DNA from: an uncultured Chromatiales bacterium
GTDB lineage: Bacteria; Bacteroidota; Ignavibacteria; SZUA-365
DNA: 64,000 nt
Direction of reading: 5' to 3'
NCBI GenBank assembly: GCA_964448285.1
Contig: CAYUWG010000008.1
Span: 18,645-82,644 of the forward strand
Shown: positions 1 to 64,000 of the stretch, one piece after another
How the letters are laid out: each line of letters opens with the position of its first letter
How positions within the stretch are numbered: the first letter of the stretch is position 1
Translations under genes and position numbers: made by a program
The notes under the pieces: model-generated
Told to the model about the DNA's origin: nothing
Database searches by the model: none
Seen by the model: the letters and a program-made list of their open reading frames with translations, nothing else

Positions 1-65
1 CTATAAAAGACGCTAAGTTGAAACGGAGGAATCATCCGCCCAATCGTTGACACACAGCTTACGTA

Positions 66-1778
66 GTGCTCGTTCAATTCACACATGTCACCGTTTCAAT
101 TGCTGCCTCATTCCGGTTGACGTATGGGATTATTCTCTTTCTGTACGTTGCTTCAATCTCTGCGCAGGATCTGTCCAATCCCGATATTCGACCGGTAACG
201 CTGACCGGTTCGCTGTCCGCAGCCGGAGAGAATTACTCGATCCCGGGAATGCAAACGAACAGGCCGGTAAACACTGCATGGCTGTACTTCAACCCGACCC
301 TGACGATTTATGAAGTGCAGCTCCCTTTCAACTTCGTCTTCTCTACGACCGAGCGGTCCTACAATCAGCCATTCAACCAATTCGGCGTAAGCCCGCGGTA
401 CAAATGGTTTACCGCTCATGCAGGATACCGGACATTGTCATTCTCCGATTTCACCTTGTCGGATATCCTGATTCTTGGAGGTGGCGCGGAGATAAAGGGT
501 GATTGGTTTCATCTCAGCGGGATTTACGGAAGGTTCAAGAGAAGCGTTGAAGAGGATACGGTGCGGAACATTCTCCCGGTGTATCGCAGGATGGGTTGGG
601 CGGTATCAGCCGGTATGGGAGGAGCCGAGAATTTCTTCGATCTGAATCTCCTCCATGCCTGGGATGATTCATCCTCACTCGATAAGCCTGTGGTAAAATC
701 ACGAGTCTTCCCGGAAGAGAATCTCGTTTTAGGAATCAGAGGTCGAATCGTATTTCTCGAAGGCGCTGCTTTCGAAGGAGAACTCGCGGGTAGCGTATAT
801 ACCCGCGACCAGACCCTTGCCAACGTAGAGAATCCTGACATCACGGCTTTCTCAAGCGGCGTGTATGACGTCAAGCTCTCTACGCGTTTCAACCTTGCGA
901 TGAAATTTGCAGGCGTCTATCAAACGGAGGGTTACGGAGTGCGACTCGAATACGCCCGCGTTGAACCGGAATATCAATCCATGGGGGCGACTTATACGGA
1001 GAACGACCGTCAGGACATCACCATTGCGCCGTCGGTGCAGCTTTTCGAAGCGTCGTTGCGCGTTTCAGGCTCAGTCGGATTCCGCTCGGACAATCTCTAT
1101 GACGACCGTGCCTATACGACGAACCGCATCATAACGTCCGCAAACATCAACTGGGCGCCTTCGACAGATTTCGGCATCGATGGGCAGTATTCGAATTACA
1201 GCATGAGCAATTCCTCCGCAACGTTCACGGTAAACGATTCGACTCGCGTGGAGAATGTCACCGAGTCCTATTCGCTCGCGCCGAGATATCTGCTGATCGG
1301 AGATGCCATACAGCACTTCATGACGCTCTTCGTTACGAAGCAAGCCTATGCAGACAGGAACGTTCTCACCGGACAGACCGGAAGCAATAACGTTCTCACA
1401 ACCGTCCTGAGCTACGTCGGTTCGCTCAGGAGTGGAGTGAATTTCTCTGCAGCGCTTCAGTTCATCGAAGTTCGCACATCGTTCTTGACGAATATCATTC
1501 GGGGTATCACGCTGGGCGTCGGAAGGAGCTTTTTCGAAAACACATTGAGTACGAATCTCTCTTATTCACTCAATCTGACGAAAGCCTCATCGGAAAGCGA
1601 TACCGATACACAACATTTATTGACGCTCACGGGACTGTATCGCCTTTCAGCGAACGACGCATTCGATCTCCGCTTACAGTGGAATTCCTATGACGCCGTG
1701 AATACACTCCGTCAGTCGTACTCCGGAACGACGACACGCCTTCAGTACACACGCACGTTTGCCTTTGGGACGAAATGA
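66..1778 (+). CDS. putative outer-membrane beta-barrel protein (secreted, unknown function)
   Basis: 570-aa ORF with an N-terminal hydrophobic signal-like segment (LTYGIILFLYVASISAQ). Composition is rich in Tyr/Ser/Thr/Asn with alternating patterns typical of beta-barrel OMPs. It is immediately followed by, and overlaps, the giant surface protein gene. The start (GTG at 66 versus a later TTG) is uncertain. Confidence 0.45.
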   Translation: MLVQFTHVTVSIAASFRLTYGIILFLYVASISAQDLSNPDIRPVTLTGSLSAAGENYSIPGMQTNRPVNTAWLYFNPTLTIYEVQLPFNFVFSTTERSYNQPFNQFGVSPRYKWFTAHAGYRTLSFSDFTLSDILILGGGAEIKGDWFHLSGIYGRFKRSVEEDTVRNILPVYRRMGWAVSAGMGGAENFFDLNLLHAWDDSSSLDKPVVKSRVFPEENLVLGIRGRIVFLEGAAFEGELAGSVYTRDQTLANVENPDITAFSSGVYDVKLSTRFNLAMKFAGVYQTEGYGVRLEYARVEPEYQSMGATYTENDRQDITIAPSVQLFEASLRVSGSVGFRSDNLYDDRAYTTNRIITSANINWAPSTDFGIDGQYSNYSMSNSSATFTVNDSTRVENVTESYSLAPRYLLIGDAIQHFMTLFVTKQAYADRNVLTGQTGSNNVLTTVLSYVGSLRSGVNFSAALQFIEVRTSFLTNIIRGITLGVGRSFFENTLSTNLSYSLNLTKASSESDTDTQHLLTLTGLYRLSANDAFDLRLQWNSYDAVNTLRQSYSGTTTRLQYTRTFAFGTK

Positions 1779-1827
1779 ATCCGAATATCATATACATTTT
1801 TACCACATGGAACGCGAGGATCTGAAC

Positions 1828-4800
1828 ATGAAACAGTTTTTATGGTTTGTTTTCCTGTCTGTGAGTGTCGTTGTTTTCAATTCGAAAGCGCAGCTATCGG
1901 TAAGCGTCCAAATGCTGCCGTTCCCGTCGCCTTACATTTCGGATTGGAAGTCGAATCCGAACACCATTACGTTCGTCGTCACGAATCCAACGGGCATGAA
2001 TCAGGACGTTCGGTTCAATGCCTATATCGAAGGGTTGAAGCTCGGGAAGGTCGCGCAGACGAAACTCGATGCGAACATACCACCGGTCGTCATTCCGCCG
2101 GGGACGAGCATTCTCAATGCAATCGATGCGCGGTTGCTGGACGAAGCGGCCATACAGTACATCGGCTCAACGAAAGAAGAGACACAAAAAAGCGGGCGGT
2201 TGCCGGAGGACAATTTCAAGATTTGCGTCCAGCTCGTAACGTATGCTCTGCCGAACTCGCCGCTATCTCCGGATATGTGCTCGTCGTTCCAAATACTTTT
2301 GCTTCAACCTCCTTCATTGATCAACCCGAAAAATATCAGCGAACAGAAGTCGCTTCCAACGTTTCAGTGGAGCATCGTTCCGCAGGTTCAACTTGTGACG
2401 ATCAACTACGAACTCACGGTGATCGAACTCGAAGCCGGACAGACGAATCCTGGTATGGCGATGCAGACGAACATTCCTCTGTTTCAGCGCACAACGTCGA
2501 TGCCGCTATACGTTCTGCTGCAATCCGATCCGCAACTCGTGAAGGGAAGAAAGTACGTATGGCGCGTTCGTGCCTTCGACCAGCAAGGCAAATATTCTTT
2601 CGCAAACAACGGGTTCAGTGAAATATGGACGTTCACATACAATCCGGTGGTTCCGCCGGTGTTTACGCCTGAGGTTACCAAGAGCGAAATAAAAACGGTG
2701 AAGACGGACAAACCGGGCTACGGATTTGTCGATGTTCCGATGAAGGATGTACTCAAGTTCATCGTTCTGAACAGCACCGTGAAGGGAAAGTTGTTCTATA
2801 CCTTCGAGAAGTCGAAGCTCTTTGCCGAGCACAAGGTCGGCTCCAATGTCATCTTCCACTTCCAGCAAAAAGGCGCGCTCAATCATCTCCCGAATGTGGC
2901 GCTGCGTCTGGTGAAGAGATACAAGGTCATTCCGCAACTGAATTTCTATTCTTCGACAGTGACCGATACGAAGACCTGGAAGACCTACAGCATTTCACCG
3001 AAAACCGTCGCAACGACGACCGCCGACGCCGGTGGGAATTTTACGTTTAAATTTATCGAGGGTGACTCGACGGTGATCCTCAAGAATGCAAGCCTTCAAT
3101 CCGGCGGGGGAGAATTCGTGGATTACGTTGACAACGGTACGTTATACAAGTATTACACTGTTGAAGTGATCAATCCTTACTATTGCAGCTCCCAGCATGA
3201 AATTGCGTGCGAGCCGGGAGAAACCGTCGATGTAAGTCTTTCCTCACTCGTGCGCACGTACAACCTCGACGTTACGGTAAAGGATAAAGAGCGAGGAACG
3301 GAGGTCGGCAGCCTCTGCAACGTTTACATAGCGCGATTTGCGAAAAGTCTGGTTCCATTTCACGTCCCGTATGACGAGGGTGAACTCGAATCACCATCAG
3401 GATTGTATGGGATTGGACAGGTGATTCTTCCGGAAGACATCGAGAATCCGAAAAAGAAGTTTACCAATTCGAATCTCGGTTACGTCATCGGTATGCGCGG
3501 TACGGAAGACGCGCCGATAAAGGGACATGCGGTCTTCACACGGCTTGTCCGGAATTTGGGCGGCGTCGATCAATACGTCATTTCCGCAAGAACACCGGAA
3601 AAAAAATTGGATGGGAACTACAACGACCTGTATTACTTCGATAACAATAAGGGCGTTTATTTCATGAAGAAGACGCTCTATGATAAACCGGGCGACATCG
3701 ATCCGGGGTACGATTACAGCGGCGATGTCATTTACAATTCGGCCTATACGATTAAAACATTCAGCGTCGTGATCAAGATCGTACCGCGTCTGCCGCGAAT
3801 CTTCGGTCGGGTCAAACGAAGTGACAGCAAAAAGGACATCAAAGGAGCCGTGGTTCGCGTCGAACGCAATCCGGCGGCGGGAAATCAGAACGTGTATTAC
3901 GATGTCACGAATACCGAAGGCAAATTCGAAGTCCACGACATTCAGCCATCGGGTACGAGTTGGGCCTACAACATTCGTTTTCTTAAGTACGGCTTCAAGA
4001 CCTATCAAATGTCCGATCGCGCGATGGCGAAGGGCTACCAGACGAATCTCGGTACGATCGAGCTCGATCCGAAGCTCATCGTGACGAGAACGGTAATCGA
4101 TGAACATGCGAAGCTTCTTCCGGGCGTCGAAGGAATTCTTGGCGACGGTGCAAAACGTTATACAAATGAAAACGGAGTATTTGCAAGCCCTGCGATACCG
4201 GGATTTCAACATTTTCATTTGGAGAAGAAGCCGAAGTACGCAGACAAGGATTCCAATCTCGTGATTCAGGACAATCCGTTCGGTGAAGCATTCGGTGCAA
4301 TTCTCGCGGACAAGATCGTTATGTTCGAAGCGAAGCGACGGCTTGAAGTGCGTGTGCTCGACCAGACTTTCACGCCGATTCAGGGCGCCAAAGTCTTGCT
4401 GGAAGATCATTACATCACGCCGTCGTCGGATGGCAAAGGGGAGATTAACTATCAGGCGAAGTCGATGCCATACCAATTGACCACGAACGAAAAAGGTATC
4501 GTCTCCTTCGCGTATCTCTCGCCGTCTTCTCAAGCGAAAGTGAAGATCAGTGTACCGAACAGCGATTATGTTTCGACCAAGCGCACATACACCGATGTGC
4601 AGGAAGGCGGAACGTGGACGAAAAAAATCGTCATTCTTCAGGCCGGCGGTCGCGTGAAGGGAATCGTCTATATCGGCGAGAAGAAGGCCGCGAAATCGAA
4701 ACAGGGGCAATACCAATATCAGATTCCCCAGGAGATTCAGTTCTCGAATAATCTTCCATGCGCGAATGCTCGCGTCTGGATTGAAGGCTATCCGGAGTTG

Positions 4801-7656
4801 CGAACGTTCACGAACAGCCAGGGCGAGTACGACCTCCGAGGCGTGCCGGTCGGCTCACGTATCGTCCGTGCTTCTCGCTCTGCCAATTCCGCGGATTCAC
4901 AAGCAGTCGGCGCAGAAAAGAATGTAATAATCAAAGCGCTGCAAACGCATGAAGTCAACTTGTACCTTGCCAAGTACAACGGCATGGATATAACGAAGCT
5001 GCTCGGCTTTCCCGTTGAGATCGATAAACTCACCGAACTGGCAAACGGCAACATCAAGATCGATGGGGCTTTCGCGAGCATTCCGTCGAACTCGAAATTC
5101 AAATTGAAAGATGGGGACGCGCGCTTCGAGTTCATCAACACCGAACTGACGAAGTACGGCGAGGGCAATCCGCCGCCGGCAAAACCGGTCAGCAACTCCG
5201 TGCGCGTGCTCGACACGAAAATCGACTTACTCGCTCTATCGAGCTATCCGGTTGAACTGCGTGATGGCTCAGGGATTCCCGTCGCGCCGCCCGGAAGCGA
5301 TTTCACGAAGGGACGCTTCAACGGCAAGTGCAATCTTGACGTCGGTTCATTTTCCATCAACACGAATGAGTTGGAGTTGAAGGATGAGAACGGCGTTGCA
5401 CAGAAATGGTATCTCGGCATCATGAACAGCGACCCGAACCTTCCGCCTGTTACGATCATCGGTGCGTTGACCTCGGAGGGAGGAACGTTCGACAGCAACG
5501 GCGAAGACTTACGAATCGCAAACGCGACGGGCGGCGATTCGAAATTCAAACTCAACACCTACAACGCGGTGGCGAACGCGAAGGAATCGTATCTCGCAGG
5601 TTCGGGCGTGCATCTCCAAACGGCGGTGCATGTGACCGTCGATGGCTGCGGGAGCGGCATGAACAGCACGTGCGACGTTGCGCTGAAACTCGGCGACGTG
5701 CTCGTGAAAAAATCCGGTCTTGACCCGCTCGATCCCACGAAGATCGCCGCGCAGGATATCCCGCTTCAGATGTGGCAGCTTCATGCTCAGGACTTCGGAC
5801 TATCGGGGGTTTATTTCACCTTCGACGGCGGCATCAAAGCGCCGCTCGTGCAGAACGTCGTCAACGATGAAACGAAGATCAACATTCCTTTCACCGGAAT
5901 GCAGCTTCGCCCGACGGAGATCTGGGGCGGCACGTTTTCCTTCACACAGTTGGACATGTTGGGCGTCGCGATGATGGACATCACCAATCCCACGCAGATC
6001 GGTTCGGATTCACAGTCGTGGTTCGTCACGACGAGTGCACCGGAAATACGCGCGAACCAGGGCGGCGGGAAATTCCTCGAAGGACTCGATCCCGCCGGCA
6101 AGATCATCCTGAACACGTTCTACCTCCGTTCCGATGGGACGAAGGACATCAGCGCATCAGAGGACGACATCATCGTTCACAAAGTCGGCAGCTTCAAACT
6201 GAATTCATTCCAGTTCGGCTACGACACGAAACCGTACATGACGATGCAGGGCAGTCTCACGCTTATCAACATTCCCGACCTTTCGCCGCAGTTCACGCGC
6301 ATCTATTACATCCCCGGCGGGAAGTTCGGAATGGACGGCGTGTTCTTCGCTGAACCGTACGTCGCGGGCGGAGTGAAGATCACGATTGCAAACGGGATGC
6401 TCACGCCCGAGGGCTTCATCGCCGAGGGCGACTGGGGCAACTATCGCAACCAGATCATACTCGAAGATCAATACAAGCTGAACATGTGGTTCCGCCATCG
6501 CAAAGTCGGCAGCGGGTATTCGACGATCGCGGAGATCATCAACTCCGACCACGCGCCGCCGCAAACGCAGAATCTCTTCAAGAACACTTCCGCGCCCGAC
6601 GTGAAAAACGTGTATGGGCGCACGCAACTCGAACCCGGGCTTGTCTGGTCAACGAAATTCTGCGGATGGTATCAGACGAGCGAGCTTGCCGCTCCCGATT
6701 CGATGTACTACACCGTTGAAGGTACCGGCGGCAATGGGACGATAGCGGTTGCCAAGAACACGATGAAGATGAAAGGCACGACCGGCGGTCTTGGGATGTT
6801 GATGAACGGTTACGAAGAGTTTCCGAAAGGACCCGCGCCCGTCGGGCCGCCGGTGGCGGAGGAAAGTCCATTCAGCGACATGGATATTCACGTGGACTTG
6901 CAAATGATGGCGCTCATCATGTCCGTGCACGTGGAAAAAGAAATTTCTCCCGGCACGGGTTTCAAAGGTGATATCACATCGGTCATCAGTTTCGGATCGA
7001 AAAAATTCTGGTTCTTCCTCGCAGCCGGAGAAGGAAAAGTCAGCAGTCCGAAGTGCGAGGGGAAAGCCGTATTCCTCGCGGGCGTCAATTACGACGTGAC
7101 GGCTGCCGACAAACAACTCGTTGTCGATTACAGCATCAGCGGGCGGGAACTGCCGAACGAATTCGCAACGATGAACGGCTTCTTCACGCAGGTCGCCGTC
7201 GTCATGCCGATTCCCGGTGCGCCGAACTTCAGCGTGAATTTCGGCATCGGAAGTTTGACCGTCGAGTGCGCAATCGGCGGTGAAGCGCGGCTCGGATTGA
7301 ACTTCGGCGAGAGCACGACATTTTTCTTCGGCGTCTATGCAACCGCATGGATCAAAGTCGATTGTGAAGCATCGTTGACGATCGTCGTCGTCGGCGTGAA
7401 GCTCAAAGCGCATCTTCTCGTGCAGGCCGGGGCCGGCGGTTGGTTCACCTATAACAGCGATGCAGGCGCATCGTTCGACATCTTAGGATTCATCATCGGG
7501 CAGTTGGACTTCAGCGTCTGTCTCACCTCCTTCGGTGCCGAGACGTGCGGCGATATGACGCTCTTCAAGCTCGGCGGAGAAGTGGAAGGCCGCATCGGTG
7601 CCGGCGAATACATGGAGATCACGCCGACGTTCGAGTTCCTCGGACTGAATATCTAA
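1828..7656 (+). CDS. giant secreted cell-surface protein (about 1940 aa), function unknown
   Basis: Uninterrupted ORF 1759..7656. The likely start is the ATG at 1828 (MKQFLWFVFLSVSVVVFNSKAQ signal peptide). Composition is Gly/Thr/Asn/Asp rich and repetitive, typical of beta-sandwich surface proteins. It overlaps the upstream OMP gene and is followed 12 nt later by the Fn3 gene. Confidence 0.55.
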   Translation: MKQFLWFVFLSVSVVVFNSKAQLSVSVQMLPFPSPYISDWKSNPNTITFVVTNPTGMNQDVRFNAYIEGLKLGKVAQTKLDANIPPVVIPPGTSILNAIDARLLDEAAIQYIGSTKEETQKSGRLPEDNFKICVQLVTYALPNSPLSPDMCSSFQILLLQPPSLINPKNISEQKSLPTFQWSIVPQVQLVTINYELTVIELEAGQTNPGMAMQTNIPLFQRTTSMPLYVLLQSDPQLVKGRKYVWRVRAFDQQGKYSFANNGFSEIWTFTYNPVVPPVFTPEVTKSEIKTVKTDKPGYGFVDVPMKDVLKFIVLNSTVKGKLFYTFEKSKLFAEHKVGSNVIFHFQQKGALNHLPNVALRLVKRYKVIPQLNFYSSTVTDTKTWKTYSISPKTVATTTADAGGNFTFKFIEGDSTVILKNASLQSGGGEFVDYVDNGTLYKYYTVEVINPYYCSSQHEIACEPGETVDVSLSSLVRTYNLDVTVKDKERGTEVGSLCNVYIARFAKSLVPFHVPYDEGELESPSGLYGIGQVILPEDIENPKKKFTNSNLGYVIGMRGTEDAPIKGHAVFTRLVRNLGGVDQYVISARTPEKKLDGNYNDLYYFDNNKGVYFMKKTLYDKPGDIDPGYDYSGDVIYNSAYTIKTFSVVIKIVPRLPRIFGRVKRSDSKKDIKGAVVRVERNPAAGNQNVYYDVTNTEGKFEVHDIQPSGTSWAYNIRFLKYGFKTYQMSDRAMAKGYQTNLGTIELDPKLIVTRTVIDEHAKLLPGVEGILGDGAKRYTNENGVFASPAIPGFQHFHLEKKPKYADKDSNLVIQDNPFGEAFGAILADKIVMFEAKRRLEVRVLDQTFTPIQGAKVLLEDHYITPSSDGKGEINYQAKSMPYQLTTNEKGIVSFAYLSPSSQAKVKISVPNSDYVSTKRTYTDVQEGGTWTKKIVILQAGGRVKGIVYIGEKKAAKSKQGQYQYQIPQEIQFSNNLPCANARVWIEGYPELRTFTNSQGEYDLRGVPVGSRIVRASRSANSADSQAVGAEKNVIIKALQTHEVNLYLAKYNGMDITKLLGFPVEIDKLTELANGNIKIDGAFASIPSNSKFKLKDGDARFEFINTELTKYGEGNPPPAKPVSNSVRVLDTKIDLLALSSYPVELRDGSGIPVAPPGSDFTKGRFNGKCNLDVGSFSINTNELELKDENGVAQKWYLGIMNSDPNLPPVTIIGALTSEGGTFDSNGEDLRIANATGGDSKFKLNTYNAVANAKESYLAGSGVHLQTAVHVTVDGCGSGMNSTCDVALKLGDVLVKKSGLDPLDPTKIAAQDIPLQMWQLHAQDFGLSGVYFTFDGGIKAPLVQNVVNDETKINIPFTGMQLRPTEIWGGTFSFTQLDMLGVAMMDITNPTQIGSDSQSWFVTTSAPEIRANQGGGKFLEGLDPAGKIILNTFYLRSDGTKDISASEDDIIVHKVGSFKLNSFQFGYDTKPYMTMQGSLTLINIPDLSPQFTRIYYIPGGKFGMDGVFFAEPYVAGGVKITIANGMLTPEGFIAEGDWGNYRNQIILEDQYKLNMWFRHRKVGSGYSTIAEIINSDHAPPQTQNLFKNTSAPDVKNVYGRTQLEPGLVWSTKFCGWYQTSELAAPDSMYYTVEGTGGNGTIAVAKNTMKMKGTTGGLGMLMNGYEEFPKGPAPVGPPVAEESPFSDMDIHVDLQMMALIMSVHVEKEISPGTGFKGDITSVISFGSKKFWFFLAAGEGKVSSPKCEGKAVFLAGVNYDVTAADKQLVVDYSISGRELPNEFATMNGFFTQVAVVMPIPGAPNFSVNFGIGSLTVECAIGGEARLGLNFGESTTFFFGVYATAWIKVDCEASLTIVVVGVKLKAHLLVQAGAGGWFTYNSDAGASFDILGFIIGQLDFSVCLTSFGAETCGDMTLFKLGGEVEGRIGAGEYMEITPTFEFLGLNI

Positions 7657-7680
7657 CGCAGCAAAAGTGTGAGGCGGCAA

Positions 7681-9750
7681 ATGACATTCAAGCACATATC
7701 GAAGCCCGGCTCTCCGGGATCAAGCAAATGGTTGAGCGGAAGACCGCATTGCGTTTCTTCTTGCATGGCGTTGCTCGTGATTCTCTTCGCAAGCACGGCG
7801 TTGGCGCAGAAGGTCAAAGTGACGCCGACGGATTTCGTTTATGCTTCTCCGAAAGGCATTTATGTTTTCTGTGGAAACACCTCTGCATCGAAGACGCACC
7901 CGCGTCTCGATACGGTCGGATATCGTATCGAGCGAAAAGCCGGAAAGGAACGATGGAAGCAGATAGCGGACGTTTCGTCCGTTGCAACGGTGGAAGAATT
8001 CAAGCGCGCGGTGAGCGAAGAAAAGCGTATGCAATGGACGACGTTCATGAAGCTGAAGACTGACGATTCACTCTGGCTGCACATTCGCGCATATCCGTCG
8101 CTCCGCATGTTGCCTTTCGGCGCGGACCGGGAAATGCTCCTTCCGCTCGGTTTGCTCTATCTCGATTCCGACGTGAAACAAGGCGTGAAGTACGAATACC
8201 GCGTCTCCGTTCTTCTGCTATCGGGAAAGACGGCAAATCCGAAAACGTCACAGCCGATCGTTGCGGGAAAGCCGTGGGGCATTCCGGCGATGCGCGCGGT
8301 CGGCACGGTGGAAACGGACTCCACGCTGCTCATCGAATGGGCATGCCCGAAAGTGTATCCGACGCCTCACGTTTATCACGTGTACCGCCGCATGACGGGA
8401 CAGGAAGACTTCAAGCTTCTTCCGATCAAAGGCATGCCGTCGGTGCGAAATGATTCGCTCGTCTGCACCGTTTATGACGAGAAGCTGAAGCGCAACCAGC
8501 AGTACGATTATTATATCGTCGCTGAAGACCTCGTCGAAAACCGCTCTCCAGAATCCGAGACGGTCACGGCATACACCGTGAACTTCAAGCGGCTTCCCTT
8601 GCCGATGCGCCAGCGCGCCATTCGCGATTCGATGGGGATCCGTCTCTCGTGGATGACGTCGGGATGGGATTACGTTCTCTCGACGCGTATCTACAGAAGC
8701 TCGAATTACAACGGGCCGTATGAGAAGATCGCGGAAGTCCCTTCGACCGATACGTCGTACTACGACCACGGCGCGCGCGGCATGATGCGCTACTACTACC
8801 GCATGAGAAGCGTATCCTACGGCGAACGCGAATCGCAACTCTCGATGCCGTTCATGGGCTACTGGAAAAACGAACTGCCGCCTGCGACGCCGCAGGGCGT
8901 CACGGCAAAGCCCATCAGGAACGGCGTCGAGATCGCGTGGGAGAAGAACGCGGAGGAAGACGTTGCGGGATATTACGTCTGCCGCGCGGCCGATAAGGAG
9001 GACAGCCTTCTCACGATCTCGGCGCTTGTCGAGAGCACGAGCTACGCAGACACGAGCGCCGACCTTCGCGGTTCGAAGGAATATCGATACGCGATCGTTG
9101 CGATGAACACGAGCCAGAAGAAGAGCCTCTTCTCGAACGTCGTCTATGCGCGCCCGTCGATTCCGACGAATCCCGCGCCGCCGCGAAGCATGTATGCATT
9201 CCCGCGCGAGAACGGAATCGCGCTCAACTGGAACGACCCGCGTGAGTACGAGGACGCCGTGATCGGCTATGCCCTCTATCGCGGCGTGAGAAGCGGCACG
9301 ACGATCAACTATCAGCGCCTCGCAACGTTGATGCGCGATCCCGAAATGGTTTCGTACTTCGACTCGACTGCGGAGAAGGGGAGGATGTATCACTATGCCG
9401 TCGCATCCATCGACGTGCATGGGTACGAAGGAATACGGAGCAAGAGCGCCGAAGCGATGATCCGCATCGAGTTACCGCCTGCACCCTCCGACGTGCACGC
9501 GACGATGCAGGAAGGCGGCGTGCTTCTCGAATGGGAAGAGATGCCGGAGGAAAAGATTACGCAGTTCGTGATTTACCGGAACGAGCGGGGCAAGGATGAA
9601 AAGAAAATCGCAACGGTGAAATATCCCGAGCACCAGTATATCGACCGCACGGCAAAGGGCGAAGGCGTGTACTACTATTGCATCGCGTCGATCAACAGCA
9701 GCGGCGTGGAAGGCGAGAAATCAGAGAAAGTTTATGCCGTGGTGAGATGA
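7681..9750 (+). CDS. fibronectin type III repeat protein (secreted)
   Basis: Signal peptide MALLVILFASTALAQ. At least five roughly 100-aa repeats each carry a W...GY..YR core (YHVYRRM, TRIYRSS, YYVCRAA, YALYRGV, FVIYRNE) characteristic of Fn3 domains. It is the third gene of the operon with the two upstream genes. Confidence 0.55.
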   Translation: MTFKHISKPGSPGSSKWLSGRPHCVSSCMALLVILFASTALAQKVKVTPTDFVYASPKGIYVFCGNTSASKTHPRLDTVGYRIERKAGKERWKQIADVSSVATVEEFKRAVSEEKRMQWTTFMKLKTDDSLWLHIRAYPSLRMLPFGADREMLLPLGLLYLDSDVKQGVKYEYRVSVLLLSGKTANPKTSQPIVAGKPWGIPAMRAVGTVETDSTLLIEWACPKVYPTPHVYHVYRRMTGQEDFKLLPIKGMPSVRNDSLVCTVYDEKLKRNQQYDYYIVAEDLVENRSPESETVTAYTVNFKRLPLPMRQRAIRDSMGIRLSWMTSGWDYVLSTRIYRSSNYNGPYEKIAEVPSTDTSYYDHGARGMMRYYYRMRSVSYGERESQLSMPFMGYWKNELPPATPQGVTAKPIRNGVEIAWEKNAEEDVAGYYVCRAADKEDSLLTISALVESTSYADTSADLRGSKEYRYAIVAMNTSQKKSLFSNVVYARPSIPTNPAPPRSMYAFPRENGIALNWNDPREYEDAVIGYALYRGVRSGTTINYQRLATLMRDPEMVSYFDSTAEKGRMYHYAVASIDVHGYEGIRSKSAEAMIRIELPPAPSDVHATMQEGGVLLEWEEMPEEKITQFVIYRNERGKDEKKIATVKYPEHQYIDRTAKGEGVYYYCIASINSSGVEGEKSEKVYAVVR

Positions 9751-10154
9751 TGCCGTGACGATATCCGGATTGTACAAGGACTTCCGGGTGATTGCACTGT
9801 ATTCTGTATTCCCTGTGCGAACCGCGTCCGCTCCATAAGCAGACTGAGTACAGCCTCTTACGAATTGACCGGTTTAGTTTTGTAAAAAAAATCACTTGCG
9901 AGCATGGCTTGCATCGAAGTGCTTTCTATTCTATTTTATGCCTGTTCCTTACGAACGATTGTCCCATACCACTATTTGTGGAGTCGTATTAAAGAATGCA
10001 CACTGCTTCAGAATGGAATGAACCCTTCCTTAAAACGAAAGCGATTCGAACTCTTCACCGGATGCAAGCATCGTGAACAACAGTAACACTTCTCGTGAAA
10101 TAGGCGCGTCTTGCCGGCTTGGAAATTTAGAGGTTCAAAGATGCGATTATGATG

Positions 10155-10201
10155 ACGGAAGGAATTTCTTCGTAGGCTTGAACCTCACGAGATAAGGTCG
10201 C
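10155..10201 (+). repeat. 47-bp direct repeat, copy A (remnant of a paralogous gene 3' end)
   Basis: acggaaggaatttcttcgtaggcttgaaCctcacgagaTaaggtcgc lies immediately upstream of the OMP gene start. It is near-identical to the last 47 nt of that gene (copy B). In frame it reads ...GRNFFVGLNLTR-stop. Confidence 0.8.
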
Positions 10202-10202
10202 A

Positions 10203-12656
10203 ATGAATGAAATGAGACTCTGCAAAAGAACTCACAAAATGAAACTGCTGCTGAGCATAATCGCGCTTCCTTTCATTATATCTGTCGCCCAGTCGCAGTA
10301 TTTGATTCGTGGCTTCGTACTCAGTTCGGACAACTCACAGCCCATACACTATGCAAACGTTCTACTGCTCGGGACCAACAGAGGTACAGTGACAAGCGCT
10401 GATGGGACCTTCCGAATCACGGTTGACACACTGCCTGTAATGATTAAAGTATCGTGTATCGGGTATAAGAGCAGCATCGTACGAGTGGATGGCTTGTACA
10501 CAATGAGAATTGAATTGAAACCGGAGGTTTACAAATTCGATGAAGTGACAGTCTCGCCCGACGATAGTCTTGCTCGTTGGATTGTTACAAAAGCTATTGA
10601 GGCTAAGCGAATACGAAATGCAATGCTCCACAGCTATAAAGTCGTTTCTCACTCGAAGTTGCGATTTCGTGTGGGTGCTCTCAATGGCGTAGATCATGAG
10701 GTACAAGAAGAGATACGCAAAACTATGAATGAAATTGTCGAAACGAGAACCACGGCATTTTGGATAAGTCCGGATAAGCACAAAGAAATCATTGAGGGAA
10801 GAAGACAAACGGATGTCTTTGGGACTAGTAAATTACGTTTAAACAGTATCACTGCACGGACAGACCTGTCGGCTGAGAAAATATTGATTGGTATTCTGGA
10901 GGGAGTTGGTCCGATATCGGAGCAAGGATTGGAAGCATATTACTACAGTTATTTAGGTATGACAGTCATCGATTCCACCGCTGTGCATAAAATCCGTGTT
11001 GTGCCTCGCTCACCGATAACACGAGGAGTATTCGGGTCGTTGTTCATATCGGATTCAACCTATTTACTCGTAAGTGCTGATGTGAGTCTTAGTGATGCAA
11101 TGATACTTCCACTTGGTGCCCAATGGTCAGTGGGAGTAAAACAACAGCATCGTCTCGTCGATAGTGTATTTTGGTTGCCTTCAGCAATGGTGATGTCAAT
11201 CAGGGTCACAGCGCGTATTATGGGCGCATATTTGGAAGTATTGGCATCATTATCCGCTGTTATGGAAGACTACCAGGTTAACGTGGATGGAATAGAGAAG
11301 GAGTTCGATGGCTATGGTATCGTCGTTTCAGATGACGCTGATGTGAAGGATGAGAGTTATTGGGACAAGCAATCGTTGATGGCGCTCACGAGTGATGAAA
11401 TTGAAGCATACAGCTATGACGACAGTATGCGTGTTGTGAAGGAGCATGAGAGTAAGACCTTCTTCCTGGAGGATGCTATAGGTGGGAAGACGATGTCGGT
11501 AAGCGGAATCGAGTATGATGTTCCCGGCATCTTCAATCTCTGGCATTATAACCGTGTCGAAGGTGCCTCCGTTGGTCTGCCCTTTTCGCTGTATTCGGAT
11601 ACTGGCAGAATAAGGAGCTTTCATCTCTCCGGATTCTATGGGTTTGCAGACAGGAAATTCAAGGTGCGCTCCGGAATGGAATTACGTCTTTCTAAGAAAT
11701 ACGGACATCTCCTTGAACTGAAGGCTTACGACGATGTATGGGAGTTGGATAGGGATCGGCAAATACGGTTTTCAACCGATACCCTGATCACGAGCTTCAC
11801 GAGTTTGCTCTATGCAGCAGAGCGGGATGACTACTATTACAGGAAGGGAGGTTCGATGACGTACAGCGGCTACACCCTTCCCTTTCTTCATCTCTCGCTC
11901 GATGGAAGATATGAGAAACATGAAAGCGCTTATAAGAATACTGATTGGAGTTTGTTCAACGAGAACAAGAAATTCCAATCCAATCCTGAAATAACGGCGG
12001 GAGAGTATTATTCCGTCGGCATGACGATGAAGCCGGATTTCAGGCCTTTAGCGTACAACGCCGGTATCATCGAACGGCTGGGAATACAAACCGTTCGATC
12101 ATCCCTATCGCTTCAATACACAAAGGGAGCGCTCGCCGATCGCACGATTGACTTCACGAAGTTCGTTGCGGACATATCCGGTGAAGAGTATTTCGGTCTC
12201 TTTGGCGTGACGAGGTGGTCGCTTTCGGGCGGTTACAGCAATAAGCCCTTACCGTTTCAGCACGTGTTCACAGTTCCCGGTTGCATCACGGGTTTGAGTG
12301 AAGAGCATCGCTTCAGGACGTTACAGTTTCGTGAGCTTGGCGGCGATGCGTTAGCCACAGCATATATCGAGCACACGATCGGCGTGCGGCCCTTCGCGGC
12401 CTTCAGAAATGTCCGCTTCATCGAGACATCCATGTGGGAGTTCGTTCTTTTTGGCGGCGCTGCGTGGTCGTCAATGCGGCAGGGAACGAGGAGCTTTCTC
12501 ACAGAGGAAATGTCGGTTGCAAAAAAGCCGTTCTTCGAGGTGGGTATCGGTTTGAAAGGATTGATGGGTGTGTTCCGCGTCGATTTTGCCTGGCGGCTGA
12601 ATCACTTCAACGGTAACGGAAGGAATTTCTTCGTAGGCTTGAATCTCACGAGATGA
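10203..12656 (+). CDS. CarboxypepD_reg-like domain plus DUF5686-like outer membrane protein
   Basis: The N-terminus after the signal peptide (IRGFVLSSDNSQPIHYANVLLLGTNRGTVTSADGTFRI) matches the carboxypeptidase regulatory-like beta-sandwich. The long remainder is OMP-like. This architecture is typical of FCB-group DUF5686 proteins. Confidence 0.5.
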   Translation: MNEMRLCKRTHKMKLLLSIIALPFIISVAQSQYLIRGFVLSSDNSQPIHYANVLLLGTNRGTVTSADGTFRITVDTLPVMIKVSCIGYKSSIVRVDGLYTMRIELKPEVYKFDEVTVSPDDSLARWIVTKAIEAKRIRNAMLHSYKVVSHSKLRFRVGALNGVDHEVQEEIRKTMNEIVETRTTAFWISPDKHKEIIEGRRQTDVFGTSKLRLNSITARTDLSAEKILIGILEGVGPISEQGLEAYYYSYLGMTVIDSTAVHKIRVVPRSPITRGVFGSLFISDSTYLLVSADVSLSDAMILPLGAQWSVGVKQQHRLVDSVFWLPSAMVMSIRVTARIMGAYLEVLASLSAVMEDYQVNVDGIEKEFDGYGIVVSDDADVKDESYWDKQSLMALTSDEIEAYSYDDSMRVVKEHESKTFFLEDAIGGKTMSVSGIEYDVPGIFNLWHYNRVEGASVGLPFSLYSDTGRIRSFHLSGFYGFADRKFKVRSGMELRLSKKYGHLLELKAYDDVWELDRDRQIRFSTDTLITSFTSLLYAAERDDYYYRKGGSMTYSGYTLPFLHLSLDGRYEKHESAYKNTDWSLFNENKKFQSNPEITAGEYYSVGMTMKPDFRPLAYNAGIIERLGIQTVRSSLSLQYTKGALADRTIDFTKFVADISGEEYFGLFGVTRWSLSGGYSNKPLPFQHVFTVPGCITGLSEEHRFRTLQFRELGGDALATAYIEHTIGVRPFAAFRNVRFIETSMWEFVLFGGAAWSSMRQGTRSFLTEEMSVAKKPFFEVGIGLKGLMGVFRVDFAWRLNHFNGNGRNFFVGLNLTR

Positions 12657-12662
12657 GGTCGC
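12616..12662 (+). repeat. 47-bp direct repeat, copy B (3' end of OMP gene)
   Basis: Matches 10155..10201 with two mismatches. Confidence 0.8.
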
Positions 12663-12743
12663 TTGCCGTGTTGGTTAGCCATCTTTTATCTCCGTTTGCA
12701 CTGTGTAAGATTTGACGGTCGCTTCACCATGGAAGTATCCCCT

Positions 12744-14279
12744 TCACCGCTCAACGCGAAACACATCCTCATCGGGACGAAGCCTGTCGTAGAGAAAAAC
12801 GAGTCGCTCCCATGCGTGCCGGCTTCCTTGCTGTGCCGCTTTGCGATAGTAACCCACGGCCTCTCCTTCATGGCGTATGAAGCCGATGCCGTGTTCGCGT
12901 GCATATCCGAGCGCAACGTCCGCGAGTGCCGAGCCTTCGTCCGATGCGTCAGAGAGAAAACTCAAATCCTCGGTCCCGATGCGTGCTTTCATGGAAAGAA
13001 TCTCTTCGGCTAAGAGGCGAACATGCGCTTCCATGCTTCCGGTTTGAATAGCCTGTTTCCAAAGTGCCAAGCCGGCTTCGCTGTTCTTCGGCTGCCATCG
13101 TCCGGATATGAGACTGAGTCCGAGTTGCACGAGCGCGGGTTCATGTCCAGCATTTGCCGCCTCGCGCAGAAGCTGGAGCGCTCTCCCTTCCGTCAATCTG
13201 CGGTCGATGCCTAAAGCAAAAAGCATCGCGCCGATGAACTGCTCGCGCGCGCTTCCCGAGGAGCGCTGGTAACGGTCGAGGAATTCCTTTCGCTGAATCA
13301 GTTGGGCAAGCAGCGGCAATCCGTACGGCGAGTCGAGATACCCTGCGCGGATGTACAGCTCGGCCGCGAACAACGGATCGTCGCTTTCCGAAAGCATGCC
13401 TCTGACGCACAACGCGGAGCCGTTTCCCAATTCGCCCGCCCGCTCGATTCTTTTCCGCAGTGAGTCGGTTGGGATGCGCTTCTTCGTTGCAGCACGAACG
13501 AGCGCGAGACTATCGGAGGTGGAGAATTGCGCGGACTGAACAAGCGCTTCCACGACGGCGCCTGCATCGATCGTTCGTTGCGAAGTATCGCGGTCGAAAT
13601 CGAGAAACACCGGAGACCACGCCTCCTTCTTCTGCGTATCGCGGTTTTGCGGCGGCGCCGGGAGGGTATCCTGAATCGATGCATGTACAGTCGTGTCGGC
13701 AGGTGTGATGTACGCGCGTCGAAGAAGTTCATCCAGTATCTGCCGGGCGCGCACGTCACCCTTTCTCCGCGCGGACGATAGCCAGGACGCAGCGCGCTTC
13801 CAGTCGCGCGGAATGATGAGGTTGTCCGTGTAAAGCAATCCGAGGATGTACTGCGCTTCAGCCATGCCTTCATCGGCGGCGAAATGAAAGAGCCTGAACG
13901 CTTCGAAGGGATTCCAGCGAACGCCCCAGCCGTTCAAGTGCAGCAGGGCGTAATTGTAACTCGCGGTGATGTGTCGTTGTGCGGCGGCATTCCCGATCCA
14001 TCGCGCCGCGAGCGACGTGTCCTTGAGAAATCCTTCGCCGGTGAGGTGGCGCAATCCTAATTCATGCTGCGCGTCGGCGTTGCCGCTGTTCGCATCGCGC
14101 ATGAGCATGAAGTCATTCCAATGCCGCGCGAGCGCTTCGTCTGACGACGGCGATTGTTGTTTCGGCGGGCGATAGTTCCGAAACACGGGACTGTTCGGAA
14201 AGCGCTGAGCCATCGCGGACGGAACGAGAGCGCACCCAAACAGCATGGCACACAGCCAGAAGTTTGCGGGACGCTTCAT
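12744..14279 (-). CDS. Sel1/TPR-like repeat protein, secreted
   Basis: Signal peptide MKRPANFWLCAMLFGCALVPSAMAQ. Repeated A.a.LG..Y..G motifs (AQHELGLRHLTGEGF, AQYILGLLYTDN) are typical of Sel1 repeats. Confidence 0.6.
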   Translation of the reverse strand: MKRPANFWLCAMLFGCALVPSAMAQRFPNSPVFRNYRPPKQQSPSSDEALARHWNDFMLMRDANSGNADAQHELGLRHLTGEGFLKDTSLAARWIGNAAAQRHITASYNYALLHLNGWGVRWNPFEAFRLFHFAADEGMAEAQYILGLLYTDNLIIPRDWKRAASWLSSARRKGDVRARQILDELLRRAYITPADTTVHASIQDTLPAPPQNRDTQKKEAWSPVFLDFDRDTSQRTIDAGAVVEALVQSAQFSTSDSLALVRAATKKRIPTDSLRKRIERAGELGNGSALCVRGMLSESDDPLFAAELYIRAGYLDSPYGLPLLAQLIQRKEFLDRYQRSSGSAREQFIGAMLFALGIDRRLTEGRALQLLREAANAGHEPALVQLGLSLISGRWQPKNSEAGLALWKQAIQTGSMEAHVRLLAEEILSMKARIGTEDLSFLSDASDEGSALADVALGYAREHGIGFIRHEGEAVGYYRKAAQQGSRHAWERLVFLYDRLRPDEDVFRVER

Positions 14280-15178
14280 CGCGTATCGAATTGCACGATC
14301 ATCCCGCCGTTGCCGACGGCGACCGCGACCGTGTCGTTGCGGAATGCGATTGCGTTGACGCGCTGCGTTCCCGCAAGGCGATGTAAACGCCAGCTCTTTC
14401 CGTTGTCGTTGGATTTCACGACCGCGCCTTGCGCACCGACAAGCCAGCCCTTCCCATGCCGGTCGAATCTCATACGATTGTAGTTGGAGCGATACGCTTT
14501 CAAGTCAGTCCAGGATTTCCCGCCATCGGTGGTGCGCATCACCATACCGTCATAGCCTGCGGCATAACAGGTGTCGCGCGAGCGTGCGCTCAGGTCGGTT
14601 ATCGGGAGGCGTCCTGAGAATTTCTTCTCCGTCCATGTTTCGCCTCCGTCGGTTGTGCGCAGGAGAATCCCTTGCGAGGACGAGGCCCAACCATAAAGCG
14701 TATCGGAAAACGAGATTGCATCGAGAAGCTTCGTCGTCCCCGTTTGAATGCTCTTCCAGTCCGTGCCGCGATTCGTCGTCCGTATCAGAAAGCCATTCTG
14801 TCCGCTTATCCATGCATGATCTCCGACTGCGGCGACAGCGGTAAGGTGATTCACAACCCCCAGTGTAAGGGGCAGCCAATTCTTTCCCGCGTCGATTGTT
14901 TTATACAACGCACCGGATAGCCCCGCTGCGATTCCCGTGTCCGGCGTGAAGAAATGCACGCTCCTCAACGCCAGTTTGAGCTTCGTGAGCTGCGGACTCC
15001 ACGACTTTCCTCCGTCTGTAGTTTTTTGAATGATGCCGTTATCGCCGACGGTAAATCCTGTGTCGGAGTTCACGAAGACGATATCCCATAGGTTGAGATG
15101 AACGCGCTCGGTATCGTCTTGAGCGCGAAGCTGAAAGCCGAGGAGGAGGAGAGACAGGAGAAAGAATGTGGTGTGCAT
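14276..15178 (-). CDS. BNR/Ycf48-like beta-propeller protein
   Basis: Six repeats of the S/T-x-D-x-G-x-S/T-W motif (TTDGGKSW, TIDAGKNW, TTNRGTDW, TTDGGETW, TTDGGKSW, SNDNGKSW). The likely start is the ATG at 15178 (MHTTFFLLSLLLLGFQLRAQD). Confidence 0.55.
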   Translation of the reverse strand: MHTTFFLLSLLLLGFQLRAQDDTERVHLNLWDIVFVNSDTGFTVGDNGIIQKTTDGGKSWSPQLTKLKLALRSVHFFTPDTGIAAGLSGALYKTIDAGKNWLPLTLGVVNHLTAVAAVGDHAWISGQNGFLIRTTNRGTDWKSIQTGTTKLLDAISFSDTLYGWASSSQGILLRTTDGGETWTEKKFSGRLPITDLSARSRDTCYAAGYDGMVMRTTDGGKSWTDLKAYRSNYNRMRFDRHGKGWLVGAQGAVVKSNDNGKSWRLHRLAGTQRVNAIAFRNDTVAVAVGNGGMIVQFDTR

Positions 15179-15402
15179 GTTCACGTCGAATTCATTCGCA
15201 ATACTGTTGCAAGCTATGACCCAAACCCAAACGGATGCAAGGTCGTTCTGGAGCGCCAATACTGTGAACGCTCGCTTTATCGCTTGTTCATGCTTCTGAC
15301 GTGAAGGCGTCAACGACTATCGCCGATTGTCCACGCGGGATGATTTTTCTACCTTTTCATCGTGATCGAAAAACATCCTCCCATCAGCCGACTTTCCATA
15401 CA

Positions 15403-17481
15403 ATGAAATCCATCATCTCGCGGGCGTCGATTCTTACGCTCTTCGCACTCCTGACCATTTCCATCACTGCAGACGAGGGGATGTATCCTCTCAGCGAAAT
15501 CCATCGCGTCAATCTGAAAGCAAAGGGATTGAAGATCGACGTGAAGGAGGTGTACAATCCGAACGGCCCGAGCCTTGTCGATGCCATCTGTCAGGTCGGT
15601 GGCGGAACGGGAGAGTTCGTCTCTTCCGATGGACTGATTCTCACGAACCATCACATCGCATTCGACGCCGTTGCCGCGGCAAGCACACCGGAGAAGGATT
15701 ACCTGAAGAACGGTTTCACCGCGCACACGCGCGAAGCGGAAATTCCCGCCACCGGATACACCTGCAGGATTACGGAAAGCTATCGCGACGTCTCCGATGA
15801 AGTCCTCGCGGGCCTGACCGAGCAGACGCCGCCGGCGGAACGCAGCAAACTCGTTCGCGATCGCATGAATGACATTGCGAAGAAAGAAGCGGGCGACAGG
15901 CCGAACATCACCTGCCAGGTTTCGGAGATGTTTCCGGGGAGAAGCTACGTGCTGTTCACCTATCGATTGATCAAGGACGTGCGGCTCGTGTATGTCCCGC
16001 CGATCGGAGTGGGGAATTTCGGCGGGGAAGATGACAACTGGATCTGGCCGCGCCACACGGGAGACTTTTCATTCATGCGCGCTTATGTCGCACCGGACGG
16101 ATCGACGGCGGAGTATGCGAAGGACAACGTGCCCTTCACGCCGAAGCGCTTTCTCAAGGTCTCTCCGAAGGGCGTGAAGGAAGGGGACTTCGTGATGATC
16201 CTCGGATATCCGGGGCGCACGTATCGCCATAAGACCTCGTACTACGTCGCATTGCAGGAACGCGAGCTGATGCCCTATCTCTCCAGCCGCTTCGATGCGA
16301 TGATCAAAACGATGGAAGAAGCGGGCGAAGGGAACAGAGCATTGCAATTGAAATTAGCCGACCAGATCAAAAGCTACGCGAACGTCACGAAGAACTACAA
16401 AGGCAAGATGCAGGGACTCCGGCGATTGAAACTCGTCGAGAAGAAACGGAACGAAGAAGCAGAACTGCAGCGATTCATCGAATCCGATCCGGCGAGAAAA
16501 CAGAAGTATGGAAACCTTCTCGCCGAGATCACCCGCGTTTATGAGAGTGCAGGCAGAACGATGCGGCAGGATCTCGTCGTGAATCTGATGAACAGAAACG
16601 GCCTGTTAGCATTGGCCAATGCTCTCATAACCGCGATGGAAAATGCCGATCGCAGTGAAACCCGAATTCAACAGGCGCAAAAGAGAATCGCGACGCTGTG
16701 GGATGAGATTCACATGCCTTCGGAGTCGGCGATTCTCTCGATGCTCGTCAAAGACGTCGCCGCCCTTCCGGAAGACCAGCGATTCCTGAAAAGCATTCCT
16801 TCGGACGCCGAGCTTGCGTCGTCCATCGTAAACGACAAAGGAAAATTGCTTGAAGCAGCGGCAGCGAAAGAGCTCCCCGAAGATGACGCACTCATTCGCA
16901 TCGCGAAACAGCATCGGATCATTTCTCAGGAAGTACGGGAACGCGGACGCATGCGGGAAGGAGAACTCAACCGCCTCGAAGCCGAACTTCTCGACGTGAA
17001 GATGCAGTGGCAGAAGAAGGACTTCATGCCGGATGCGAACAGCACGCTGCGGCTCACCTACGGCTACATTCGCGGCTACGCTCCGTCCGATGCGACGCGG
17101 TATTCTCCGATCACGACGCTGCGAGGCGTCGTTGAGAAGTACACGGGACAGGAACCCTTCGATGCGCCGCAAGCGCTGATCGATCTGTATCATTCGAAGA
17201 AATACGACAAGGCATTCGAAGATGAAACGCTGAAGGATGTCCCCGTTGCGATTCTCTATAACATGGACACGACGGGAGGAAACTCCGGAAGTCCGGTGAT
17301 GAACGCGAAGGGCGAACTCGTCGGCGTGAACTTCGACCGCGCCTACGAAGCGACGATCAACGACTTCCAGTGGAGCGAATCGTACAGCCGCTCCATCGGC
17401 GTCGATATCCGCTACATCCTCTTCGTCGCAAAGCATCTCGGCGGAGCGGATTTCCTTTTGAAAGAATTGGGCGTGATGTGA
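15403..17481 (+). CDS. S46 family dipeptidyl-peptidase (DPP7/DPP11-like)
   Basis: Signal peptide followed by DEGMYPLSEI. The catalytic His region GTGEFVSSDGLILTNHHIAF is the S46 signature. The length of about 690 aa is typical for the family. Confidence 0.8.
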   Translation: MKSIISRASILTLFALLTISITADEGMYPLSEIHRVNLKAKGLKIDVKEVYNPNGPSLVDAICQVGGGTGEFVSSDGLILTNHHIAFDAVAAASTPEKDYLKNGFTAHTREAEIPATGYTCRITESYRDVSDEVLAGLTEQTPPAERSKLVRDRMNDIAKKEAGDRPNITCQVSEMFPGRSYVLFTYRLIKDVRLVYVPPIGVGNFGGEDDNWIWPRHTGDFSFMRAYVAPDGSTAEYAKDNVPFTPKRFLKVSPKGVKEGDFVMILGYPGRTYRHKTSYYVALQERELMPYLSSRFDAMIKTMEEAGEGNRALQLKLADQIKSYANVTKNYKGKMQGLRRLKLVEKKRNEEAELQRFIESDPARKQKYGNLLAEITRVYESAGRTMRQDLVVNLMNRNGLLALANALITAMENADRSETRIQQAQKRIATLWDEIHMPSESAILSMLVKDVAALPEDQRFLKSIPSDAELASSIVNDKGKLLEAAAAKELPEDDALIRIAKQHRIISQEVRERGRMREGELNRLEAELLDVKMQWQKKDFMPDANSTLRLTYGYIRGYAPSDATRYSPITTLRGVVEKYTGQEPFDAPQALIDLYHSKKYDKAFEDETLKDVPVAILYNMDTTGGNSGSPVMNAKGELVGVNFDRAYEATINDFQWSESYSRSIGVDIRYILFVAKHLGGADFLLKELGVM

Positions 17482-17494
17482 ACGACGGGCGGAA

Positions 17495-18265
17495 ATGAAA
17501 ATCATCGTCCTCAACTCCGGCTCCAACGGCAACGCCGTCTATGTGGAATCAGACCGCGGAACGGCGATCCTTCTCGACTGCGGTATTTCGAGGAAGCAGA
17601 TCGAACAGCGATTGAAAGTGCATGGCCGTTATCCGCAGAGTGTGCGCGCGGTGTTCATCACGCACGAACACGGCGATCACGTGAACGGCCTCCCGGCGTT
17701 CAACAAGTATTATCCATGTCCGGTCTATTTCACTGAGTGGACGTACCGGTATTTCTGGCGAAGGCAATTGATCAAGGGATTTCGCTTCATCGGCAATACC
17801 GCGACGGTTGAGATCGATGGCATGGTCGTTCGTGCAATCCCGAAATCGCACGACGCCCGCGACCCGGTAAGCTTTTTCGTGCGCGCAGACGGGAAGGAAT
17901 TTCTCTATGCGACGGACATGGGGACGCTGAACGAACAACACCGCGCCATTCTCCCGGACGTGGACGCGCTCATGCTCGAAAGCAACTACGATCACGACAT
18001 GCTCTGGAACGGCGAGTACCCGTTGGACCTGAAGAAACGCATCGACTCGGACCTCGGTCATCTCTCGAACGCGCAGGTTCGTACGCTGCTGCAGGAGCAC
18101 TGCGATGGCCGGTTGCGTACGCTCATTCTCGGACACCTCAGTGAGAACAACAACACGCCCGAGTTGGTCTCGAAAAACATCGAACAACTGTATGCAAGTC
18201 GTGAAAGGCAACCGATAGTACACGTCGCGTCCCGGCATTCTGTCAGCGACGTGATTGAAGTGTAG
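17495..18265 (+). CDS. MBL-fold metallo-hydrolase
   Basis: HEHGDHVNGL (HxHxDH zinc motif), 256 aa. Confidence 0.75.
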   Translation: MKIIVLNSGSNGNAVYVESDRGTAILLDCGISRKQIEQRLKVHGRYPQSVRAVFITHEHGDHVNGLPAFNKYYPCPVYFTEWTYRYFWRRQLIKGFRFIGNTATVEIDGMVVRAIPKSHDARDPVSFFVRADGKEFLYATDMGTLNEQHRAILPDVDALMLESNYDHDMLWNGEYPLDLKKRIDSDLGHLSNAQVRTLLQEHCDGRLRTLILGHLSENNNTPELVSKNIEQLYASRERQPIVHVASRHSVSDVIEV

Positions 18266-18420
18266 CAATCCCCGGCAGGTTGGAATGTTCATTCTCGTTC
18301 AGTTCGAAGACCACGAACCTGAAAAAAAAACCGTGGAGCTATTGACTCTTATTGTCCGCTTCCGTAGTGTTGCGGTGTAATTCGGATAGAAAACCACTAT
18401 TCACAACAAAAGGAGAAGCT

Positions 18421-18822
18421 ATGGCTATCATAGATGCATGGAGTATCAACCTTGATACGTTTCAGATCGATGTTACGGTCGAGGATGATCAGAATGAAAA
18501 GCAATGTTCCGGAGAACAGGCAATCTTTGCCACGGTCCAGAATCCAAACGATTGTGTCTCTACAATCAATAAGCAAGACGGTACAGTGTTGATGGTATTG
18601 ACGGGTAACACTGCACAAAACGGTAATGTCAACGATGCTGTCGAGAACTATGATTTCGTTTTCCAATTCCAGGGCGGAAACCAGGTTCAAGCGACAAAGC
18701 CATACAACCTGAAGAAAAAGCGAATTCGGATTCTCTGGAAAGACAAGCCTCAAGGTTCGTCCGGCACATCACAGCAGTCCGGTTCCGGTTCCGTTATCAT
18801 CAACGTCTATATAAACTCATAA
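18421..18822 (+). CDS. hypothetical small protein
   Basis: ORF preceded by aaaggagaag. The region is AT-richer than its flanks. It is the first of three co-oriented unknown genes. Confidence 0.4.
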   Translation: MAIIDAWSINLDTFQIDVTVEDDQNEKQCSGEQAIFATVQNPNDCVSTINKQDGTVLMVLTGNTAQNGNVNDAVENYDFVFQFQGGNQVQATKPYNLKKKRIRILWKDKPQGSSGTSQQSGSGSVIINVYINS

Positions 18823-18886
18823 TACCTGCTCGCAACCGGTGTTGACCGCATTTCGCGGTCAACACTCGCGGCGGCGGGGAGATGAA

Positions 18887-19996
18887 ATGAGCCTCCATAT
18901 CCAAACGATCGCGTTCAATCACAATCCTGATTCGGAATCGACGGACGCAGTGAACATCCGTCTCAATCGGGATAACTACCTGACAAGCCCTGAATGGATT
19001 CGTGGGATATCTCAGACATTCAGCGATTCACGGGCTGCATACTCTATCGCATCGACTTCGGGACAGACTCTGACGATCGAAGTGACGATTGCACGAACCG
19101 ACCAAAGCCTCAGCACTGCTACAATCCGCGCAATAGAGAGCAGTGGGCAGTTCGCAAACGTCGAAGCGACTCCTGCAGCATTCTCGGAAGATGAGATATC
19201 GGTGATGATGAATCTCGAAAACGTACAGATAGGAAATACCGGCGTTGGCGTATGGGATATAACCTGGGTATGGGAGTTTCTCGATACCAATGGGGCTTGG
19301 GTGGAATTCGACAAAACGAAGCACCGCATCTATGCCCTTCTCGATTTACCTTTTTATCCTTGGGAATACCAACCCCAGGACGATGACGAATCTCAACTGG
19401 TATGGACGGAGGTCCTCGATCATTCATGTACCTGGGCGGCCGGTGCAAAGACGATGCATGAGGCGGCATACCACATAACGCATAACATATTTCACACGTT
19501 AGGGCAAATACTGAGTTATGATTGCCCAAACGGAATGTCTCTGCTTGTATCGAGTAACAACTTCCTTTGTACGGAAGCTCTTCAAATCATCGCAGACGCA
19601 ACGGGACGCATGCCTGTCAACTGTGTGGATTGCGCAACACTCCTCGTGACTTTCGCCAATGCCGTCGGTTGTCAACTTGAATGCTCACGCATCGGGATGA
19701 ATTTCCCATTGAACCGAATACTCCTGATCGGAAGGGGAATATGGAGGTACGGTTGTTCGAATACCCAGGGATACTTCACCTACCATGAGTTTGCGTTGTC
19801 ATGGAATGCCGATACAGCTGATTCCGTGTATGATGCCTGTCTTGAGGTTGACATGGACGCAGACCCCGCAAATCCACCGGTAGTGCCACTCTTACCGGCG
19901 GGGATTCCCTTCTCAAAGTATGAGAGCATGCTCATTGCTGCCGGTACACGTTCGAGGGTCGTCGATGGAATATCAACGTTCAGAAAGGTGACGTGA
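18887..19996 (+). CDS. transglutaminase-like (papain-fold) cysteine peptidase domain protein
   Basis: Candidate Cys-His-Asp triad in the expected order and context: VDCATLLVTFANAVGCQ...R, then YFTYHEFALSW, then DSVYDACLEVD. Confidence 0.4.
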   Translation: MSLHIQTIAFNHNPDSESTDAVNIRLNRDNYLTSPEWIRGISQTFSDSRAAYSIASTSGQTLTIEVTIARTDQSLSTATIRAIESSGQFANVEATPAAFSEDEISVMMNLENVQIGNTGVGVWDITWVWEFLDTNGAWVEFDKTKHRIYALLDLPFYPWEYQPQDDDESQLVWTEVLDHSCTWAAGAKTMHEAAYHITHNIFHTLGQILSYDCPNGMSLLVSSNNFLCTEALQIIADATGRMPVNCVDCATLLVTFANAVGCQLECSRIGMNFPLNRILLIGRGIWRYGCSNTQGYFTYHEFALSWNADTADSVYDACLEVDMDADPANPPVVPLLPAGIPFSKYESMLIAAGTRSRVVDGISTFRKVT

Positions 19997-19999
19997 CAT

Positions 20000-20776
20000 A
20001 TGAACGGGCGCATCTCCCCCCAGGAATTTTCGAGCCAACTCGCAAAGCAATACGCTTACGAACGGTGGGCAAGTCCTACCCAAGCGGAACGAACGATTTT
20101 CATCCACAAATTCTTCCTCTGGGGAAATGAATTCGGAGACGATTGGATTACACAGCGACTGAACTCCTCGATGATCGGTAACGAGGTGAACTACACGCGC
20201 GCGGATTCGCAGCATAGCCATGATCCATTCTCCTTCAGAATAGAGATCTACGAAACGGCATCCGCGCAGATCGCACGGTCACGCTTGCTCGAACTTCTGA
20301 GCGAATTCACGGTCGGGCCGCTGAACCAACAGAAAGGATCAGAATCCGTCCACATCGCCTTTGCTACGAGGGATGGGCAGGTCGTCGTCTATGCATTTGC
20401 CAACATGGCGGTCAAACTTGCTCGGCACGCGCAAAGGGGAGAGAGCAATGTCAACATGCTCGTACCAGTCCAACGATTCACTTCAATCTTTGCAGAGAAA
20501 TCTCATAGAGCAGATAAAGTGAGACAACCGCAAATCGTTCAGTTTCAGACACCCATGCCAAGAATGAAACCTGGTATCGCGGTGCCGCTCGATATTCGCG
20601 TCATCGATCCGTTGAACAGGCCTGTCTGGTATCGCCTTACATCAACGAACGGCGAGGTGACGTCGCACGGAGAGCGATTGATGTACACACCGTTCACAAC
20701 GGGACGGCAATCGATAGCCCTCGTGGTAACGAACGCCGACGGGTTTACATCGCAGCGCGAATTACGTTTGGTCTGA
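20000..20776 (+). CDS. hypothetical protein
   Basis: 258-aa ORF starting 3 nt after the previous gene. No motif recognised. Confidence 0.4.
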   Translation: MNGRISPQEFSSQLAKQYAYERWASPTQAERTIFIHKFFLWGNEFGDDWITQRLNSSMIGNEVNYTRADSQHSHDPFSFRIEIYETASAQIARSRLLELLSEFTVGPLNQQKGSESVHIAFATRDGQVVVYAFANMAVKLARHAQRGESNVNMLVPVQRFTSIFAEKSHRADKVRQPQIVQFQTPMPRMKPGIAVPLDIRVIDPLNRPVWYRLTSTNGEVTSHGERLMYTPFTTGRQSIALVVTNADGFTSQRELRLV

Positions 20777-23700
20777 GATTTTCAGCCGAATGAAGAACTC
20801 CGTGAAATCGCCTTCTTCCGTCTCAAACCACAGATCGCCGCCGTGAAGTTGGACGATAATATCGTAGCTGATCGAGAGACCGAGACCGGTTCCTGAGCCT
20901 GTCGGCTTTGTCGTAAAGAAAGGCTTGAAAATCTGGTCACGATACTCTTTCGGAATCCCAGGTCCATTATCCCGGAATGAAATGAGAACCGCACCATCCT
21001 CGAGCCGGGTCGATACGCGTACTTGAGGTACGTAGGAATCCCGACGCTGTCGCGCTTTTTCGAGAACCGCATGAAATGCATTCGTCGCCAGATTGAGAAA
21101 GACGCGGCTGATGTCTTCCGGGACTAAGGTTATCCGGGGAATGTCCGGCTGAAACTCCTGGATGAGATCGATCTCCACCAGGCGCATCTGACTGCGAATG
21201 CTGTTGAGCGCAAGCGTGATGCTCTGCTCGACCAAGCGGTTGACGTCCTCGTACGAGGGTTCGCCTTTCTTCAAGCGTGAATGCTGGAGCATCGAACGAA
21301 TGATCGATGAAGCGCGACTTCCATGTTCGGTGATGATCTTGCTGTTGCCATGCAGGGTTTCGAGGAGAGGAGCCGTTCGTTCAAAGATGGATCGGTGCTC
21401 TCGAAGTTCACCTTCCAGATCCCTCAGCACTCCTTCATTGATGGATGCGAAGTTCGTCACAAAGTTCAGGGGATTCTGGATCTCGTGCGCGATCCCCGCT
21501 GTGAGAGCGCCGAGCGATGCGAGCTTTTCCTGCGTGATCATCTGTTGTTGGGTCGTGATGAGCTTTTTGTTGGTCGTCTGAAGTTCATCGTTCACTATTT
21601 CCAGTTCTTCTTTCTGACGGTTTATTTGCTGTGCCTGATGGTGGAGTTGCTCGGTACGCTCCTGGACACGCGCTTCAAGCTCCTCTCTGTGTCGTGAGAG
21701 TTGCAGCGTTCGGATTTTGACGATAACGAAAACAAGCAAGAGACCTGCGAACGTGTAAAGGAAGTACGCCCACCACGACTGCGTCCATGGCGCAAGGATC
21801 TGAATCGTGAATCGCGCTTCACTGCCTTCCCTTCCGAATGCATCCCTGCCGCGAACGCGGAACGTGTAGGTTCCCGGCTGAAGATTCGTGTATTCCTTAC
21901 TGGTTTCCGTCGTCCAGGGTGACCACTCGGATTCGAAACCTTCGAGCAGATACCGATAGCGCGTTCCTTCGGGCCTGAGAAAGCGCAATGCAGTGAACTC
22001 GAAGCGGACGGAGTTATAGCGATACGGAATGTGCATGACGCTGTCTCGTGTATCGTTCCCGTGAAATACGAGTGAGTCTTTCCCGATTCGAACGGAGCGG
22101 ATGAGGGTTGGAAAAAGCAACCGTTCCGATGATGGGATGTTCAGATCGTATTGCAGAATATCAGCGGCACGTCCGAACCAAACCGCTTTGTCGGCATCGC
22201 TGTAAATGGTGTAAACCAGACCCTTAGGAACCAATGCAAAAGGCTCGGCAACAGGAGTTACGGTCCAACCGGGGTTAAAGGAAGCAACAGCCGGCTGCGA
22301 GTGCGACCAGCAGTACATCCAGAGACGCTTTCGGTTGTCCTCCAGCATGGGAAATATATTTACGCGAATCGTATCCCTGTGGACGTGATCGATCATCGGC
22401 TCCGGAATGAATCGATTCTTCGTTTCATCGAAACGATAGAGTCCATCGTTTGTCGAAAAGATCGTGCCTTGCGAAGTGTGAAGAACGAATACCGATGACT
22501 CTTCATCGGGCAAGCCATTCCACGAATGCGACCTTGGAGCGGAGGACAAAGGTGAAGAACCGCTGAGGTTGAGAAGGATCGGTGGACCAAGCATTGAGCC
22601 AAGCCAGATTTTCCCGTCCTGCTCTTCCACGATCGTATTGATTGGGATACCTAGATTCAGAAAATCGCCTCGTTGCCAATGACGGTCTCGCAATTTGAGC
22701 GTCAGGAATCCTTCGTTCGTTCCGACATAGCAGGTAGCAGGGTCGCGCCGGGACTGAAGGATGGTATGGAGATTAATATCAGTCGCAGGGATAGTGGTCC
22801 ATTTCCCTTCATGCAACTGCTTGACCCCTCTGTTTGAAAGCACGAGGAGATGCTTTCCCGTTGAGAGGACATCCCAGACGCGGCCATGCAGTTCCGGTAT
22901 CGGCTCCCAACTCATTGTGAAATGCTGTGGTTGGTGACGTGCTAAAGCGGGACTATACTGATAAACGAACAGTCCTTCAGTTGTCCCCGCGTAGAGAAGG
23001 CCTTCATGCCGCGCAAGAGATGTGATGCTGCCATGAAGACCGATTTGTCTCGTGTGTAACGTAATTGGGGAGACGATCTCGACTAAAGCGATTCCATCAT
23101 AGGTCGTTGTCCAGAGTCTTTTATCCTGATCGAGAAACAGCTTTGTCGTTGCATCGGAACAGAGTCCGGTAGCGGTGTTGATATGGGTGACGAGGCGACC
23201 TTTCGCATCGATATGAACGATACCCCAGTGCGTCGTTCCAACTGCGATATCTCCATGAGGGAGCGCGACAGCATAGCGCGGATTCCCCCATCGCAAACGG
23301 ATGTTCACTTGTTCGGAAAGCGCTGTGAGATTATCCCCTTCTAAAATCTTCCAGGCATTTTTGATTTTCACGAGCAGTTTCGTGGAATGGTGGATGGGCA
23401 GCGGTGGCACTTCGAGCGTATGTTTGATATGCTGATCAACGAACGTACCGTTCTTCAATCTGAAGAGCGCGGGTTTCTTCTCGATCACCATCAGAGTCTG
23501 ATTGAAGACCGACAAATCATCGAACCCGAATGACGACCTCCAGGATTTGATTTCTTTGCCTGTCCATTGAAAAAGCGTCTTCGCGCTTAGGAAATAGACG
23601 GATGAACCGAGTACCGCGATATTCCCGACCTGTTCGAAATTCGTGAGCGAGTCCGGTATGGAAGGAAGGAGCGACTCGATGAAGATGCGCCCTGACGAAT

Positions 23701-24055
23701 CGATGCGCAACATGCCAAAGTCACCATACATCCCGACGTAGATAGTTCCAGCGCTATCCATCGCAAGGGAATAGACGGGAGTCTGGTTCGGCGCCGCGAT
23801 GAGCCGCCAGGTGACGCCATCGAACTCGAGCAAGCCGCTCGTATTACCGATATACATCACGCCTCTCCGATCCTGGAGTGCGCAGAAGTTTTGTGGTGTT
23901 TCTCCATAGTCTGTGGAGAGGAAATTCCGGATGAGTGGAATGCCGCGTTCCCTCGTTTCCTCATGTCTCTGCTGTCCCTGAGTTCTTTGCAGAGAGAAAA
24001 GCATGACCAAGCATACGAGAGTGAACAACGGCTGAATCGAAACGAGAGAGTGCAT
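20762..24055 (-). CDS. sensor histidine kinase with periplasmic two-component-regulator propeller / Y_Y_Y domains
   Basis: N-terminal signal/TM followed by long beta-propeller-like repeats. A Y_Y_Y-like region ([16 protein letters not shown]) and TM precede a coiled coil. H-box [16 protein letters not shown] is present. HATPase_c motifs ([20 protein letters not shown]) are present. No receiver domain. Confidence 0.8.
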
Positions 24056-24144
24056 TTTCTCCGATGGTGTGTTGTTTTCATCTGAACTTCCGAATAATGG
24101 CGCTATTATTCAAGTGAGATATTCGAAAACGGGTTGAGTACAAA

Positions 24145-24582
24145 TCATAGTGCGTTCAGCGCTACGGATTCATCAACCAAAGCAGGAGACAGCGATTCGT
24201 TTTTTCGTTCAGCGAACCTCGGACCTGTAATCCGAAATCTCCGATGTCCATGTTCGGTGTCGTGAAAGCGTTCTCGCTGATTCGCGTTTCTCTCATCACA
24301 CCGATGAGAAGAAGAAGGGACCTCGTCCAGCACGTCCGGCCCACCATAGAAGATGTAGAAATTACGGTATTGCACGTCGCCAGCACCCACGTCATCCCAA
24401 CCATCGCCTATGATGTCACCCAACTCCAAAAAAACTTGTCCTAGCTGCTTCGCGAGTGGGTATGGTTCATCTATGGAAATGATCGTATTGAGGCCGGGCT
24501 GGGCGTTTTACTGCGCCACTCCCACCACTAGCACAAAGCTCACCAAGGCAGCTTTCATCAATCTCATTTTCGAATTCGTCAT
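24145..24582 (-). pseudogene. remnant of an FG-GAP-like secreted repeat protein, interrupted by an in-frame TAA
   Basis: Signal peptide MTNSKMRLMKAALVSFVLVVGVAQ, then a stop, then in the same frame GDIIGDGWDDVGAGDVQYRNFYIFYGG, an FG-GAP-like calcium-binding repeat. The fragment is short and truncated. Confidence 0.3.
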
Positions 24583-24967
24583 GGGTTGTTCCTTTCGGTT
24601 TGTTCCGGTTTCAGTCTCCGCACAGCATATTGCTCGTGTAAGACAAAGGAAACAGGGATGTGGATACAGACTGGGGAGTGAGAGAAGCCTTCCTAATACT
24701 AAAGCCACTCGAATGGGGCAGAAGGTAACACCACATCCAAAATTTTTTTCAGCGGACTCCAGAACCACAGGATAACAGTCATTCCGAACTCGTTTCGGAA
24801 TCCGCAGTGGGCAGCGTTCAGAGATAATTGTGAGCGCACTTGCGGCTCCCGAAAACCAAGAAATACAACTTCTGACCTTTGCTTAACAACATCGTGAGAG
24901 AATCGTGACAACCCGGTTCGTTCATAAAGCTTTCTTGAAGGTGAGAACTTCAACAAGGATCACCCTC

Positions 24968-25564
24968 ATGAAACAGACAACGAACAACCAGGAGAAAACC
25001 GAAAAGCGGATCTCGCGTAGGATGTTTCTTTCTGGTGCCTCGCTCACCGCGGTGAGTCTCGTCAGTGGCTGCACGCCGCTGAAGATTCTCTTCAAAACCT
25101 ATCCAGGAGAATTCGACAAGAAGTCGGATGTTCGAGAGCGAACACTGCGGGCTTTCGCCCTCACCGTCGTACCGGGGATCTCCGAAAGAACACCGCATCT
25201 CACCCGCATGTTGACGGACGCGGACTATCCGTTCCATGAATATGCGGGATTCTTCGCTTCAGATCTCTGCAGCAGAACAATGGATCTGTACGGTCATGAC
25301 CGTTTCGATCTCCTTGAATACGAATACAGAGTATCGGTCATACAGGATGGGTTGAACGCCGATGGCACAACCGTAGAATTATTTCGTGGCGCGATTTATA
25401 TGACGAAGATCGCACTGTATGCAGGCATTTACGATGCCGATCGTGGTTCCCTGTTTATTGATTTCCCCGGCACGAACAACGGTTTCACGCTCGAAGAAAT
25501 GTGCTATCCGAACAATGGCGATTTCTTCCCCAAGCCACTCACGCGAAATGGAATACCATCATAG
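24968..25564 (+). CDS. GMC oxidoreductase small subunit (gluconate 2-dehydrogenase subunit 3-like), Tat signal
   Basis: Twin-arginine motif SRRMFLSGASLTAVSL. It lies immediately upstream of the GMC flavoprotein gene. Confidence 0.55.
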   Translation: MKQTTNNQEKTEKRISRRMFLSGASLTAVSLVSGCTPLKILFKTYPGEFDKKSDVRERTLRAFALTVVPGISERTPHLTRMLTDADYPFHEYAGFFASDLCSRTMDLYGHDRFDLLEYEYRVSVIQDGLNADGTTVELFRGAIYMTKIALYAGIYDADRGSLFIDFPGTNNGFTLEEMCYPNNGDFFPKPLTRNGIPS

Positions 25565-25574
25565 AGAGGTTGAC

Positions 25575-27143
25575 ATGCAGATCCTAACGACAGACGTACT
25601 CATAGTTGGAAGCGGTTTCGGTGCTGCAGTCCCAGCGCTCCGACTCTGCAACGCGGGACTGAACGTCCTGATGATCGAGAAAGGACCGGACATCGATCCT
25701 CAGCGCGATCTCAAACAGACACAGGATCCCCAATACCTTATGAAGTATCTCAAAGGTCTGGGAGCCGAATCTCTCGGTTTTACCTACGCGGAAGGATTGG
25801 GTGGAGGATCAACGTTTTATGAGATGGTCTGTCTTCGCGCTCCTTCAAAGGTCTTCGATCAAACTGATACTCATGGTACCCGCTATTGGCCAAAGAACAT
25901 ATCCCGTTCAACGATGGATCCATTCTACGCCAAAGCGGAGCGAATGATGAACGTCCATCAGATTCCCATGGATCGTGTTCCGAAAACAGGTGCGGTGTTC
26001 GCGCGCTTATTCATGGACCTCGGATACAGTTGCGACCGCGCGCGGTATGCTTCCAAAGATTGTATCGGTGCGGGGTTCTGCGTCACCGGATGCATCTTCG
26101 GAGCCAAGCAGTCGCTCCATGAAAATTATCTTCCTCGGGCGAGGGAGGCCGGGCTGAACGTCCGCACAAATCTTGAAGCGCTTTTCATTCGACCGCTGAC
26201 AACGTCCCTCACTGTTGAAGATCGAGAGATGAACGCAATTCCACTTCGGTATGAAGTCTTCTGTCGGGATCCTGAAACCGGCGAAGAGATCGGAATTCAG
26301 ACACGATTGCTCATACTCGGTGGAGGAACGGTTGGCACCGCGAAACTCCTGCTCAATTCAAAGACGAATCTTCCACGATTGAGTCCGCATGTTGGCCGCA
26401 ATATTGCGTTCAATGGCAGCGTGAAAACCGTCGGTTTGCTCGCACCGCATCTTCCTGACGGTGACATGTTCACCGGACAGTCACATCCGGGCGTCATCAG
26501 CTATGAGTTCTTTGATTCACATGGTGTGACAATCTCCTGTGCGAAACCTCTGCCGATCGACGTTCAGGCCTCGGCGCATCTCGTTCTTGAACATGAAACC
26601 CGAACACCGGCAAAATGGGGTTCTGTTCATCTCGAACTCATGAAGCAATTCCGACGTCGGATGATCGTTCTCTATGCTCTCGGGCTGACTCCGCCAGTCG
26701 CGGAAATCCGTCGCTCGGGTGGAGGCAGGTTCTCCGTTGAATTGAATCTGACGGATTCGATCAGAACATACTACCACGACACAAAGGAGATGATGAACTC
26801 CATTCTGAGACGAAACGGTTGTTCGATCATCATTCCGAAATTTGTCACCTACGAAGGGAAGGAGTACGAAGATATCCGCTTCACGACGACGCATATGGTC
26901 GGTTCGGCGAGAATGGGAGACAATCCGCACAAAAGCGTAGTCGATGCAAATGGGGAGATGCATTTCTATCCCGGCATTTTCGTCACGGACGGAGCCGCTA
27001 TTCCAACATCCCTTGCTGTGAACTCCGCTCTGACGATCACGGCCAATGCCGAACGCATTGCTGAGCAGCTCGCGATGGATTATGGCCGTCAACCAATTAT
27101 TGAAGTCAACACTCGTACAGCTCGTAGCGGAGTCGGAGAATGA
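25575..27143 (+). CDS. GMC family FAD-dependent oxidoreductase
   Basis: N-terminal DVLIVGSGFGAAVPALRL (GxGxxG FAD fold). About 520 aa with the C-terminal GMC_oxred_C-like region (HMVGSARMG...). Confidence 0.75.
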   Translation: MQILTTDVLIVGSGFGAAVPALRLCNAGLNVLMIEKGPDIDPQRDLKQTQDPQYLMKYLKGLGAESLGFTYAEGLGGGSTFYEMVCLRAPSKVFDQTDTHGTRYWPKNISRSTMDPFYAKAERMMNVHQIPMDRVPKTGAVFARLFMDLGYSCDRARYASKDCIGAGFCVTGCIFGAKQSLHENYLPRAREAGLNVRTNLEALFIRPLTTSLTVEDREMNAIPLRYEVFCRDPETGEEIGIQTRLLILGGGTVGTAKLLLNSKTNLPRLSPHVGRNIAFNGSVKTVGLLAPHLPDGDMFTGQSHPGVISYEFFDSHGVTISCAKPLPIDVQASAHLVLEHETRTPAKWGSVHLELMKQFRRRMIVLYALGLTPPVAEIRRSGGGRFSVELNLTDSIRTYYHDTKEMMNSILRRNGCSIIIPKFVTYEGKEYEDIRFTTTHMVGSARMGDNPHKSVVDANGEMHFYPGIFVTDGAAIPTSLAVNSALTITANAERIAEQLAMDYGRQPIIEVNTRTARSGVGE

Positions 27144-27454
27144 TGACGGTCTGTGTCCCGGGAGCCACGGGATTTATCGGAAGCCGTGTCGTTCGATTGC
27201 TTCCACAGCGTGGTCACTAGTTGCATTTGTTCGTGCGCTATCCGGAGAAGCTGGACGGTGACGCACGAAGGGCGAGGAGAATCTTCGTCGGAGACCTTTG
27301 CGATCCCGGTATCATCCGCGAGGCGATGCGGGTATGTGACACGGTGATCCACCTTGCCGCACAGGCGAAGGTCTGGCTCGCCAATCCGTCATATTTCGAA
27401 CGCTTCAATGTGGACGGGACTCGAACCGTTGCCGAATGTGGAGAAGAATTGTAA
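27140..27454 (+). pseudogene. NAD-dependent epimerase/dehydratase (SDR) N-terminal fragment; internal TAG and 3' truncation
   Basis: MMTVCVPGATGFIGSRVVRLL Rossmann motif. There is an in-frame TAG at 27218-27220. The frame then continues (LHLFVRYPEKL...DTVIHLAAQ) and ends after about 100 codons, just upstream of abiEi. Confidence 0.5.
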
Positions 27455-27513
27455 AACTGCATTATCGTGCGTAGTATGTCCTCGAACTATGGACTTACTG
27501 TGCAGAAATCAAC

Positions 27514-28179
27514 ATGATTGGACAGATCGATGCGTTGACGCTCCGTGATCGCATCCCCCAGGAAGAATTCGATTACCAGACGCTTCTCCACGCTCTTCAG
27601 GAATATGCCCGGCCGCGAAACCGCATCACCACACTGCTGAGCGAAGGAAGTATTCTTCGTGTGAAGAAGGGCTTGTACGTTTTCGGTGAACGACTTCGCA
27701 GGCATCAGGTATCTCGTGAACTGTTGTCCAATCTCCTGTATGGCCCGTCGTACGTCTCCCGTGAATATGCTCTGTATTATCATGGATTGATACCGGAACA
27801 GGTGCCAACTCTCACTGCAATGACAACCGGCCGCGCCCGGAGTTTTCGAACACCTCTTGGCCTGTTTACCTACTCGACGCTTCCTTTGCCGGGTTATGCG
27901 GTCGGAGTGACCCTCGCCGTTGCCGATGAGAAAAGTTTTTTCATCGCCTCTCCGGAGAAAGCGCTTGCAGATCTGGTGTACACGACAGCCGGGCTCCAAT
28001 TGCGCTCGCGGTTGGACGTAGAACGATTTCTGTTCGAGGACCTTCGCATCACGTCCGATGAAATCCCGAATATGAATTCGCAGACGCTACGGGAAATCTC
28101 CCGATCGACAGTTTCAAAGCGGGTACGATATCTCGTCGATTCCATCGAGCGATATCTCGTCGGAGCGACTTATGCATGA
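27514..28179 (+). CDS. abiEi: AbiEi antitoxin-like transcriptional regulator (type IV TA)
   Basis: The N-terminal segment (TLRDRIPQEEFDYQTLLHALQEYARPRNRITTLLSEGSILRVKKGLYVF) is typical of the AbiEi_4 family. It overlaps the downstream abiEii by 8 nt. Confidence 0.65.
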   Translation: MIGQIDALTLRDRIPQEEFDYQTLLHALQEYARPRNRITTLLSEGSILRVKKGLYVFGERLRRHQVSRELLSNLLYGPSYVSREYALYYHGLIPEQVPTLTAMTTGRARSFRTPLGLFTYSTLPLPGYAVGVTLAVADEKSFFIASPEKALADLVYTTAGLQLRSRLDVERFLFEDLRITSDEIPNMNSQTLREISRSTVSKRVRYLVDSIERYLVGATYA

Positions 28180-29038
28180 AGCCGTTTTGACTATGCTTGG
28201 AAAGTATGACCTCAGTACGCGGGACTCCGCTATTCATGCGCTGAGGGAGGTACTTCAGGAAGTTGCTCTGCTGGGACTCTGGCGAGCGCGTTTCTTCGAA
28301 CACGCTGCGTTTTACGGTGGAACAGCCCTCCGTATTCTTCACGGTCATGAGAGATTTTCGGAAGACCTTGATTTTACACTCCTGCAACCCACGCCGGATT
28401 CTACTCTCTCCAACTACTTTTCCGCATTGACGTCTGAACTCCTGTCATTGGGTTTCGGCGTTACGGTACAAGCGAAAGAAAAAAGAAAGTGGTCAGCGAT
28501 ACAGTCCGCGTTCCTCAAAACCGACACCAGGTCGCATCTCCTTGCGCTATCAGCGCAGCAGAGAATCGTCGATACCGTTGCACCGAATCACGTTCTGAGA
28601 ATCAGGTTGGAAATCGATACCAACCCACCGGGTTATTTCAAAACGGAAACCCGCTTCCTCTTCCAGCCGATTCCTTTCTCCGTACGCAGTTGCAGTCTGC
28701 CCGATCTCTTTGCAGGAAAGATGCACGCCGTTCTTTGCCGTGAATGGAAAACCCGAGTCAAGGGGCGTGATTGGTACGACTTCGTTTGGTTCGCAGGCAA
28801 TCATCCTGATCTCCATTTGCGACATCTCGAAGAACGGATGAAGCAAAGCGGGCACTGGGAAATGAACAAGACGCTGACGGAATCTTCATTTCGCGAACGG
28901 CTTTCCACTCGCATTGAATCACTCAATATCGATGCAGCGCGATCCGAGGTCCTTCCTTTCATTCAGAATCCCGACGGTGTATCCATATGGTCGAAGGAGT
29001 TTTTCCATGCCGCAGCACGACGAATACACTGCGTATAA
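28172..29038 (+). CDS. abiEii: AbiEii/AbiGii family nucleotidyltransferase toxin
   Basis: GGTALRILHGHERFSEDLDF nucleotidyltransferase motif and a length of about 288 aa. Confidence 0.75.
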   Translation: MHEAVLTMLGKYDLSTRDSAIHALREVLQEVALLGLWRARFFEHAAFYGGTALRILHGHERFSEDLDFTLLQPTPDSTLSNYFSALTSELLSLGFGVTVQAKEKRKWSAIQSAFLKTDTRSHLLALSAQQRIVDTVAPNHVLRIRLEIDTNPPGYFKTETRFLFQPIPFSVRSCSLPDLFAGKMHAVLCREWKTRVKGRDWYDFVWFAGNHPDLHLRHLEERMKQSGHWEMNKTLTESSFRERLSTRIESLNIDAARSEVLPFIQNPDGVSIWSKEFFHAAARRIHCV

Positions 29039-29187
29039 ATCATTCAGCCCAACGATGCAGAATACATAAACGACGAAGTGTCAAGCCGTAGCGTGCAGAA
29101 CTCAACATGATCGCACAGTCCGTTGCGGTGAAGCACCTTGAGCTCACAGGCGAGGCTGAGCGACGAGGTGTCGAGATCGGGTTCGTT

Positions 29188-30540
29188 CTATTTCACGCGA
29201 TACAACAACCGCGTGCTCACGTTCCCGTCGCCCGCTAACCGGTAGAAGTACAGGCCGCTGGGAAGGTCATTCACATCGAGAGTGATGGAGTGCTCACCGG
29301 CATTTATCGAACCGTGAGTGAGCGTTTTCACACGCCTTCCGAGAATGTCGTACAAGCTCAGATCGATGCTCGCTTGTAACGGAATCCCATAGCGGATTAC
29401 CGTCACGCCGCTTCCGGCAACCGGATTGGGATAATTCTGATCGAGAAAGAAATTCATGTGCGTTGGAGCGGCGGTGACTTCAACGGGCATCTCCGCCAAT
29501 GCGTAAAGTCCCGTATCCCGCGTTGCGATGAAGATCGTATCGCCATACCAGTGTTTGATGATGCCGGTAATCTTTGAAAAGGGCATCACGAAGATCGGCA
29601 TCCACGATCGACCCGCATCCACACTGCGAAAGATGGAGTCTTGAGTAGCAGCGTAAACGCGGGATCGATGTGCAGGATCGTATGCAATACTGATAATACT
29701 TTTCCCGGTCATCGTCATCGTCCAGTTGCGGCCACCATCGATGCTCTGATACACGCCACAGTGTACTTTGGAAGTGTCTGCCTGGGCTGATGTTCCAAGC
29801 ACAACTGTGTCGCCCAGTGCGATGAACTGGTAATCGTCAAAATTCCTGTGGGTTATCACTCCAAGCGAATCCCATGAGATATCGTCATCACTCGAAAAGA
29901 AACGGAATTGTGTTCTATCCCAAGCTCCCGTTTGTACACGATGCCGAATCAGAGGAGACCGGGAAGGATGATGAAAGTAACCAGCCCAAAGGTTCGTTCC
30001 GATCCATGTTTTGCCGTTGTCGATACTCTTCAATACTCCTCCCGATGGGACCTCAGGCATGTTTCCGAATCGGTAAACTATCGCCGTGTCACCGATGAAA
30101 AAGGAAGGCTCATGAAGACCGAACCAATCCCAGAACTGCCGATGAGGATTCATGATACTCTGGTAATTCGGTAACGTGTACGCACCCGTTGCAGGCTCAT
30201 ATCCCCCTCCCATGTTCGTTGCATGGATAGCACTCATGAAAACTGTCGAGTCGTCGAAAAGGGAAAAGCGAGCCATCGTATAGATGGTGTTCACGAAACC
30301 GGCAGGGACATGAGGTTCGCTTGGCAAGGAATAATTCCACGTCCGTTCGTAGTAGAACGCGATCCCGGCATCCGACACCGCGACGAAATCGGAAAGCTGT
30401 CCCGGCCGGAATTTCACATCGAAGTAGAGAATGTCATTCCATTTCGTCCTGTCCGGGCCGAGGAATCGCAATTGCTGGGCAGAGGCAAATCCCGTAAAAG
30501 CGAAACAAAGAAGAAGTAGTGTTGAAATGCGTGTGATCAT
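29188..30540 (-). CDS. BNR-repeat protein with T9SS C-terminal sorting domain
   Basis: Signal peptide MITRISTLLLLCFAFTGFASAQ. BNR motifs SIDNGKTW, SIDGGRNW, SVDAGRSW. The C-terminus (ITLDVNDLPSGLYFYRLAGDGNVSTRLLYRVK) is a type-A Por secretion CTD. Confidence 0.65.
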   Translation of the reverse strand: MITRISTLLLLCFAFTGFASAQQLRFLGPDRTKWNDILYFDVKFRPGQLSDFVAVSDAGIAFYYERTWNYSLPSEPHVPAGFVNTIYTMARFSLFDDSTVFMSAIHATNMGGGYEPATGAYTLPNYQSIMNPHRQFWDWFGLHEPSFFIGDTAIVYRFGNMPEVPSGGVLKSIDNGKTWIGTNLWAGYFHHPSRSPLIRHRVQTGAWDRTQFRFFSSDDDISWDSLGVITHRNFDDYQFIALGDTVVLGTSAQADTSKVHCGVYQSIDGGRNWTMTMTGKSIISIAYDPAHRSRVYAATQDSIFRSVDAGRSWMPIFVMPFSKITGIIKHWYGDTIFIATRDTGLYALAEMPVEVTAAPTHMNFFLDQNYPNPVAGSGVTVIRYGIPLQASIDLSLYDILGRRVKTLTHGSINAGEHSITLDVNDLPSGLYFYRLAGDGNVSTRLLYRVK

Positions 30541-30723
30541 GAAAGAAGATCTCCGTCCGTTGTTACCAGAACTTCGACAGAATAGACATGAATTCAAACA
30601 CCGAAATGCAACCGCGGACTTCTCCAACGGGCAGCTCAACTCTCGAGGTGTTAGATTGTTATCTCAAGTGCGAGCGAACGCACAAATCCGTAATCAGAAA
30701 TCCGTAATCCGTAATCCCCTCCC

Positions 30724-32394
30724 ATGTCAGACAATAAAATCATCTTCTCCATGATCGGCGTTGGCAAAGTCGTCCCGCCGAACCGATACATCCTCAAGGA
30801 CATCTACCTCTCGTTTTTCTACGGCGCGAAGATCGGCGTACTCGGTCTCAACGGCGCTGGGAAATCCACGCTGCTGAAGATCATCGCGGGGCTTGACCGC
30901 GACATCCTCGGCGAGATCACATCGGACAAAGGAATCACGTTCGGCTATCTGCCACAGGAGCCGGAGCTTGATCCAGGCAAGACCGTCCGCGAAGTGATCG
31001 AAGAGGGCGTGCAGGACGTCGTGAACGTCGTGAAGGAGTACGAAGCGGTGAACGCGGCCTTTGCAGAACCGGACGCGGACTTCGACGCACTGCTCGAGCG
31101 ACAAGCGAAACTGCAAGAACGGATCGACCATCTCGACGCATGGGATCTCGACAGCAAACTCGAAATGGCAGCCGATGCTTTGCGCTGCCCGTCGGGAGAA
31201 ACACCGGTGAATGTGCTTTCAGGCGGGGAGCGGCGTCGCGTCGCACTGTGCCGTCTGCTCTTGCAAAAGCCCGACGTGCTTCTCATAGACGAACCGACCA
31301 ACCATTTAGACGCGGAGTCCGTCGCGTGGTTAGAACAGCATCTTGCGAAGTACGAAGGCACCGTCATTGCCGTCACGCACGACCGCTACTTCCTCGACAA
31401 CGTCGCGGGATGGATTCTCGAACTCGACCGGGGCGAAAGGATTCCGTTCAAGGGCAACTACACTTCGTGGCTTGAACAGAAGCAGGAGCGCTTGCGCGTC
31501 GAAGAGAAGCAGGAGTCGAAACGGCAACGCATTCTCGCGCGCGAGTTGGAATGGGTGCGCATGAATCCCAAAGGCCGTCACGACAAGAGCAAAGCGCGCA
31601 TCGCGGCGTACGAAAAGCTTCTCACCGAAGAACAGGAGAAGCGCAACGAGGAGATGGAGATCTTCATTCCCGCAGGACCGCGACTCGGCGACGTCGTGAT
31701 CGAAGCGAAGGGCGTCTCGAAAGCGTTCGGGGACAGATTGCTGTTCGAGGGTTTGGACTTCTCGCTCCCACCCGGCGGCATCGTCGGCGTGATCGGTCCG
31801 AACGGCGCGGGTAAGACGACGCTCTTCCGCATGATCACGGGACAGGAACGTGCGGACGCGGGGACGTTCAAGATTGGCGAGACGGTGGCGCTCGGCTACA
31901 TCGACCAGAACAGACCGCTCGATGGGGAGAAGACGATCTATCAGGAAATCTCCGGCGGCGACGATCTCATTCGCGTGGGAAGCCGCGAGGTGAATGCGCG
32001 CAGCTACGTGGCGCGGTTCAACTTCAGCGGCAGCGACCAGCAGAAACAGGTGGGGCTGCTCTCCGGCGGCGAGCGCAACCGCGTCCATCTCGCGAAGATG
32101 TTGAAGGAGGGTCCGAACGTCCTCCTCCTCGACTAACCGACGAACGACCTCGACGTGAACACGCTCCGCGCGTTGGAAGAGGCGCTACTCAACTTCGCCG
32201 GATGCGCCGTGGTGATCTCGCACGACCGCTAGTTCCTCGACCGCATCGCGACGCACATACTCGCCTTCGAAGGCGACAGCCAGGTGCGCTGGTTCGACGG
32301 CAACTACGCGATGTATGAGAAAGACCGCAAGCAACGGTTGGGCATCGAAGCGGACAGGCCACACAGGATTAAGTACCGGGCGATGACGAGGTGA
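30724..32394 (+). pseudogene. ettA: ABC-F translational throttle EttA with two in-frame stop codons
   Basis: Two ABC cassettes are present (GLNGAGKST ... LSGGERRRVAL ... LLIDEPTNHLD; GPNGAGKTT ... [11 protein letters not shown]). The second Walker B reads LLLD-TAA-PTNDLD, with TAA at 32134-32136 where Glu is expected. HDR-TAG-FLDR has TAG at 32230-32232 where Trp is expected. The frame continues to the TGA at 32392-32394 with a canonical EttA C-terminus. Confidence 0.75.
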
Positions 32395-32536
32395 GAGGGA
32401 TAGAGTTGGCTCACTTTGAAATTATGCTGATAGCATTAACCCATCAGCATGAGTCGATAATGAAGACGAATTCCTTGAAATTATACGTTGCAATTCTCTT
32501 TAGCAGCGTGCATTTTTCCAATAAGGAGATGACCCA

Positions 32537-32743
32537 ATGAAATTCACAATAACCATATATCGCGATGAAGACGGCATGTTTATCGCCGAATGTCCTTCAA
32601 TTCCCGGTTGCATCAGCCAAGGAAGGACTGAGGAAGAGGCACAGTTGAACATTCAAGATGCCATCAAAGAAGCCCTTGAAGCTCGAGCTGAGTTGGGTAT
32701 GCCCCTTACGATTGCGACCAAACAAATCGATGTTGCAGTGTAG
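32537..32743 (+). CDS. hicB: HicB-family antitoxin
   Basis: MKFTITIYRDEDGMFIAECPSIPGCISQGRTEEEAQLNIQDAIKEALE (UPF0150/HicB fold). Its TAG stop overlaps the hicA ATG. Confidence 0.7.
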   Translation: MKFTITIYRDEDGMFIAECPSIPGCISQGRTEEEAQLNIQDAIKEALEARAELGMPLTIATKQIDVAV

Positions 32744-32971
32744 ATGCCGCCAGTTCCTCTTTTGCGCCCCTCGGAGGTCATCAAGATATTCGAGAAACTC
32801 GGATGGAGAGTAGTGCGCCAACGAGGCAGTCACATCATTCTCACCAAGACCGGACAGATTGCAACTCTGTCGGTTCCAAATCATGAACAGATCGCGCGTG
32901 GCACCCTACGCGGCTTGATCTCAAAAGCCGGATTGACCATCGAACAATTCCTCGAAGCATCTGGTCACTAA
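32744..32971 (+). CDS. hicA: HicA-family mRNA interferase toxin
   Basis: [26 protein letters not shown]....[23 protein letters not shown] is the canonical HicA/YcfA motif set. Confidence 0.75.
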
Positions 32972-33004
32972 CCTCTCGCCGTATTTACCCGCGCACCCGA
33001 AGCA

Positions 33005-33393
33005 ACGTGGCGCGGTTCAACTTCAGCGGGAGCGACCAGCAGAAACAGGTGGGGCTGCTCTCCGGCGGCGAGCGCAACCGCGTCCATCTCGCGAAGATGT
33101 TGAAGGAGGGTCCGAACGTCCTCCTCCTCGACTAACCGACGAACGACCTCGACGTGAACACGCTCCGCGCGTTGGAAGAGGCGCTACTCAACTTCGCCGG
33201 ATGCGCCGTGGTGATCTCGCACGACCGCTAGTTCCTCGACCGCATCGCGACGCACATACTCGCCTTCGAAGGCGACAGCCAGGTGCGCTGGTTCGACGGC
33301 AACTACGCGATGTACGAAAAGGACCGCAAGCAACGGTTGGGCATCGAAGCGGACCGGCCGCACAGGATTAAGTATCGGGCGATGACGAGGTGA
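33005..33393 (+). repeat. 389-bp perfect direct duplicate of the ettA 3' end (copy E2)
   Basis: Near-identical to 32006..32394. It carries the same TAA and TAG and ends at the same TGA. Confidence 0.9.
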
Positions 33394-33521
33394 TAAGTAT
33401 CTAACGGCTATGCGTTTCAGCGGCGCCGACGATCACCTACCGGCGGAGGTACCCCAGGCACCTGCGGCGTCCGCTGGAAAAGCTTGTTAGATTTTGCGGC
33501 ACACCTATCCTGTATTTGCCA

Positions 33522-34148
33522 TCAAAGCAACCCTACAAAGAAAGGGGTGTAGGAAAATGAAAAGACGGATCGACCTTCTCGCATATCCCATAGAAACTCC
33601 TTTAGCATGTCCGCCCACTCTGCCCAACTACGGTATGTTCCATGGTCCTGAATCCACTCACCAAGATGTGCCTCTTCGATCATCTGGACCGGTAGACCGG
33701 CATCGATAGAGGAGGGGTGCTCCAATAGTGGGACATCCATTACAATGTCCCCGACCTCCTCGGATACCGGGTGCAGATGACACCACAGCACCCGCGCCTG
33801 ATTGTTCAGATCGAATAGCGATGTCACGAGTGGCACGGCAGCCAAAACCGGGATGCTGAAGTGGTACCCTACATAGGTCGCTCTAAAGAGGGAGTGATTG
33901 AACTTAACCTGGATGTGCTCATCTCCTGTATCCAACACCTTGGGGCGTCGGGCGAAAATCGCGACGACCTTCAGAGTAATGCCATCACCACCCGCTACTC
34001 CGACGCGACTTCCCTCGCGACTGGACCAGTAGTAGAAGGGTAACGCACGCATACCCGCGCCACCAAGTGCCCAAACAGCTCTCGGGACGAGGAAGTACTC
34101 CACCGTCCGCTCGTTCATAAAGCCGATCCGTCTTCGTTGGCCCATCAC
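33522..34148 (-). CDS. hypothetical protein (4th gene of kinase operon)
   Basis: 208-aa ORF in GC-rich DNA, co-oriented with the upstream genes. No motif recognised. The start is uncertain (possibly the ATG 30 nt downstream). Confidence 0.4.
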   Translation of the reverse strand: MMGQRRRIGFMNERTVEYFLVPRAVWALGGAGMRALPFYYWSSREGSRVGVAGGDGITLKVVAIFARRPKVLDTGDEHIQVKFNHSLFRATYVGYHFSIPVLAAVPLVTSLFDLNNQARVLWCHLHPVSEEVGDIVMDVPLLEHPSSIDAGLPVQMIEEAHLGEWIQDHGTYRSWAEWADMLKEFLWDMREGRSVFSFSYTPFFVGLL

Positions 34149-34254
34149 GCCTACATAAATCTAACGCTCAGCATCAGAGGCGGCGCCCACCGCCGTCCGC
34201 TGCATGCTGTTGTTAGCCGGAAGATGCCGGTCAGTGTTATCGGGAATCTTTGGT

Positions 34255-35544
34255 TCACTGCAGGCTGGTCCAACGCCGTCGTAGTACCGGCCCTCGTTGC
34301 TTGTCCAGCATGGCGAGCGCCGCGCGGTTCACGTCGAGAGAGTCGGTGAAGTCCCGGTTGGCGCCGAGCACGCCATTCGAGCCGAGAGTGTGGAGCAGGT
34401 CCTCGGCGTCGTTGAGCGTCTGCTCTTGGGCCTGCCACGCCTCGTCGTACTCTGCCGCATTCAGTGCTTGCGCCTGGCCGCGAAGAGCGTGCAAGTAGTG
34501 GCGGAAGGCCGCCTGCTCAGAGAAGCGTACGGAGGACGGCTGCACTCCGCTGAACAACGGGTCAACATAGCCGCCGTCGAATTCAGACGGTGGCTTCATG
34601 AGATCGAGCACCCCCTGCTCGTAGGCCACGTCGAGGAACGGGATCTTGTATTCCGAGAGGGCCCACGGGCAGTAGTACCACGTCGCTCGGCGCCGGATCT
34701 CCTCTTCATAATCCTTGTTGAACTTCTCGGGCGGGAACGACCGCACGTTCATCCACGTCCCGGAGCAGATGGCATTCGCTCCTGCGACGTGCGAGACGAG
34801 CATCTGATGATTGCAATAGCCGAGGATCACCTGCGCGCCCGCAAGGCGCAGCCCAGCCGTCAAATCAAGGACGTGCGCGAGCCAGATGGCGTCCTGAACG
34901 AGGTAGTCGCCGTTCGGATGTTCGCAGACGATGTAATACCCGTCTGCCCTCCAGCGGGTGACCGCTTCCAGTAGCGCGGTGACCTGCTCGCGGTTTCGGG
35001 CAGAGTCAGCCCCCAGAGCGAGCGTCGAGTACAGCGGTTTGGAATCGCCAGCCAGGTCGCGCGCGGTCGTGAGAAACGACTCATGATGAGCAAGCCAGGG
35101 ATCATCAACGGGATCGGCGAGCATCCCGGGCAGGATGATGGCCTCCGTGCCAAGGTCTTCGTTCAGCTTGACGATCTTGCGAACAAGAGACTCCATCTCG
35201 GGTCCTTTGAAGAAGGATCCCGATGCGAAGTCGGCCGGCCAGAACTCGTGGGAGCATAGTCGCTCATGATCGGCGTGCGGGACATAGAACTGAGGGTCAA
35301 GCAGCGCCTTCCCGCCTTCAACCTCGGCCACGTCCTCAGCCAAGCGCCGGAGTTGCTTGTCGTTCAGGTCGCGAGGGCTCAAAACAACTGTACCTCCACC
35401 CCATTCCGTGAGAAGGTGGCGGCAGTGGTCCATCATCCCGAATCCGAACTGAAGGTGAAGCTCCATCAATGTCCTCCTCCCACGAAGGCGCTTCGGCAGG
35501 GTCCACCGCCGCATGAACATGCCCGCGTGAGCGTACAGCTCCAT
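34255..35544 (-). CDS. hypothetical protein (429 aa), translationally coupled to the kinase gene
   Basis: Its ATG at 35544 lies 1 nt after the kinase TGA (TGAcATG). The gene is GC-rich. No motif recognised. Confidence 0.45.
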   Translation of the reverse strand: MELYAHAGMFMRRWTLPKRLRGRRTLMELHLQFGFGMMDHCRHLLTEWGGGTVVLSPRDLNDKQLRRLAEDVAEVEGGKALLDPQFYVPHADHERLCSHEFWPADFASGSFFKGPEMESLVRKIVKLNEDLGTEAIILPGMLADPVDDPWLAHHESFLTTARDLAGDSKPLYSTLALGADSARNREQVTALLEAVTRWRADGYYIVCEHPNGDYLVQDAIWLAHVLDLTAGLRLAGAQVILGYCNHQMLVSHVAGANAICSGTWMNVRSFPPEKFNKDYEEEIRRRATWYYCPWALSEYKIPFLDVAYEQGVLDLMKPPSEFDGGYVDPLFSGVQPSSVRFSEQAAFRHYLHALRGQAQALNAAEYDEAWQAQEQTLNDAEDLLHTLGSNGVLGANRDFTDSLDVNRAALAMLDKQRGPVLRRRWTSLQ

Positions 35545-35545
35545 G

Positions 35546-36409
35546 TCATTGGACTCCCTCCCGGTCGCAGAGGTCCTTGATCCAATCGTAAGCCTCGCGT
35601 GCCGTCTGGCACCTATGGACGGGGTTCGGTTGTGCCAAGGTTGCCACGAGGTCCGCGAAGTCGCGCGAGATGGGGGCTACTAAGCGCGGAAGTTGATTCT
35701 TGGCAACACGAGCCATGATCTCGAAACCGTCCCGAGCGCCGTCGCGGTGAGGATTGCGGCCGGTAGCGGCCTCATAGAGCGTCACGCCCAGCGCGAAGAG
35801 ATCGGCGCGGGCGTCGATCTCGGGCTTGTCATTGCGGCATTGCTCGGCGGGTGCGTAGCCGATTGTTCCCCAGCCTGCGGGAGCGGCGGTCGCCGTAATA
35901 GAGTCGAGGTCGAGGTGGCGTGCGAAACCGAAGTCGATGAGCCAGAATCCGCCTGCTGGATCGACGATGATGTTCGCGGGCTTCACGTCTCGATGAACGA
36001 TGTGGACGGCTTCCGCTGCGACCAAGGTCTCCGAGACGTGCAGCGCCAACCGTAGGAGTTCGGGACAGGCGAGCGGAGCAACACGGATGCGGCTGCTCAG
36101 GACCTCTCCCGGAATGCGCTGCTCACGGAACCAGACGATCGTTCCTGTATTCCCGGTGAGTTGCCCGTGCTGGAAGATGCGCGGCATCCGAGCAGCATGG
36201 ACCCTGGTAGCTGCCTCCAGCTCCCTCACCGTTCTTGCGGGATCCGTCCCCGGGTGCATGAGCTTGACGACAACCCCGCCGTCAGTCGCGTGCTGCGCAG
36301 CGAAGACCTGCTTCTGACCTCCCGCTGCAATCGCCTGGAGGTCGGTGAGGTCCGGGAACTGGTGTGCGAGCCAAACCGGATCTACCTGGGAGGGGATCGG
36401 CATAATCAT
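35546..36409 (-). CDS. Hanks-type serine/threonine protein kinase (kinase domain only)
   Basis: VVVKLMHP (VAIK-like Lys), catalytic loop HRDVKPANIIV, DFG (LIDFGFARHL) and APE-like GTIGYAPAEQ. There are no additional domains. Its start overlaps the upstream gene's stop as ATGA. Confidence 0.75.
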   Translation of the reverse strand: MIMPIPSQVDPVWLAHQFPDLTDLQAIAAGGQKQVFAAQHATDGGVVVKLMHPGTDPARTVRELEAATRVHAARMPRIFQHGQLTGNTGTIVWFREQRIPGEVLSSRIRVAPLACPELLRLALHVSETLVAAEAVHIVHRDVKPANIIVDPAGGFWLIDFGFARHLDLDSITATAAPAGWGTIGYAPAEQCRNDKPEIDARADLFALGVTLYEAATGRNPHRDGARDGFEIMARVAKNQLPRLVAPISRDFADLVATLAQPNPVHRCQTAREAYDWIKDLCDREGVQ

Positions 36410-37185
36410 CGGTTGCTGTGGTCCTTGGAGGCACGCCATGCAAGGTCATTGACAACCCACGAGGCGTACGAGCGTGGCAAGCGCGCGGTGGAAGCGCCCC
36501 ATTCCCTGATTCCATCTTGCCCGGGAGATAGTACTCCGATCCCGAGTCGTTGCGCGTCTCGGACCTGCTCCTCGGAAACGCGGGGCACGAGGACGTAGGA
36601 CTTCGATGCGAACCAGGTGTTCAGCCGTGCTTGGTTCAGCACGTCTGCCCACTTCCCGATTTTCGCCTCAACAGCGATAATCTTGGTCGCCGCGAAGGTG
36701 CGTTCGAAGGCGCACGGGAACCAGGCACGTCCGGCGGGTCGAACGAGCCCGGCACCGTGCAACCGTTCAATCGAGTATCGGGCGAAACGGGATCCGAAGC
36801 AGTCCTCAAGTTCTGAGTGGGCGGCTCTACGACGCTGGAAGACGTATTGCATGAGCCGCAGGTCGTCCGGTACGAGATCCATGCGCGATTCGTCCCAGTT
36901 GGCGGTGCGGGCGTCGCGCCACACCACGATGACGAGATCAGGGAACCCGGACTCTAGGCCGGGCTCGCGGAGCACCGTCACACGGCTATCCGGGGCATGC
37001 ACAAGCGGCATTGCGAAGATGAAACCATCCACGAGTTCCTGCTCTGGACCCCGCAAGGTGCGACGGAAGACGATGCCCTTCGGCGCCGAGTCGCGGTCAA
37101 CGATCGTTGGTCTCATGGTGGAGTGCACGTTGGTGATTCCCTCCCGTTCAATCACGCGTACTCGGTCCCTTCGTCCGGCCAACAA
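36406..37185 (-). CDS. hypothetical protein with possible PD-(D/E)xK-like signature (first gene of kinase operon)
   Basis: GFPDLVIVVW ... KIIAVEAKIGKW resembles the D / ExK strands of the restriction-endonuclease fold, with an unusually long spacer. The annotated start uses TTG; the first ATG is 23 codons downstream. Confidence 0.35.
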   Translation of the reverse strand: MLAGRRDRVRVIEREGITNVHSTMRPTIVDRDSAPKGIVFRRTLRGPEQELVDGFIFAMPLVHAPDSRVTVLREPGLESGFPDLVIVVWRDARTANWDESRMDLVPDDLRLMQYVFQRRRAAHSELEDCFGSRFARYSIERLHGAGLVRPAGRAWFPCAFERTFAATKIIAVEAKIGKWADVLNQARLNTWFASKSYVLVPRVSEEQVRDAQRLGIGVLSPGQDGIREWGASTARLPRSYASWVVNDLAWRASKDHSNR

Positions 37186-37600
37186 TAATTAGGCTGATCC
37201 GCATAAACCGCCGGTTTCTCATTTTCTTTCCGCATAAGACTCCATAGAATTATTTGTTCTTCGTCGCATCATGCCTCGACCGTTCGATGTATGTAATGTC
37301 GGGTTTGCAATTCATCATACATTTGCATCATCAGCTTGGGTCGTTTCGCTTGGGTCGTCATGTTGCTATTGTTGTCGCAAGATTACTTGGCACAACGATA
37401 GGAAATCAAAGCCTCAAAGTCAAGAAATGCGGGAAAATACTTTCTACTCCTTCATCTCGCACATACTTGCCTTCGAAGGAGACAGTCAGGTGCGCTGGTT
37501 CGACGGCAACTACGCGATGTACGAAAAGGACCGCAAGCAACGGTTGGGCATCGAAGCGGACAGGTCGCATCGGATCAAGCACAAGGCGATGATTGATAAC
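37181..37600 (+). repeat. composite repeat R1: 74-bp R-left element + IntI N-terminal remnant (30 codons, minus strand) + attI-like spacer with direct repeats + ettA 3' copy
   Basis: The minus strand reads [30 protein letters not shown]-stop and matches the start of the IntI-like ORF at 41880. The spacer carries TTGTCGCAAgattacTTGGCACAA. Then comes ettA-like coding ([42 protein letters not shown]) including GTTGGGC. Confidence 0.8.
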
Positions 37601-37622
37601 CGGGTTCGTTGTGTTGTACTGG

Positions 37623-38732
37623 TTAAACGCCATGGTCTTTCTCCGGCTCTGCGTATGTATCCGGTTGTTTCGGTAGTGCTGCGATCGCGGCGGCGATTTC
37701 CCGGAGATCGTTAACCAACGAACGAACGACAACATCTTTTTCCTCTCCAACTGGGACCTCCAACGAGATGGCAAAATCGTGATCGCTGGCTACGGTAAGG
37801 ATGCCTTTTTTAGTTACCCACGATTCAATCAGCGGGCGCACTTCCTGTCCCCGGCCGAAATCATCATCAGCGAAGACAAGCCAGAGAGGTGTTGTTCCAT
37901 GTGTCTTCCAGAGACCAAAGTGAATCCCGAACCATGCGCCTGCGCTACCTGAGCTTTGAGTCCCCATCACTCTCACATAACGCCCAATTCGCTCCCACGA
38001 CGCTTGCGGACGAAGTCCGCTGATGAGGAGAACCTTCTCGGTTACTCCAAGATCTGTTGTTGCCTGAATGATTGCGCCAAGTTGAAGAACAAAAGCTGAT
38101 GTGCGTTGATCTGTGATCTCGACTCGCGAAACTGGAGCGAAGGCATCTGAGTCTGCCGTGTCACAGAGAGCACGTAATTGGATGAGGTCTCCAATGGTGG
38201 TTGGAGCGCTGATGCACTCGTACTCCAATACGGACAGGACATTCTCCCAAGATGTGAGCGCCAGAATAGGACCAAGTTGTGTATCTGCTGAACGTGCTAT
38301 AGCGACAGCAGCAACACGCTCGGTTGCGGGGATTCCCTCGACTTCAAGTCTCCTGCGCAATTCCCGCCACAGAGTCTGTTCACGTGCGGCCGGACCGACG
38401 ACGAGAAGAACCGTTGGCTGCTGGTACGTTGCAAGTTGCTTCAGGTACGAAACCGGTTGCTTGTCTGTCAGCCCCGCCCAGAACTTGTTCTCCACGAAAA
38501 CGCGTGGTTGATTGTCGGAGAATCCCCACAGATCCGGACGAATCGTTCCTTCGGTTTGCTGAGTCTTGAATCGCAACGACGGGAGTTCTGGGGCAACGCC
38601 TCGAAGAAGCTTCATTATACCTCCTCGAGCGGCTTCGCTCGATTCGAGAATGTATGCAAGCGCATCGGTCGCTACGTCTTCATTCACATTGGAAAACCGC
38701 TTCTGGATGATATGGCTGAGTACAGTCTGCAT
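37623..38732 (-). CDS. hypothetical protein with PD-(D/E)xK nuclease motif
   Basis: [23 protein letters not shown] gives D, then 12 aa, then ExK with hydrophobic strands, the classic restriction-endonuclease-fold core. Confidence 0.4.
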
Positions 38733-38741
38733 CTAATCGAG

Positions 38742-38939
38742 TTAATCATGCTCCTCAACGCCATACGCGTTTGCCAAACTCTTTTGGGACAACTCCAACC
38801 AGGCATTCTGTTCTTCGTCAGACTGCTCAGGAAAAACGATCACGAGAAGCCGAGAGTGTGGTTCTATTTTGAAGGGTTCATCCAACCGTATCTGCTCACC
38901 ATCGAAATGGGCCGCTAATGCTACTGTTTTCATTGACAT
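38742..38939 (-). CDS. small antitoxin-like protein (65 aa)
   Basis: Short acidic-C-terminal protein (EQSDEEQNAWLELSQKSLANAYGVEE) lying 9 nt upstream of the PD-(D/E)xK gene. Its size and composition resemble small type II antitoxins. The family is not identified. Confidence 0.3.
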   Translation of the reverse strand: MSMKTVALAAHFDGEQIRLDEPFKIEPHSRLLVIVFPEQSDEEQNAWLELSQKSLANAYGVEEHD

Positions 38940-39003
38940 TTTCTCCTTAGGTGATAGTATCTATCTGTCTAATGAATTCCAGACCAACTCGCTGGCATAA
39001 TAG

Positions 39004-39216
39004 TCAGGCTGCAACCTGAATGTAGGACGAGTACGCCGATGGTTCAGGGGCGTCGTAACCCTCCATTCGCAAGCCTTCGAGATGAAATTCGATGGCTTCC
39101 TGAATATTTCGTTCGACTTCCTCTTTCGTTCTACCGGTAGAGCCACAACCCGGCACGTCCGGAGAAAATGCAGAGTAACCCGTACGTGTCTTTTCAACGA
39201 CGATAAGAAATTTTTT
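39004..39216 (-). CDS. HicB-like antitoxin (orphan)
   Basis: MKKFLIVVEKTRTGYSAFSPDVPGCGSTGRTKEEVERNIQEAIEFHLEGL is a UPF0150/HicB fold. No HicA partner is adjacent. Confidence 0.6.
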   Translation of the reverse strand, partial: KKFLIVVEKTRTGYSAFSPDVPGCGSTGRTKEEVERNIQEAIEFHLEGLRMEGYDAPEPSAYSSYIQVAA

Positions 39217-39278
39217 CATGGTTTCAATCCAGCTTGTTTGAGGATGTTCTGAGAACACGTCAGACCATTGTGATACGT

Positions 39279-39872
39279 TCAAGCTGCTTCAGCGTGCAGT
39301 CTCAAACCAAGAGCCCCAATCACCTTGAGGATGGTATCGAAATCAGGAGTACGTTCACCGGACAATGCCTTATAGAGACTTTCGCGTGAAAGACCAGCGT
39401 CACGCGCAACCTGTGCCATGCCACGTGCACGGGCAATATCTCCAAGCGCCTTTGCGATAAATGCGGCATCACCATTGGCTTCTTCCAGACATGCTTCTAA
39501 GTAAGCCGCCATTTCCTCAGGCGTTCGGAGATGTTCGGCGACATCATATCGAGTGGTTTTGGTTTTTCTCATCATGGGCTCCAACAAGTTTCGCGCGAGG
39601 CTACGAGCTGTCTTGATGTCGGTGGCTTGGGTACTTTTATCACCGCCTGCCAGCAGAATTACCATCTCGCGTCCGCGCTTTGTGAAATAAACCCGATAAC
39701 CGGGACCGTAATCGATCCGCAACTCGGAGACGCCATCACCAACTGGTTTGACATCTCCAGCATTTCCTGCCGCCAAGCGCTCAACTCTGGATAGGACACG
39801 CGCTCGTGCCTGAATGTCGCTCAGTCCATCGAGCCACTGCACGAAATTCTCTGTTTTGCGAATCTCAATCAC
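39279..39872 (-). CDS. in-frame fusion of RelE/Gp49-like addiction-module killer and HTH antidote
   Basis: Residues 1-100 (MIEIRKTENFVQWLDGL...GPGYRVYFTKRGREMVILLAGGDKSTQ) match the putative addiction-module killer family. Residues 105-197 (MMRKTKTTRYDVAEHLRTPEEMAAYLEA...GLSRESLYKAL) match the cognate antidote family. The junction is cccATGATGAga. Confidence 0.6.
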   Translation of the reverse strand: MIEIRKTENFVQWLDGLSDIQARARVLSRVERLAAGNAGDVKPVGDGVSELRIDYGPGYRVYFTKRGREMVILLAGGDKSTQATDIKTARSLARNLLEPMMRKTKTTRYDVAEHLRTPEEMAAYLEACLEEANGDAAFIAKALGDIARARGMAQVARDAGLSRESLYKALSGERTPDFDTILKVIGALGLRLHAEAA

Positions 39873-39937
39873 GGAAGGAATGTAGCCTAACGGCTACACA
39901 TTGTCAAATGATTATTCTACGCTCAGAGACTACTTGG

Positions 39938-40051
39938 GTCGCCCGCTGGCTCGACGGCAACTACTCCTATGTACGAGAAAGACCGTAAGCAGCGCTTAGG
40001 CATCGAACCGGACGGCCGCTCAGGATTAAGAATCGGGCGATGACGAAGTGA
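39938..40051 (+). repeat. diverged ettA 3'-end copy E3
   Basis: Encodes RWLDGNYSYVRERP?KQRLGIEPDGRSGLRIGR-stop; ends at TGA 40049-40051. It is the most diverged copy. Confidence 0.6.
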
Positions 40052-40247
40052 CAAGCTTCTAACTGCCCTGCGTGTAAGCCGCGCCGGTATGATATTTTGA
40101 TTGAATGCGAGATCTTAGTTGAGTCGACTTAACACGCGGGTTAGGCGTCTCATCTCGCCATAAGATTTTCATGCCAAACCCGCGATCGTCGGCTATTCGA
40201 AGTCTTAGCGCCTACGTCCCGTATGTAAGGTCTAATCACTGCCGATG

Positions 40248-41351
40248 TCATCGTTTTTCACTTCCTGAATGTATTTCCAATAGACTCTTTCTATGAAGAA
40301 TACCAAAGCGTTGCCAAGCATATATATAGTCTCCAACAACTTCTATTCTAGCAATCTCATCAACTTGAATACCTGAGTCCGATTCTGTTCCAACTGGAAT
40401 CCAGCTTTTGCCGCTGTTTGTTGAAACAAATACTCCAATATTGGTGCCACAGAATATGTAAATTCCGAATGTCGCAATCGAGCTTACAAACGCAACCCTG
40501 TCGGATAATCCTATAGAACATCTAACCCAACTCTCTCCATTGTCGGAAGATATGTATAATCCATCATTGGTTCCAGCAAAAAGCACGTTTCCCAATGCAG
40601 CCAGTGAATTAATCATCCGGTTATATAGTCCGGAATTAACTCCAATCCAGTTTTTTCCACCATCCCTGGATAAGAATATCCCATTGTCCGCTCCGACAAA
40701 TATAAGATTTTCGCACCTAAGGACAGTGTTGACTCTACTGCTATACTCCTTCAATGTGCCAAATCCTTCGTCACCAGAAAAGAATACAACGCGTTTCTCG
40801 TCCCATCTTTTAATATCATCTTTTACCGCCATATACAATCTTCCTTCATATGTGACAGCATATATTTCATTATTGAATACATATATGTGCCGTATACCGC
40901 TTTTGGAGAGCACGCTATCTGGAGATATATTGGATGGAGTAGTTCGTTCTCGCTCTGAGGACATATTTACGCTGATCGAATAACTGATAGCTTGCCACCA
41001 GTTCCATCCCCTGTCTAAAGAGATAAACAGACCCTTCTGTGTTCCGCAAATCAAAATCGAATCTATCGTGATAAACCGTGTAATACCTACATTGGTAGGT
41101 AATTTTCCGCCGTATTTCCATTCTGAAAGAAAACCTGGTTGGCTTGGAATTGAGGGTGCGCCATTTTCATTCGCAGCGAATATTCCATGAGAATGAGCAA
41201 CCACCAACAACCTACCGGATTGCCGAATATCAACGATAGGCCCACCCCGTGCCATAGTCAACTGCCATTGCGAAATTGCTTTCGAATATGGTGCAGTGAA
41301 TACGATTGCGGCAATTATAACTGCTGGTTTTACTGCTAATCTACAATACAT
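40248..41351 (-). CDS. secreted BNR-repeat beta-propeller protein
   Basis: Signal peptide, then BNR motifs [32 protein letters not shown]. The gene is AT-rich (about 40 % GC) and its start overlaps the intI remnant's stop. Confidence 0.55.
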
Positions 41352-41880
41352 AGTGCGGTAAATTCTGATTTATTAATTCAATCGGGCTTCGTGCTGCCGA
41401 ATGCCCCCTGTTAAGTACATGGGTGTAAATCATCGTGGTTTTAATATCGCGGTGGCCTAAAAGCTCTTGGACAGTCCGAATGTCATAACCGCTTTCGAGC
41501 AAGTGTGTCGCGAACGAATGCCGGAACGTGTGACAGGTTACCCTCTTCGTCATGCCTGCTTTCATTGCGGCGATCCGCGCGCGAATGAGTTCGCACAGAT
41601 CACCGACCGCTAGTCCGATAACGTTGCGATACAAAAAGAGTAGAGCAGAGAGAGCTTGATTCTGTGTCGAAGCGCTTACTTTTTCCTCAACAGCAAGATG
41701 TGTCAGAAAAGCATTGATCTCAGGTTCCGACATCTCTTGCGGATGGCGCACATCATTGAAATGAACGTAGCGTTTCACCAAAAAGCAGTACACCTCCTCC
41801 GTACGATGGCTGTAATGTCGAACCTGCAATGCTTCATGCATTTGCATCATCAGCTTTGGTCGCTTCGCTTGGGTCGTCAT
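41341..41880 (-). pseudogene. intI: integron-type tyrosine recombinase (IntI-like) with a large internal deletion
   Basis: The N-terminal 100 aa ([15 protein letters not shown]...[31 protein letters not shown]) match the IntI core-binding domain. The ORF then joins directly to box II / C-terminus [43 protein letters not shown]. The catalytic Arg/Lys/His patch region is missing. Total length is 179 aa versus about 320 expected. Confidence 0.7.
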
Positions 41881-42085
41881 ATTGCTATTGTTGTCGCAAG
41901 ATTACTTGGCGCAACGATAGGGAATCAAAGAGTCAATGTCAAGAAATACCCGAAAAAACTTTCTTACTCACTTCATCTCGCACTTTCTCGCCTTCGAAGG
42001 CGACAGTCAGGTGCGCTGGTTCATCGGCAACTACGCGATGTATGAGAAAGACCGCAAGCAGCGTTTAGGCATCGAAGCGGACCGT
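41881..42085 (+). promoter_or_regulatory. attI-like region of R2: direct repeats TTGTCGCAA-6 nt-TTGGCGCAA, then ettA 3' arm to the GTT core
   Basis: It lies immediately upstream of, and divergent from, the IntI-like start. Two 9-bp direct repeats sit about 20 bp from the ATG. The ettA-like arm ([35 protein letters not shown]) ends shortly after GTTTAGG. Copies of the same layout occur in R1, R3 and R4. Confidence 0.5.
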
Positions 42086-42122
42086 CGGGTTCGCCCTGCT
42101 TTAAGTCGGCACGGCGCGGTCG

Positions 42123-42742
42123 CTATTCACGGGGCCACTTCCGGAGCGCTGCTTCAAAGCAGACATTGAGGAACTGCTCCACGATATCGATCACTGCAAC
42201 GACGAGCTTTGAATCAGCGAGTAGGGCGTCCACGACAACTGGACCCAAGGCTTTCCGCCGAATGAACGACTGGACCGCTCCTTTACCAGCGAAGTCAGCG
42301 AGTTGACCGCCGTTGTGAACAAGGCAGTTACGAACCTCAACAACACCCCGGACATCTTCGAGCAACTTTGACGGAAGGGCCAGGTCCATCCGGGCGACCT
42401 TCTGAGCATAGACAAGGAAGCGATCGAGCCACGAACCCCGCAGCTCGCGGAGGGACAGCTGTAGGTTCTCGGCATCACGAAGGCTCTGCGCGAAGTCTCT
42501 GAGATCTCGCTCAAGGAGACCAACTGTGACGACAATCACCGAGCTGTAGAGAATGCTGGGAAACGGCTCCTCGTAGAGGTAGGAATCCTCGTTCCCGAAG
42601 GCATCGTGCTTCCCAACCAAGCGCGTCGCTGATTCCGCGAGGAACTCCTCGACCGTGGTCAGATAGGCGCGAAGCTCATCAACGTGGATCAAGGCATCAA
42701 CGGAGCAGCCGAAGAACTGAAGACCGGGTCCGATGCTAGCCA
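42123..42742 (-). CDS. Abi_2 (AbiD/AbiF)-like HEPN-domain protein
   Basis: Rx4H motif EVRNCLVHNGG near the C-terminus in a predicted helical protein. The likely start is MASIGPGLQ at 42742. Confidence 0.4.
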
Positions 42743-43503
42743 TGTCCTCTCTTGTGTCGCCTAACGTTGTGCCGCTCAGCCGCGAGCGGCGGCCCATTGC
42801 TTCCGCACTCGCCCGGCGCCCGCCCGCCGCTCGTCTGCTGCAGCGGCGTGTTATGCTTCCTCTCGGCTTTCTCACCAGCTCTCTCGACGATCTTTAGGAT
42901 ATCGCTGGCGACAACGATTCTTTCGAACGCCGACAGAAAGTCCATGTCGACATCCCGGTGCGAACAGGGATTCTTGTAGTAGCCGAATGCGCCAGCGACG
43001 TATTGACACAGAGCCTCCCTTTCGGCCTTTGGAAGCGCCGGGTCGGTCAAGGGCCCGTTCTCAGGGTGGAAGGCCCTGCGGATTAGAGTCACGCCAATTT
43101 CGTCGGCACTGGACTTGGTCCACTTCCTGATCCCAGTCTCTACCGCCTTAAAGGCCTTGAGGACGGCACTTTCGTAATCGCCCGAATTCAACATGTGAAG
43201 GGAAACCTTGGCTATTCGAGGATGGATGTACATCTCCGGTACGAGTACGTAATCCCGAACAACGCTCCTAAACTCGCGCTCAAGGAACCTGAACCCGACC
43301 TTCGTTGGGTAAAAGGTTTCGTCGCCTTCGTCATCGTACCCACGTTGGTATTGACGTATATCTATGTGAGTCTCTGGACTAGCTTTGTACTTGACGCGCG
43401 AAAAGCGAACCGGCCGATATCCCCCGGCGTTCGCCTCGGCAATGACGTGCTGATACTCGATCTTTGCTTCGACTGCGCTCTTGTCCTTTGTCTTCCTCTT
43501 CAT
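42736..43503 (-). CDS. TIGR02391/Hypoth_Ymh-like HEPN-related protein
   Basis: The C-terminal 130 aa show AFKAVETGIRK ... LIRRAF ... YVAGAFGYYKNPCSHRD ... FLSAFERIVVASDILKIV. This matches the conserved FxAVE...RNPxAH-type blocks of that family. The likely start is ATG 43503 (MKRKTKDK). Confidence 0.45.
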   Translation of the reverse strand: MKRKTKDKSAVEAKIEYQHVIAEANAGGYRPVRFSRVKYKASPETHIDIRQYQRGYDDEGDETFYPTKVGFRFLEREFRSVVRDYVLVPEMYIHPRIAKVSLHMLNSGDYESAVLKAFKAVETGIRKWTKSSADEIGVTLIRRAFHPENGPLTDPALPKAEREALCQYVAGAFGYYKNPCSHRDVDMDFLSAFERIVVASDILKIVERAGEKAERKHNTPLQQTSGGRAPGECGSNGPPLAAERHNVRRHKRGHG

Positions 43504-43528
43504 CGCCCATTCTCTCCGCGGTAGGCCC

Positions 43529-43602
43529 AACAATAATTAGGCTGATCCGCATAAACCGCCGGTTTCTCGTTTTCTGTCCGCATAAGACTCCATAGAATTA
43601 TT
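43529..43602 (+). repeat. solo copy of 74-bp R-left element
   Basis: aacAATAATTaggctgatCCGCATAAaccgccggtttctcgttttctgtCCGCATAAgactccatagAATTATT has a 7-bp terminal inverted repeat and an internal direct repeat. It abuts the start of the Ymh-like gene. Confidence 0.7.
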
Positions 43603-43682
43603 CTACATAGTTGTCATGACCGGCAGCAAAAAGAGGCGCGAGGTAGGCGCGACGCTTTTTGCTGTCCGTGTTGATGGCGCTG

Positions 43683-44006
43683 TTAACGTGCATTTGCGCC
43701 CAACATCGTTTGAAATGGTGCGGAGGGAAGGAATCGAACCTTCCGCGTTCTCTCTTGGAAGGAATGTATTTGCTCACACAACCATCTCTCGCTTGGGTTG
43801 GAGTTTTTTTCCACCAGGCTCCGCAGGAACGCAGCTCCGCACCAAACACATGCCACGACAAAATGAAGTATGGCGTTTGAGTTTTTCATGATTACCTCCT
43901 TCGCAGTTTCAATGAAGCTGTTTACGGAATGGTAGATGTCCAACCCAAACGAGATTTCGATGTGTGCCTCAATACAAACCTCTTTACCCAAGCTCGTGTG
44001 ATTCAT
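43683..44006 (-). CDS. hypothetical small protein between two R-left copies
   Basis: 107-aa ORF with an internal hydrophobic segment (MKNSNAILHFVVACVWCGAAFL). Coding status is uncertain. Confidence 0.25.
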   Translation of the reverse strand: MNHTSLGKEVCIEAHIEISFGLDIYHSVNSFIETAKEVIMKNSNAILHFVVACVWCGAAFLRSLVEKNSNPSERWLCEQIHSFQERTRKVRFLPSAPFQTMLGANAR

Positions 44007-44026
44007 GGTTGCTGCACGCTAACAAT

Positions 44027-44384
44027 AATTAGGCTGATCCGCATAAACCGCCGGTTTCTCATTTTCAGTCCGCATAAGACTCCATAGAATTATTTGTTCT
44101 TCTTGGCATCATGCCTCGACCGTTCGATGTATGTAATGTCGGGTTTGCAATTCATCATACATTTGCATCATCAGCTTTGGTCGTTTCGTTTGGGTCGTCA
44201 TGTTGCTATTGTCGTCGCAAGATTACTTGGCGCAACGATAGGGAATCAAAGAGTCAATGTCAAGAAATACCCGAAAAAACTTTCTTACTCACTTCATCTC
44301 GCACATACTCGCCTTCGAAGGCGACAGTCAGGTGCGCTGGTTTGACGGCAACTACGCGATGTATGAGAAAGACCGCAAGCAACG
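44027..44384 (+). repeat. composite repeat R3 (R-left + IntI 5' remnant + attI-like spacer + ettA arm truncated exactly at the GTT core)
   Basis: Same layout as R1. The ettA-like sequence ...gaccgcaagcaacG stops at 44384 and is followed by unrelated sequence (actagtccgtg) where the other copies have GTTGGGC. Confidence 0.8.
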
Positions 44385-44429
44385 ACTAGTCCGTGCCAGG
44401 TGCTGCGGTTTTTATCCGGGTGCTCAACT

Positions 44430-44792
44430 TCATTTATCCGGGATGCGTTCAGAGATGCGAATGCGGCCGGGTTGGACAACGATAAAGCAGCCCTCAATCA
44501 TCGTACGATGTGTATCAATAAATTCCACGACGGTTCGAACCATGGCTCTCCGGGCTTTGGCCGGAAATCGGATGAAAATGACGCCAGATGATTTGGCAAC
44601 GCTGGCAAAAACCAGTTGTCCAAAGTCTTTATCTTCAGTCAAAAGAATACGGGATTCCGCGAGGGTAAGCTCAATGATCGCGTCATCGGTCGCTCCAGGT
44701 CTTTCGTCGCAGACCGCAACGACATCGTGACCCATGGTACGTAATGCATGTACAAGGGAGAAATCGCAGTTCTCATCCGCAAGGAAACGCAT
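44430..44792 (-). CDS. DUF5615 PIN-like toxin-family protein
   Basis: [30 protein letters not shown]...[14 protein letters not shown] matches the [11 protein letters not shown]5615 consensus. Confidence 0.6.
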
Positions 44793-44807
44793 CCGTCTCG
44801 AAACAGT

Positions 44808-45044
44808 CTAATTCGAGGGTCCCAACAAAACAGTTTCCTCATGCGCCAGAGTATCAGCGGCATACATGGCAGCTGCACGGATATCCTCCGGAGTCAGACC
44901 GGGGTATGCGTCAAGGAGATCGTCCTCAGTGGCGCCTTCGCCGAGCTTGCGTAGGATAAGCTCCACTGTGATGCGCGTTCCCCGGATCACCGGTTTTCCC
45001 AGCATGATCTTGGGATTCATTTCGATTCTGCTTGAGATAGTCAT
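44808..45044 (-). CDS. DUF433 antitoxin-family protein
   Basis: GKPVIRGTRITVELILRKLGEGATEDDLLDAYPGLTPEDIRAAAMYAA matches the DUF433 consensus. It is paired with the DUF5615 gene 15 nt downstream. Confidence 0.6.
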   Translation of the reverse strand: MTISSRIEMNPKIMLGKPVIRGTRITVELILRKLGEGATEDDLLDAYPGLTPEDIRAAAMYAADTLAHEETVLLGPSN

Positions 45045-45154
45045 TGTCTTACCTCCTGTTTCGAGTATAGTTTAACCAATCACTTCAACAGAACAAAAAG
45101 AGAGGGTGTGCGGATAGTCGTTATTGTCCCGTGGTGAACATGCAGGTGTAACAG

Positions 45155-45273
45155 ATAGTCAGGTGCGCTGGTTCGACGGCAACTACGCCATGTATGAGAA
45201 AGACCGAAAGCTGCGCTTAGGCATCGAAGCGAACATTCCGTATCCGATCAGGTATCGCGCGATGTCAAGTTGA
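45155..45273 (+). repeat. diverged ettA 3'-end copy E4
   Basis: Encodes [38 protein letters not shown]-stop. Confidence 0.65.
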
Positions 45274-45414
45274 GAGGAAAACATCGCAGACATACTCGCC
45301 TCAATCATAGTCAGGCACCCGATGGTTTAGGGGCATCGTAACCGTGTACCCAATGCAAAAGAAGCAAGCGCCAGATATCCCGGCAGTGTCGGATGAATGT
45401 TCGGTTACCCAGCG

Positions 45415-45738
45415 TCAGGGAGCCGAATATCTCCAGAGCATCTTGATTGCCAAGGTGATGGCCAGGAAACACAACAGCCAGAAGACGATTGGCGCAGAAG
45501 CTCCCTTGAAGCGGACTCCTGCGACGTCGAATTCGATCGGTCCGGAAGAGATCTGCAGAACGATGGAAACGAAGAGCGCTCCCAAGCCGGCCATGGGCAA
45601 GCCGACGATCACCGGGAAGTTCTGGCGAATCAACTCGGTCCAAAAGGTGCTTTTCGAAGCATCGAAGGTAAGCAGCCCCACGAGCGCCGCAATGCCGAAC
45701 AGGGAAAGCGCTACCGCGACGACCCAGTTCATAGTCAT
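45415..45738 (-). CDS. small hypothetical membrane protein
   Basis: Three predicted TM helices (WVVAVALSLFGIAALVGLL, FPVIVGLPMAGLGALFVSIVL, IVFWLLCFLAITLAI). The start is uncertain (ATG near 45738). Confidence 0.3.
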   Translation of the reverse strand: MTMNWVVAVALSLFGIAALVGLLTFDASKSTFWTELIRQNFPVIVGLPMAGLGALFVSIVLQISSGPIEFDVAGVRFKGASAPIVFWLLCFLAITLAIKMLWRYSAP

Positions 45739-46044
45739 CCTCAGTTTCTGGTCGCTTTGCTTCCGGTCGATGTCGGGACCTGTGGTCGAGAGAATGTCGC
45801 TGTCGTCCCGGTGTTGGAGACCGGGTCCGGGCGAGGGTTCGGAAGAAGGATGCACGCGTGTTCCTTTCTTGATGAAGTTATATATAAATTTTAGTGGCAT
45901 TTCCGTCCCCAATGAACGTTCCGGCCGACCGCACAAAATAAAACGAACTCTTCATATCGCCGAATTCGATTCGCCGTTACGCAAACCATAAAACATATTT
46001 CCTCTAATGGCTATACAACGGCAATAAAGCAAGTGTAAGTATAT

Positions 46045-46200
46045 CAGGTTTCCGTACATCGTGATTGATCGTCCATAGACAATTGGTTCGTGTATTCGTA
46101 TCATCAGTTTCTGTCTTTTCGTTTGCGTTGTCATGCTGCTATTGTTGTCGCAAGATTGCTTGTCGCAACGCCAAGGAAACCGAAGATTCAGTGTCAAAGG
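46045..46200 (+). repeat. R4: degenerate IntI 5' remnant plus direct repeats TTGTCGCAA-6 nt-TTGTCGCAA
   Basis: The minus strand reads MTTQTKRQKLMIRIHEPIVYGRSITMYGNL..., matching the IntI N-terminus. The spacer carries two perfect 9-bp direct repeats. No ettA arm follows. Confidence 0.6.
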
Positions 46201-46219
46201 ATACGTGACCAGTCACCTC

Positions 46220-46663
46220 TCACCCCTGTATCTCAGGCTCTACAAGCTTCGCAAGTTGTTCGAGTGATTCCTGCCAGCCTAAGTAGCACATCTCCGGTGG
46301 GATGACGTCGGGCACTCCTTCCTGTGCGACGTTCAGCTCCGTGCCGCACGAAACTGCTTTCAGCGAAACGGTCACCTGCATCACGTCGGGCAAATTCGGG
46401 TCATCGAAAACGTCGGTGTGTCGGATGCGTTCGTTCATTATCAATTCGAGATATTCACCACCGAATGAGTGGCTCTGTCCCGTCGTGAAGTTCGTGAAGG
46501 ACATCTTGTACGTCCCGCCGACCTTCGCATCGAGATGATGGATGGTGCCGGTGAATCCGTGCGGCGGGAGCCACTTGCACATCGCGGCCGGATCGAGAAA
46601 CGCACGATAGACTTTTTCGGGTGCGGCCTTGATAACGCGGTGGAGTCGGATGGTGTAGCTCAT
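46220..46663 (-). CDS. SRPBCC/AHSA1-like domain protein
   Basis: 147 aa with the N-terminus IRLHRVIKAAPEKVYRAFLDPAAMCKWLPP, typical of Activator-of-Hsp90-ATPase-homolog-like SRPBCC proteins. Confidence 0.55.
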   Translation of the reverse strand: MSYTIRLHRVIKAAPEKVYRAFLDPAAMCKWLPPHGFTGTIHHLDAKVGGTYKMSFTNFTTGQSHSFGGEYLELIMNERIRHTDVFDDPNLPDVMQVTVSLKAVSCGTELNVAQEGVPDVIPPEMCYLGWQESLEQLAKLVEPEIQG

Positions 46664-46884
46664 AGGGTTGACCTTTCTTGAGATAGTTTGTGATGAGATG
46701 AGATGTGCTCACTGCGAGTAAGGTGAGACGAAGATATCCGATACAGGTGGTGATGCCAAGCGAGAGAATTCATGCAAGGCGCATTTCGATGTGTTCCTAA
46801 GACCTGTCATGTTTGTTTTCTCCGGCAGACTTCTTACCATGCAATCCGTAAATACTACCTGTTCCACAAAAAAAGGAGGATAGC

Positions 46885-47244
46885 ATGGCTGTGATTATTG
46901 GACCCGAGCGTTACTGGTATGGACCATATCCGATCGAGGTCACATTCGAGGATGATACGAGATCGAAGTTGATGGATGGCCAGTTTCTACTCATTCAACA
47001 ACTGGCTTCCGATGTTCCGGTGTCCTGCTCGACGACCATAGCGCCATTCGAAGTGATGCTCACCGGTACGGAAACGCAAGCTGTAACTCATCCGCCGTTA
47101 GACGGTTTTTTACAACTGGCTTTTGAAGAAGCAGGTTGTGTTCCGCAAGCGGAAATTTTCCCGCACGATGGCACTGCCATTGAAAGACCGAAAGGGAAGA
47201 TCCGCGTCGTCTGGATGGGCCCGCCGATATACCCGAAACGGTAG
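46885..47244 (+). CDS. hypothetical protein
   Basis: 119-aa ORF preceded by aaaaaggagga. No motif recognised. Confidence 0.3.
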   Translation: MAVIIGPERYWYGPYPIEVTFEDDTRSKLMDGQFLLIQQLASDVPVSCSTTIAPFEVMLTGTETQAVTHPPLDGFLQLAFEEAGCVPQAEIFPHDGTAIERPKGKIRVVWMGPPIYPKR

Positions 47245-47247
47245 CGT

Positions 47248-50200
47248 TCAATCGTTCTTTTGTACGGCCTTCCTCGGCAGTTTGAGAATGAACTCGGTGA
47301 ATTCACCCGGTTCGGATTCGAAGGTCAACGAGCCGCCGTGTAATTGCACGATGATATCGTAGCTGATCGAAAGGCCAAGCCCCGTGCCGATGCCGGTCGG
47401 TTTCGTCGTGAAGAACGGTTGGAAGATCTGTTCGCGCAGTTCCTTGGGGATGCCCGTTCCGTTGTCGCGGATACGGACGACGGCGGTGTTGTCCTTGAAT
47501 GCCGTCGTGATCCGCACGATCGGCTGCACGTCGTGGTTTGACTGGTCCCACTTCTGGTGCGCTGCGTAGCAAGCGTTGTTCACGATGTTGAGAAAGACAC
47601 GACTGATATCCTCCGGGATCACGTACATCTTCGGGATATTCGGATCATAATTCTTTTCCAGGGCAACGGAGAAGTTGGCGTGTGAACCTCGAATGCCGTG
47701 ATACGCCAGCGCGACGCTGTCGTCCAGCAGCCGGTTGAGATCGATCTCACGTGCTTCGCCTTTGCGAACGCGTGAGTGTTGCAGCATCGACCGGATGATC
47801 GACGACGCTCGTTCACCATGGTCCATCATCATCCGTGCATTCTGAATGAGCGACTCGATCAGTCTTTCGACTTGCTCGCGGTTGGAGGAGTTCTTCAATT
47901 CATCGGCAAGCTCTTCCAGCATTTCCTTGGTAAGGCCGGCGAAGTTGTTGACGAAGTTCAGGGGATTCTGAATTTCATGTGCGATGCCTGCCGTGAGCGA
48001 ACCGAGCGACGCAAGTTTCTCCTGTGTGATAAGTTGCTGCTGCGTGCTGATGATCTGTTCGTTCTTCAGTTTCAGTTCTTCGTTGAAGCGTTCGAGCGTC
48101 TCGTTGATGCGCTCCAGTTCCCTTTTCTGCAAAGAGATTTCTTCCGATTGACGTGAGATCTGTGCCGTTCGAATCCGGACTTTCTCCTCCAACTCTTGCT
48201 TGTACCTTTCCAACTGCCGTGTTCTCATGCGAACGATTCCGATGACCATCGCAACCAATGCAGCAGCATAGAACAGAAAAGCCCACGACGTCAGATACAA
48301 TGGAGGAAGGATGCGCAACTCGAATGCGTCTTCGTTGCCGAGTGTCCCATAGATATCTCTGCTGCGCACACGGAAGACATACGTGCCTGCGGGAAGATTC
48401 GCATACTCCTTCCGCGTTTCGGAGAACCAGGATGACCACTGGTCGTCATAGCCGTCGAGGAGTATCTGATATTCGTTTCCTTCGACATGGGAGTAGCTCA
48501 TCGCGGCGAAATCGAACCGGACGGTGTTTCTTCCAAACGGTATTTCTATCGGTTGGAGCTGCTGTATTCTGTTGCCGAAATACAGGGCGGAGTCACGACC
48601 GATCGTCACGGAGCGAATGAGCGTGTTGAACGCCCGGTTCGAGCGTCCTTCCTTGCTGTAATCGTAGCGGATCACGCTCGACGGCCTGCCGAACCACACG
48701 ACTTTCGAATCTTCAGGATAGATACAGTACACAGCGGCCGGATCAACGATGCGAAGCGCGCCGACATTCCATTGGTAAGCCCCGGTGGATGTGCGTATCC
48801 AGCGACCCGGTGCAGGCTCGTCGTTCTTCCAGTGATAGGACCAGATGTTCCCATGCAAGTCGTCAGCGAGCGGAAAAAAGGGAATGCCTTGCAACTCCGG
48901 TTGCCTTTCAAGAAGAAGCGTATCCTGTTCAAAACGATTGAGTGCCGGATTGAAAAGAAAAAGACCCTCTTGAGTCGGAAAGATCAGACCGCGAGAGGTG
49001 GATGTGGTGAAGACGAACATGGATTGAAGTCCATGCGTCGTGTCGAATCGTGTCACGTGAGGTTTCGACGTAAAGCCTCCAGAATAATCCAGACGCACGA
49101 CGCCTTCCGTTGTAGAACCTAACCACAAGTCTCCATCAGGGGATTCAGCCATGGACCAGATGCGATGCGGGACGCTCTGAATCTGAGTTTCGAATTTCCA
49201 TGCGCCGTTACGAAAGGAGAAGGAGATCAAATCGTCGCCGCCTGCATAAATCCGGTTCGGATCCTTTCGTGATCGAAGAACCTCTCTGATGAGCACTTTG
49301 AATCTGCCCACAGACCGAACGACGCCTTCATCGAGAAACAATAACCCTCTCGATGACCCGATGAACAAATCCGCTCCTGTTGATAAAAGGGAGAAGCACT
49401 GGCTCTCTGACCCGGGGACGAGTTCCCATCTCCTTAGTGGTTTCGATTCCGAGCGATGAAAACCCAGTGGCGCTTGCTGTACCAAACGGTAAAGACCGTC
49501 GGTCGTGGCGACATAGAGAATACCTTTGTGACGGATGATGCTGTTGCACGCTCCGACGAGACCGAATTCTTCGCGGTGGACCGAAATTGGAGCAGGCCAA
49601 TCGACGTGGGATATCCCTTTTGAAGTCATAATCCAGAATCCATTTTGCGGATCGACATACTGACTTAACACCCAGAATGCCGGCAAGCCGGAGTTCTTAT
49701 CGAGGATCATCACGAGATCACCGCTGCAGTTGATAACGAGAACACCATGCCGCGACGTCCCGATCGCTATCAATGAATCGGGAAGCTGAACGACATGAGT
49801 GACCGTACTCGTTCGAAGTATGTTTTGGACAGCCGGTCCTAACAACATCACCTTCCCATCCGCAATCATGCTTGCCGTCGTTCCTTCAAAACCAAGAAGC
49901 ATGGTGGAACCGTGGATGACGAAGAGATTCTCGAACGATCGTGCAAGCTCGCTGAGGCGTGCGGCTTGAATCAAACGTTTCCCATGGAGCCGGTAGATAT
50001 CGCTCATCGCCAGCACGTAGAGTACGCCGTCTGCAACGAATGCATCACGAAACGTCGTGTTTGTTTGTTCAATCATCTCCATCGAAGAGCCGTCCCAGAG
50101 GAAGAGTATATGAGGGGTGACGAAATAGACGATGCTGTCGAGAACGACGATATCCAACACAACGTCGAAGGATTGAGCATTCTTTGGAATGTGTTTCTTC

Positions 50201-50595
50201 AAGGATGTCAGCTCTGATCTCCCGATGCTGTCCGACCGCAGATAACCGAGTTCTCCGACCGTGCCGAAATACAGCCGTCCACTTGAATCCATCGCCATCG
50301 AGTATGCCGGTGAGTCGTTCAGTGAACCGAGATTCCTCCAGGAAACGCCATCGAATTCCAGCAAGCCGTCAGCACTTCCGAAATACATGACGCCACGCTT
50401 GTCCTGCTGCGCGCAGAAGTACTGCATTTCGATCTTGTTGTAGGTGGTAGTCCAGATCTGCGGCGCTCCAAGTTCGTTCACTTGCGCATGAGCAATGAAC
50501 TGACCCGTATGAAGCGAGAAGAGAGTCCAAACGAGGAAGTACAGCGCGATAGATTGCACCGGGAAAAACTGCTTTATATCAGTTCCTGTTCGCAT
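47248..50595 (-). CDS. sensor histidine kinase with propeller / Y_Y_Y domains (paralogue of 20762..24055)
   Basis: Same architecture as the first kinase. H-box [16 protein letters not shown] and HATPase_c [19 protein letters not shown] are near-identical to it. No receiver domain and no adjacent response regulator. Confidence 0.8.
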
Positions 50596-50750
50596 TCATC
50601 ATCGTATGTTGATCTGAGACGGCATGGCGGAACGTGATATTGAAATGAGTTACGAGATTGAAAGGTTGAATGATTTGCTGCTCATTTCGTACAAGATAGC
50701 AAACCACCACCTCATCGAAATACATTCACTCTGATACAACGACGATAAAG

Positions 50751-51887
50751 ATGAACCCATTGATTGAAGAGCAGGTCAAAGCCGGCGTTGCATTGATCGA
50801 CGGCTCACGGCTGATCACGGAATCGTGCGTGCGCGCAGGCGCGGACGTGTTCATCGGGTATCCGATCACGCCTGCCAACCTGCTGTACCTCTATGCAGGC
50901 AAGCGCTTCCCGATCATGCTCGCGGCGCCCGATGAAATCACCACGCTGCAATGGATGTGCGGTTATGCCGTTACCGATCACATGCCGGTCACCGCCACAT
51001 CGTTCCCCGGCTATGCGCTCATGCTCGAATCGATCAACATGGCATTCATGATGGAACTGCCGATGCTCGTAATCCTCGTACAGCGGCTCGGTCCGGCGAC
51101 GGGAACCGCGACGACGGGGGCGCAAGGGGATATCGCGTTTCTCCATGGAAGCATCTCCGGTGGCTTTTCTCTCCCGACGTTTTGCATCAGCGATTTCCAG
51201 GATTGCTGGAACGTGACATCGGAAGCGATTCGCGCGGCAATGCATCTGCGAACACCCGTCGTATTGCTCACATCGAAAGAGATGGTCATGACGCTTTCGA
51301 GCTTCGAGCTTACTCTTCTTCCTCCCATCGAGAGACATGCCGTCTCCCGCTACCACTCCGATGACGAGTATCGTCCCTATCGCACAACGGAGAATCTCGT
51401 CCCTGACTTTCTCCCAGTCAGCAACACCGCGCATCAGGTGCGCTTTACCGCGTCCACGCATGATGAGCGGGGTTTGATACAGAGCACTTCCGCAGAGGGA
51501 ATGGCAAACACGCGGCGCTTGCAGGAGAAGATCGACGCGCAGTCGGATGCGTTCACCATCTATGAATATGACGCCGACGCCGATGCCGATGTCTTGCTCA
51601 TATCGTTCGACGTGACGGCACAGGCGGCGCGCGATGCTATCGATGAGTTACGGTCGAAGGGTTGTGCCGTATCGCATCTCATCCCGAAAACACTGTTTCC
51701 GATTCCGCGAGTCTATGCGGAGCTCGCATCGAAGTACCGGCGCGTCGTCGTTGCGGAAGAGAACCTGACCGGACAGTACCGGCATTTGCTCTTTGGCGCG
51801 CATCACGATGCGCGGGTCACGGGTGTCAACGCAATCGGGCGCATGATCAGCCCCGAGGAAATCATCCGTGAGGTGCGCAATGGCTAA
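50751..51887 (+). CDS. 2-oxoacid:ferredoxin oxidoreductase alpha subunit (KorA/PorA-like)
   Basis: The N-terminus (GSRLITESCVRAGADVFIGYPITPAN) is typical of OFOR alpha subunits. Confidence 0.65.
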   Translation: MNPLIEEQVKAGVALIDGSRLITESCVRAGADVFIGYPITPANLLYLYAGKRFPIMLAAPDEITTLQWMCGYAVTDHMPVTATSFPGYALMLESINMAFMMELPMLVILVQRLGPATGTATTGAQGDIAFLHGSISGGFSLPTFCISDFQDCWNVTSEAIRAAMHLRTPVVLLTSKEMVMTLSSFELTLLPPIERHAVSRYHSDDEYRPYRTTENLVPDFLPVSNTAHQVRFTASTHDERGLIQSTSAEGMANTRRLQEKIDAQSDAFTIYEYDADADADVLLISFDVTAQAARDAIDELRSKGCAVSHLIPKTLFPIPRVYAELASKYRRVVVAEENLTGQYRHLLFGAHHDARVTGVNAIGRMISPEEIIREVRNG

Positions 51888-53160
51888 GAGTTTCCTGAAT
51901 GGAAGTGAACTGCCTTTCTGCAAAGGGTGTGGTCATTCACATGTCGCGAAAAGCACGGAGAAGGCTTTGCAGATCCTCGGTCTCGACCCTCTCGACGTCG
52001 TCCTCGTGACGGACATCGGGTGCCACGGTATCATCGATAAAAGCCTTTTGACGCACACAGTTCACGGGCTTCATGGAAGATCGGTCGCGGTCGGTGCTGG
52101 CATCGCGGCTGGGCTTTCCGATGCGAGCAAGAAAGTGATCGTCTATGTCGGAGATGGCGGGGCGACGATCGGAATGCAGCACCTGATCAACGCCGCACAT
52201 CACGGCTTCGATATGACGGTGGTCATTCACAACAACTTCCTGTATGGAATGACCGGCGGGCAGCCTTCCGAATTCACGCCGCAAGGATTCAAAACACCGA
52301 CACTAACGAACGGCGCGACCATCGAAGGTTACGACGTGTGCGAACTGCTGACGGCTGCAGGCGCAACGTATGTTCGACGCGTCGTAGGCATCGGTGATTT
52401 TTCGGAAGAGCTTGCGGAAGCCTTTTCTCATCGCGGATTCTCTATCGTCGAAGTGATGGAATTATGTCCGAGCTATGCCGTGAAAGCGAATCCCGGCTTG
52501 AAACTGCCTGCGGTGCTTGAGGCTGCCGGTTTGCATGTCAAAACCTTTGCAAAGAAGGAAGGCCGCGTCTTTCGAAGCCCCGTGAATGACAGCCGCGAAT
52601 CGCTCATCACCTCTTCGTTGCTTGTCGAGGCACGATTCCCGGCGCAGGTCGCAAAACCGATGGGAATCATGCTTGCCGGCTCGGCAGGTGAGGGCGTGCA
52701 GTCCGCGGCGGAGCTTCTCGGGAAAGCCGCAGTGATATCGGGACTCCACGCAACGAAGAAAGGCAGCTATCCCGTCACCGTCGGCGTCGGCTTCTCCGCG
52801 TCGGAAGTGATTCTCTCTCCATGGCCGATTCGATACACGGGTCTTCCTATGCCGGATATTCTTCTCGTGACGTCAGAGGACGGACTGGATTATGCGCGAT
52901 CCCGTATGATGCGAATGGATGAATCGACGATCGTGGTTCTCGATGAGACACTTGAGATCCCGCGCATCGCCGCGCAGGTGCGCCGTGTCGATTTACGCAA
53001 ACTTGCAGGCGCGAAGAATGCTGCGTTATCGGGAGTCTTTCGATGCGTTCAGGACATGAACATCATTCCTATCGAAGCGCTGATCGCTGCATTTCAGGAA
53101 ACACCTCTTTCGGAAAAGATCGATATCACTCGTTTTATCGGTGCCGGTTTGGAGCGTTGA
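51880..53160 (+). CDS. 2-oxoacid:ferredoxin oxidoreductase beta subunit (TPP-binding) fused to a gamma-like domain
   Basis: FCKGCGHSHV ... TDIGCHG ... GDGG TPP-binding motifs, then a C-terminal roughly 170 aa (MGIMLAGSAGEGVQSAAELLGKAA) resembling the gamma subunit. Confidence 0.6.
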   Translation: MAKSFLNGSELPFCKGCGHSHVAKSTEKALQILGLDPLDVVLVTDIGCHGIIDKSLLTHTVHGLHGRSVAVGAGIAAGLSDASKKVIVYVGDGGATIGMQHLINAAHHGFDMTVVIHNNFLYGMTGGQPSEFTPQGFKTPTLTNGATIEGYDVCELLTAAGATYVRRVVGIGDFSEELAEAFSHRGFSIVEVMELCPSYAVKANPGLKLPAVLEAAGLHVKTFAKKEGRVFRSPVNDSRESLITSSLLVEARFPAQVAKPMGIMLAGSAGEGVQSAAELLGKAAVISGLHATKKGSYPVTVGVGFSASEVILSPWPIRYTGLPMPDILLVTSEDGLDYARSRMMRMDESTIVVLDETLEIPRIAAQVRRVDLRKLAGAKNAALSGVFRCVQDMNIIPIEALIAAFQETPLSEKIDITRFIGAGLER

Positions 53161-53270
53161 ATCGGACTCTTTGGACTGAGTGTGCGTTCGAGTACATTGA
53201 TACGATTGAGTGAGAAACGACAAGTGACCATCACTTTTTCCATTTCAAACAAAGAGTAAAACGAGACATC

Positions 53271-53657
53271 ATGGATATCTGGTTCGTCGTCATGACAGTA
53301 AAGCTCGTTTCGCTCGGTCTTGCAACAAGCTATATCATGTACCTTCTTGCGAAACGATTTCATGTCGTCCGTTTTGCCGATGCCTGGCGATACGGCATTG
53401 TCGATGATTTCAGCGCGAAGCCCCGGTTACAAAATCTGTGGCTCGCCACAGTGTTCGTCATGGGTTTCCTTTGCGCCCTTGCAGGGCATCTGATCGATGG
53501 GGAAGGGATGGTCGCTGTGTTCGGGGTTCTCGCTTCATTTTTTCTTTCCCTTGTGATCATCCCCAAGGCATTTAACAAGATCAAAGCGATGATCGGTTTG
53601 GTGCTGTTTCTTTTCGGAGGGATGGGATACTATTTCGTCTCGCCCTACATCCTTTGA
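53271..53657 (+). CDS. hypothetical small membrane protein
   Basis: Four predicted TM helices. No motif. Confidence 0.3.
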   Translation: MDIWFVVMTVKLVSLGLATSYIMYLLAKRFHVVRFADAWRYGIVDDFSAKPRLQNLWLATVFVMGFLCALAGHLIDGEGMVAVFGVLASFFLSLVIIPKAFNKIKAMIGLVLFLFGGMGYYFVSPYIL

Positions 53658-53660
53658 AGA

Positions 53661-54893
53661 TCACGTTGCGCGAATCGCGACGATGGTCAAGTCATCGTGT
53701 TGTTCTGCCGGCTGCGAAAAGGCCACCACTTCATTCTTCAGCGAATCGACTACGCGGCGTGACGTTGCGCCGTTCTGAAGAAGTTGGAGCGCAGTGCGTG
53801 TCATGCGTTCTTCGCCATACACTTCGCGTTGCGGATTCATCGCTTCGGTCAGCCCATCGGTGTAGAGAACCAAACTGTCGCCGGGCTTGAGTGTGACGCG
53901 CCCCGGTTTGTAGGAGACGGATTCTACAAGGCCGAGCGGATAATGATCGCCCTCGGATTCGAGCGGCTTACCAACGCCGTTCGAAAGGAGGATAGGTTTC
54001 GTCTGGCCGGCGTTGACATAGCGGATTTCTCCGCTTGCCGTATCGAGTTCGAGGAGGAAGAAGGAAACGAAGCGCGTGCGGTTGTTCCGTGAACGAACTG
54101 CGCGGTTCAGTTTGCACATGATCTCGCTGATGTCCGATTCATGCTGGACTTCCGAAATGAATGCGCCGCTCGTAAAGATCGCCGTCATCGCTGCGTCCAC
54201 GCCCTTACCAGCCACGTCCACGACGGCGACACCGAAACGGCGGTTGTCGTTCCCAAGCCAGACGTAGTCGAAGTGATCGCCGCCGACGTTCTGTGCCGGA
54301 ATGCAAAGCCCCGCAACGTCGTAGCCTTCGACGTGGGGATCCTCTGTCGGCATGAGGCTGAGTTGCATGTGGCGCGCGGCGTCCAACTCGATACGCAGCC
54401 GGTCCTTTTCACTTCGCTCCGAAGCGAAAACCCACACGAGGAGATTCACACCCGCAAGGATCAAGGCAGCGATGATGATGACCGTGAGCAAGCTGTCGAA
54501 TCCGACTTGCAGCCACACAACGATCATCCCGATGCCGATGAGCACGAACGCCTGCTTCACTAACTGCTTGCGATCCTGTGGAATGCTCTTGTAAATCTCA
54601 CGACTCCACGACAGCGAGAAGAGCGCGGCATCCTTCACGCTGACGTCATGCTGCGATGCCTCGAACCTTCGCTTGTACTCTTCACGGCTTCGCGAAAAAG
54701 AATCACGTGAGCGATACATCAGATAACCGAGAATCGCGAGAATCAGCATCTGCCCGATGACGGGTCCCCAGTGACCGGTCTGAACGGAATCCACGAATTG
54801 GTCGATCAAATTCAGAGCGAAGATGATGACGAAGATGATGAGAACGGTTTGTCGTTTGGTCATGGCCATTTGCAGTCCGGCTGCTGAATTCAA
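53661..54893 (-). CDS. membrane-anchored PP2C/SpoIIE-family serine phosphatase
   Basis: N-terminal TM helices, then DVAGKGVDAAMTAIFTSGAF and LVLYTDGLTEAMN (PPM metal-binding Asp motifs). Confidence 0.7.
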   Translation of the reverse strand: MNSAAGLQMAMTKRQTVLIIFVIIFALNLIDQFVDSVQTGHWGPVIGQMLILAILGYLMYRSRDSFSRSREEYKRRFEASQHDVSVKDAALFSLSWSREIYKSIPQDRKQLVKQAFVLIGIGMIVVWLQVGFDSLLTVIIIAALILAGVNLLVWVFASERSEKDRLRIELDAARHMQLSLMPTEDPHVEGYDVAGLCIPAQNVGGDHFDYVWLGNDNRRFGVAVVDVAGKGVDAAMTAIFTSGAFISEVQHESDISEIMCKLNRAVRSRNNRTRFVSFFLLELDTASGEIRYVNAGQTKPILLSNGVGKPLESEGDHYPLGLVESVSYKPGRVTLKPGDSLVLYTDGLTEAMNPQREVYGEERMTRTALQLLQNGATSRRVVDSLKNEVVAFSQPAEQHDDLTIVAIRAT

Positions 54894-55139
54894 CTTAGGC
54901 TAAGGGTCATCGCGGACAAAAACATGAGAGAAATAATGATTCTGTTTCAGCGGGACATCGGCTGCGTTCGTCCGCGAATATCGTTTCGACCGCGAGCCGT
55001 CGAGGTGCATTACAGCCAATGTTCAAGCACATGTGCGGTGGATATCTGTCGTGCATGGTTCCTGTGCCTTTGCAATTCCCGGCATGCTGCCCTATGTTCC
55101 TAACCCCGCTTTGCGGTGAACAACTGACCCCATTCCACT

Positions 55140-56654
55140 ATGAGTATGACTGAAAATCCCGAAGAACTGAATGACCAAATGCTTCATCGTCGAACAGAGT
55201 ACGATGAACTTCTTCAAAGGGGAATCACGCCGTATCCCTACGCATTCGATCTCACGAAGACTTCCGAGGAAATCCATGCTGCGTATCGTGACGATGCACC
55301 GCGACAGGATGTGCGTGTCGCCGGTCGCATCATGACGTTGCGCCGGATGGGGAAAGCATCCTTCGTTCACATTCAGGATCACACCGGGAAAATTCAAATC
55401 TATCTCAAGCGGGATGACATTGGGGAGTCGTTGTATGATTCGTTTCGCCTTCTCGATATCGGGGACATCATCGGCGTAGCGGGGTTCGTCTTTCGCACTC
55501 GCACCGGTGAAGTTTCGGTACATGCCGAGCGGATGGAGCTTCTCGCAAAGGCATTGCGTCCGATCCCGATTCCAAAGGAGAAAAAAGACGAAGAAGGCAA
55601 CACGATCGTCTTCGATCAATTCACGGACAAGGAATTGCGCTACCGCAAGCGTCCGCTCGATCTCATTCTGAATCCCGACGTGAAGCGGACATTCCTGAAA
55701 CGCACGGCGATCAATCGTTCGATGCGCGCATTCCTCGACGGTAAAGGTTACCTCGAAGTGGAGACGCCCGTCCTGCAGCCGCTCTACGGCGGTGCGGCTG
55801 CGCGCCCGTTCGTGACGCATCATCATGCGCTGAACATTCCGCTCTATTTGCGCATCGCCGATGAACTGTACCTGAAGCGGCTCATCGTCGGCGGATTTCA
55901 CGCCGTGTATGAGATCAGCAAAGACTTCCGCAACGAAGGCATGGACAGAAACCACAACCCGGAATTCACGATGATGGAGTTGTACGTCGCCTTCAAAGAT
56001 TACATCTGGATGATGGAATTAGTCGAGGAAATGCTCTTCACGATCAACCGCGAAGTGAACGACGCGAACGTCGTGAGCATCGCAGGAAACACGATCGACT
56101 TTACGCCACCGTATCCACGCCTCCCAATGCTGGAAGCAATCACGCGATATGCTGGGGAAAGCGTCGAGGGTCTTGACGAATCTGGGTTGCGGGCCGTAGC
56201 GAAAAGGCTTCACGTGGAAATCGAGGATAGCGCGGGAGCGGGAAAAATCATCGACGAGATCTTTTCAGCCCGAGTCGAGCCGCATCTCATTCAACCGACG
56301 TTCATTACGGATTATCCCCTCGAGCTTTCGCCGCTGGCAAAGAAGCACCGTTCGAAACCCGGACTCGTCGAACGTTTCGAGCTTTACATCAACGGGCAGG
56401 AGATTGCGAATGCCTTCTCGGAATTGAACGACCCGATCGACCAGAAGGAACGCTTTCTCGAACAGGCACGCTTGAGAGCGCGTGGTGACGACGAAGCCAT
56501 GAGTTTCGATGAAGACTTCATCGAGACCCTCGAATACGGAATGCCGCCGACGGCCGGACTCGGCATCGGTATCGACCGCTTGACGATGCTGTTGACCGGG
56601 GAGCCGTCGATTCGTGATGTGATTCTCTTTCCGACGATGCGACCGGAAAAATAG
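55140..56654 (+). CDS. lysS: lysine--tRNA ligase (class II)
   Basis: OB-fold anticodon-binding N-terminus and the class II motifs [23 protein letters not shown] and [13 protein letters not shown]. Confidence 0.9.
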
Positions 56655-56754
56655 TCGCGCTCTCCCGGAAGGCTCTTCTGTCCGAACATTTCGGGATGCT
56701 CATTTTCTCAGGGCAGAATCGTATTGCAGCATCGCGAGAATTATCGAATCACCT

Positions 56755-58959
<2,205 letters not shown>

Positions 58960-58989
58960 GTACGGCGCCGCAGGGAGCGCTGTGCATCG

Positions 58990-60351
58990 CTATCGAGACG
59001 TGACGTGAATGTCCGTTTTAGGACGAGGCTGTTCGGGGCGGTTCATTCGCAGTTCGAAGCCTTCGAGGTTGAACGATGACTCTCTTCCGTTGACCATTTT
59101 TTCAGGAAAGTATGAGCCTTCCACTCCGCCGATCGTGCGCACCTCGGACGCTTCGCCGTCTCTGAAAAAGATGTGTATGCGATCTCCGCTTTCGATGCGG
59201 ACTCCATTCAAGGCATTCTCATCATAGAGGTAATAGAGATTGAAAGCGCTTTCAACGACGTTTACCTGCGATGGCTTCTCGTCCGCGAAGAGAATTTCTA
59301 TCTCGCGGCCTTTGATCTGGTCGTAGCGCCCCGGCGGCGAAAGTGTATCGTCCTCGGAAGGTTTGCTCTTGGCGAGCGAGAAAGCGTCCCCGAACGCCAT
59401 GAGCCGTTCCAATTCGTCGTTCGCAAGCCGAACGACCATCGAGTCTGCGGTCATCTGTGTCTCTTCGTACCAGATGATGGGCTTGTGCCGAAGGATGATC
59501 GTGCTGTCGCTGCGAAAGTACGAGAGGTGTTCGCAGCGCGCTGCAAGGCCGCCGCGAACGATAGCGACGTTTCCAATCGCAAAGAACATGTTCGTCGAAT
59601 CGCGCACGGCGCGCATCGAGTCCGCAACGATACTGACGGTGTCGATGCGGACTGAGTCGGAAGCAGTCAGTGAGTCTCTCTTGACGAGGACAGAATCGAG
59701 TTGCCAGAGAACGGGCTTTCCCGTGAAGACGGAGATTTTCGACTTGAGGTTATGCGAAACGGTGTCGCCCGTCACCATGGAGTTTTCATTCTTGAAACGG
59801 ACAACCACGTTTCCGTTTGCCCACGTCTGGCTGCTGTCGCGGTCATAGCGCAGATGGTCGCAGGAGATCGCTGCTGAAGGCTCATCGACGAAGACGCGTG
59901 AAGTGAAGAACGCTCTTCGCGCGGTCGTCTCATACCTGCCTTCCTGAGCCGTGAGCGTTGTATGTCCGTCGAACAGATAGATGCCGGCAACGGTGGAAGC
60001 GAGCTTGTCGTCACCGCGATAGAGGCCGCGATCGGTTTTCATGACGAGGGTGTCTTGCGTGATCACGACGTTGCCGATCAGTTCGGCGGTGTTGAGCGTG
60101 ATGTTCTGAATAGCGCGGTCGCATCGAATATTCACATTCTCCTGGCGCATCCAGACGTTCCCGATAAGCTCACGAATCGAGTGATCACCGGTAGCGCTTG
60201 CTACGAGCCTGTCCGCGTTGAGGACTTCCAGTACGGATTGTTGTGCAAGAACACTTCCCGATAAGAGCAAGAAAGCGGTTATGCACGGAATCGTATTGCC
60301 TGTCGCCATCGCGGTGCGTCGTTTCACAGTGGGAAACATACAACCTCGCAT
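58990..60351 (-). CDS. secreted hypothetical protein, possibly OstA/LptA-like
   Basis: Signal peptide (MATGNTIPCITAFLLLSGSVLAQ) and repetitive beta-rich composition. The family assignment is weak. Confidence 0.3.
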   Translation of the reverse strand: MRGCMFPTVKRRTAMATGNTIPCITAFLLLSGSVLAQQSVLEVLNADRLVASATGDHSIRELIGNVWMRQENVNIRCDRAIQNITLNTAELIGNVVITQDTLVMKTDRGLYRGDDKLASTVAGIYLFDGHTTLTAQEGRYETTARRAFFTSRVFVDEPSAAISCDHLRYDRDSSQTWANGNVVVRFKNENSMVTGDTVSHNLKSKISVFTGKPVLWQLDSVLVKRDSLTASDSVRIDTVSIVADSMRAVRDSTNMFFAIGNVAIVRGGLAARCEHLSYFRSDSTIILRHKPIIWYEETQMTADSMVVRLANDELERLMAFGDAFSLAKSKPSEDDTLSPPGRYDQIKGREIEILFADEKPSQVNVVESAFNLYYLYDENALNGVRIESGDRIHIFFRDGEASEVRTIGGVEGSYFPEKMVNGRESSFNLEGFELRMNRPEQPRPKTDIHVTSR

Positions 60352-60455
60352 GGGGATGGAGAAACGATGTTGGGAGTTTCGTCTCTCAGGATGCAGTGGG
60401 ATTCATACCGATTGCTTTTCGGAACGTGAGTCCATAGTTTGACCGCAGGCTCGTT

Positions 60456-61157
60456 ATGCGGATAGCAATCTTCTCCGACGTCCATGCAAACCTCGAAGCG
60501 CTTCAGGCGGTGCTCGATGACTTCGGGCGAACGCAACCGGATACGGTAGTGTGTCTTGGTGATATTGTAGGGTACGGAGCGAATCCTTCGCAATGCTTGA
60601 ACCTCGTTCGCGAACATGCAGACATCATCGTTCTCGGAAATCACGATGAAGCGGCTTTCGATTTCTCGAAGCTCGACGAATACACGGAAGTGGCTCAAAC
60701 ATCCGCGCGGTGGACGGCTCACGCGCTTTCCGAAGAAGAGAAGCGCTATCTCAAAAGCCTTCCATTCAAAATGACTTCGGATGACCTCCTGTTCGTTCAT
60801 TCCACACCGAGAAATCCTCATGATTGGGAATACATACTCAGTGCTTTCGAAGCACGGCTCTATGAGTCTGCGTTTGCTGAGCGCGTGTGCTTTATCGGGC
60901 ACTCGCATGTGCCTGCAGTCTATCATTTGAGTCCAAACGCGTCGCACTACTCTCCGAATCACCGATTCATCATCAATGTCGGCAGCGTTGGCCAGCCGCG
61001 CGATGGAAACTGGAGGGCAGCTTACGGTTTGCTCGATACCGTAGCGGGTTCGTTTGAGATCAATCGCGTAGAGTACGATGTCAGACAAGCTTCGGAAAAA
61101 ATCATTGACGCAGGCTTGCCGAGAGTTTTAGGGGACAGACTTTTTCGAGGAAGATAA
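60456..61157 (+). CDS. calcineurin-like metallophosphoesterase (YfcE-like)
   Basis: MRIAIFSDVHANLEAL, GDIVGYGANP and GNHDE motifs. Confidence 0.75.
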   Translation: MRIAIFSDVHANLEALQAVLDDFGRTQPDTVVCLGDIVGYGANPSQCLNLVREHADIIVLGNHDEAAFDFSKLDEYTEVAQTSARWTAHALSEEEKRYLKSLPFKMTSDDLLFVHSTPRNPHDWEYILSAFEARLYESAFAERVCFIGHSHVPAVYHLSPNASHYSPNHRFIINVGSVGQPRDGNWRAAYGLLDTVAGSFEINRVEYDVRQASEKIIDAGLPRVLGDRLFRGR

Positions 61158-61317
61158 TTCTCGTTTTTCTGCTTCGATCGTCGCGGGACCGACACGGATC
61201 GCGTCGATAAACGTCAACAGAATGGCCAACTTAGAGAGAATCTATTGCCTCACTCTCCGGTCTGGGTTATATTTGCCTTCCTGATGCGTTTTGAAACGAT
61301 TTCAAAACGCTCCCACT

Positions 61318-61392
61318 TGGGGCGTCGCCAAGTGGTAAGGCATCGGCCTTTGGAGCCGACATTCGGAGGTTCGAATCCTCCCGCCCCAGCCA
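61318..61392 (+). tRNA. tRNA-Gln (anticodon TTG)
   Basis: tggggcgtcgccaagtggtaaggcatcggccTTTGGagccgacattcggaggttcgaatcctcccgccccagcca has a 7-bp acceptor stem, anticodon loop cTTTGGa and T-loop GGTTCGAATCC with an encoded CCA. It resembles bacterial tRNA-Gln closely. Confidence 0.85.
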
Positions 61393-61411
61393 GGTACGCA
61401 GAGACCTCACT

Positions 61412-62371
61412 ATGAATTCCCCTATGATAGCATTCAGCGGCCGCTCGAATCCCGTACTCGCAGAGAGTATCGCCAAGTATATTGGCGAGCCGCTTGGCGT
61501 TTGTGAGATCAAGAACTTCAGCGACGGCGAGATCTGGGTGAAGTATCGTGAGAACATCCGTGGGAGGGATGTCTTCATCATTCAGAGCACACAGCCGCCT
61601 GCTGAGAATCTCATGGAGTTGCTCATCATGCTCGATGCCGCCAAACGCGCTTCCGCGAACCGCGTCACTGCTGTCATCCCGTATTTCGGTTACGCAAGGC
61701 AGGATCGAAAAGATCAGCCTCGCGTTTCCATTACGGCACGTCTCGTCGCCAATCTCATTACGAGCGCAGGCGCCGACCGCGTCATCACGATGGACCTTCA
61801 CGCTCCACAGATCCAGGGTTTCTTCGATATTCCACTCGACCACTTGTACTCATCGGCTGTCTTCCTGAAGCATTTTCGTCGAAGGAAAATTCCGAACCTT
61901 GCGGTCGTTTCCCCGGACGTGGGGGGAATTAAAATGGCCCGTGCCTATGCAAAGCGACTGAAAGCGGACTTAGTCGTGCTCGATAAACGACGCCCACGGC
62001 AGAACGAAGCTGAAGTCCTCAACATCATCGGCAATGTCAAAGGGAGAAACGTTCTCATCGTCGATGATCTGATCGATACCGGCGGGACATTCAAAAACGC
62101 AGTGAGTGCGTTGCTCGATGCCGGAGCGAGTTCCGTTGAAGGAGCATGTACCCATCCTATTTTTTCAGGGAAAGCGGCCGAAAACATCAGCTCATCGGGA
62201 GTGAAGAACGTTTGGGTGACCGATACGATTCCACTCGGGCAGACGATCATCGACACGGGATGTGTAGAGGTGAAGTCCGTCGCGAAGCTTTTTGCCGAAG
62301 CGATCAAACGCACCCATCTGCATCAGTCGATCAGTTCCCTTTTCGATGTCGATAAAGACAAGATCATGTAA
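61412..62371 (+). CDS. prs: ribose-phosphate pyrophosphokinase
   Basis: N-terminus MIAFSGRSNPVLAESIAKYIG...FSDGEI and the PRPP-binding motif VLIVDDLIDTGGT. Confidence 0.9.
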   Translation: MNSPMIAFSGRSNPVLAESIAKYIGEPLGVCEIKNFSDGEIWVKYRENIRGRDVFIIQSTQPPAENLMELLIMLDAAKRASANRVTAVIPYFGYARQDRKDQPRVSITARLVANLITSAGADRVITMDLHAPQIQGFFDIPLDHLYSSAVFLKHFRRRKIPNLAVVSPDVGGIKMARAYAKRLKADLVVLDKRRPRQNEAEVLNIIGNVKGRNVLIVDDLIDTGGTFKNAVSALLDAGASSVEGACTHPIFSGKAAENISSSGVKNVWVTDTIPLGQTIIDTGCVEVKSVAKLFAEAIKRTHLHQSISSLFDVDKDKIM

Positions 62372-62391
62372 ATCATTATGGAGAAGAAACC

Positions 62392-63018
62392 GTGCACGAA
62401 ATAACACTCAATGCCACTATCCGAAAAGGACGGGGCCGTTCGTCATCGAACCGGTCACGCCGCCAGGGAATCGTTCCTGGCGTGTATTACCTGCATAACA
62501 GCGAAAACATCCCGATAGAAGTGCGTGCGCTGGATTTGCGCCCGCTCGTCTATACATCGGACACGCACGTCGTTGAACTGAAACTCGATGACGGCAGCAG
62601 CCGCAAAGCGATCGTGCGCGACGTGCAGTTCGATCCCGTCACGGACTCCGTGATCCATTTCGATCTCATGGGCCTCGTCGCGGGAGAAGAGATTACCGTG
62701 GAAGTGCCGATCGTGCTTGAAGGAAGCGCTATCGGAGTTCGTGAAGGCGGCATCCTGAATCACATCCTCCACAAGATCGAGATTCAATGCCTTCCGACGA
62801 ATCTCCCCGAACATATCTCAGTCGATATCAGCGAAATGAAGACGGGTGACATCATTCACGTCGGTGATTTGAAAGCAGAGAATGTCACGTTCCTCATGGA
62901 CCCGGATAATCCCGTCGTAACGATTTCGCATGCCCGTACGGAAACTGTCGCCGCACCTATCGAAGGCGAGCAGCCGACCGAGCCGGAATTGATCGGGCGC
63001 AAGAGTGAAGAAGAATAG
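62392..63018 (+). CDS. rplY: 50S ribosomal protein L25 / general stress protein Ctc
   Basis: N-terminus LNATIRKGRGRSSSNRSRRQGIVPGVYY, with the length and prs-ctc-pth synteny. Confidence 0.8.
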   Translation: MHEITLNATIRKGRGRSSSNRSRRQGIVPGVYYLHNSENIPIEVRALDLRPLVYTSDTHVVELKLDDGSSRKAIVRDVQFDPVTDSVIHFDLMGLVAGEEITVEVPIVLEGSAIGVREGGILNHILHKIEIQCLPTNLPEHISVDISEMKTGDIIHVGDLKAENVTFLMDPDNPVVTISHARTETVAAPIEGEQPTEPELIGRKSEEE

Positions 63019-63044
63019 TAACCCATACAGGACATTGTATTCCG

Positions 63045-63671
63045 TTGAGCAGCGATTCCGGCGAACCGAATGCGAATGACGATACGGTCTGTATCATCGG
63101 GCTTGGAAATCCGGGGATGAACTACATGGGGACACGGCACAACATGGGTTTCCGAGTTGTCGATACCATCGCTGAAAGAATCGGATTGACGGAGTTCACG
63201 AATGCCGGACAATACCTCCTTGCCACGGGGACGTTTTCGAATCGTGCTTTGCTGCTGGTCAAACCACAGACCTACATGAATCTCAGCGGGCAAGCCGTGA
63301 AGTGGATTCAGAAGGAAGGCCGAATAGCTTCACAAAACATGCTCGTCATTTGTGACGATGCCGCGTTGCCGCTTGGGGCTTTGCGCCTCCGTCGCTACGG
63401 GAGCAGCGGGGGACAGAACGGTCTGCAATCGATCATCGATGAGTTGGGGACGGAAGATATTCCGCGACTGCGTTGCGGGATTGGAAAGCCGGCCGAAGAT
63501 GATGATCTATCGGATTATGTCCTTTCTCCATTCGATGAAACGGAAAGGGAAGCTGCGGAGGCAATGATTCACCGTGCATCGGATGCTGTGCTCTGCATGA
63601 TCGAAAATGGGATAGACCGGACAATGAATGAATTCAATACCTCAACAACAAACATTCAGGATGTTCTATGA
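63045..63671 (+). CDS. pth: peptidyl-tRNA hydrolase
   Basis: CIIGLGNPGMNYMGTRHNMGF motif. It follows ctc. Confidence 0.85.
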   Translation: MSSDSGEPNANDDTVCIIGLGNPGMNYMGTRHNMGFRVVDTIAERIGLTEFTNAGQYLLATGTFSNRALLLVKPQTYMNLSGQAVKWIQKEGRIASQNMLVICDDAALPLGALRLRRYGSSGGQNGLQSIIDELGTEDIPRLRCGIGKPAEDDDLSDYVLSPFDETEREAAEAMIHRASDAVLCMIENGIDRTMNEFNTSTTNIQDVL

Positions 63672-64000
63672 CGGATTTTGCTTCTATCGGTATCGTTCCA
63701 CCTATCATTGGCGCCGTCGGGTTATTCGTGGCGTTGATCGTGTACCTGTACATCAAGCGACAGTCGCCGGGTAACGATCGCATGCAGGACATTGCGAACC
63801 AGATTCACATCGGTGCGATGGCGTTTTTGAAAAGCGAATATCGCGTCCTTGCTGTTTTTGTCGTTCTCGTGTTCGTGCTTTTATCCGTATTCATCGGAGT
63901 CAACATGGGTGTGGCGTTTCTCGCCGGTGGATTCTGCTCGGTGATGGCAGGGTTTCTTGGAATGCAAGCGGCAACGAGCGCCAACGTGCGAACGAGCGAA
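63668..64000 (+). CDS. hppA: membrane-bound proton-translocating pyrophosphatase, N-terminal part (runs off the window)
   Basis: The N-terminal TM helix followed by GNDRMQDIANQIHIGAMAFLKSEYRVL matches the H+-PPase N-terminus. Confidence 0.65.
   Translation, partial: MTDFASIGIVPPIIGAVGLFVALIVYLYIKRQSPGNDRMQDIANQIHIGAMAFLKSEYRVLAVFVVLVFVLLSVFIGVNMGVAFLAGGFCSVMAGFLGMQAATSANVRTSE

Follow-up and report, generated by a model that had tools for sequence, protein, structure and literature searches.

The integron remains described here lie within a stretch of 64 kb (hereafter the window) and form a stack that runs from the housekeeping gene ettA to position ~46200. It consists of at least seven head-to-tail units, the boundaries of which are seven copies of the 3' end of ettA. 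This stacked architecture is an unusual variant of a known integron type, the "inverted integron-integrase" arrangement, in which intI occupies the same strand as the cassettes and points toward attI (PMC3607928, PMC4889954). The inverted group, of Treponema denticola type, has also been described in Chlorobi, Planctomycetes and others (PMC3607928, PMC4889954). The same disposition is found in the window, where intI is co-stranded with the attC sites and cassettes. In minus-strand order, a unit comprises a promoter/leader spacer, intI, an attI of 76 nt, same-strand cassettes that each end in an attC hairpin, and an ettA end of ~143 nt; this layout is that of an inverted integron, with intI transcribed toward attI and the cassettes. 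We are fairly confident of the identity of the central ORF, of the integron orientation and of the unit structure as read here. Platform remains are present in five units, namely C, E, F, that of a lone attI at 43527, and H. The ettA gene, its 3'-end copies and the first unit are situated as follows:

30724..32394, plus strand: ettA, ABC-F translation factor, full-length gene (EttA models, 782 and 779 bits, residues 1-470)
32252..32394, plus strand: ettA 3'-end copy A, the last 143 nt, repeated through the stack
32395..32997, plus strand: unit 1, toxin-antitoxin pair hicB (32538-32743) and hicA (32744-32971), between ettA copies A and B
32998..33393, plus strand: ettA 3'-end copy B, 396 nt
37457..37592, plus strand: ettA 3'-end copy C
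39944..40051, plus strand: ettA 3'-end copy D, 5'-truncated, with +1 and -1 indels
41977..42084, plus strand: ettA 3'-end copy E, 3'-truncated after ...GCGGACCG
44202..44384: spacer F (44202-44297) and ettA copy F (44298-44384), the latter truncated after ...CAACG
45154..45273, plus strand: ettA 3'-end copy G, 5'-truncated, reaching the stop codon

The names hicB and hicA come from a reading of the translations. The ettA gene is interrupted in frame by two stop codons, TAA (32134-32136) and TAG (32221-32223), evident in both sequence and translation. Between copies A and B there is no difference over 32032-32315, both stops included; six synonymous differences follow between 32316 and 32376. 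Since both nonsense codons are present in A and B, at least the A/B duplication took place in situ and not by import.

The 179-aa ORF belongs to unit E and is listed here with the other intI copies and the adjoining cassette gene:

41341..41880, minus strand: internally deleted intI, 179 aa (Pfam, NCBIfam, VchIntIA alignment and relatives' profile)
40248..41351, minus strand: cassette gene, 367 aa, BNR/Sortilin-like, starting within the extended end of the intI ORF
37269..37361, minus strand: intI stub C, 30 codons and then a stop (31 with the stop)
44109..44201, minus strand: intI stub F, 30 codons and then a stop (31 with the stop)
46084..46197, minus strand: intI stub H and spacer H, the most diverged copy (~79%), with no ettA copy after it

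The initial annotation had taken the 179-aa ORF for an IntI homologue with a clean in-frame loss of its central catalytic region, and the searches bear out both statements. Pfam places Phage_int_SAM_4 at residues 10-90 and the last third only of the Phage_integrase domain at residues 104-156. The top NCBIfam match is the integron integrase model TIGR02249 (214.1 bits, in two separate stretches), vs 94 bits for XerD and 89 for XerC; similarly, VchIntIA (2A3V) aligns with 151 bits, XerA with 69 and XerD with 51, and the conserved blocks are thus far closer to IntI than to XerC/XerD. Against a profile built from 96 full-length IntI relatives, the ORF matches only positions 1-93 and 248-312 (of ~314), so that ~154 residues (positions 94-247) are missing, in frame; in VchIntIA, residues 5-85 and 251-318 are aligned and ~86-250 find no counterpart. 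The IntI-specific additional domain falls inside the deleted segment and is absent, as had been anticipated, and alignment with the relatives shows that the block LPxALxRKYPxAxxxWxWQWVFP is gone as well. With the catalytic residues R-K-H-R-H-Y assigned as we take them to be from VchIntIA, the first Arg and the Lys lie within the deletion, and H, R, H and Y are kept (HTFRHSF, GH, IYTHV). The score remains below the curated TIGR02249 cut-off of 265 bits; the ORF is, judging from these matches, an IntI remnant and not a TIGR02249 member in working order. Its natural stop has been lost, adding a 10-residue extension, and no D7-type attI (see below) was found between it and the 367-aa cassette gene. 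Because it has neither catalytic core nor attI, unit E can do nothing, and is functionally inert. The dead integrase itself is ordinary. Of the best 120 database matches, ~16 are similar in-frame internal-deletion forms with other breakpoints. Compared with its counterpart in a contig from a second sample (L001), the deleted gene shows 7 synonymous and 9 non-synonymous differences (dN/dS 0.37), too small a number to distinguish constraint from decay.

The further integrase copies had been said to keep 30 codons in three units, which holds for those at 37269 and 44109 but not for the one at ~46084, whose intI part (~46084-46134) retains ~17 recognisable codons. No intact recombinase was found in the 64-kb window with NCBIfam, VchIntIA or the relatives' profile, so the locus is either a fossil or reliant on an enzyme supplied in trans, as the initial annotation supposed. 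Only an integrase from elsewhere could make use of the attC sites and the three intact attI copies.

The attI copies just mentioned correspond to a 76-nt repeat (D7) found three times in the window, each time followed by a different cassette:

37179..37254, minus strand: attI copy (D7) of unit C, with two TTATGCGGA, ending ...ATTATTG|TTGGCC at the cassette start
43527..43602, minus strand: attI copy (D7) without adjoining intI, ending ...ATTATTG|TTGGGC before a Ymh-family cassette gene (42736-43533)
44019..44094, minus strand: attI copy (D7) of unit F, ending ...ATTATTG|TTAGCG

D7 contains two TTATGCGGA repeats and a terminal crossover of the form ...ATTG|TTRRRY. There are seven occurrences of TTATGCGGA in the window vs 0.43 expected, and six of them are the paired repeats of D7. 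Nine D7-type sequences can be aligned, three from the window and six from relatives; their conservation ends at G|TT, beyond which each of the nine has different sequence. The attI of the relatives bears TTATGC repeats, and a third TTATGC site is located near the intI stop. Its conservation and position make D7 a candidate attI, lying 3' of intI on the same strand as the cassettes. In relatives from seven further contigs (L002/L003, L004/L005, L006, L090 and L091), intI is likewise followed downstream by small cassette-type genes of the same strand, many of them toxin-antitoxin genes. In the window, the minus strand carries 15 of the 17 array ORFs, and the polarity of D7 is in agreement. The hairpins considered as attC sites are the following:

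33399..33492, minus strand: attC a, ATCTAAC...GTTAGAT hairpin, 5 nt past the stop of copy B, z = -3.0
34159..34218, minus strand: attC d, 60-nt hairpin GGCTAAC...GTTAGAT, z = -3.2 and -4.2
37594..37670, minus strand: possible attC f, a weak hairpin, not significant (z ~0.4)
40058..40147, minus strand: possible attC b, ettA-proximal arm homologous to attC a, weak hairpin (z = 0)
42759..42856, minus strand: attC c, 98-nt hairpin GCATAAC...GTTAGGC between two minus-strand cassette genes, z = -3.4
43611..43680, minus strand: attC e, hairpin of the small cassette 43603-44018, z = -3.9 and -5.2

Four of these (a, c, d and e) qualify as attC sites by z values from -3.0 to -5.2 together with TAAC/GTTA ends; the first automated attC scans had been either too noisy or too strict. 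In attC a, c and d, the spacers between the R and L boxes differ in length (2 nt vs 3-8 nt), an asymmetry that on the minus strand runs the same way as in the attC sites of the relatives (4 vs 7 nt). The better-folding strand differs from one attC to another, and the signals are in this respect mixed. Rfam and tRNA scans of the array returned nothing.

The opposite side of intI is the one on which the initial annotation had placed an attI1-like site, with two 9-bp direct repeats binding IntI and a GTTRRRY core lying ~170 bp from the ATG in an ettA-mimicking arm. Two of the spacers on this side are:

41881..41976, minus strand: promoter/leader spacer E, with -35 TTGACA (41937-41942), -10 TATCGT (41914-41919) and both 9-mers
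37362..37456, minus strand: promoter/leader spacer C, with two 9-mers

The direct repeats are real: upstream of the unit E intI they read TTGTCGCAA (41891-41899) and TTGGCGCAA (41906-41914), the pattern TTGNCGCAA occurs eight times in the window vs 2.8 expected (a count reached by none of 100 shuffles), and six of the eight matches fall in the four intI-upstream copies. Their retention in all four copies and in L001, the agreement of GTTGGGC with the GTTRRRY consensus, the end of ettA homology in copy F within 1-2 nt of the motif, and the confinement of decay-type changes in copies E and L001 (frameshift, non-conservative substitutions) to codons 1-16, upstream of GTTGGGC, would all suit such a site. 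Nevertheless, we consider it very unlikely. The relatives have their attI, with its G|TT boundary, and their cassettes on the other side of intI, and the array of the window is likewise 3' of the gene. The 9-mers fall between the -10 box and the intI ATG, overlapping the -10 box and leader of a promoter-like TTGACA-17-TATCGT on the minus strand (41942-41914); they may act as a putative operator. The supposed core exists within a genuine ettA-like segment, where copy E has GTTTAGG (42063-42069, at a distance of 183 nt from the ATG); copies A, B, C and L001 have GGTTGGGC, and GTTTAGG or GCTTAGG stands at this position in other ettA copies. By its reading frame, GTTGGGC is ordinary ettA coding sequence, the codons CGG TTG GGC (Arg-Leu-Gly), and not a crossover. 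Cassettes do not begin there, since ettA homology continues through the motif to the stop in A, B, C, D and G. Furthermore, the A/B breakpoint, the sole datable one, lies upstream of the motif, and the break of copy F reads CAACG|ACT, not CAACGG|TT. In attI1, the repeats are separated from the core by ~55 bp; here the distance is far longer, at 140-160 nt. What survives of the "arm" is a unit boundary with the marks of once-functional gene ends. More distant relatives showed no such 9-mers upstream of intI, and a strict DNA pattern of the intI-upstream motif had no match in the genome collection or in the metagenome collection; a relaxed pattern gave two metagenome matches, both attributable to chance.

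The ettA copies themselves are the main evidence on how the stack arose. Variable sites fall at codon position 3 in 13 of 20 cases (p = 0.004), pN/pS among the window copies is 0-0.26, and synonymous differences outnumber non-synonymous ones between A and C (10.5 vs 4.5) and between A and G (13.5 vs 9.5), all of these statistics being drawn from stretches of 36-48 codons. As they differ mainly at synonymous sites, the copies came from working ettA alleles. Their pS reaches 0.4-0.6, vs 7-13% divergence in the adjoining dead intI and spacer of the same units, and the variants at codons 10 and 22 occur in all four combinations. Because the breakpoints vary, homologous exchange is favored over a fixed core. 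In the reading that we prefer, whole units, each with an ettA 3' end, would have been added or exchanged by recombination within ettA homology, from copies diverged under purifying selection and with breakpoints at differing places; a RecA-type homologous crossover with DNA of a related lineage would fit this better than a fixed IntI core. We give this origin by exchange through ettA homology roughly an even chance. Unit H, which has no ettA copy, is the oldest boundary and does not conform to so simple a model unless a further deletion is assumed. A 9-nt match (ATCTCGCAC) of the spacer to ettA 32215-32223 was considered as extended homology and set aside (z ~2.4, not significant).

Tandem amplification in situ, that is, a single illegitimate duplication joining the 143 nt of ettA to an integron and followed by unequal crossing-over and decay without import, would account for the identical spacer-ettA junctions (one common junction in C, E, F and L001, with four intI-5'/spacer copies in the window), and it predicts that the rightmost unit, H, should end in spacer with no ettA copy. 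The A/B duplication, with its common nonsense codons, is clearly local, and intragenomic duplication of intI pseudogenes is on record (PMC2426708). However, such a history should give pN/pS of ~1, or ~0.5 with one functional partner, instead of the observed 0-0.26 (for both A-C and A-G, a binomial estimate of ours excludes 0.5 at roughly the 1% level). Moreover, the ettA pS is greatly above the divergence of the neighboring intI and spacer, and spacer H diverges ~30 nt before the junction, lacking the nucleotides next to it; amplification without import is on balance improbable. A site-specific element, i.e., a circularisable integron inserted into the ettA 3' end by IntI or by an unseen recombinase, appears still less probable. 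It would explain why ettA 3'-end direct repeats flank every unit, why an integrase gene abuts each repeat, why these repeats are under purifying selection (as arms that restore a gene should be) and why the same dead unit has different neighbors in L001, from another sample. On the other hand, the breakpoints vary within the repeat, which speaks for homologous and not fixed-site exchange; the intI genes of the relatives belong to ordinary arrays not linked to ettA, an attC x genome-site insertion would geometrically not rebuild ettA, and the window holds no other recombinase. IntI is not known to insert integrons into gene 3' ends.

An assembly artefact, in which strain variants of one hypervariable locus were joined through their common repeats, is highly implausible. 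Judging by its source, the contig is metagenome-assembled, its repeats are such as tend to break assemblies, and the Logan contig L095 ends within the spacer repeat. Yet the repeat copies differ by 7-21% and could not be collapsed, no common k-mers able to create the spacer-ettA junction exist there, and the junction occurs in four diverged versions, one of them (L001) from a different sample and assembly. L095 matches 38335-41922 at 100% identity, an exact reproduction of 3.6 kb that takes in copy D, the cassette and intI, and L001 carries unit E (deleted intI, spacer and ettA copy) at 93% identity with other cassettes on both sides; together they indicate that the stack unit is real. Beyond L001 there is no independent example of the architecture, as the 80 ettA loci examined in other species (67-80% identity) all lacked a second ettA end as well as any integron within 10 kb. 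These loci share no synteny with the window flanks, so no empty site can be defined. A protein search with the spacer-ettA chimeric ORF retrieved only ORFs of the source contig and many short EttA C-terminal ORFs; three of the latter were checked as displaced copies and turned out to be frameshifted or contig-edge ettA genes.

With the known inverted integrons, the locus shares small cassettes, often toxin-antitoxin, each with an RYYYAAC/GTTRRRY attC hairpin, and an IntI close to integron integrases encoded in MAGs of Bacteroidota, Chlorobi, Planctomycetes-type and Nitrospira affiliation. It differs from them in having several stacked platforms instead of one, in that every integrase is destroyed, and in that copies of the 3' end of an adjacent housekeeping gene separate its units. 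Pseudogenes make up about one third of genomic intI genes, and several intI occur together in >20% of lineages (PMC2426708); there are also descriptions of CALINs (cassette arrays lacking an integrase) close to intI remnants (PMC4889954). The retention of cassettes after IntI function is lost, common in such pseudo-integrons and CALINs, recurs here; unlike them, the unit E intI lost its catalytic center cleanly and in frame, and the same deleted allele persists in a second sample at 93-94% identity. D7 resembles attI1 in its direct core-like repeats and terminal G|TTRRRY where cassettes begin, but is downstream and not upstream of intI, and the sequences are unrelated. Like genomic islands integrated in tandem at gene 3' ends, the units are bounded by direct repeats of the target end, an integrase remnant adjoins each repeat, and the seven repeats of the window bear the marks of functional gene ends (pN/pS 0-0.26). 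Such islands are characterized by a working integrase and a fixed crossover core; in the window, the only integrase is that of an integron, the crossover points vary, neither of these hallmarks was found, and the units contain an integron only, without excision or transfer genes.

With the orientation corrected, the cassettes belong 3' of intI, which changes how the locus reads, and the 76-nt site, which six relatives belonging to several phyla also have, provides a specific candidate attI for integrons of the inverted type, themselves poorly characterised. By the usual view, an integron is immobile unless a transposon or plasmid carries it. That whole integrons (platform plus array) behave as mobile modules, whose portable ettA segment of ~143 nt targets the gene and replaces its end, with integrons accumulating at a single chromosomal address as a result, is a doubtful proposition; if IntI or a dedicated arm site catalysed such insertion, the integrons of this clade would be self-integrating and not passive platforms. 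The selected gene ends at the unit boundaries hint that whole chromosomal integrons can pass between lineages and be added at a fixed address via a short homology arm; this, if general, would be a route of integron spread with no need for the integrase.

The 179-residue ORF at 41341-41880 (minus strand) is an integron integrase (IntI) that has lost some 154 central residues in frame, as shown by the ranking of models, the structural alignment and the gap left in a profile of relatives. In Pfam, the N-terminal SAM-like domain of phage-type integrases covers residues 10-90, and the catalytic domain is matched in its last third only (residues 104-156, profile positions 117-169 of 172). The top NCBIfam model is TIGR02249 (integron integrase; two stretches, 214 bits, below the cut-off of 265 bits), against 94 for XerD and 89 for XerC; the best solved-structure match is Vibrio cholerae IntI4 (2A3V; 151 bits, vs. 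69 for XerA and 51 for XerD), query residues 10-90 and 101-168 aligning to its residues 5-85 and 251-318. A custom profile of 96 full-length relatives was matched at positions 1-93 and 248-312 and nowhere else, and no further integrase-like segment was found with it in any frame of the 64 kb. The initial annotation was right to favor IntI over XerC/XerD, to describe an in-frame loss of the central catalytic region, and to predict the absence of the IntI-specific additional domain: the LPxALxRKYPxAxxxWxWQWVFP block is missing from the alignment with database proteins (A1). The catalytic H-R-H-Y residues are still present, and the first catalytic Arg and the Lys, placed by comparison with VchIntIA, fall inside the lost segment. 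As first stated, the finding is an ordinary pseudo-integrase, and inactivation of intI is frequent, affecting about one third of the copies found in genomes (PMC2426708).

About 16 of the best 120 database matches are also IntI of 157-247 aa, with the same central region lost in frame at differing breakpoints (short forms in A1: P0003, P0005, P0006, P0009, P0011-P0013, P0030, P0041, P0048, P0068, P0074, P0092, P0118); attI and cassettes adjoin the two such loci inspected in long contigs (L004/L005 and L006). This recurrence may be just decay seen through search bias, or a short form may be retained for some reason.

The ORF belongs to a stack of units, lettered after the copies of the ettA 3' end (A-G); C, E, F and H also name units, spacers and intI remnants.

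Landmarks of the stack and of the region upstream of the deleted intI (window coordinates)
30724-32394, ettA; its final ~143 nt are repeated at six places farther downstream
32998-33393, ettA 3' copy B
37457-37592, ettA 3' copy C
39944-40051, ettA 3' copy D
41977-42084, ettA 3' copy E
44298-44384, ettA 3' copy F
45154-45273, ettA 3' copy G
37179-37254, 43527-43602 and 44019-44094, 76-nt repeat, candidate attI (three copies)
41341-41880, minus strand, internally deleted intI, 179 residues
41891-41899 and 41906-41914, two 9-mers upstream of the ORF
41942-41914, minus strand, promoter-like TTGACA-17-TATCGT
42063-42069, GTT motif of copy E, reading GTTTAGG

The first ~90 nt of intI and the ~95 nt spacer upstream of it occur four times (C, E, F, H), the three further intI stubs being those already noticed in the other units. 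Wherever the spacer joins an ettA copy, it does so at one same nucleotide; H has no ettA copy after it. The intervals between the landmarks are filled by small genes (HicB-like, Gp49/HI1420-type, DUF5615/DUF433, protein kinase, Ymh-family protein, unknowns), almost all of them minus-strand. The hairpins that divide one gene from the next end in TAAC...GTTA, and four are significantly stable (z -3.0 to -5.2); genes and hairpins are integron cassettes with attC sites. Along the minus strand, a unit runs spacer, intI, attI, cassettes with attC, ettA 3' copy. Copies B and D each have an attC whose outer core is only 5-6 nt away from the ettA stop, and ~40 nt past the stop are homologous between the two (repeat D8), as would be expected if the original empty platform was convergent to ettA, with the attI crossover ~11 nt from its stop. 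Units C and F have lost intI from codon 31 to just short of attI; E lacks the catalytic centre, the natural intI stop and attI altogether, and the cassette gene 40248-41351 begins within its extended ORF; one unit is a lone attI (43527), U3 and U6 are without a whole platform, and H is the most diverged.

Two further features of the cassettes were observed. The ettA-side arms of attC a and b (33355-33428 and 40013-40086) are homologous (84%, including the ettA end), and each pairs in its own register with an arm unrelated to the partner of the other; site b is not significantly stable. A single 197-aa ORF (39279-39872, minus strand) carries a Gp49/HigB-type toxin domain (13-88) and an HI1420-type antidote/HTH (106-194), and is either a toxin-antitoxin fusion or the product of reading through two genes.

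The closest relatives, full-length and deleted, were traced to their own contigs. In L002/L003, L004/L005, L006, L090 and L091, the genes downstream of intI are small, of cassette type and on its strand; L006 has core genes directly upstream of intI and beyond the array. Such a layout has been described as the "inverted integron-integrase" type, with intI transcription directed at attI (PMC3607928, PMC4889954). A region past the intI stop is conserved in six relatives; it has TTATGC-type repeats and ends in ...TAAxxAxTG/TTRRRY (the slash marking the boundary), after which the sequences diverge. Each of the 76-nt copies in the window contains the TTATGCGGA repeat twice (seven occurrences of TTATGCGGA vs. 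0.43 expected, six being these pairs), and all end in ATTATTG/TT, followed by different sequence (TTGGCC, TTGGGC, TTAGCG). Because conserved repeats stop at a G/TT boundary with variable cassettes beyond, the 76-nt site has what one expects of attI and is our candidate, on the 3' side of intI. The R-L box spacers of attC a, c and d agree with an array in this position: read along the minus strand, the 5' spacer is short (2 nt) and the 3' one longer (3-8 nt), and the attC of the relatives, which point the same way as their genes, are asymmetric in that sense too (4 nt vs. 7 nt).

At 43527-44094, one small cassette (ORF 43683-44006, hairpin 43611-43680) lies between two whole attI-type copies. 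Simple cassette insertion would not be expected to leave an attI within an array; the intervening platform (ettA copy, spacer and intI) has probably been lost by deletion. In L091 (Prosthecochloris vibrioformis, GCA_006265245.1) and L002/L003, a full-length intI has toxin-antitoxin cassette-type genes on its own strand to either side, which might reflect stacked or adjacent arrays in relatives too.

The initial annotation described the ORF, 9-mers, GTT motif and stubs correctly; the integrase half of its interpretation is right and the attI half, a site upstream of intI, is wrong. The 9-mers lie in the promoter/leader, between the -10 box and the intI ATG with one overlapping the -10, and the array and attI-type site of relatives are 3' of intI. 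The 9-mers are kept in the near copies and in L001, a contig from another sample; the intI of more distant relatives did not show them on its 5' side. They would most naturally be guessed to be an operator or leader element. GTTGGGC, read as a recombination core, is plain coding sequence (ettA codons CGG TTG GGC, Arg-Leu-Gly; GTTTAGG or GCTTAGG in other copies), ettA homology runs through it up to the stop codon in five copies, and the A/B breakpoint lies upstream of the motif, which is at 32336. An ATG in the spacer starts an ORF that continues in frame into the ettA copy at 41936-42169, 44257-44730 and 37271-37714, and in L001 length differences of 2 nt and 1 nt jointly preserve the frame; a conserved small protein seems unlikely, because the C-terminal ends vary among copies.

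How the stack arose can be weighed from the ettA copies. Among their variable sites, 13/20 fall at codon position 3 (p = 0.004), and pN/pS is 0-0.26 in every pair within the window, the expectation being ~1 for copies decaying in place and ~0.5 with one functional partner; synonymous vs. non-synonymous differences are 10.5 vs. 4.5 (A-C) and 7 vs. 0 (C-F), and the A-C and A-G counts reject a ratio of 0.5 at the ~1% level by our own binomial estimate. Since pN/pS is low and pS (up to 0.4-0.6) far exceeds the 7-13% divergence of the adjoining dead intI and spacer, most of this divergence would have built up while the copies still terminated functional ettA genes of different lineages, which favors import or exchange of entire units over amplification alone. 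The dead unit, deletion included, is also present in L001 at 93% nucleotide identity, where the cassettes to either side are different ones. Unit H fits import only with an extra deletion, and pure import is further countered by copy B, which shares both ettA nonsense codons, so that the A/B duplication is local. Breakpoints are not fixed, and homologous recombination within the ettA arm therewith fits better than a site-specific core: A and B are identical over 32032-32315 and then show six synonymous differences over 32316-32376, and all four combinations of codon-10 and codon-22 variants occur among the copies.

The 396-nt duplicates (31999-32394 and 32998-33393) have only hicBA between them, and their passage from 284 identical nt to six synonymous differences within 60 nt marks an abrupt mosaic junction of two alleles. 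The in-frame stops lie at 32134-32136 (TAA) and 32221-32223 (TAG), and in the duplicate at 33133-33135 and 33220-33222; the TAA replaces the expected Walker-B Glu of the second ATPase domain (LLLD*PTN), and the TAG falls in an HDR*FLD motif. The gene looks pseudogenised rather than read with an altered genetic code, as other long genes of the window are intact. Elsewhere, a 47-nt direct repeat (96%; 10155-10201 and 12616-12662) brackets a lower-GC 817-aa gene (10203-12656); its second copy is the 3' end of this gene, and the first may represent the terminus of a paralogue next to it.

The repeats are not collapsible, since copies differ by 7-21%; the spacer/ettA junction is present in four diverged versions in two assemblies, and L095, from outside this assembly, is identical to 38335-41922. 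Inverted-type integrons and integrase-less arrays were already known (PMC4889954, PMC3607928). No stack of several platforms separated by 3'-end copies of a neighbour gene was found in the literature searched, nor an integron-ettA link of this kind, the two papers with both words seeming unrelated by title and abstract; the architecture was absent at 80/80 ettA loci in other species. Two points are of some value: a concrete candidate attI for inverted-type integrons, and an unusual stacked architecture in which the ettA arms look like portable homology.

Follow-up and report, generated by a model that had tools for sequence, protein, structure and literature searches.

The window, a 64,000-nt stretch of DNA, carries two adjoining minus-strand genes for HEPN-type proteins. 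Gene 1 (42736..43503, ATG 43503 to TAG 42736) encodes a 255-aa protein in which a Ymh/TIGR02391-type HEPN domain follows a probably PC4-like N-terminal domain, and gene 2 (42123..42743, ATG 42743 to TAG 42123) encodes a solo HEPN-like protein of 206 aa. The ribosome-binding site of gene 1, GGAGAG, is located 8 nt 5' of ATG 43503; that of gene 2 is AGAGAGGA (start 42743). A sequence-only reading of this DNA had proposed both open reading frames, which we confirm here, and the sequence blocks that it had singled out, FKAVE, RRAF, YKNPCSHRD, FLSAFERIVVASDILKIV, and EVRNCLVHNGG, were all found. L026, an independent assembly from Logan, shows 100% identity to positions 42031-43558 and is broken off by the repeats on either side; thus, the sequence, including an odd tail of gene 1, is reproducible.

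The gene-1 cassette ends in an attC site of 98 nt (42759..42856, minus strand), with the R'' box GCATAAC at 42856-42850 and the R' box GTTAGGC at 42765-42759. Folded as single-stranded DNA, it gives a long imperfect hairpin, R'' being paired to R', of -33 to -34 kcal/mol, an energy matched by 2 of 200 shuffled sequences (z -2.7). In a relaxed motif-plus-hairpin scan of the 64-kb window, only this site and 33399-33492 were returned. The presence of an attC between gene 1 and gene 2 had been overlooked in the sequence-only reading.

In the public annotation (P0121), gene 2 starts at an alternative upstream ATG, 42797, which yields a product of 224 aa. This start, first suggested by a match of the N-terminus to P0122, was rejected: its extra codons lie in the L'/R' region of the attC, and the starts of related genes come just after the R' box, contrary to the 224-aa model. 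Conservation of the attC DNA is the best explanation for the likeness to P0122. Because ATG 42797 sits inside the attC, we prefer the start at 42743, which the sequence-only reading had already chosen.

Genes 1 and 2 overlap by 8 nt (ATGGCTAG, 42743-42736), one more than the 7 nt reported before. Homologs of gene 1 terminate near residue 215, and gene 1 in the window carries about 38 aa more. In four relatives (L001, L003, L005, and L029), the gene end reads AAGGCATAAC or AAGGCATAGC; the in-frame stop is a TAA or TAG within the R'' box in L001, L003, and L005, and precedes the position of this R''-box stop by 9 nt in L029. The corresponding sequence in the window, AAGCATAAC, is one base shorter than in these four loci. 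Loss of this single nucleotide removes the R''-box stop and accounts for both the 38-aa tail, which is predicted to be disordered (pLDDT below 50), and the 8-nt overrun into gene 2. The overlap is therefore a local accident rather than a sign of an operon, considering that gene 1 has lost its normal stop.

Domain composition of the two proteins

The Ymh-type HEPN domain of gene 1 (aa 93-205; 42889..43227, minus strand) matches Pfam Hypoth_Ymh PF09509 at 68 bits (cutoff 25; residues 93-205) and TIGR02391 at 50.8 bits (cutoff 39.45), which bears out its previous description as Ymh/TIGR02391-like. All 27 aligned homologs belong to Hypoth_Ymh/TIGR02391 as well, and gene 1 displays the four-helix HEPN fold. 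Weak PADLOC matches of the family were obtained with Aga_HEPN (25/27) and PD-Lambda-3_B (22/27). The canonical Rx4-6H catalytic motif is absent from gene 1, which has KNPCSH instead (K177 to H182; 42975-42958, minus strand). Lysine replaces the canonical arginine in 26 of the 27 homologs, with arginine retained solely in P0008, and the motif histidine is invariant and followed by an invariant R183. With lysine in place of the catalytic arginine, the nuclease competence of gene 1 is uncertain. More than 500 homologs of 207-217 aa share 66-87% identity, and the labels of their metagenome-assembled genomes include Dissulfurispiraceae, Yonathbacteria, Verrucomicrobiae, Desulfobacteraceae, and Bacteroidales. 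Such identity across very different phyla fits a spread on mobile cassettes.

About 92 aa precede the Ymh match, which starts at residue 93; the N-terminal extension is thus shorter than the 130 aa assigned to it in the sequence-only reading. Homologs of gene 1 are conserved over their whole length, including the N-terminal 90 or so residues, which argues that this part is a real domain. The predicted structure of this beta-rich region (aa ~12-88; 43240..43470, minus strand), of only moderate confidence, shows a curved antiparallel beta-sheet with a helix after it and can be superposed on homologs of PC4. Foldseek returned 5a4n_A as the top match (probability 1.0) and also listed the PC4-like protein of phage T5 (4bg7). 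Pfam PC4 (PF02229) reached at best 18.9 bits in the gene-1 family, under its cutoff of 25, and gave E-values of 0.1 or below for 8/27 homologs, all sub-threshold; alignment of the family to human PC4 by hhalign was not significant. The domain is probably PC4-like, as judged from its modelled fold, and would then be a putative single-stranded DNA (ssDNA)-binding domain. Our literature search found no paper linking HEPN and PC4 as one architecture, and the fusion looks previously undescribed.

Gene 2 belongs to a family with 441 cluster representatives in a full HMMER scan, mostly 200-225 aa in length. Its motif, RNCLVH, is encoded at 42332-42315 (minus strand). In an alignment of 59 relatives, R156 and H161 of this RNxxxH motif are the sole invariant columns, and N157, E96, G121, and F209 reach at least 90% conservation (224-aa numbering; the motif residues are R138 and H143 in the 206-aa product). 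Of these relatives, 55/59 are matched by the PADLOC model RTasHEPN, the lowest E-value being 8e-12. Gene 2 itself had no match in Pfam or NCBIfam, and among the relatives weak Pfam matches were confined to HEPN_RiboL-PSP (6/59) and Apea (2/59). PF07751 (Abi_2) matched neither gene 2 at E<=1 nor any of the 59 relatives at E<=0.1. Of the previous description of gene 2 as an Abi_2-like HEPN protein, the HEPN-type assignment is thus upheld by the invariant arginine and histidine and by the RTasHEPN matches, and the likeness to Abi_2 is not.

An AlphaFold2 model of gene 2, built on an alignment of two sequences, was all-helical with a pLDDT of 44. Owing to this poor model, the HEPN assignment rests on motif and profiles. 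Searches of PDB sequences with the profiles of either family returned nothing. A reverse transcriptase was found near gene 2 neither in the window nor in any locus examined. The gene-2 family is unnamed and, judging from its profile matches, appears to be a standalone relative of the HEPN proteins that partner reverse transcriptases in defence. Open reading frames with an RNxxxH motif next to gene-2 relatives in two loci (L008 and L009) were not counted as HEPN, as they had no profile support.

Cassette context and surrounding island

Several other loci carry the same families in integron arrays. A GCATAAC box is also found 3' of gene-1 homologs in L001, L003, L005, and L029, and attC R' boxes precede gene-1 relatives in L003, L029, and L017. 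L029 contains an intact integrase gene (330 aa, minus strand) and, beyond an attI whose end is GTTAGGC, a set of plus-strand cassettes, among them a relative of gene 1 followed by GCATAAC...GTTATGC. Gene 1 in the window is thus an integron cassette, with an attC 3' of its open reading frame and the same cassette in the integrase-bearing array of L029. The ATG of gene 2 (42743) comes 15 nt past the R' box GTTAGGC, and gene-2 relatives in L028, L027, L017, and L016 start 15-25 nt past a box of the type GTTAG[GA]C. The L028 array consists of small open reading frames on one strand, and in it canonical attC sites flank the gene-2 relative on both sides and GCCTAAC...GTTAGGC hairpins of 60-78 nt are located at 987, 1698, 2152, 2630, and 3484; in L006, an attC lies directly 3' of the gene-2 relative. 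In other loci, each family stands by itself in single-ORF cassettes, and in canonical arrays a cassette holds one open reading frame only. In the window, gene 2 has its start 15 nt past R' but no downstream attC of its own and abuts an ettA-like repeat; a hairpin search 3' of the gene (42030-42125) found none.

We ran HMMs of both families on all fetched loci, and the resulting counts cover 13 distinct gene-2-family loci with usable flanks and five Ymh loci. The check on co-occurrence that the sequence-only reading had called for showed that the pair is not conserved: a Ymh gene was present in 1/13 gene-2-family loci and a gene-2 relative in 0/5 Ymh loci. L017, the sole exception, has diverged members of the two families no more than 500 nt apart, in reversed order, with an 83-aa open reading frame between them and attC boxes separating the two. 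This recurrence of the pair exceeds naive chance. The neighbors of both families vary, being otherwise unrelated and mostly unannotated, and no conserved partner gene, including small open reading frames, was found across the examined loci. An hhalign comparison of the gene-1 family with the gene-2 family revealed no similarity. As co-occurrence is not conserved, the families share a habitat, integron arrays, without a functional link.

The absence of a visible cognate partner, pointed out in the sequence-only reading, was confirmed, with neither an antitoxin nor an MNT present. That reading also called a tandem HEPN/HEPN pair unusual as the cargo of an element and allowed that one protein might regulate the other. 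Neither such regulation nor a pair acting as one unit is supported, given the intervening attC, the solo occurrence of each family elsewhere, and the unconserved co-occurrence. Nor is the lack of a partner unusual, as had been supposed, because HEPN proteins that defend without a partner are an established kind, HEPN-only integron cassettes among them (bioRxiv 10.1101/2024.07.02.601686; bioRxiv 10.64898/2026.02.22.705581).

Both genes reside in an island of about 14 kb (about 32.4-46.2 kb) on the downstream side of an ettA-like ABC-F gene (30724-32394) that bears two in-frame stops. All island genes, including integrase (intI) remnants, are on the minus strand. Rich in repeats and with its intI copies truncated, the island represents an integron in decay. 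It contains four copies of the intI 5' end with its promoter, and all intI copies are truncated. Besides stubs of about 30 codons, there is an internally deleted integron-type integrase gene for 179 aa (41341..41880, minus strand), next to the gene-1 and gene-2 cassettes. The 179-aa product comprises Phage_int_SAM_4 and the C-terminal end of Phage_integrase (Pfam), and its alignment to the L029 integrase, intact at 330 aa, covers residues 4-105 and 260-326 of the latter. An intact intI with an adjacent attI was not found in the window; the integron platform is not functional, and the array departs from the canonical integron layout. Toxin-antitoxin cassettes in the island include HicB-like, Gp49/HI1420, and DUF5615/DUF433. 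Between 36.5 and 47 kb, Rfam gave no match, and no candidate for a tandem-repeat RNA antitoxin was found near either gene.

Two classes of repeats border the gene pair. The last 100-135 nt of the ettA-like gene are present in six copies in the island, one of which (42001..42112, plus strand; repeat families D3/D4) abuts the stop of gene 2. These copies were considered as attC-like hairpins and dismissed, since none of them forms a hairpin. Directly upstream of gene 1 lies repeat D5, of 76 nt (43527..43602, minus strand), which contains two direct repeats, TTATGCGGA, and ends in ...ATTATTG|TTGGGC. Its three copies (37179, 43527, and 44019) are 96-97% identical, and in every one of them the homology breaks off precisely at G|TT, so that D5 supplies the G of the junction. 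An attC reading of D5 was rejected for want of a hairpin (z -0.9 to +1.3). With its two direct repeats, the lack of a hairpin, and homology ending at G|TT, it may be attI-like.

A consensus scan identified a promoter-like site of a truncated intI copy, TTGACA-17-TATCGT, at 44235..44263 on the minus strand. It points toward D5, gene 1, and gene 2, and an identical site is present at 41942-41914. It is possible that the putative promoter at 44235..44263 drives the two cassettes.

Two probably self-contained cassettes and the alternatives

We consider it quite likely that genes 1 and 2 are independent single-ORF cassettes, adjoining in a decayed chromosomal integron-like array, and that each most likely encodes a self-contained RNase. 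Cassette 1 would provide one polypeptide composed of a PC4-like N-domain and a Ymh-type HEPN domain, and cassette 2 a solo HEPN protein akin to the HEPN proteins that accompany reverse transcriptases of defence systems. The most likely product in either case is a conditionally activated RNase, carried as a phage-defence, abortive-infection, or toxin cassette. It would be inactive until triggered, probably acting as a homodimer under cis regulation by its own N-terminal region. In the case of gene 1, the trigger may be nucleic-acid sensing by the PC4-like domain, which is the obvious candidate sensor. The adjacency of the two genes would have arisen by cassette shuffling.

It is tempting to speculate, if with considerable doubt, that the PC4-like/Ymh protein represents an unrecognized and very widely spread single-protein ssDNA immune sensor, which switches on an atypical KNxxxH HEPN nuclease. 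Such a sensor might respond, for example, to phage replication intermediates, and would have spread across phyla as an integron cassette. That this protein also cooperates with a neighboring HEPN protein of the RT-associated type seems less likely.

The genes might instead be inert, decaying cargo of a dead integron. We regard such a loss of function as improbable, even if the truncation of all four intI copies, the two in-frame stops in the flanking ettA-like gene, the lost stop of gene 1 with its predicted disordered 38-aa tail, and the missing attC of gene 2 agree with it. Both open reading frames are otherwise intact and keep every invariant residue of their families, including those of KNxxxH and RNxxxH; their ribosome-binding sites are good, and a promoter-like site lies upstream. 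All this speaks against decay of the genes themselves. Another idea is that the two HEPN proteins form one module, either a heteromeric nuclease or a toxin/regulator pair, translationally coupled via the 8-nt overlap. The overlap exists only through the lost stop of gene 1. An attC separates the genes in the window, and L017, the locus whose diverged members of the two families, no more than 500 nt apart, would favor a module, has R' boxes and an 83-aa open reading frame between them and shows the reverse order. The partner is absent from the 12 other gene-2-family loci and from the five Ymh loci, and the two profiles share no similarity. Despite the adjacency and overlap of the genes on one strand, and despite HEPN active sites arising at dimer interfaces (bioRxiv 10.64898/2026.02.22.705581), a common module is thus highly unlikely.

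The least probable of the explanations weighed here is that one or both proteins are addiction toxins that stabilize the array, with an unseen antitoxin such as a small RNA, as in AbiF-type systems, and are not phage sensors. Toxin-antitoxin systems are the commonest cassette class in chromosomal integrons (bioRxiv 10.1101/2024.07.02.601686), and the same island holds several of them. However, neither tandem repeats nor an Rfam match were detected near either gene, a small conserved partner ORF was not found across the loci, and the cassettes in canonical arrays hold the one open reading frame alone. Read as two independent cassettes, the seeming oddity of two partner-less HEPN genes in tandem becomes ordinary integron biology, with cassettes placed side by side. 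What the locus yields are two candidate families of single-gene defence or toxin cassettes, neither fully covered by any curated family, and both small, portable, and easy to test.

Relation to known HEPN systems

The Ymh family is known from solo proteins and from fusions to paraMORC, AbiJ-NTD1/2, and AbiTii (Anantharaman et al. 2013, PMC3710099). The C-terminal domain of gene 1 exceeds the curated cutoffs of this family, for which solo forms and N-terminal fusions are typical. However, a PC4-like N-domain is absent from the fusions in PMC3710099, and the motif of gene 1 has K for R.

A mechanism for a HEPN protein without a partner is offered by DARNA/PD-T7-3, a single-protein HEPN tRNA nuclease activated by ssDNA (bioRxiv 10.64898/2026.02.22.705581). 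By analogy, gene 1 would likewise join an RNase-type HEPN domain and a putative ssDNA-binding domain in one polypeptide. The comparison is limited to this analogy, as the architectures are unrelated: DARNA has an N-terminal HEPN domain and a 300-aa helical ssDNA-binding domain and forms dodecamers. The PADLOC model PD-T7-3 matched neither protein at E-values up to 1.

Gene 2 resembles the UG22-type RT-associated HEPN proteins (Mestre et al. 2022, PMC9226505; PADLOC RTasHEPN) in that 55 of its 59 relatives match the model; we infer the link between this PADLOC model and the UG22 partners. It differs from them in being a standalone cassette with no reverse transcriptase nearby. With Abi_2 proteins (AbiD/AbiF, PF07751), gene 2 has in common the RNxxxH motif and, in its low-confidence model, an all-helical structure, but there is no profile match.

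The closest parallel in genomic setting comes from the sedentary chromosomal integrons of Vibrio, in which the single-gene HEPN cassettes Esos, Taranis/Abi_C, and AbiV give phage defence (Darracq et al., bioRxiv 10.1101/2024.07.02.601686). Solo HEPN cassettes are thus already known, and novelty is confined to the uncharacterized families described here. Like Esos, Taranis, and AbiV, genes 1 and 2 are small single HEPN-type open reading frames with no partner gene, of families carried in attC-bounded cassettes. In contrast to them, they belong to the Ymh and RT-associated-HEPN-like families and occur in an uncultured non-Vibrio host and a decayed integron. Both families agree with the current view of integron cassettes as a reservoir of streamlined anti-phage genes.

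Repeated ettA-like and intI ends of the island

The island, the decayed repeat-rich integron that holds genes 1 and 2, is adjoined by an ettA-like ABC-F ATPase gene (30724-32394, plus strand) with two in-frame stop codons, both at conserved positions: TAA (32134-32136) takes the place of the Walker-B Glu (LLLD*PTN), and TAG (32230-32232) that of a Trp (SHDR*FLDR). The gene is either a pseudogene or affected by errors in the sequence. An altered genetic code is an unlikely cause of these stops, given the long ORFs found in other parts of the window.

The last ~100-135 nt of this gene are present in six copies within 32240-46200 (near 32260, 37480, 39950, 42001, 44290, and 45153), and the 5' end of the integron integrase gene intI, together with its promoter, in four (37311, 41830, 44151, and 46084), every one of which is divergently adjoined by an ettA-3' copy. 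This pattern looks like an integron unit lying between direct repeats of its target gene's 3' end, and the same unit appears to have undergone tandem amplification first and decay afterwards.

The D5 repeat and attC-like sites

D5, a 76-nt repeat, occurs at 37179-37254, 43527-43602, and 44019-44094 in copies 96-97% identical to one another. It holds two direct repeats TTATGCGGA and ends in GCCTAATTATTG|TT. For two of the copies, the distance to the start of a truncated intI is exactly 132 nt; the third is solitary and immediately upstream of gene 1, which encodes the PC4-like/Ymh protein. D5 is attI-like and thereby a putative attI. The 416-nt segment separating two of the copies contains a 68-aa ORF, whose ATG (near 43889) has a strong RBS, and a perfect tRNA 3'-end-like fragment (43716-43743, minus strand; T-arm GAAGGTTCGATTCCTTC, acceptor strand, and CCA), at which neither ARAGORN nor Rfam called a tRNA.

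A second attC-like hairpin in the window (33399-33492; ATCTAAC...GTTAGAT, 94 nt, -22.6 kcal/mol) is located just downstream of a block of minus-strand genes (33522-37185), one of them a protein-kinase-domain gene in a stretch where the GC content is higher.

Toxin-antitoxin genes of the island

A single 197-aa ORF (39279-39872, minus strand) combines a Gp49/HigB-type toxin domain (aa 13-88) with an HI1420-type antidote HTH domain (aa 106-194). Because such toxins and antidotes are usually encoded by two genes, this ORF may represent a fused or read-through toxin-antitoxin cassette. Nearby are a HicB-like gene (39004-39282) and DUF5615/DUF433 genes (44430-45044), likewise of toxin-antitoxin type.

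Relatives of genes 1 and 2 at other loci

Predicted viral contigs carry a gene-1 relative (L024, an IMG/VR contig; match 4001-4618, 56% identical) and a distant relative of gene 2, the solo HEPN-like gene (L025; match 4001-4405, 26%), the latter adjoining one HNH-like ORF and another, large ORF of terminase size; therefore, both families may also be phage-borne. Just downstream of two further gene-2 relatives, ORFs at L008 (5652-6107) and L009 (5965-6603) contain the RNxxxH strings FRNATFH and IRNQIQH, respectively. Neither ORF had a Pfam match, and they could be additional divergent HEPN-like genes or carry these motifs by chance.

At L003 (3164-4642) and at L004, from another metagenome, an Abi_C (HEPN-clan) gene precedes a PC4-like/Ymh gene, with an attC between the two and BrnT/BrnA-like genes following. 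This is a second HEPN-beside-HEPN adjacency, here too of separate cassettes.
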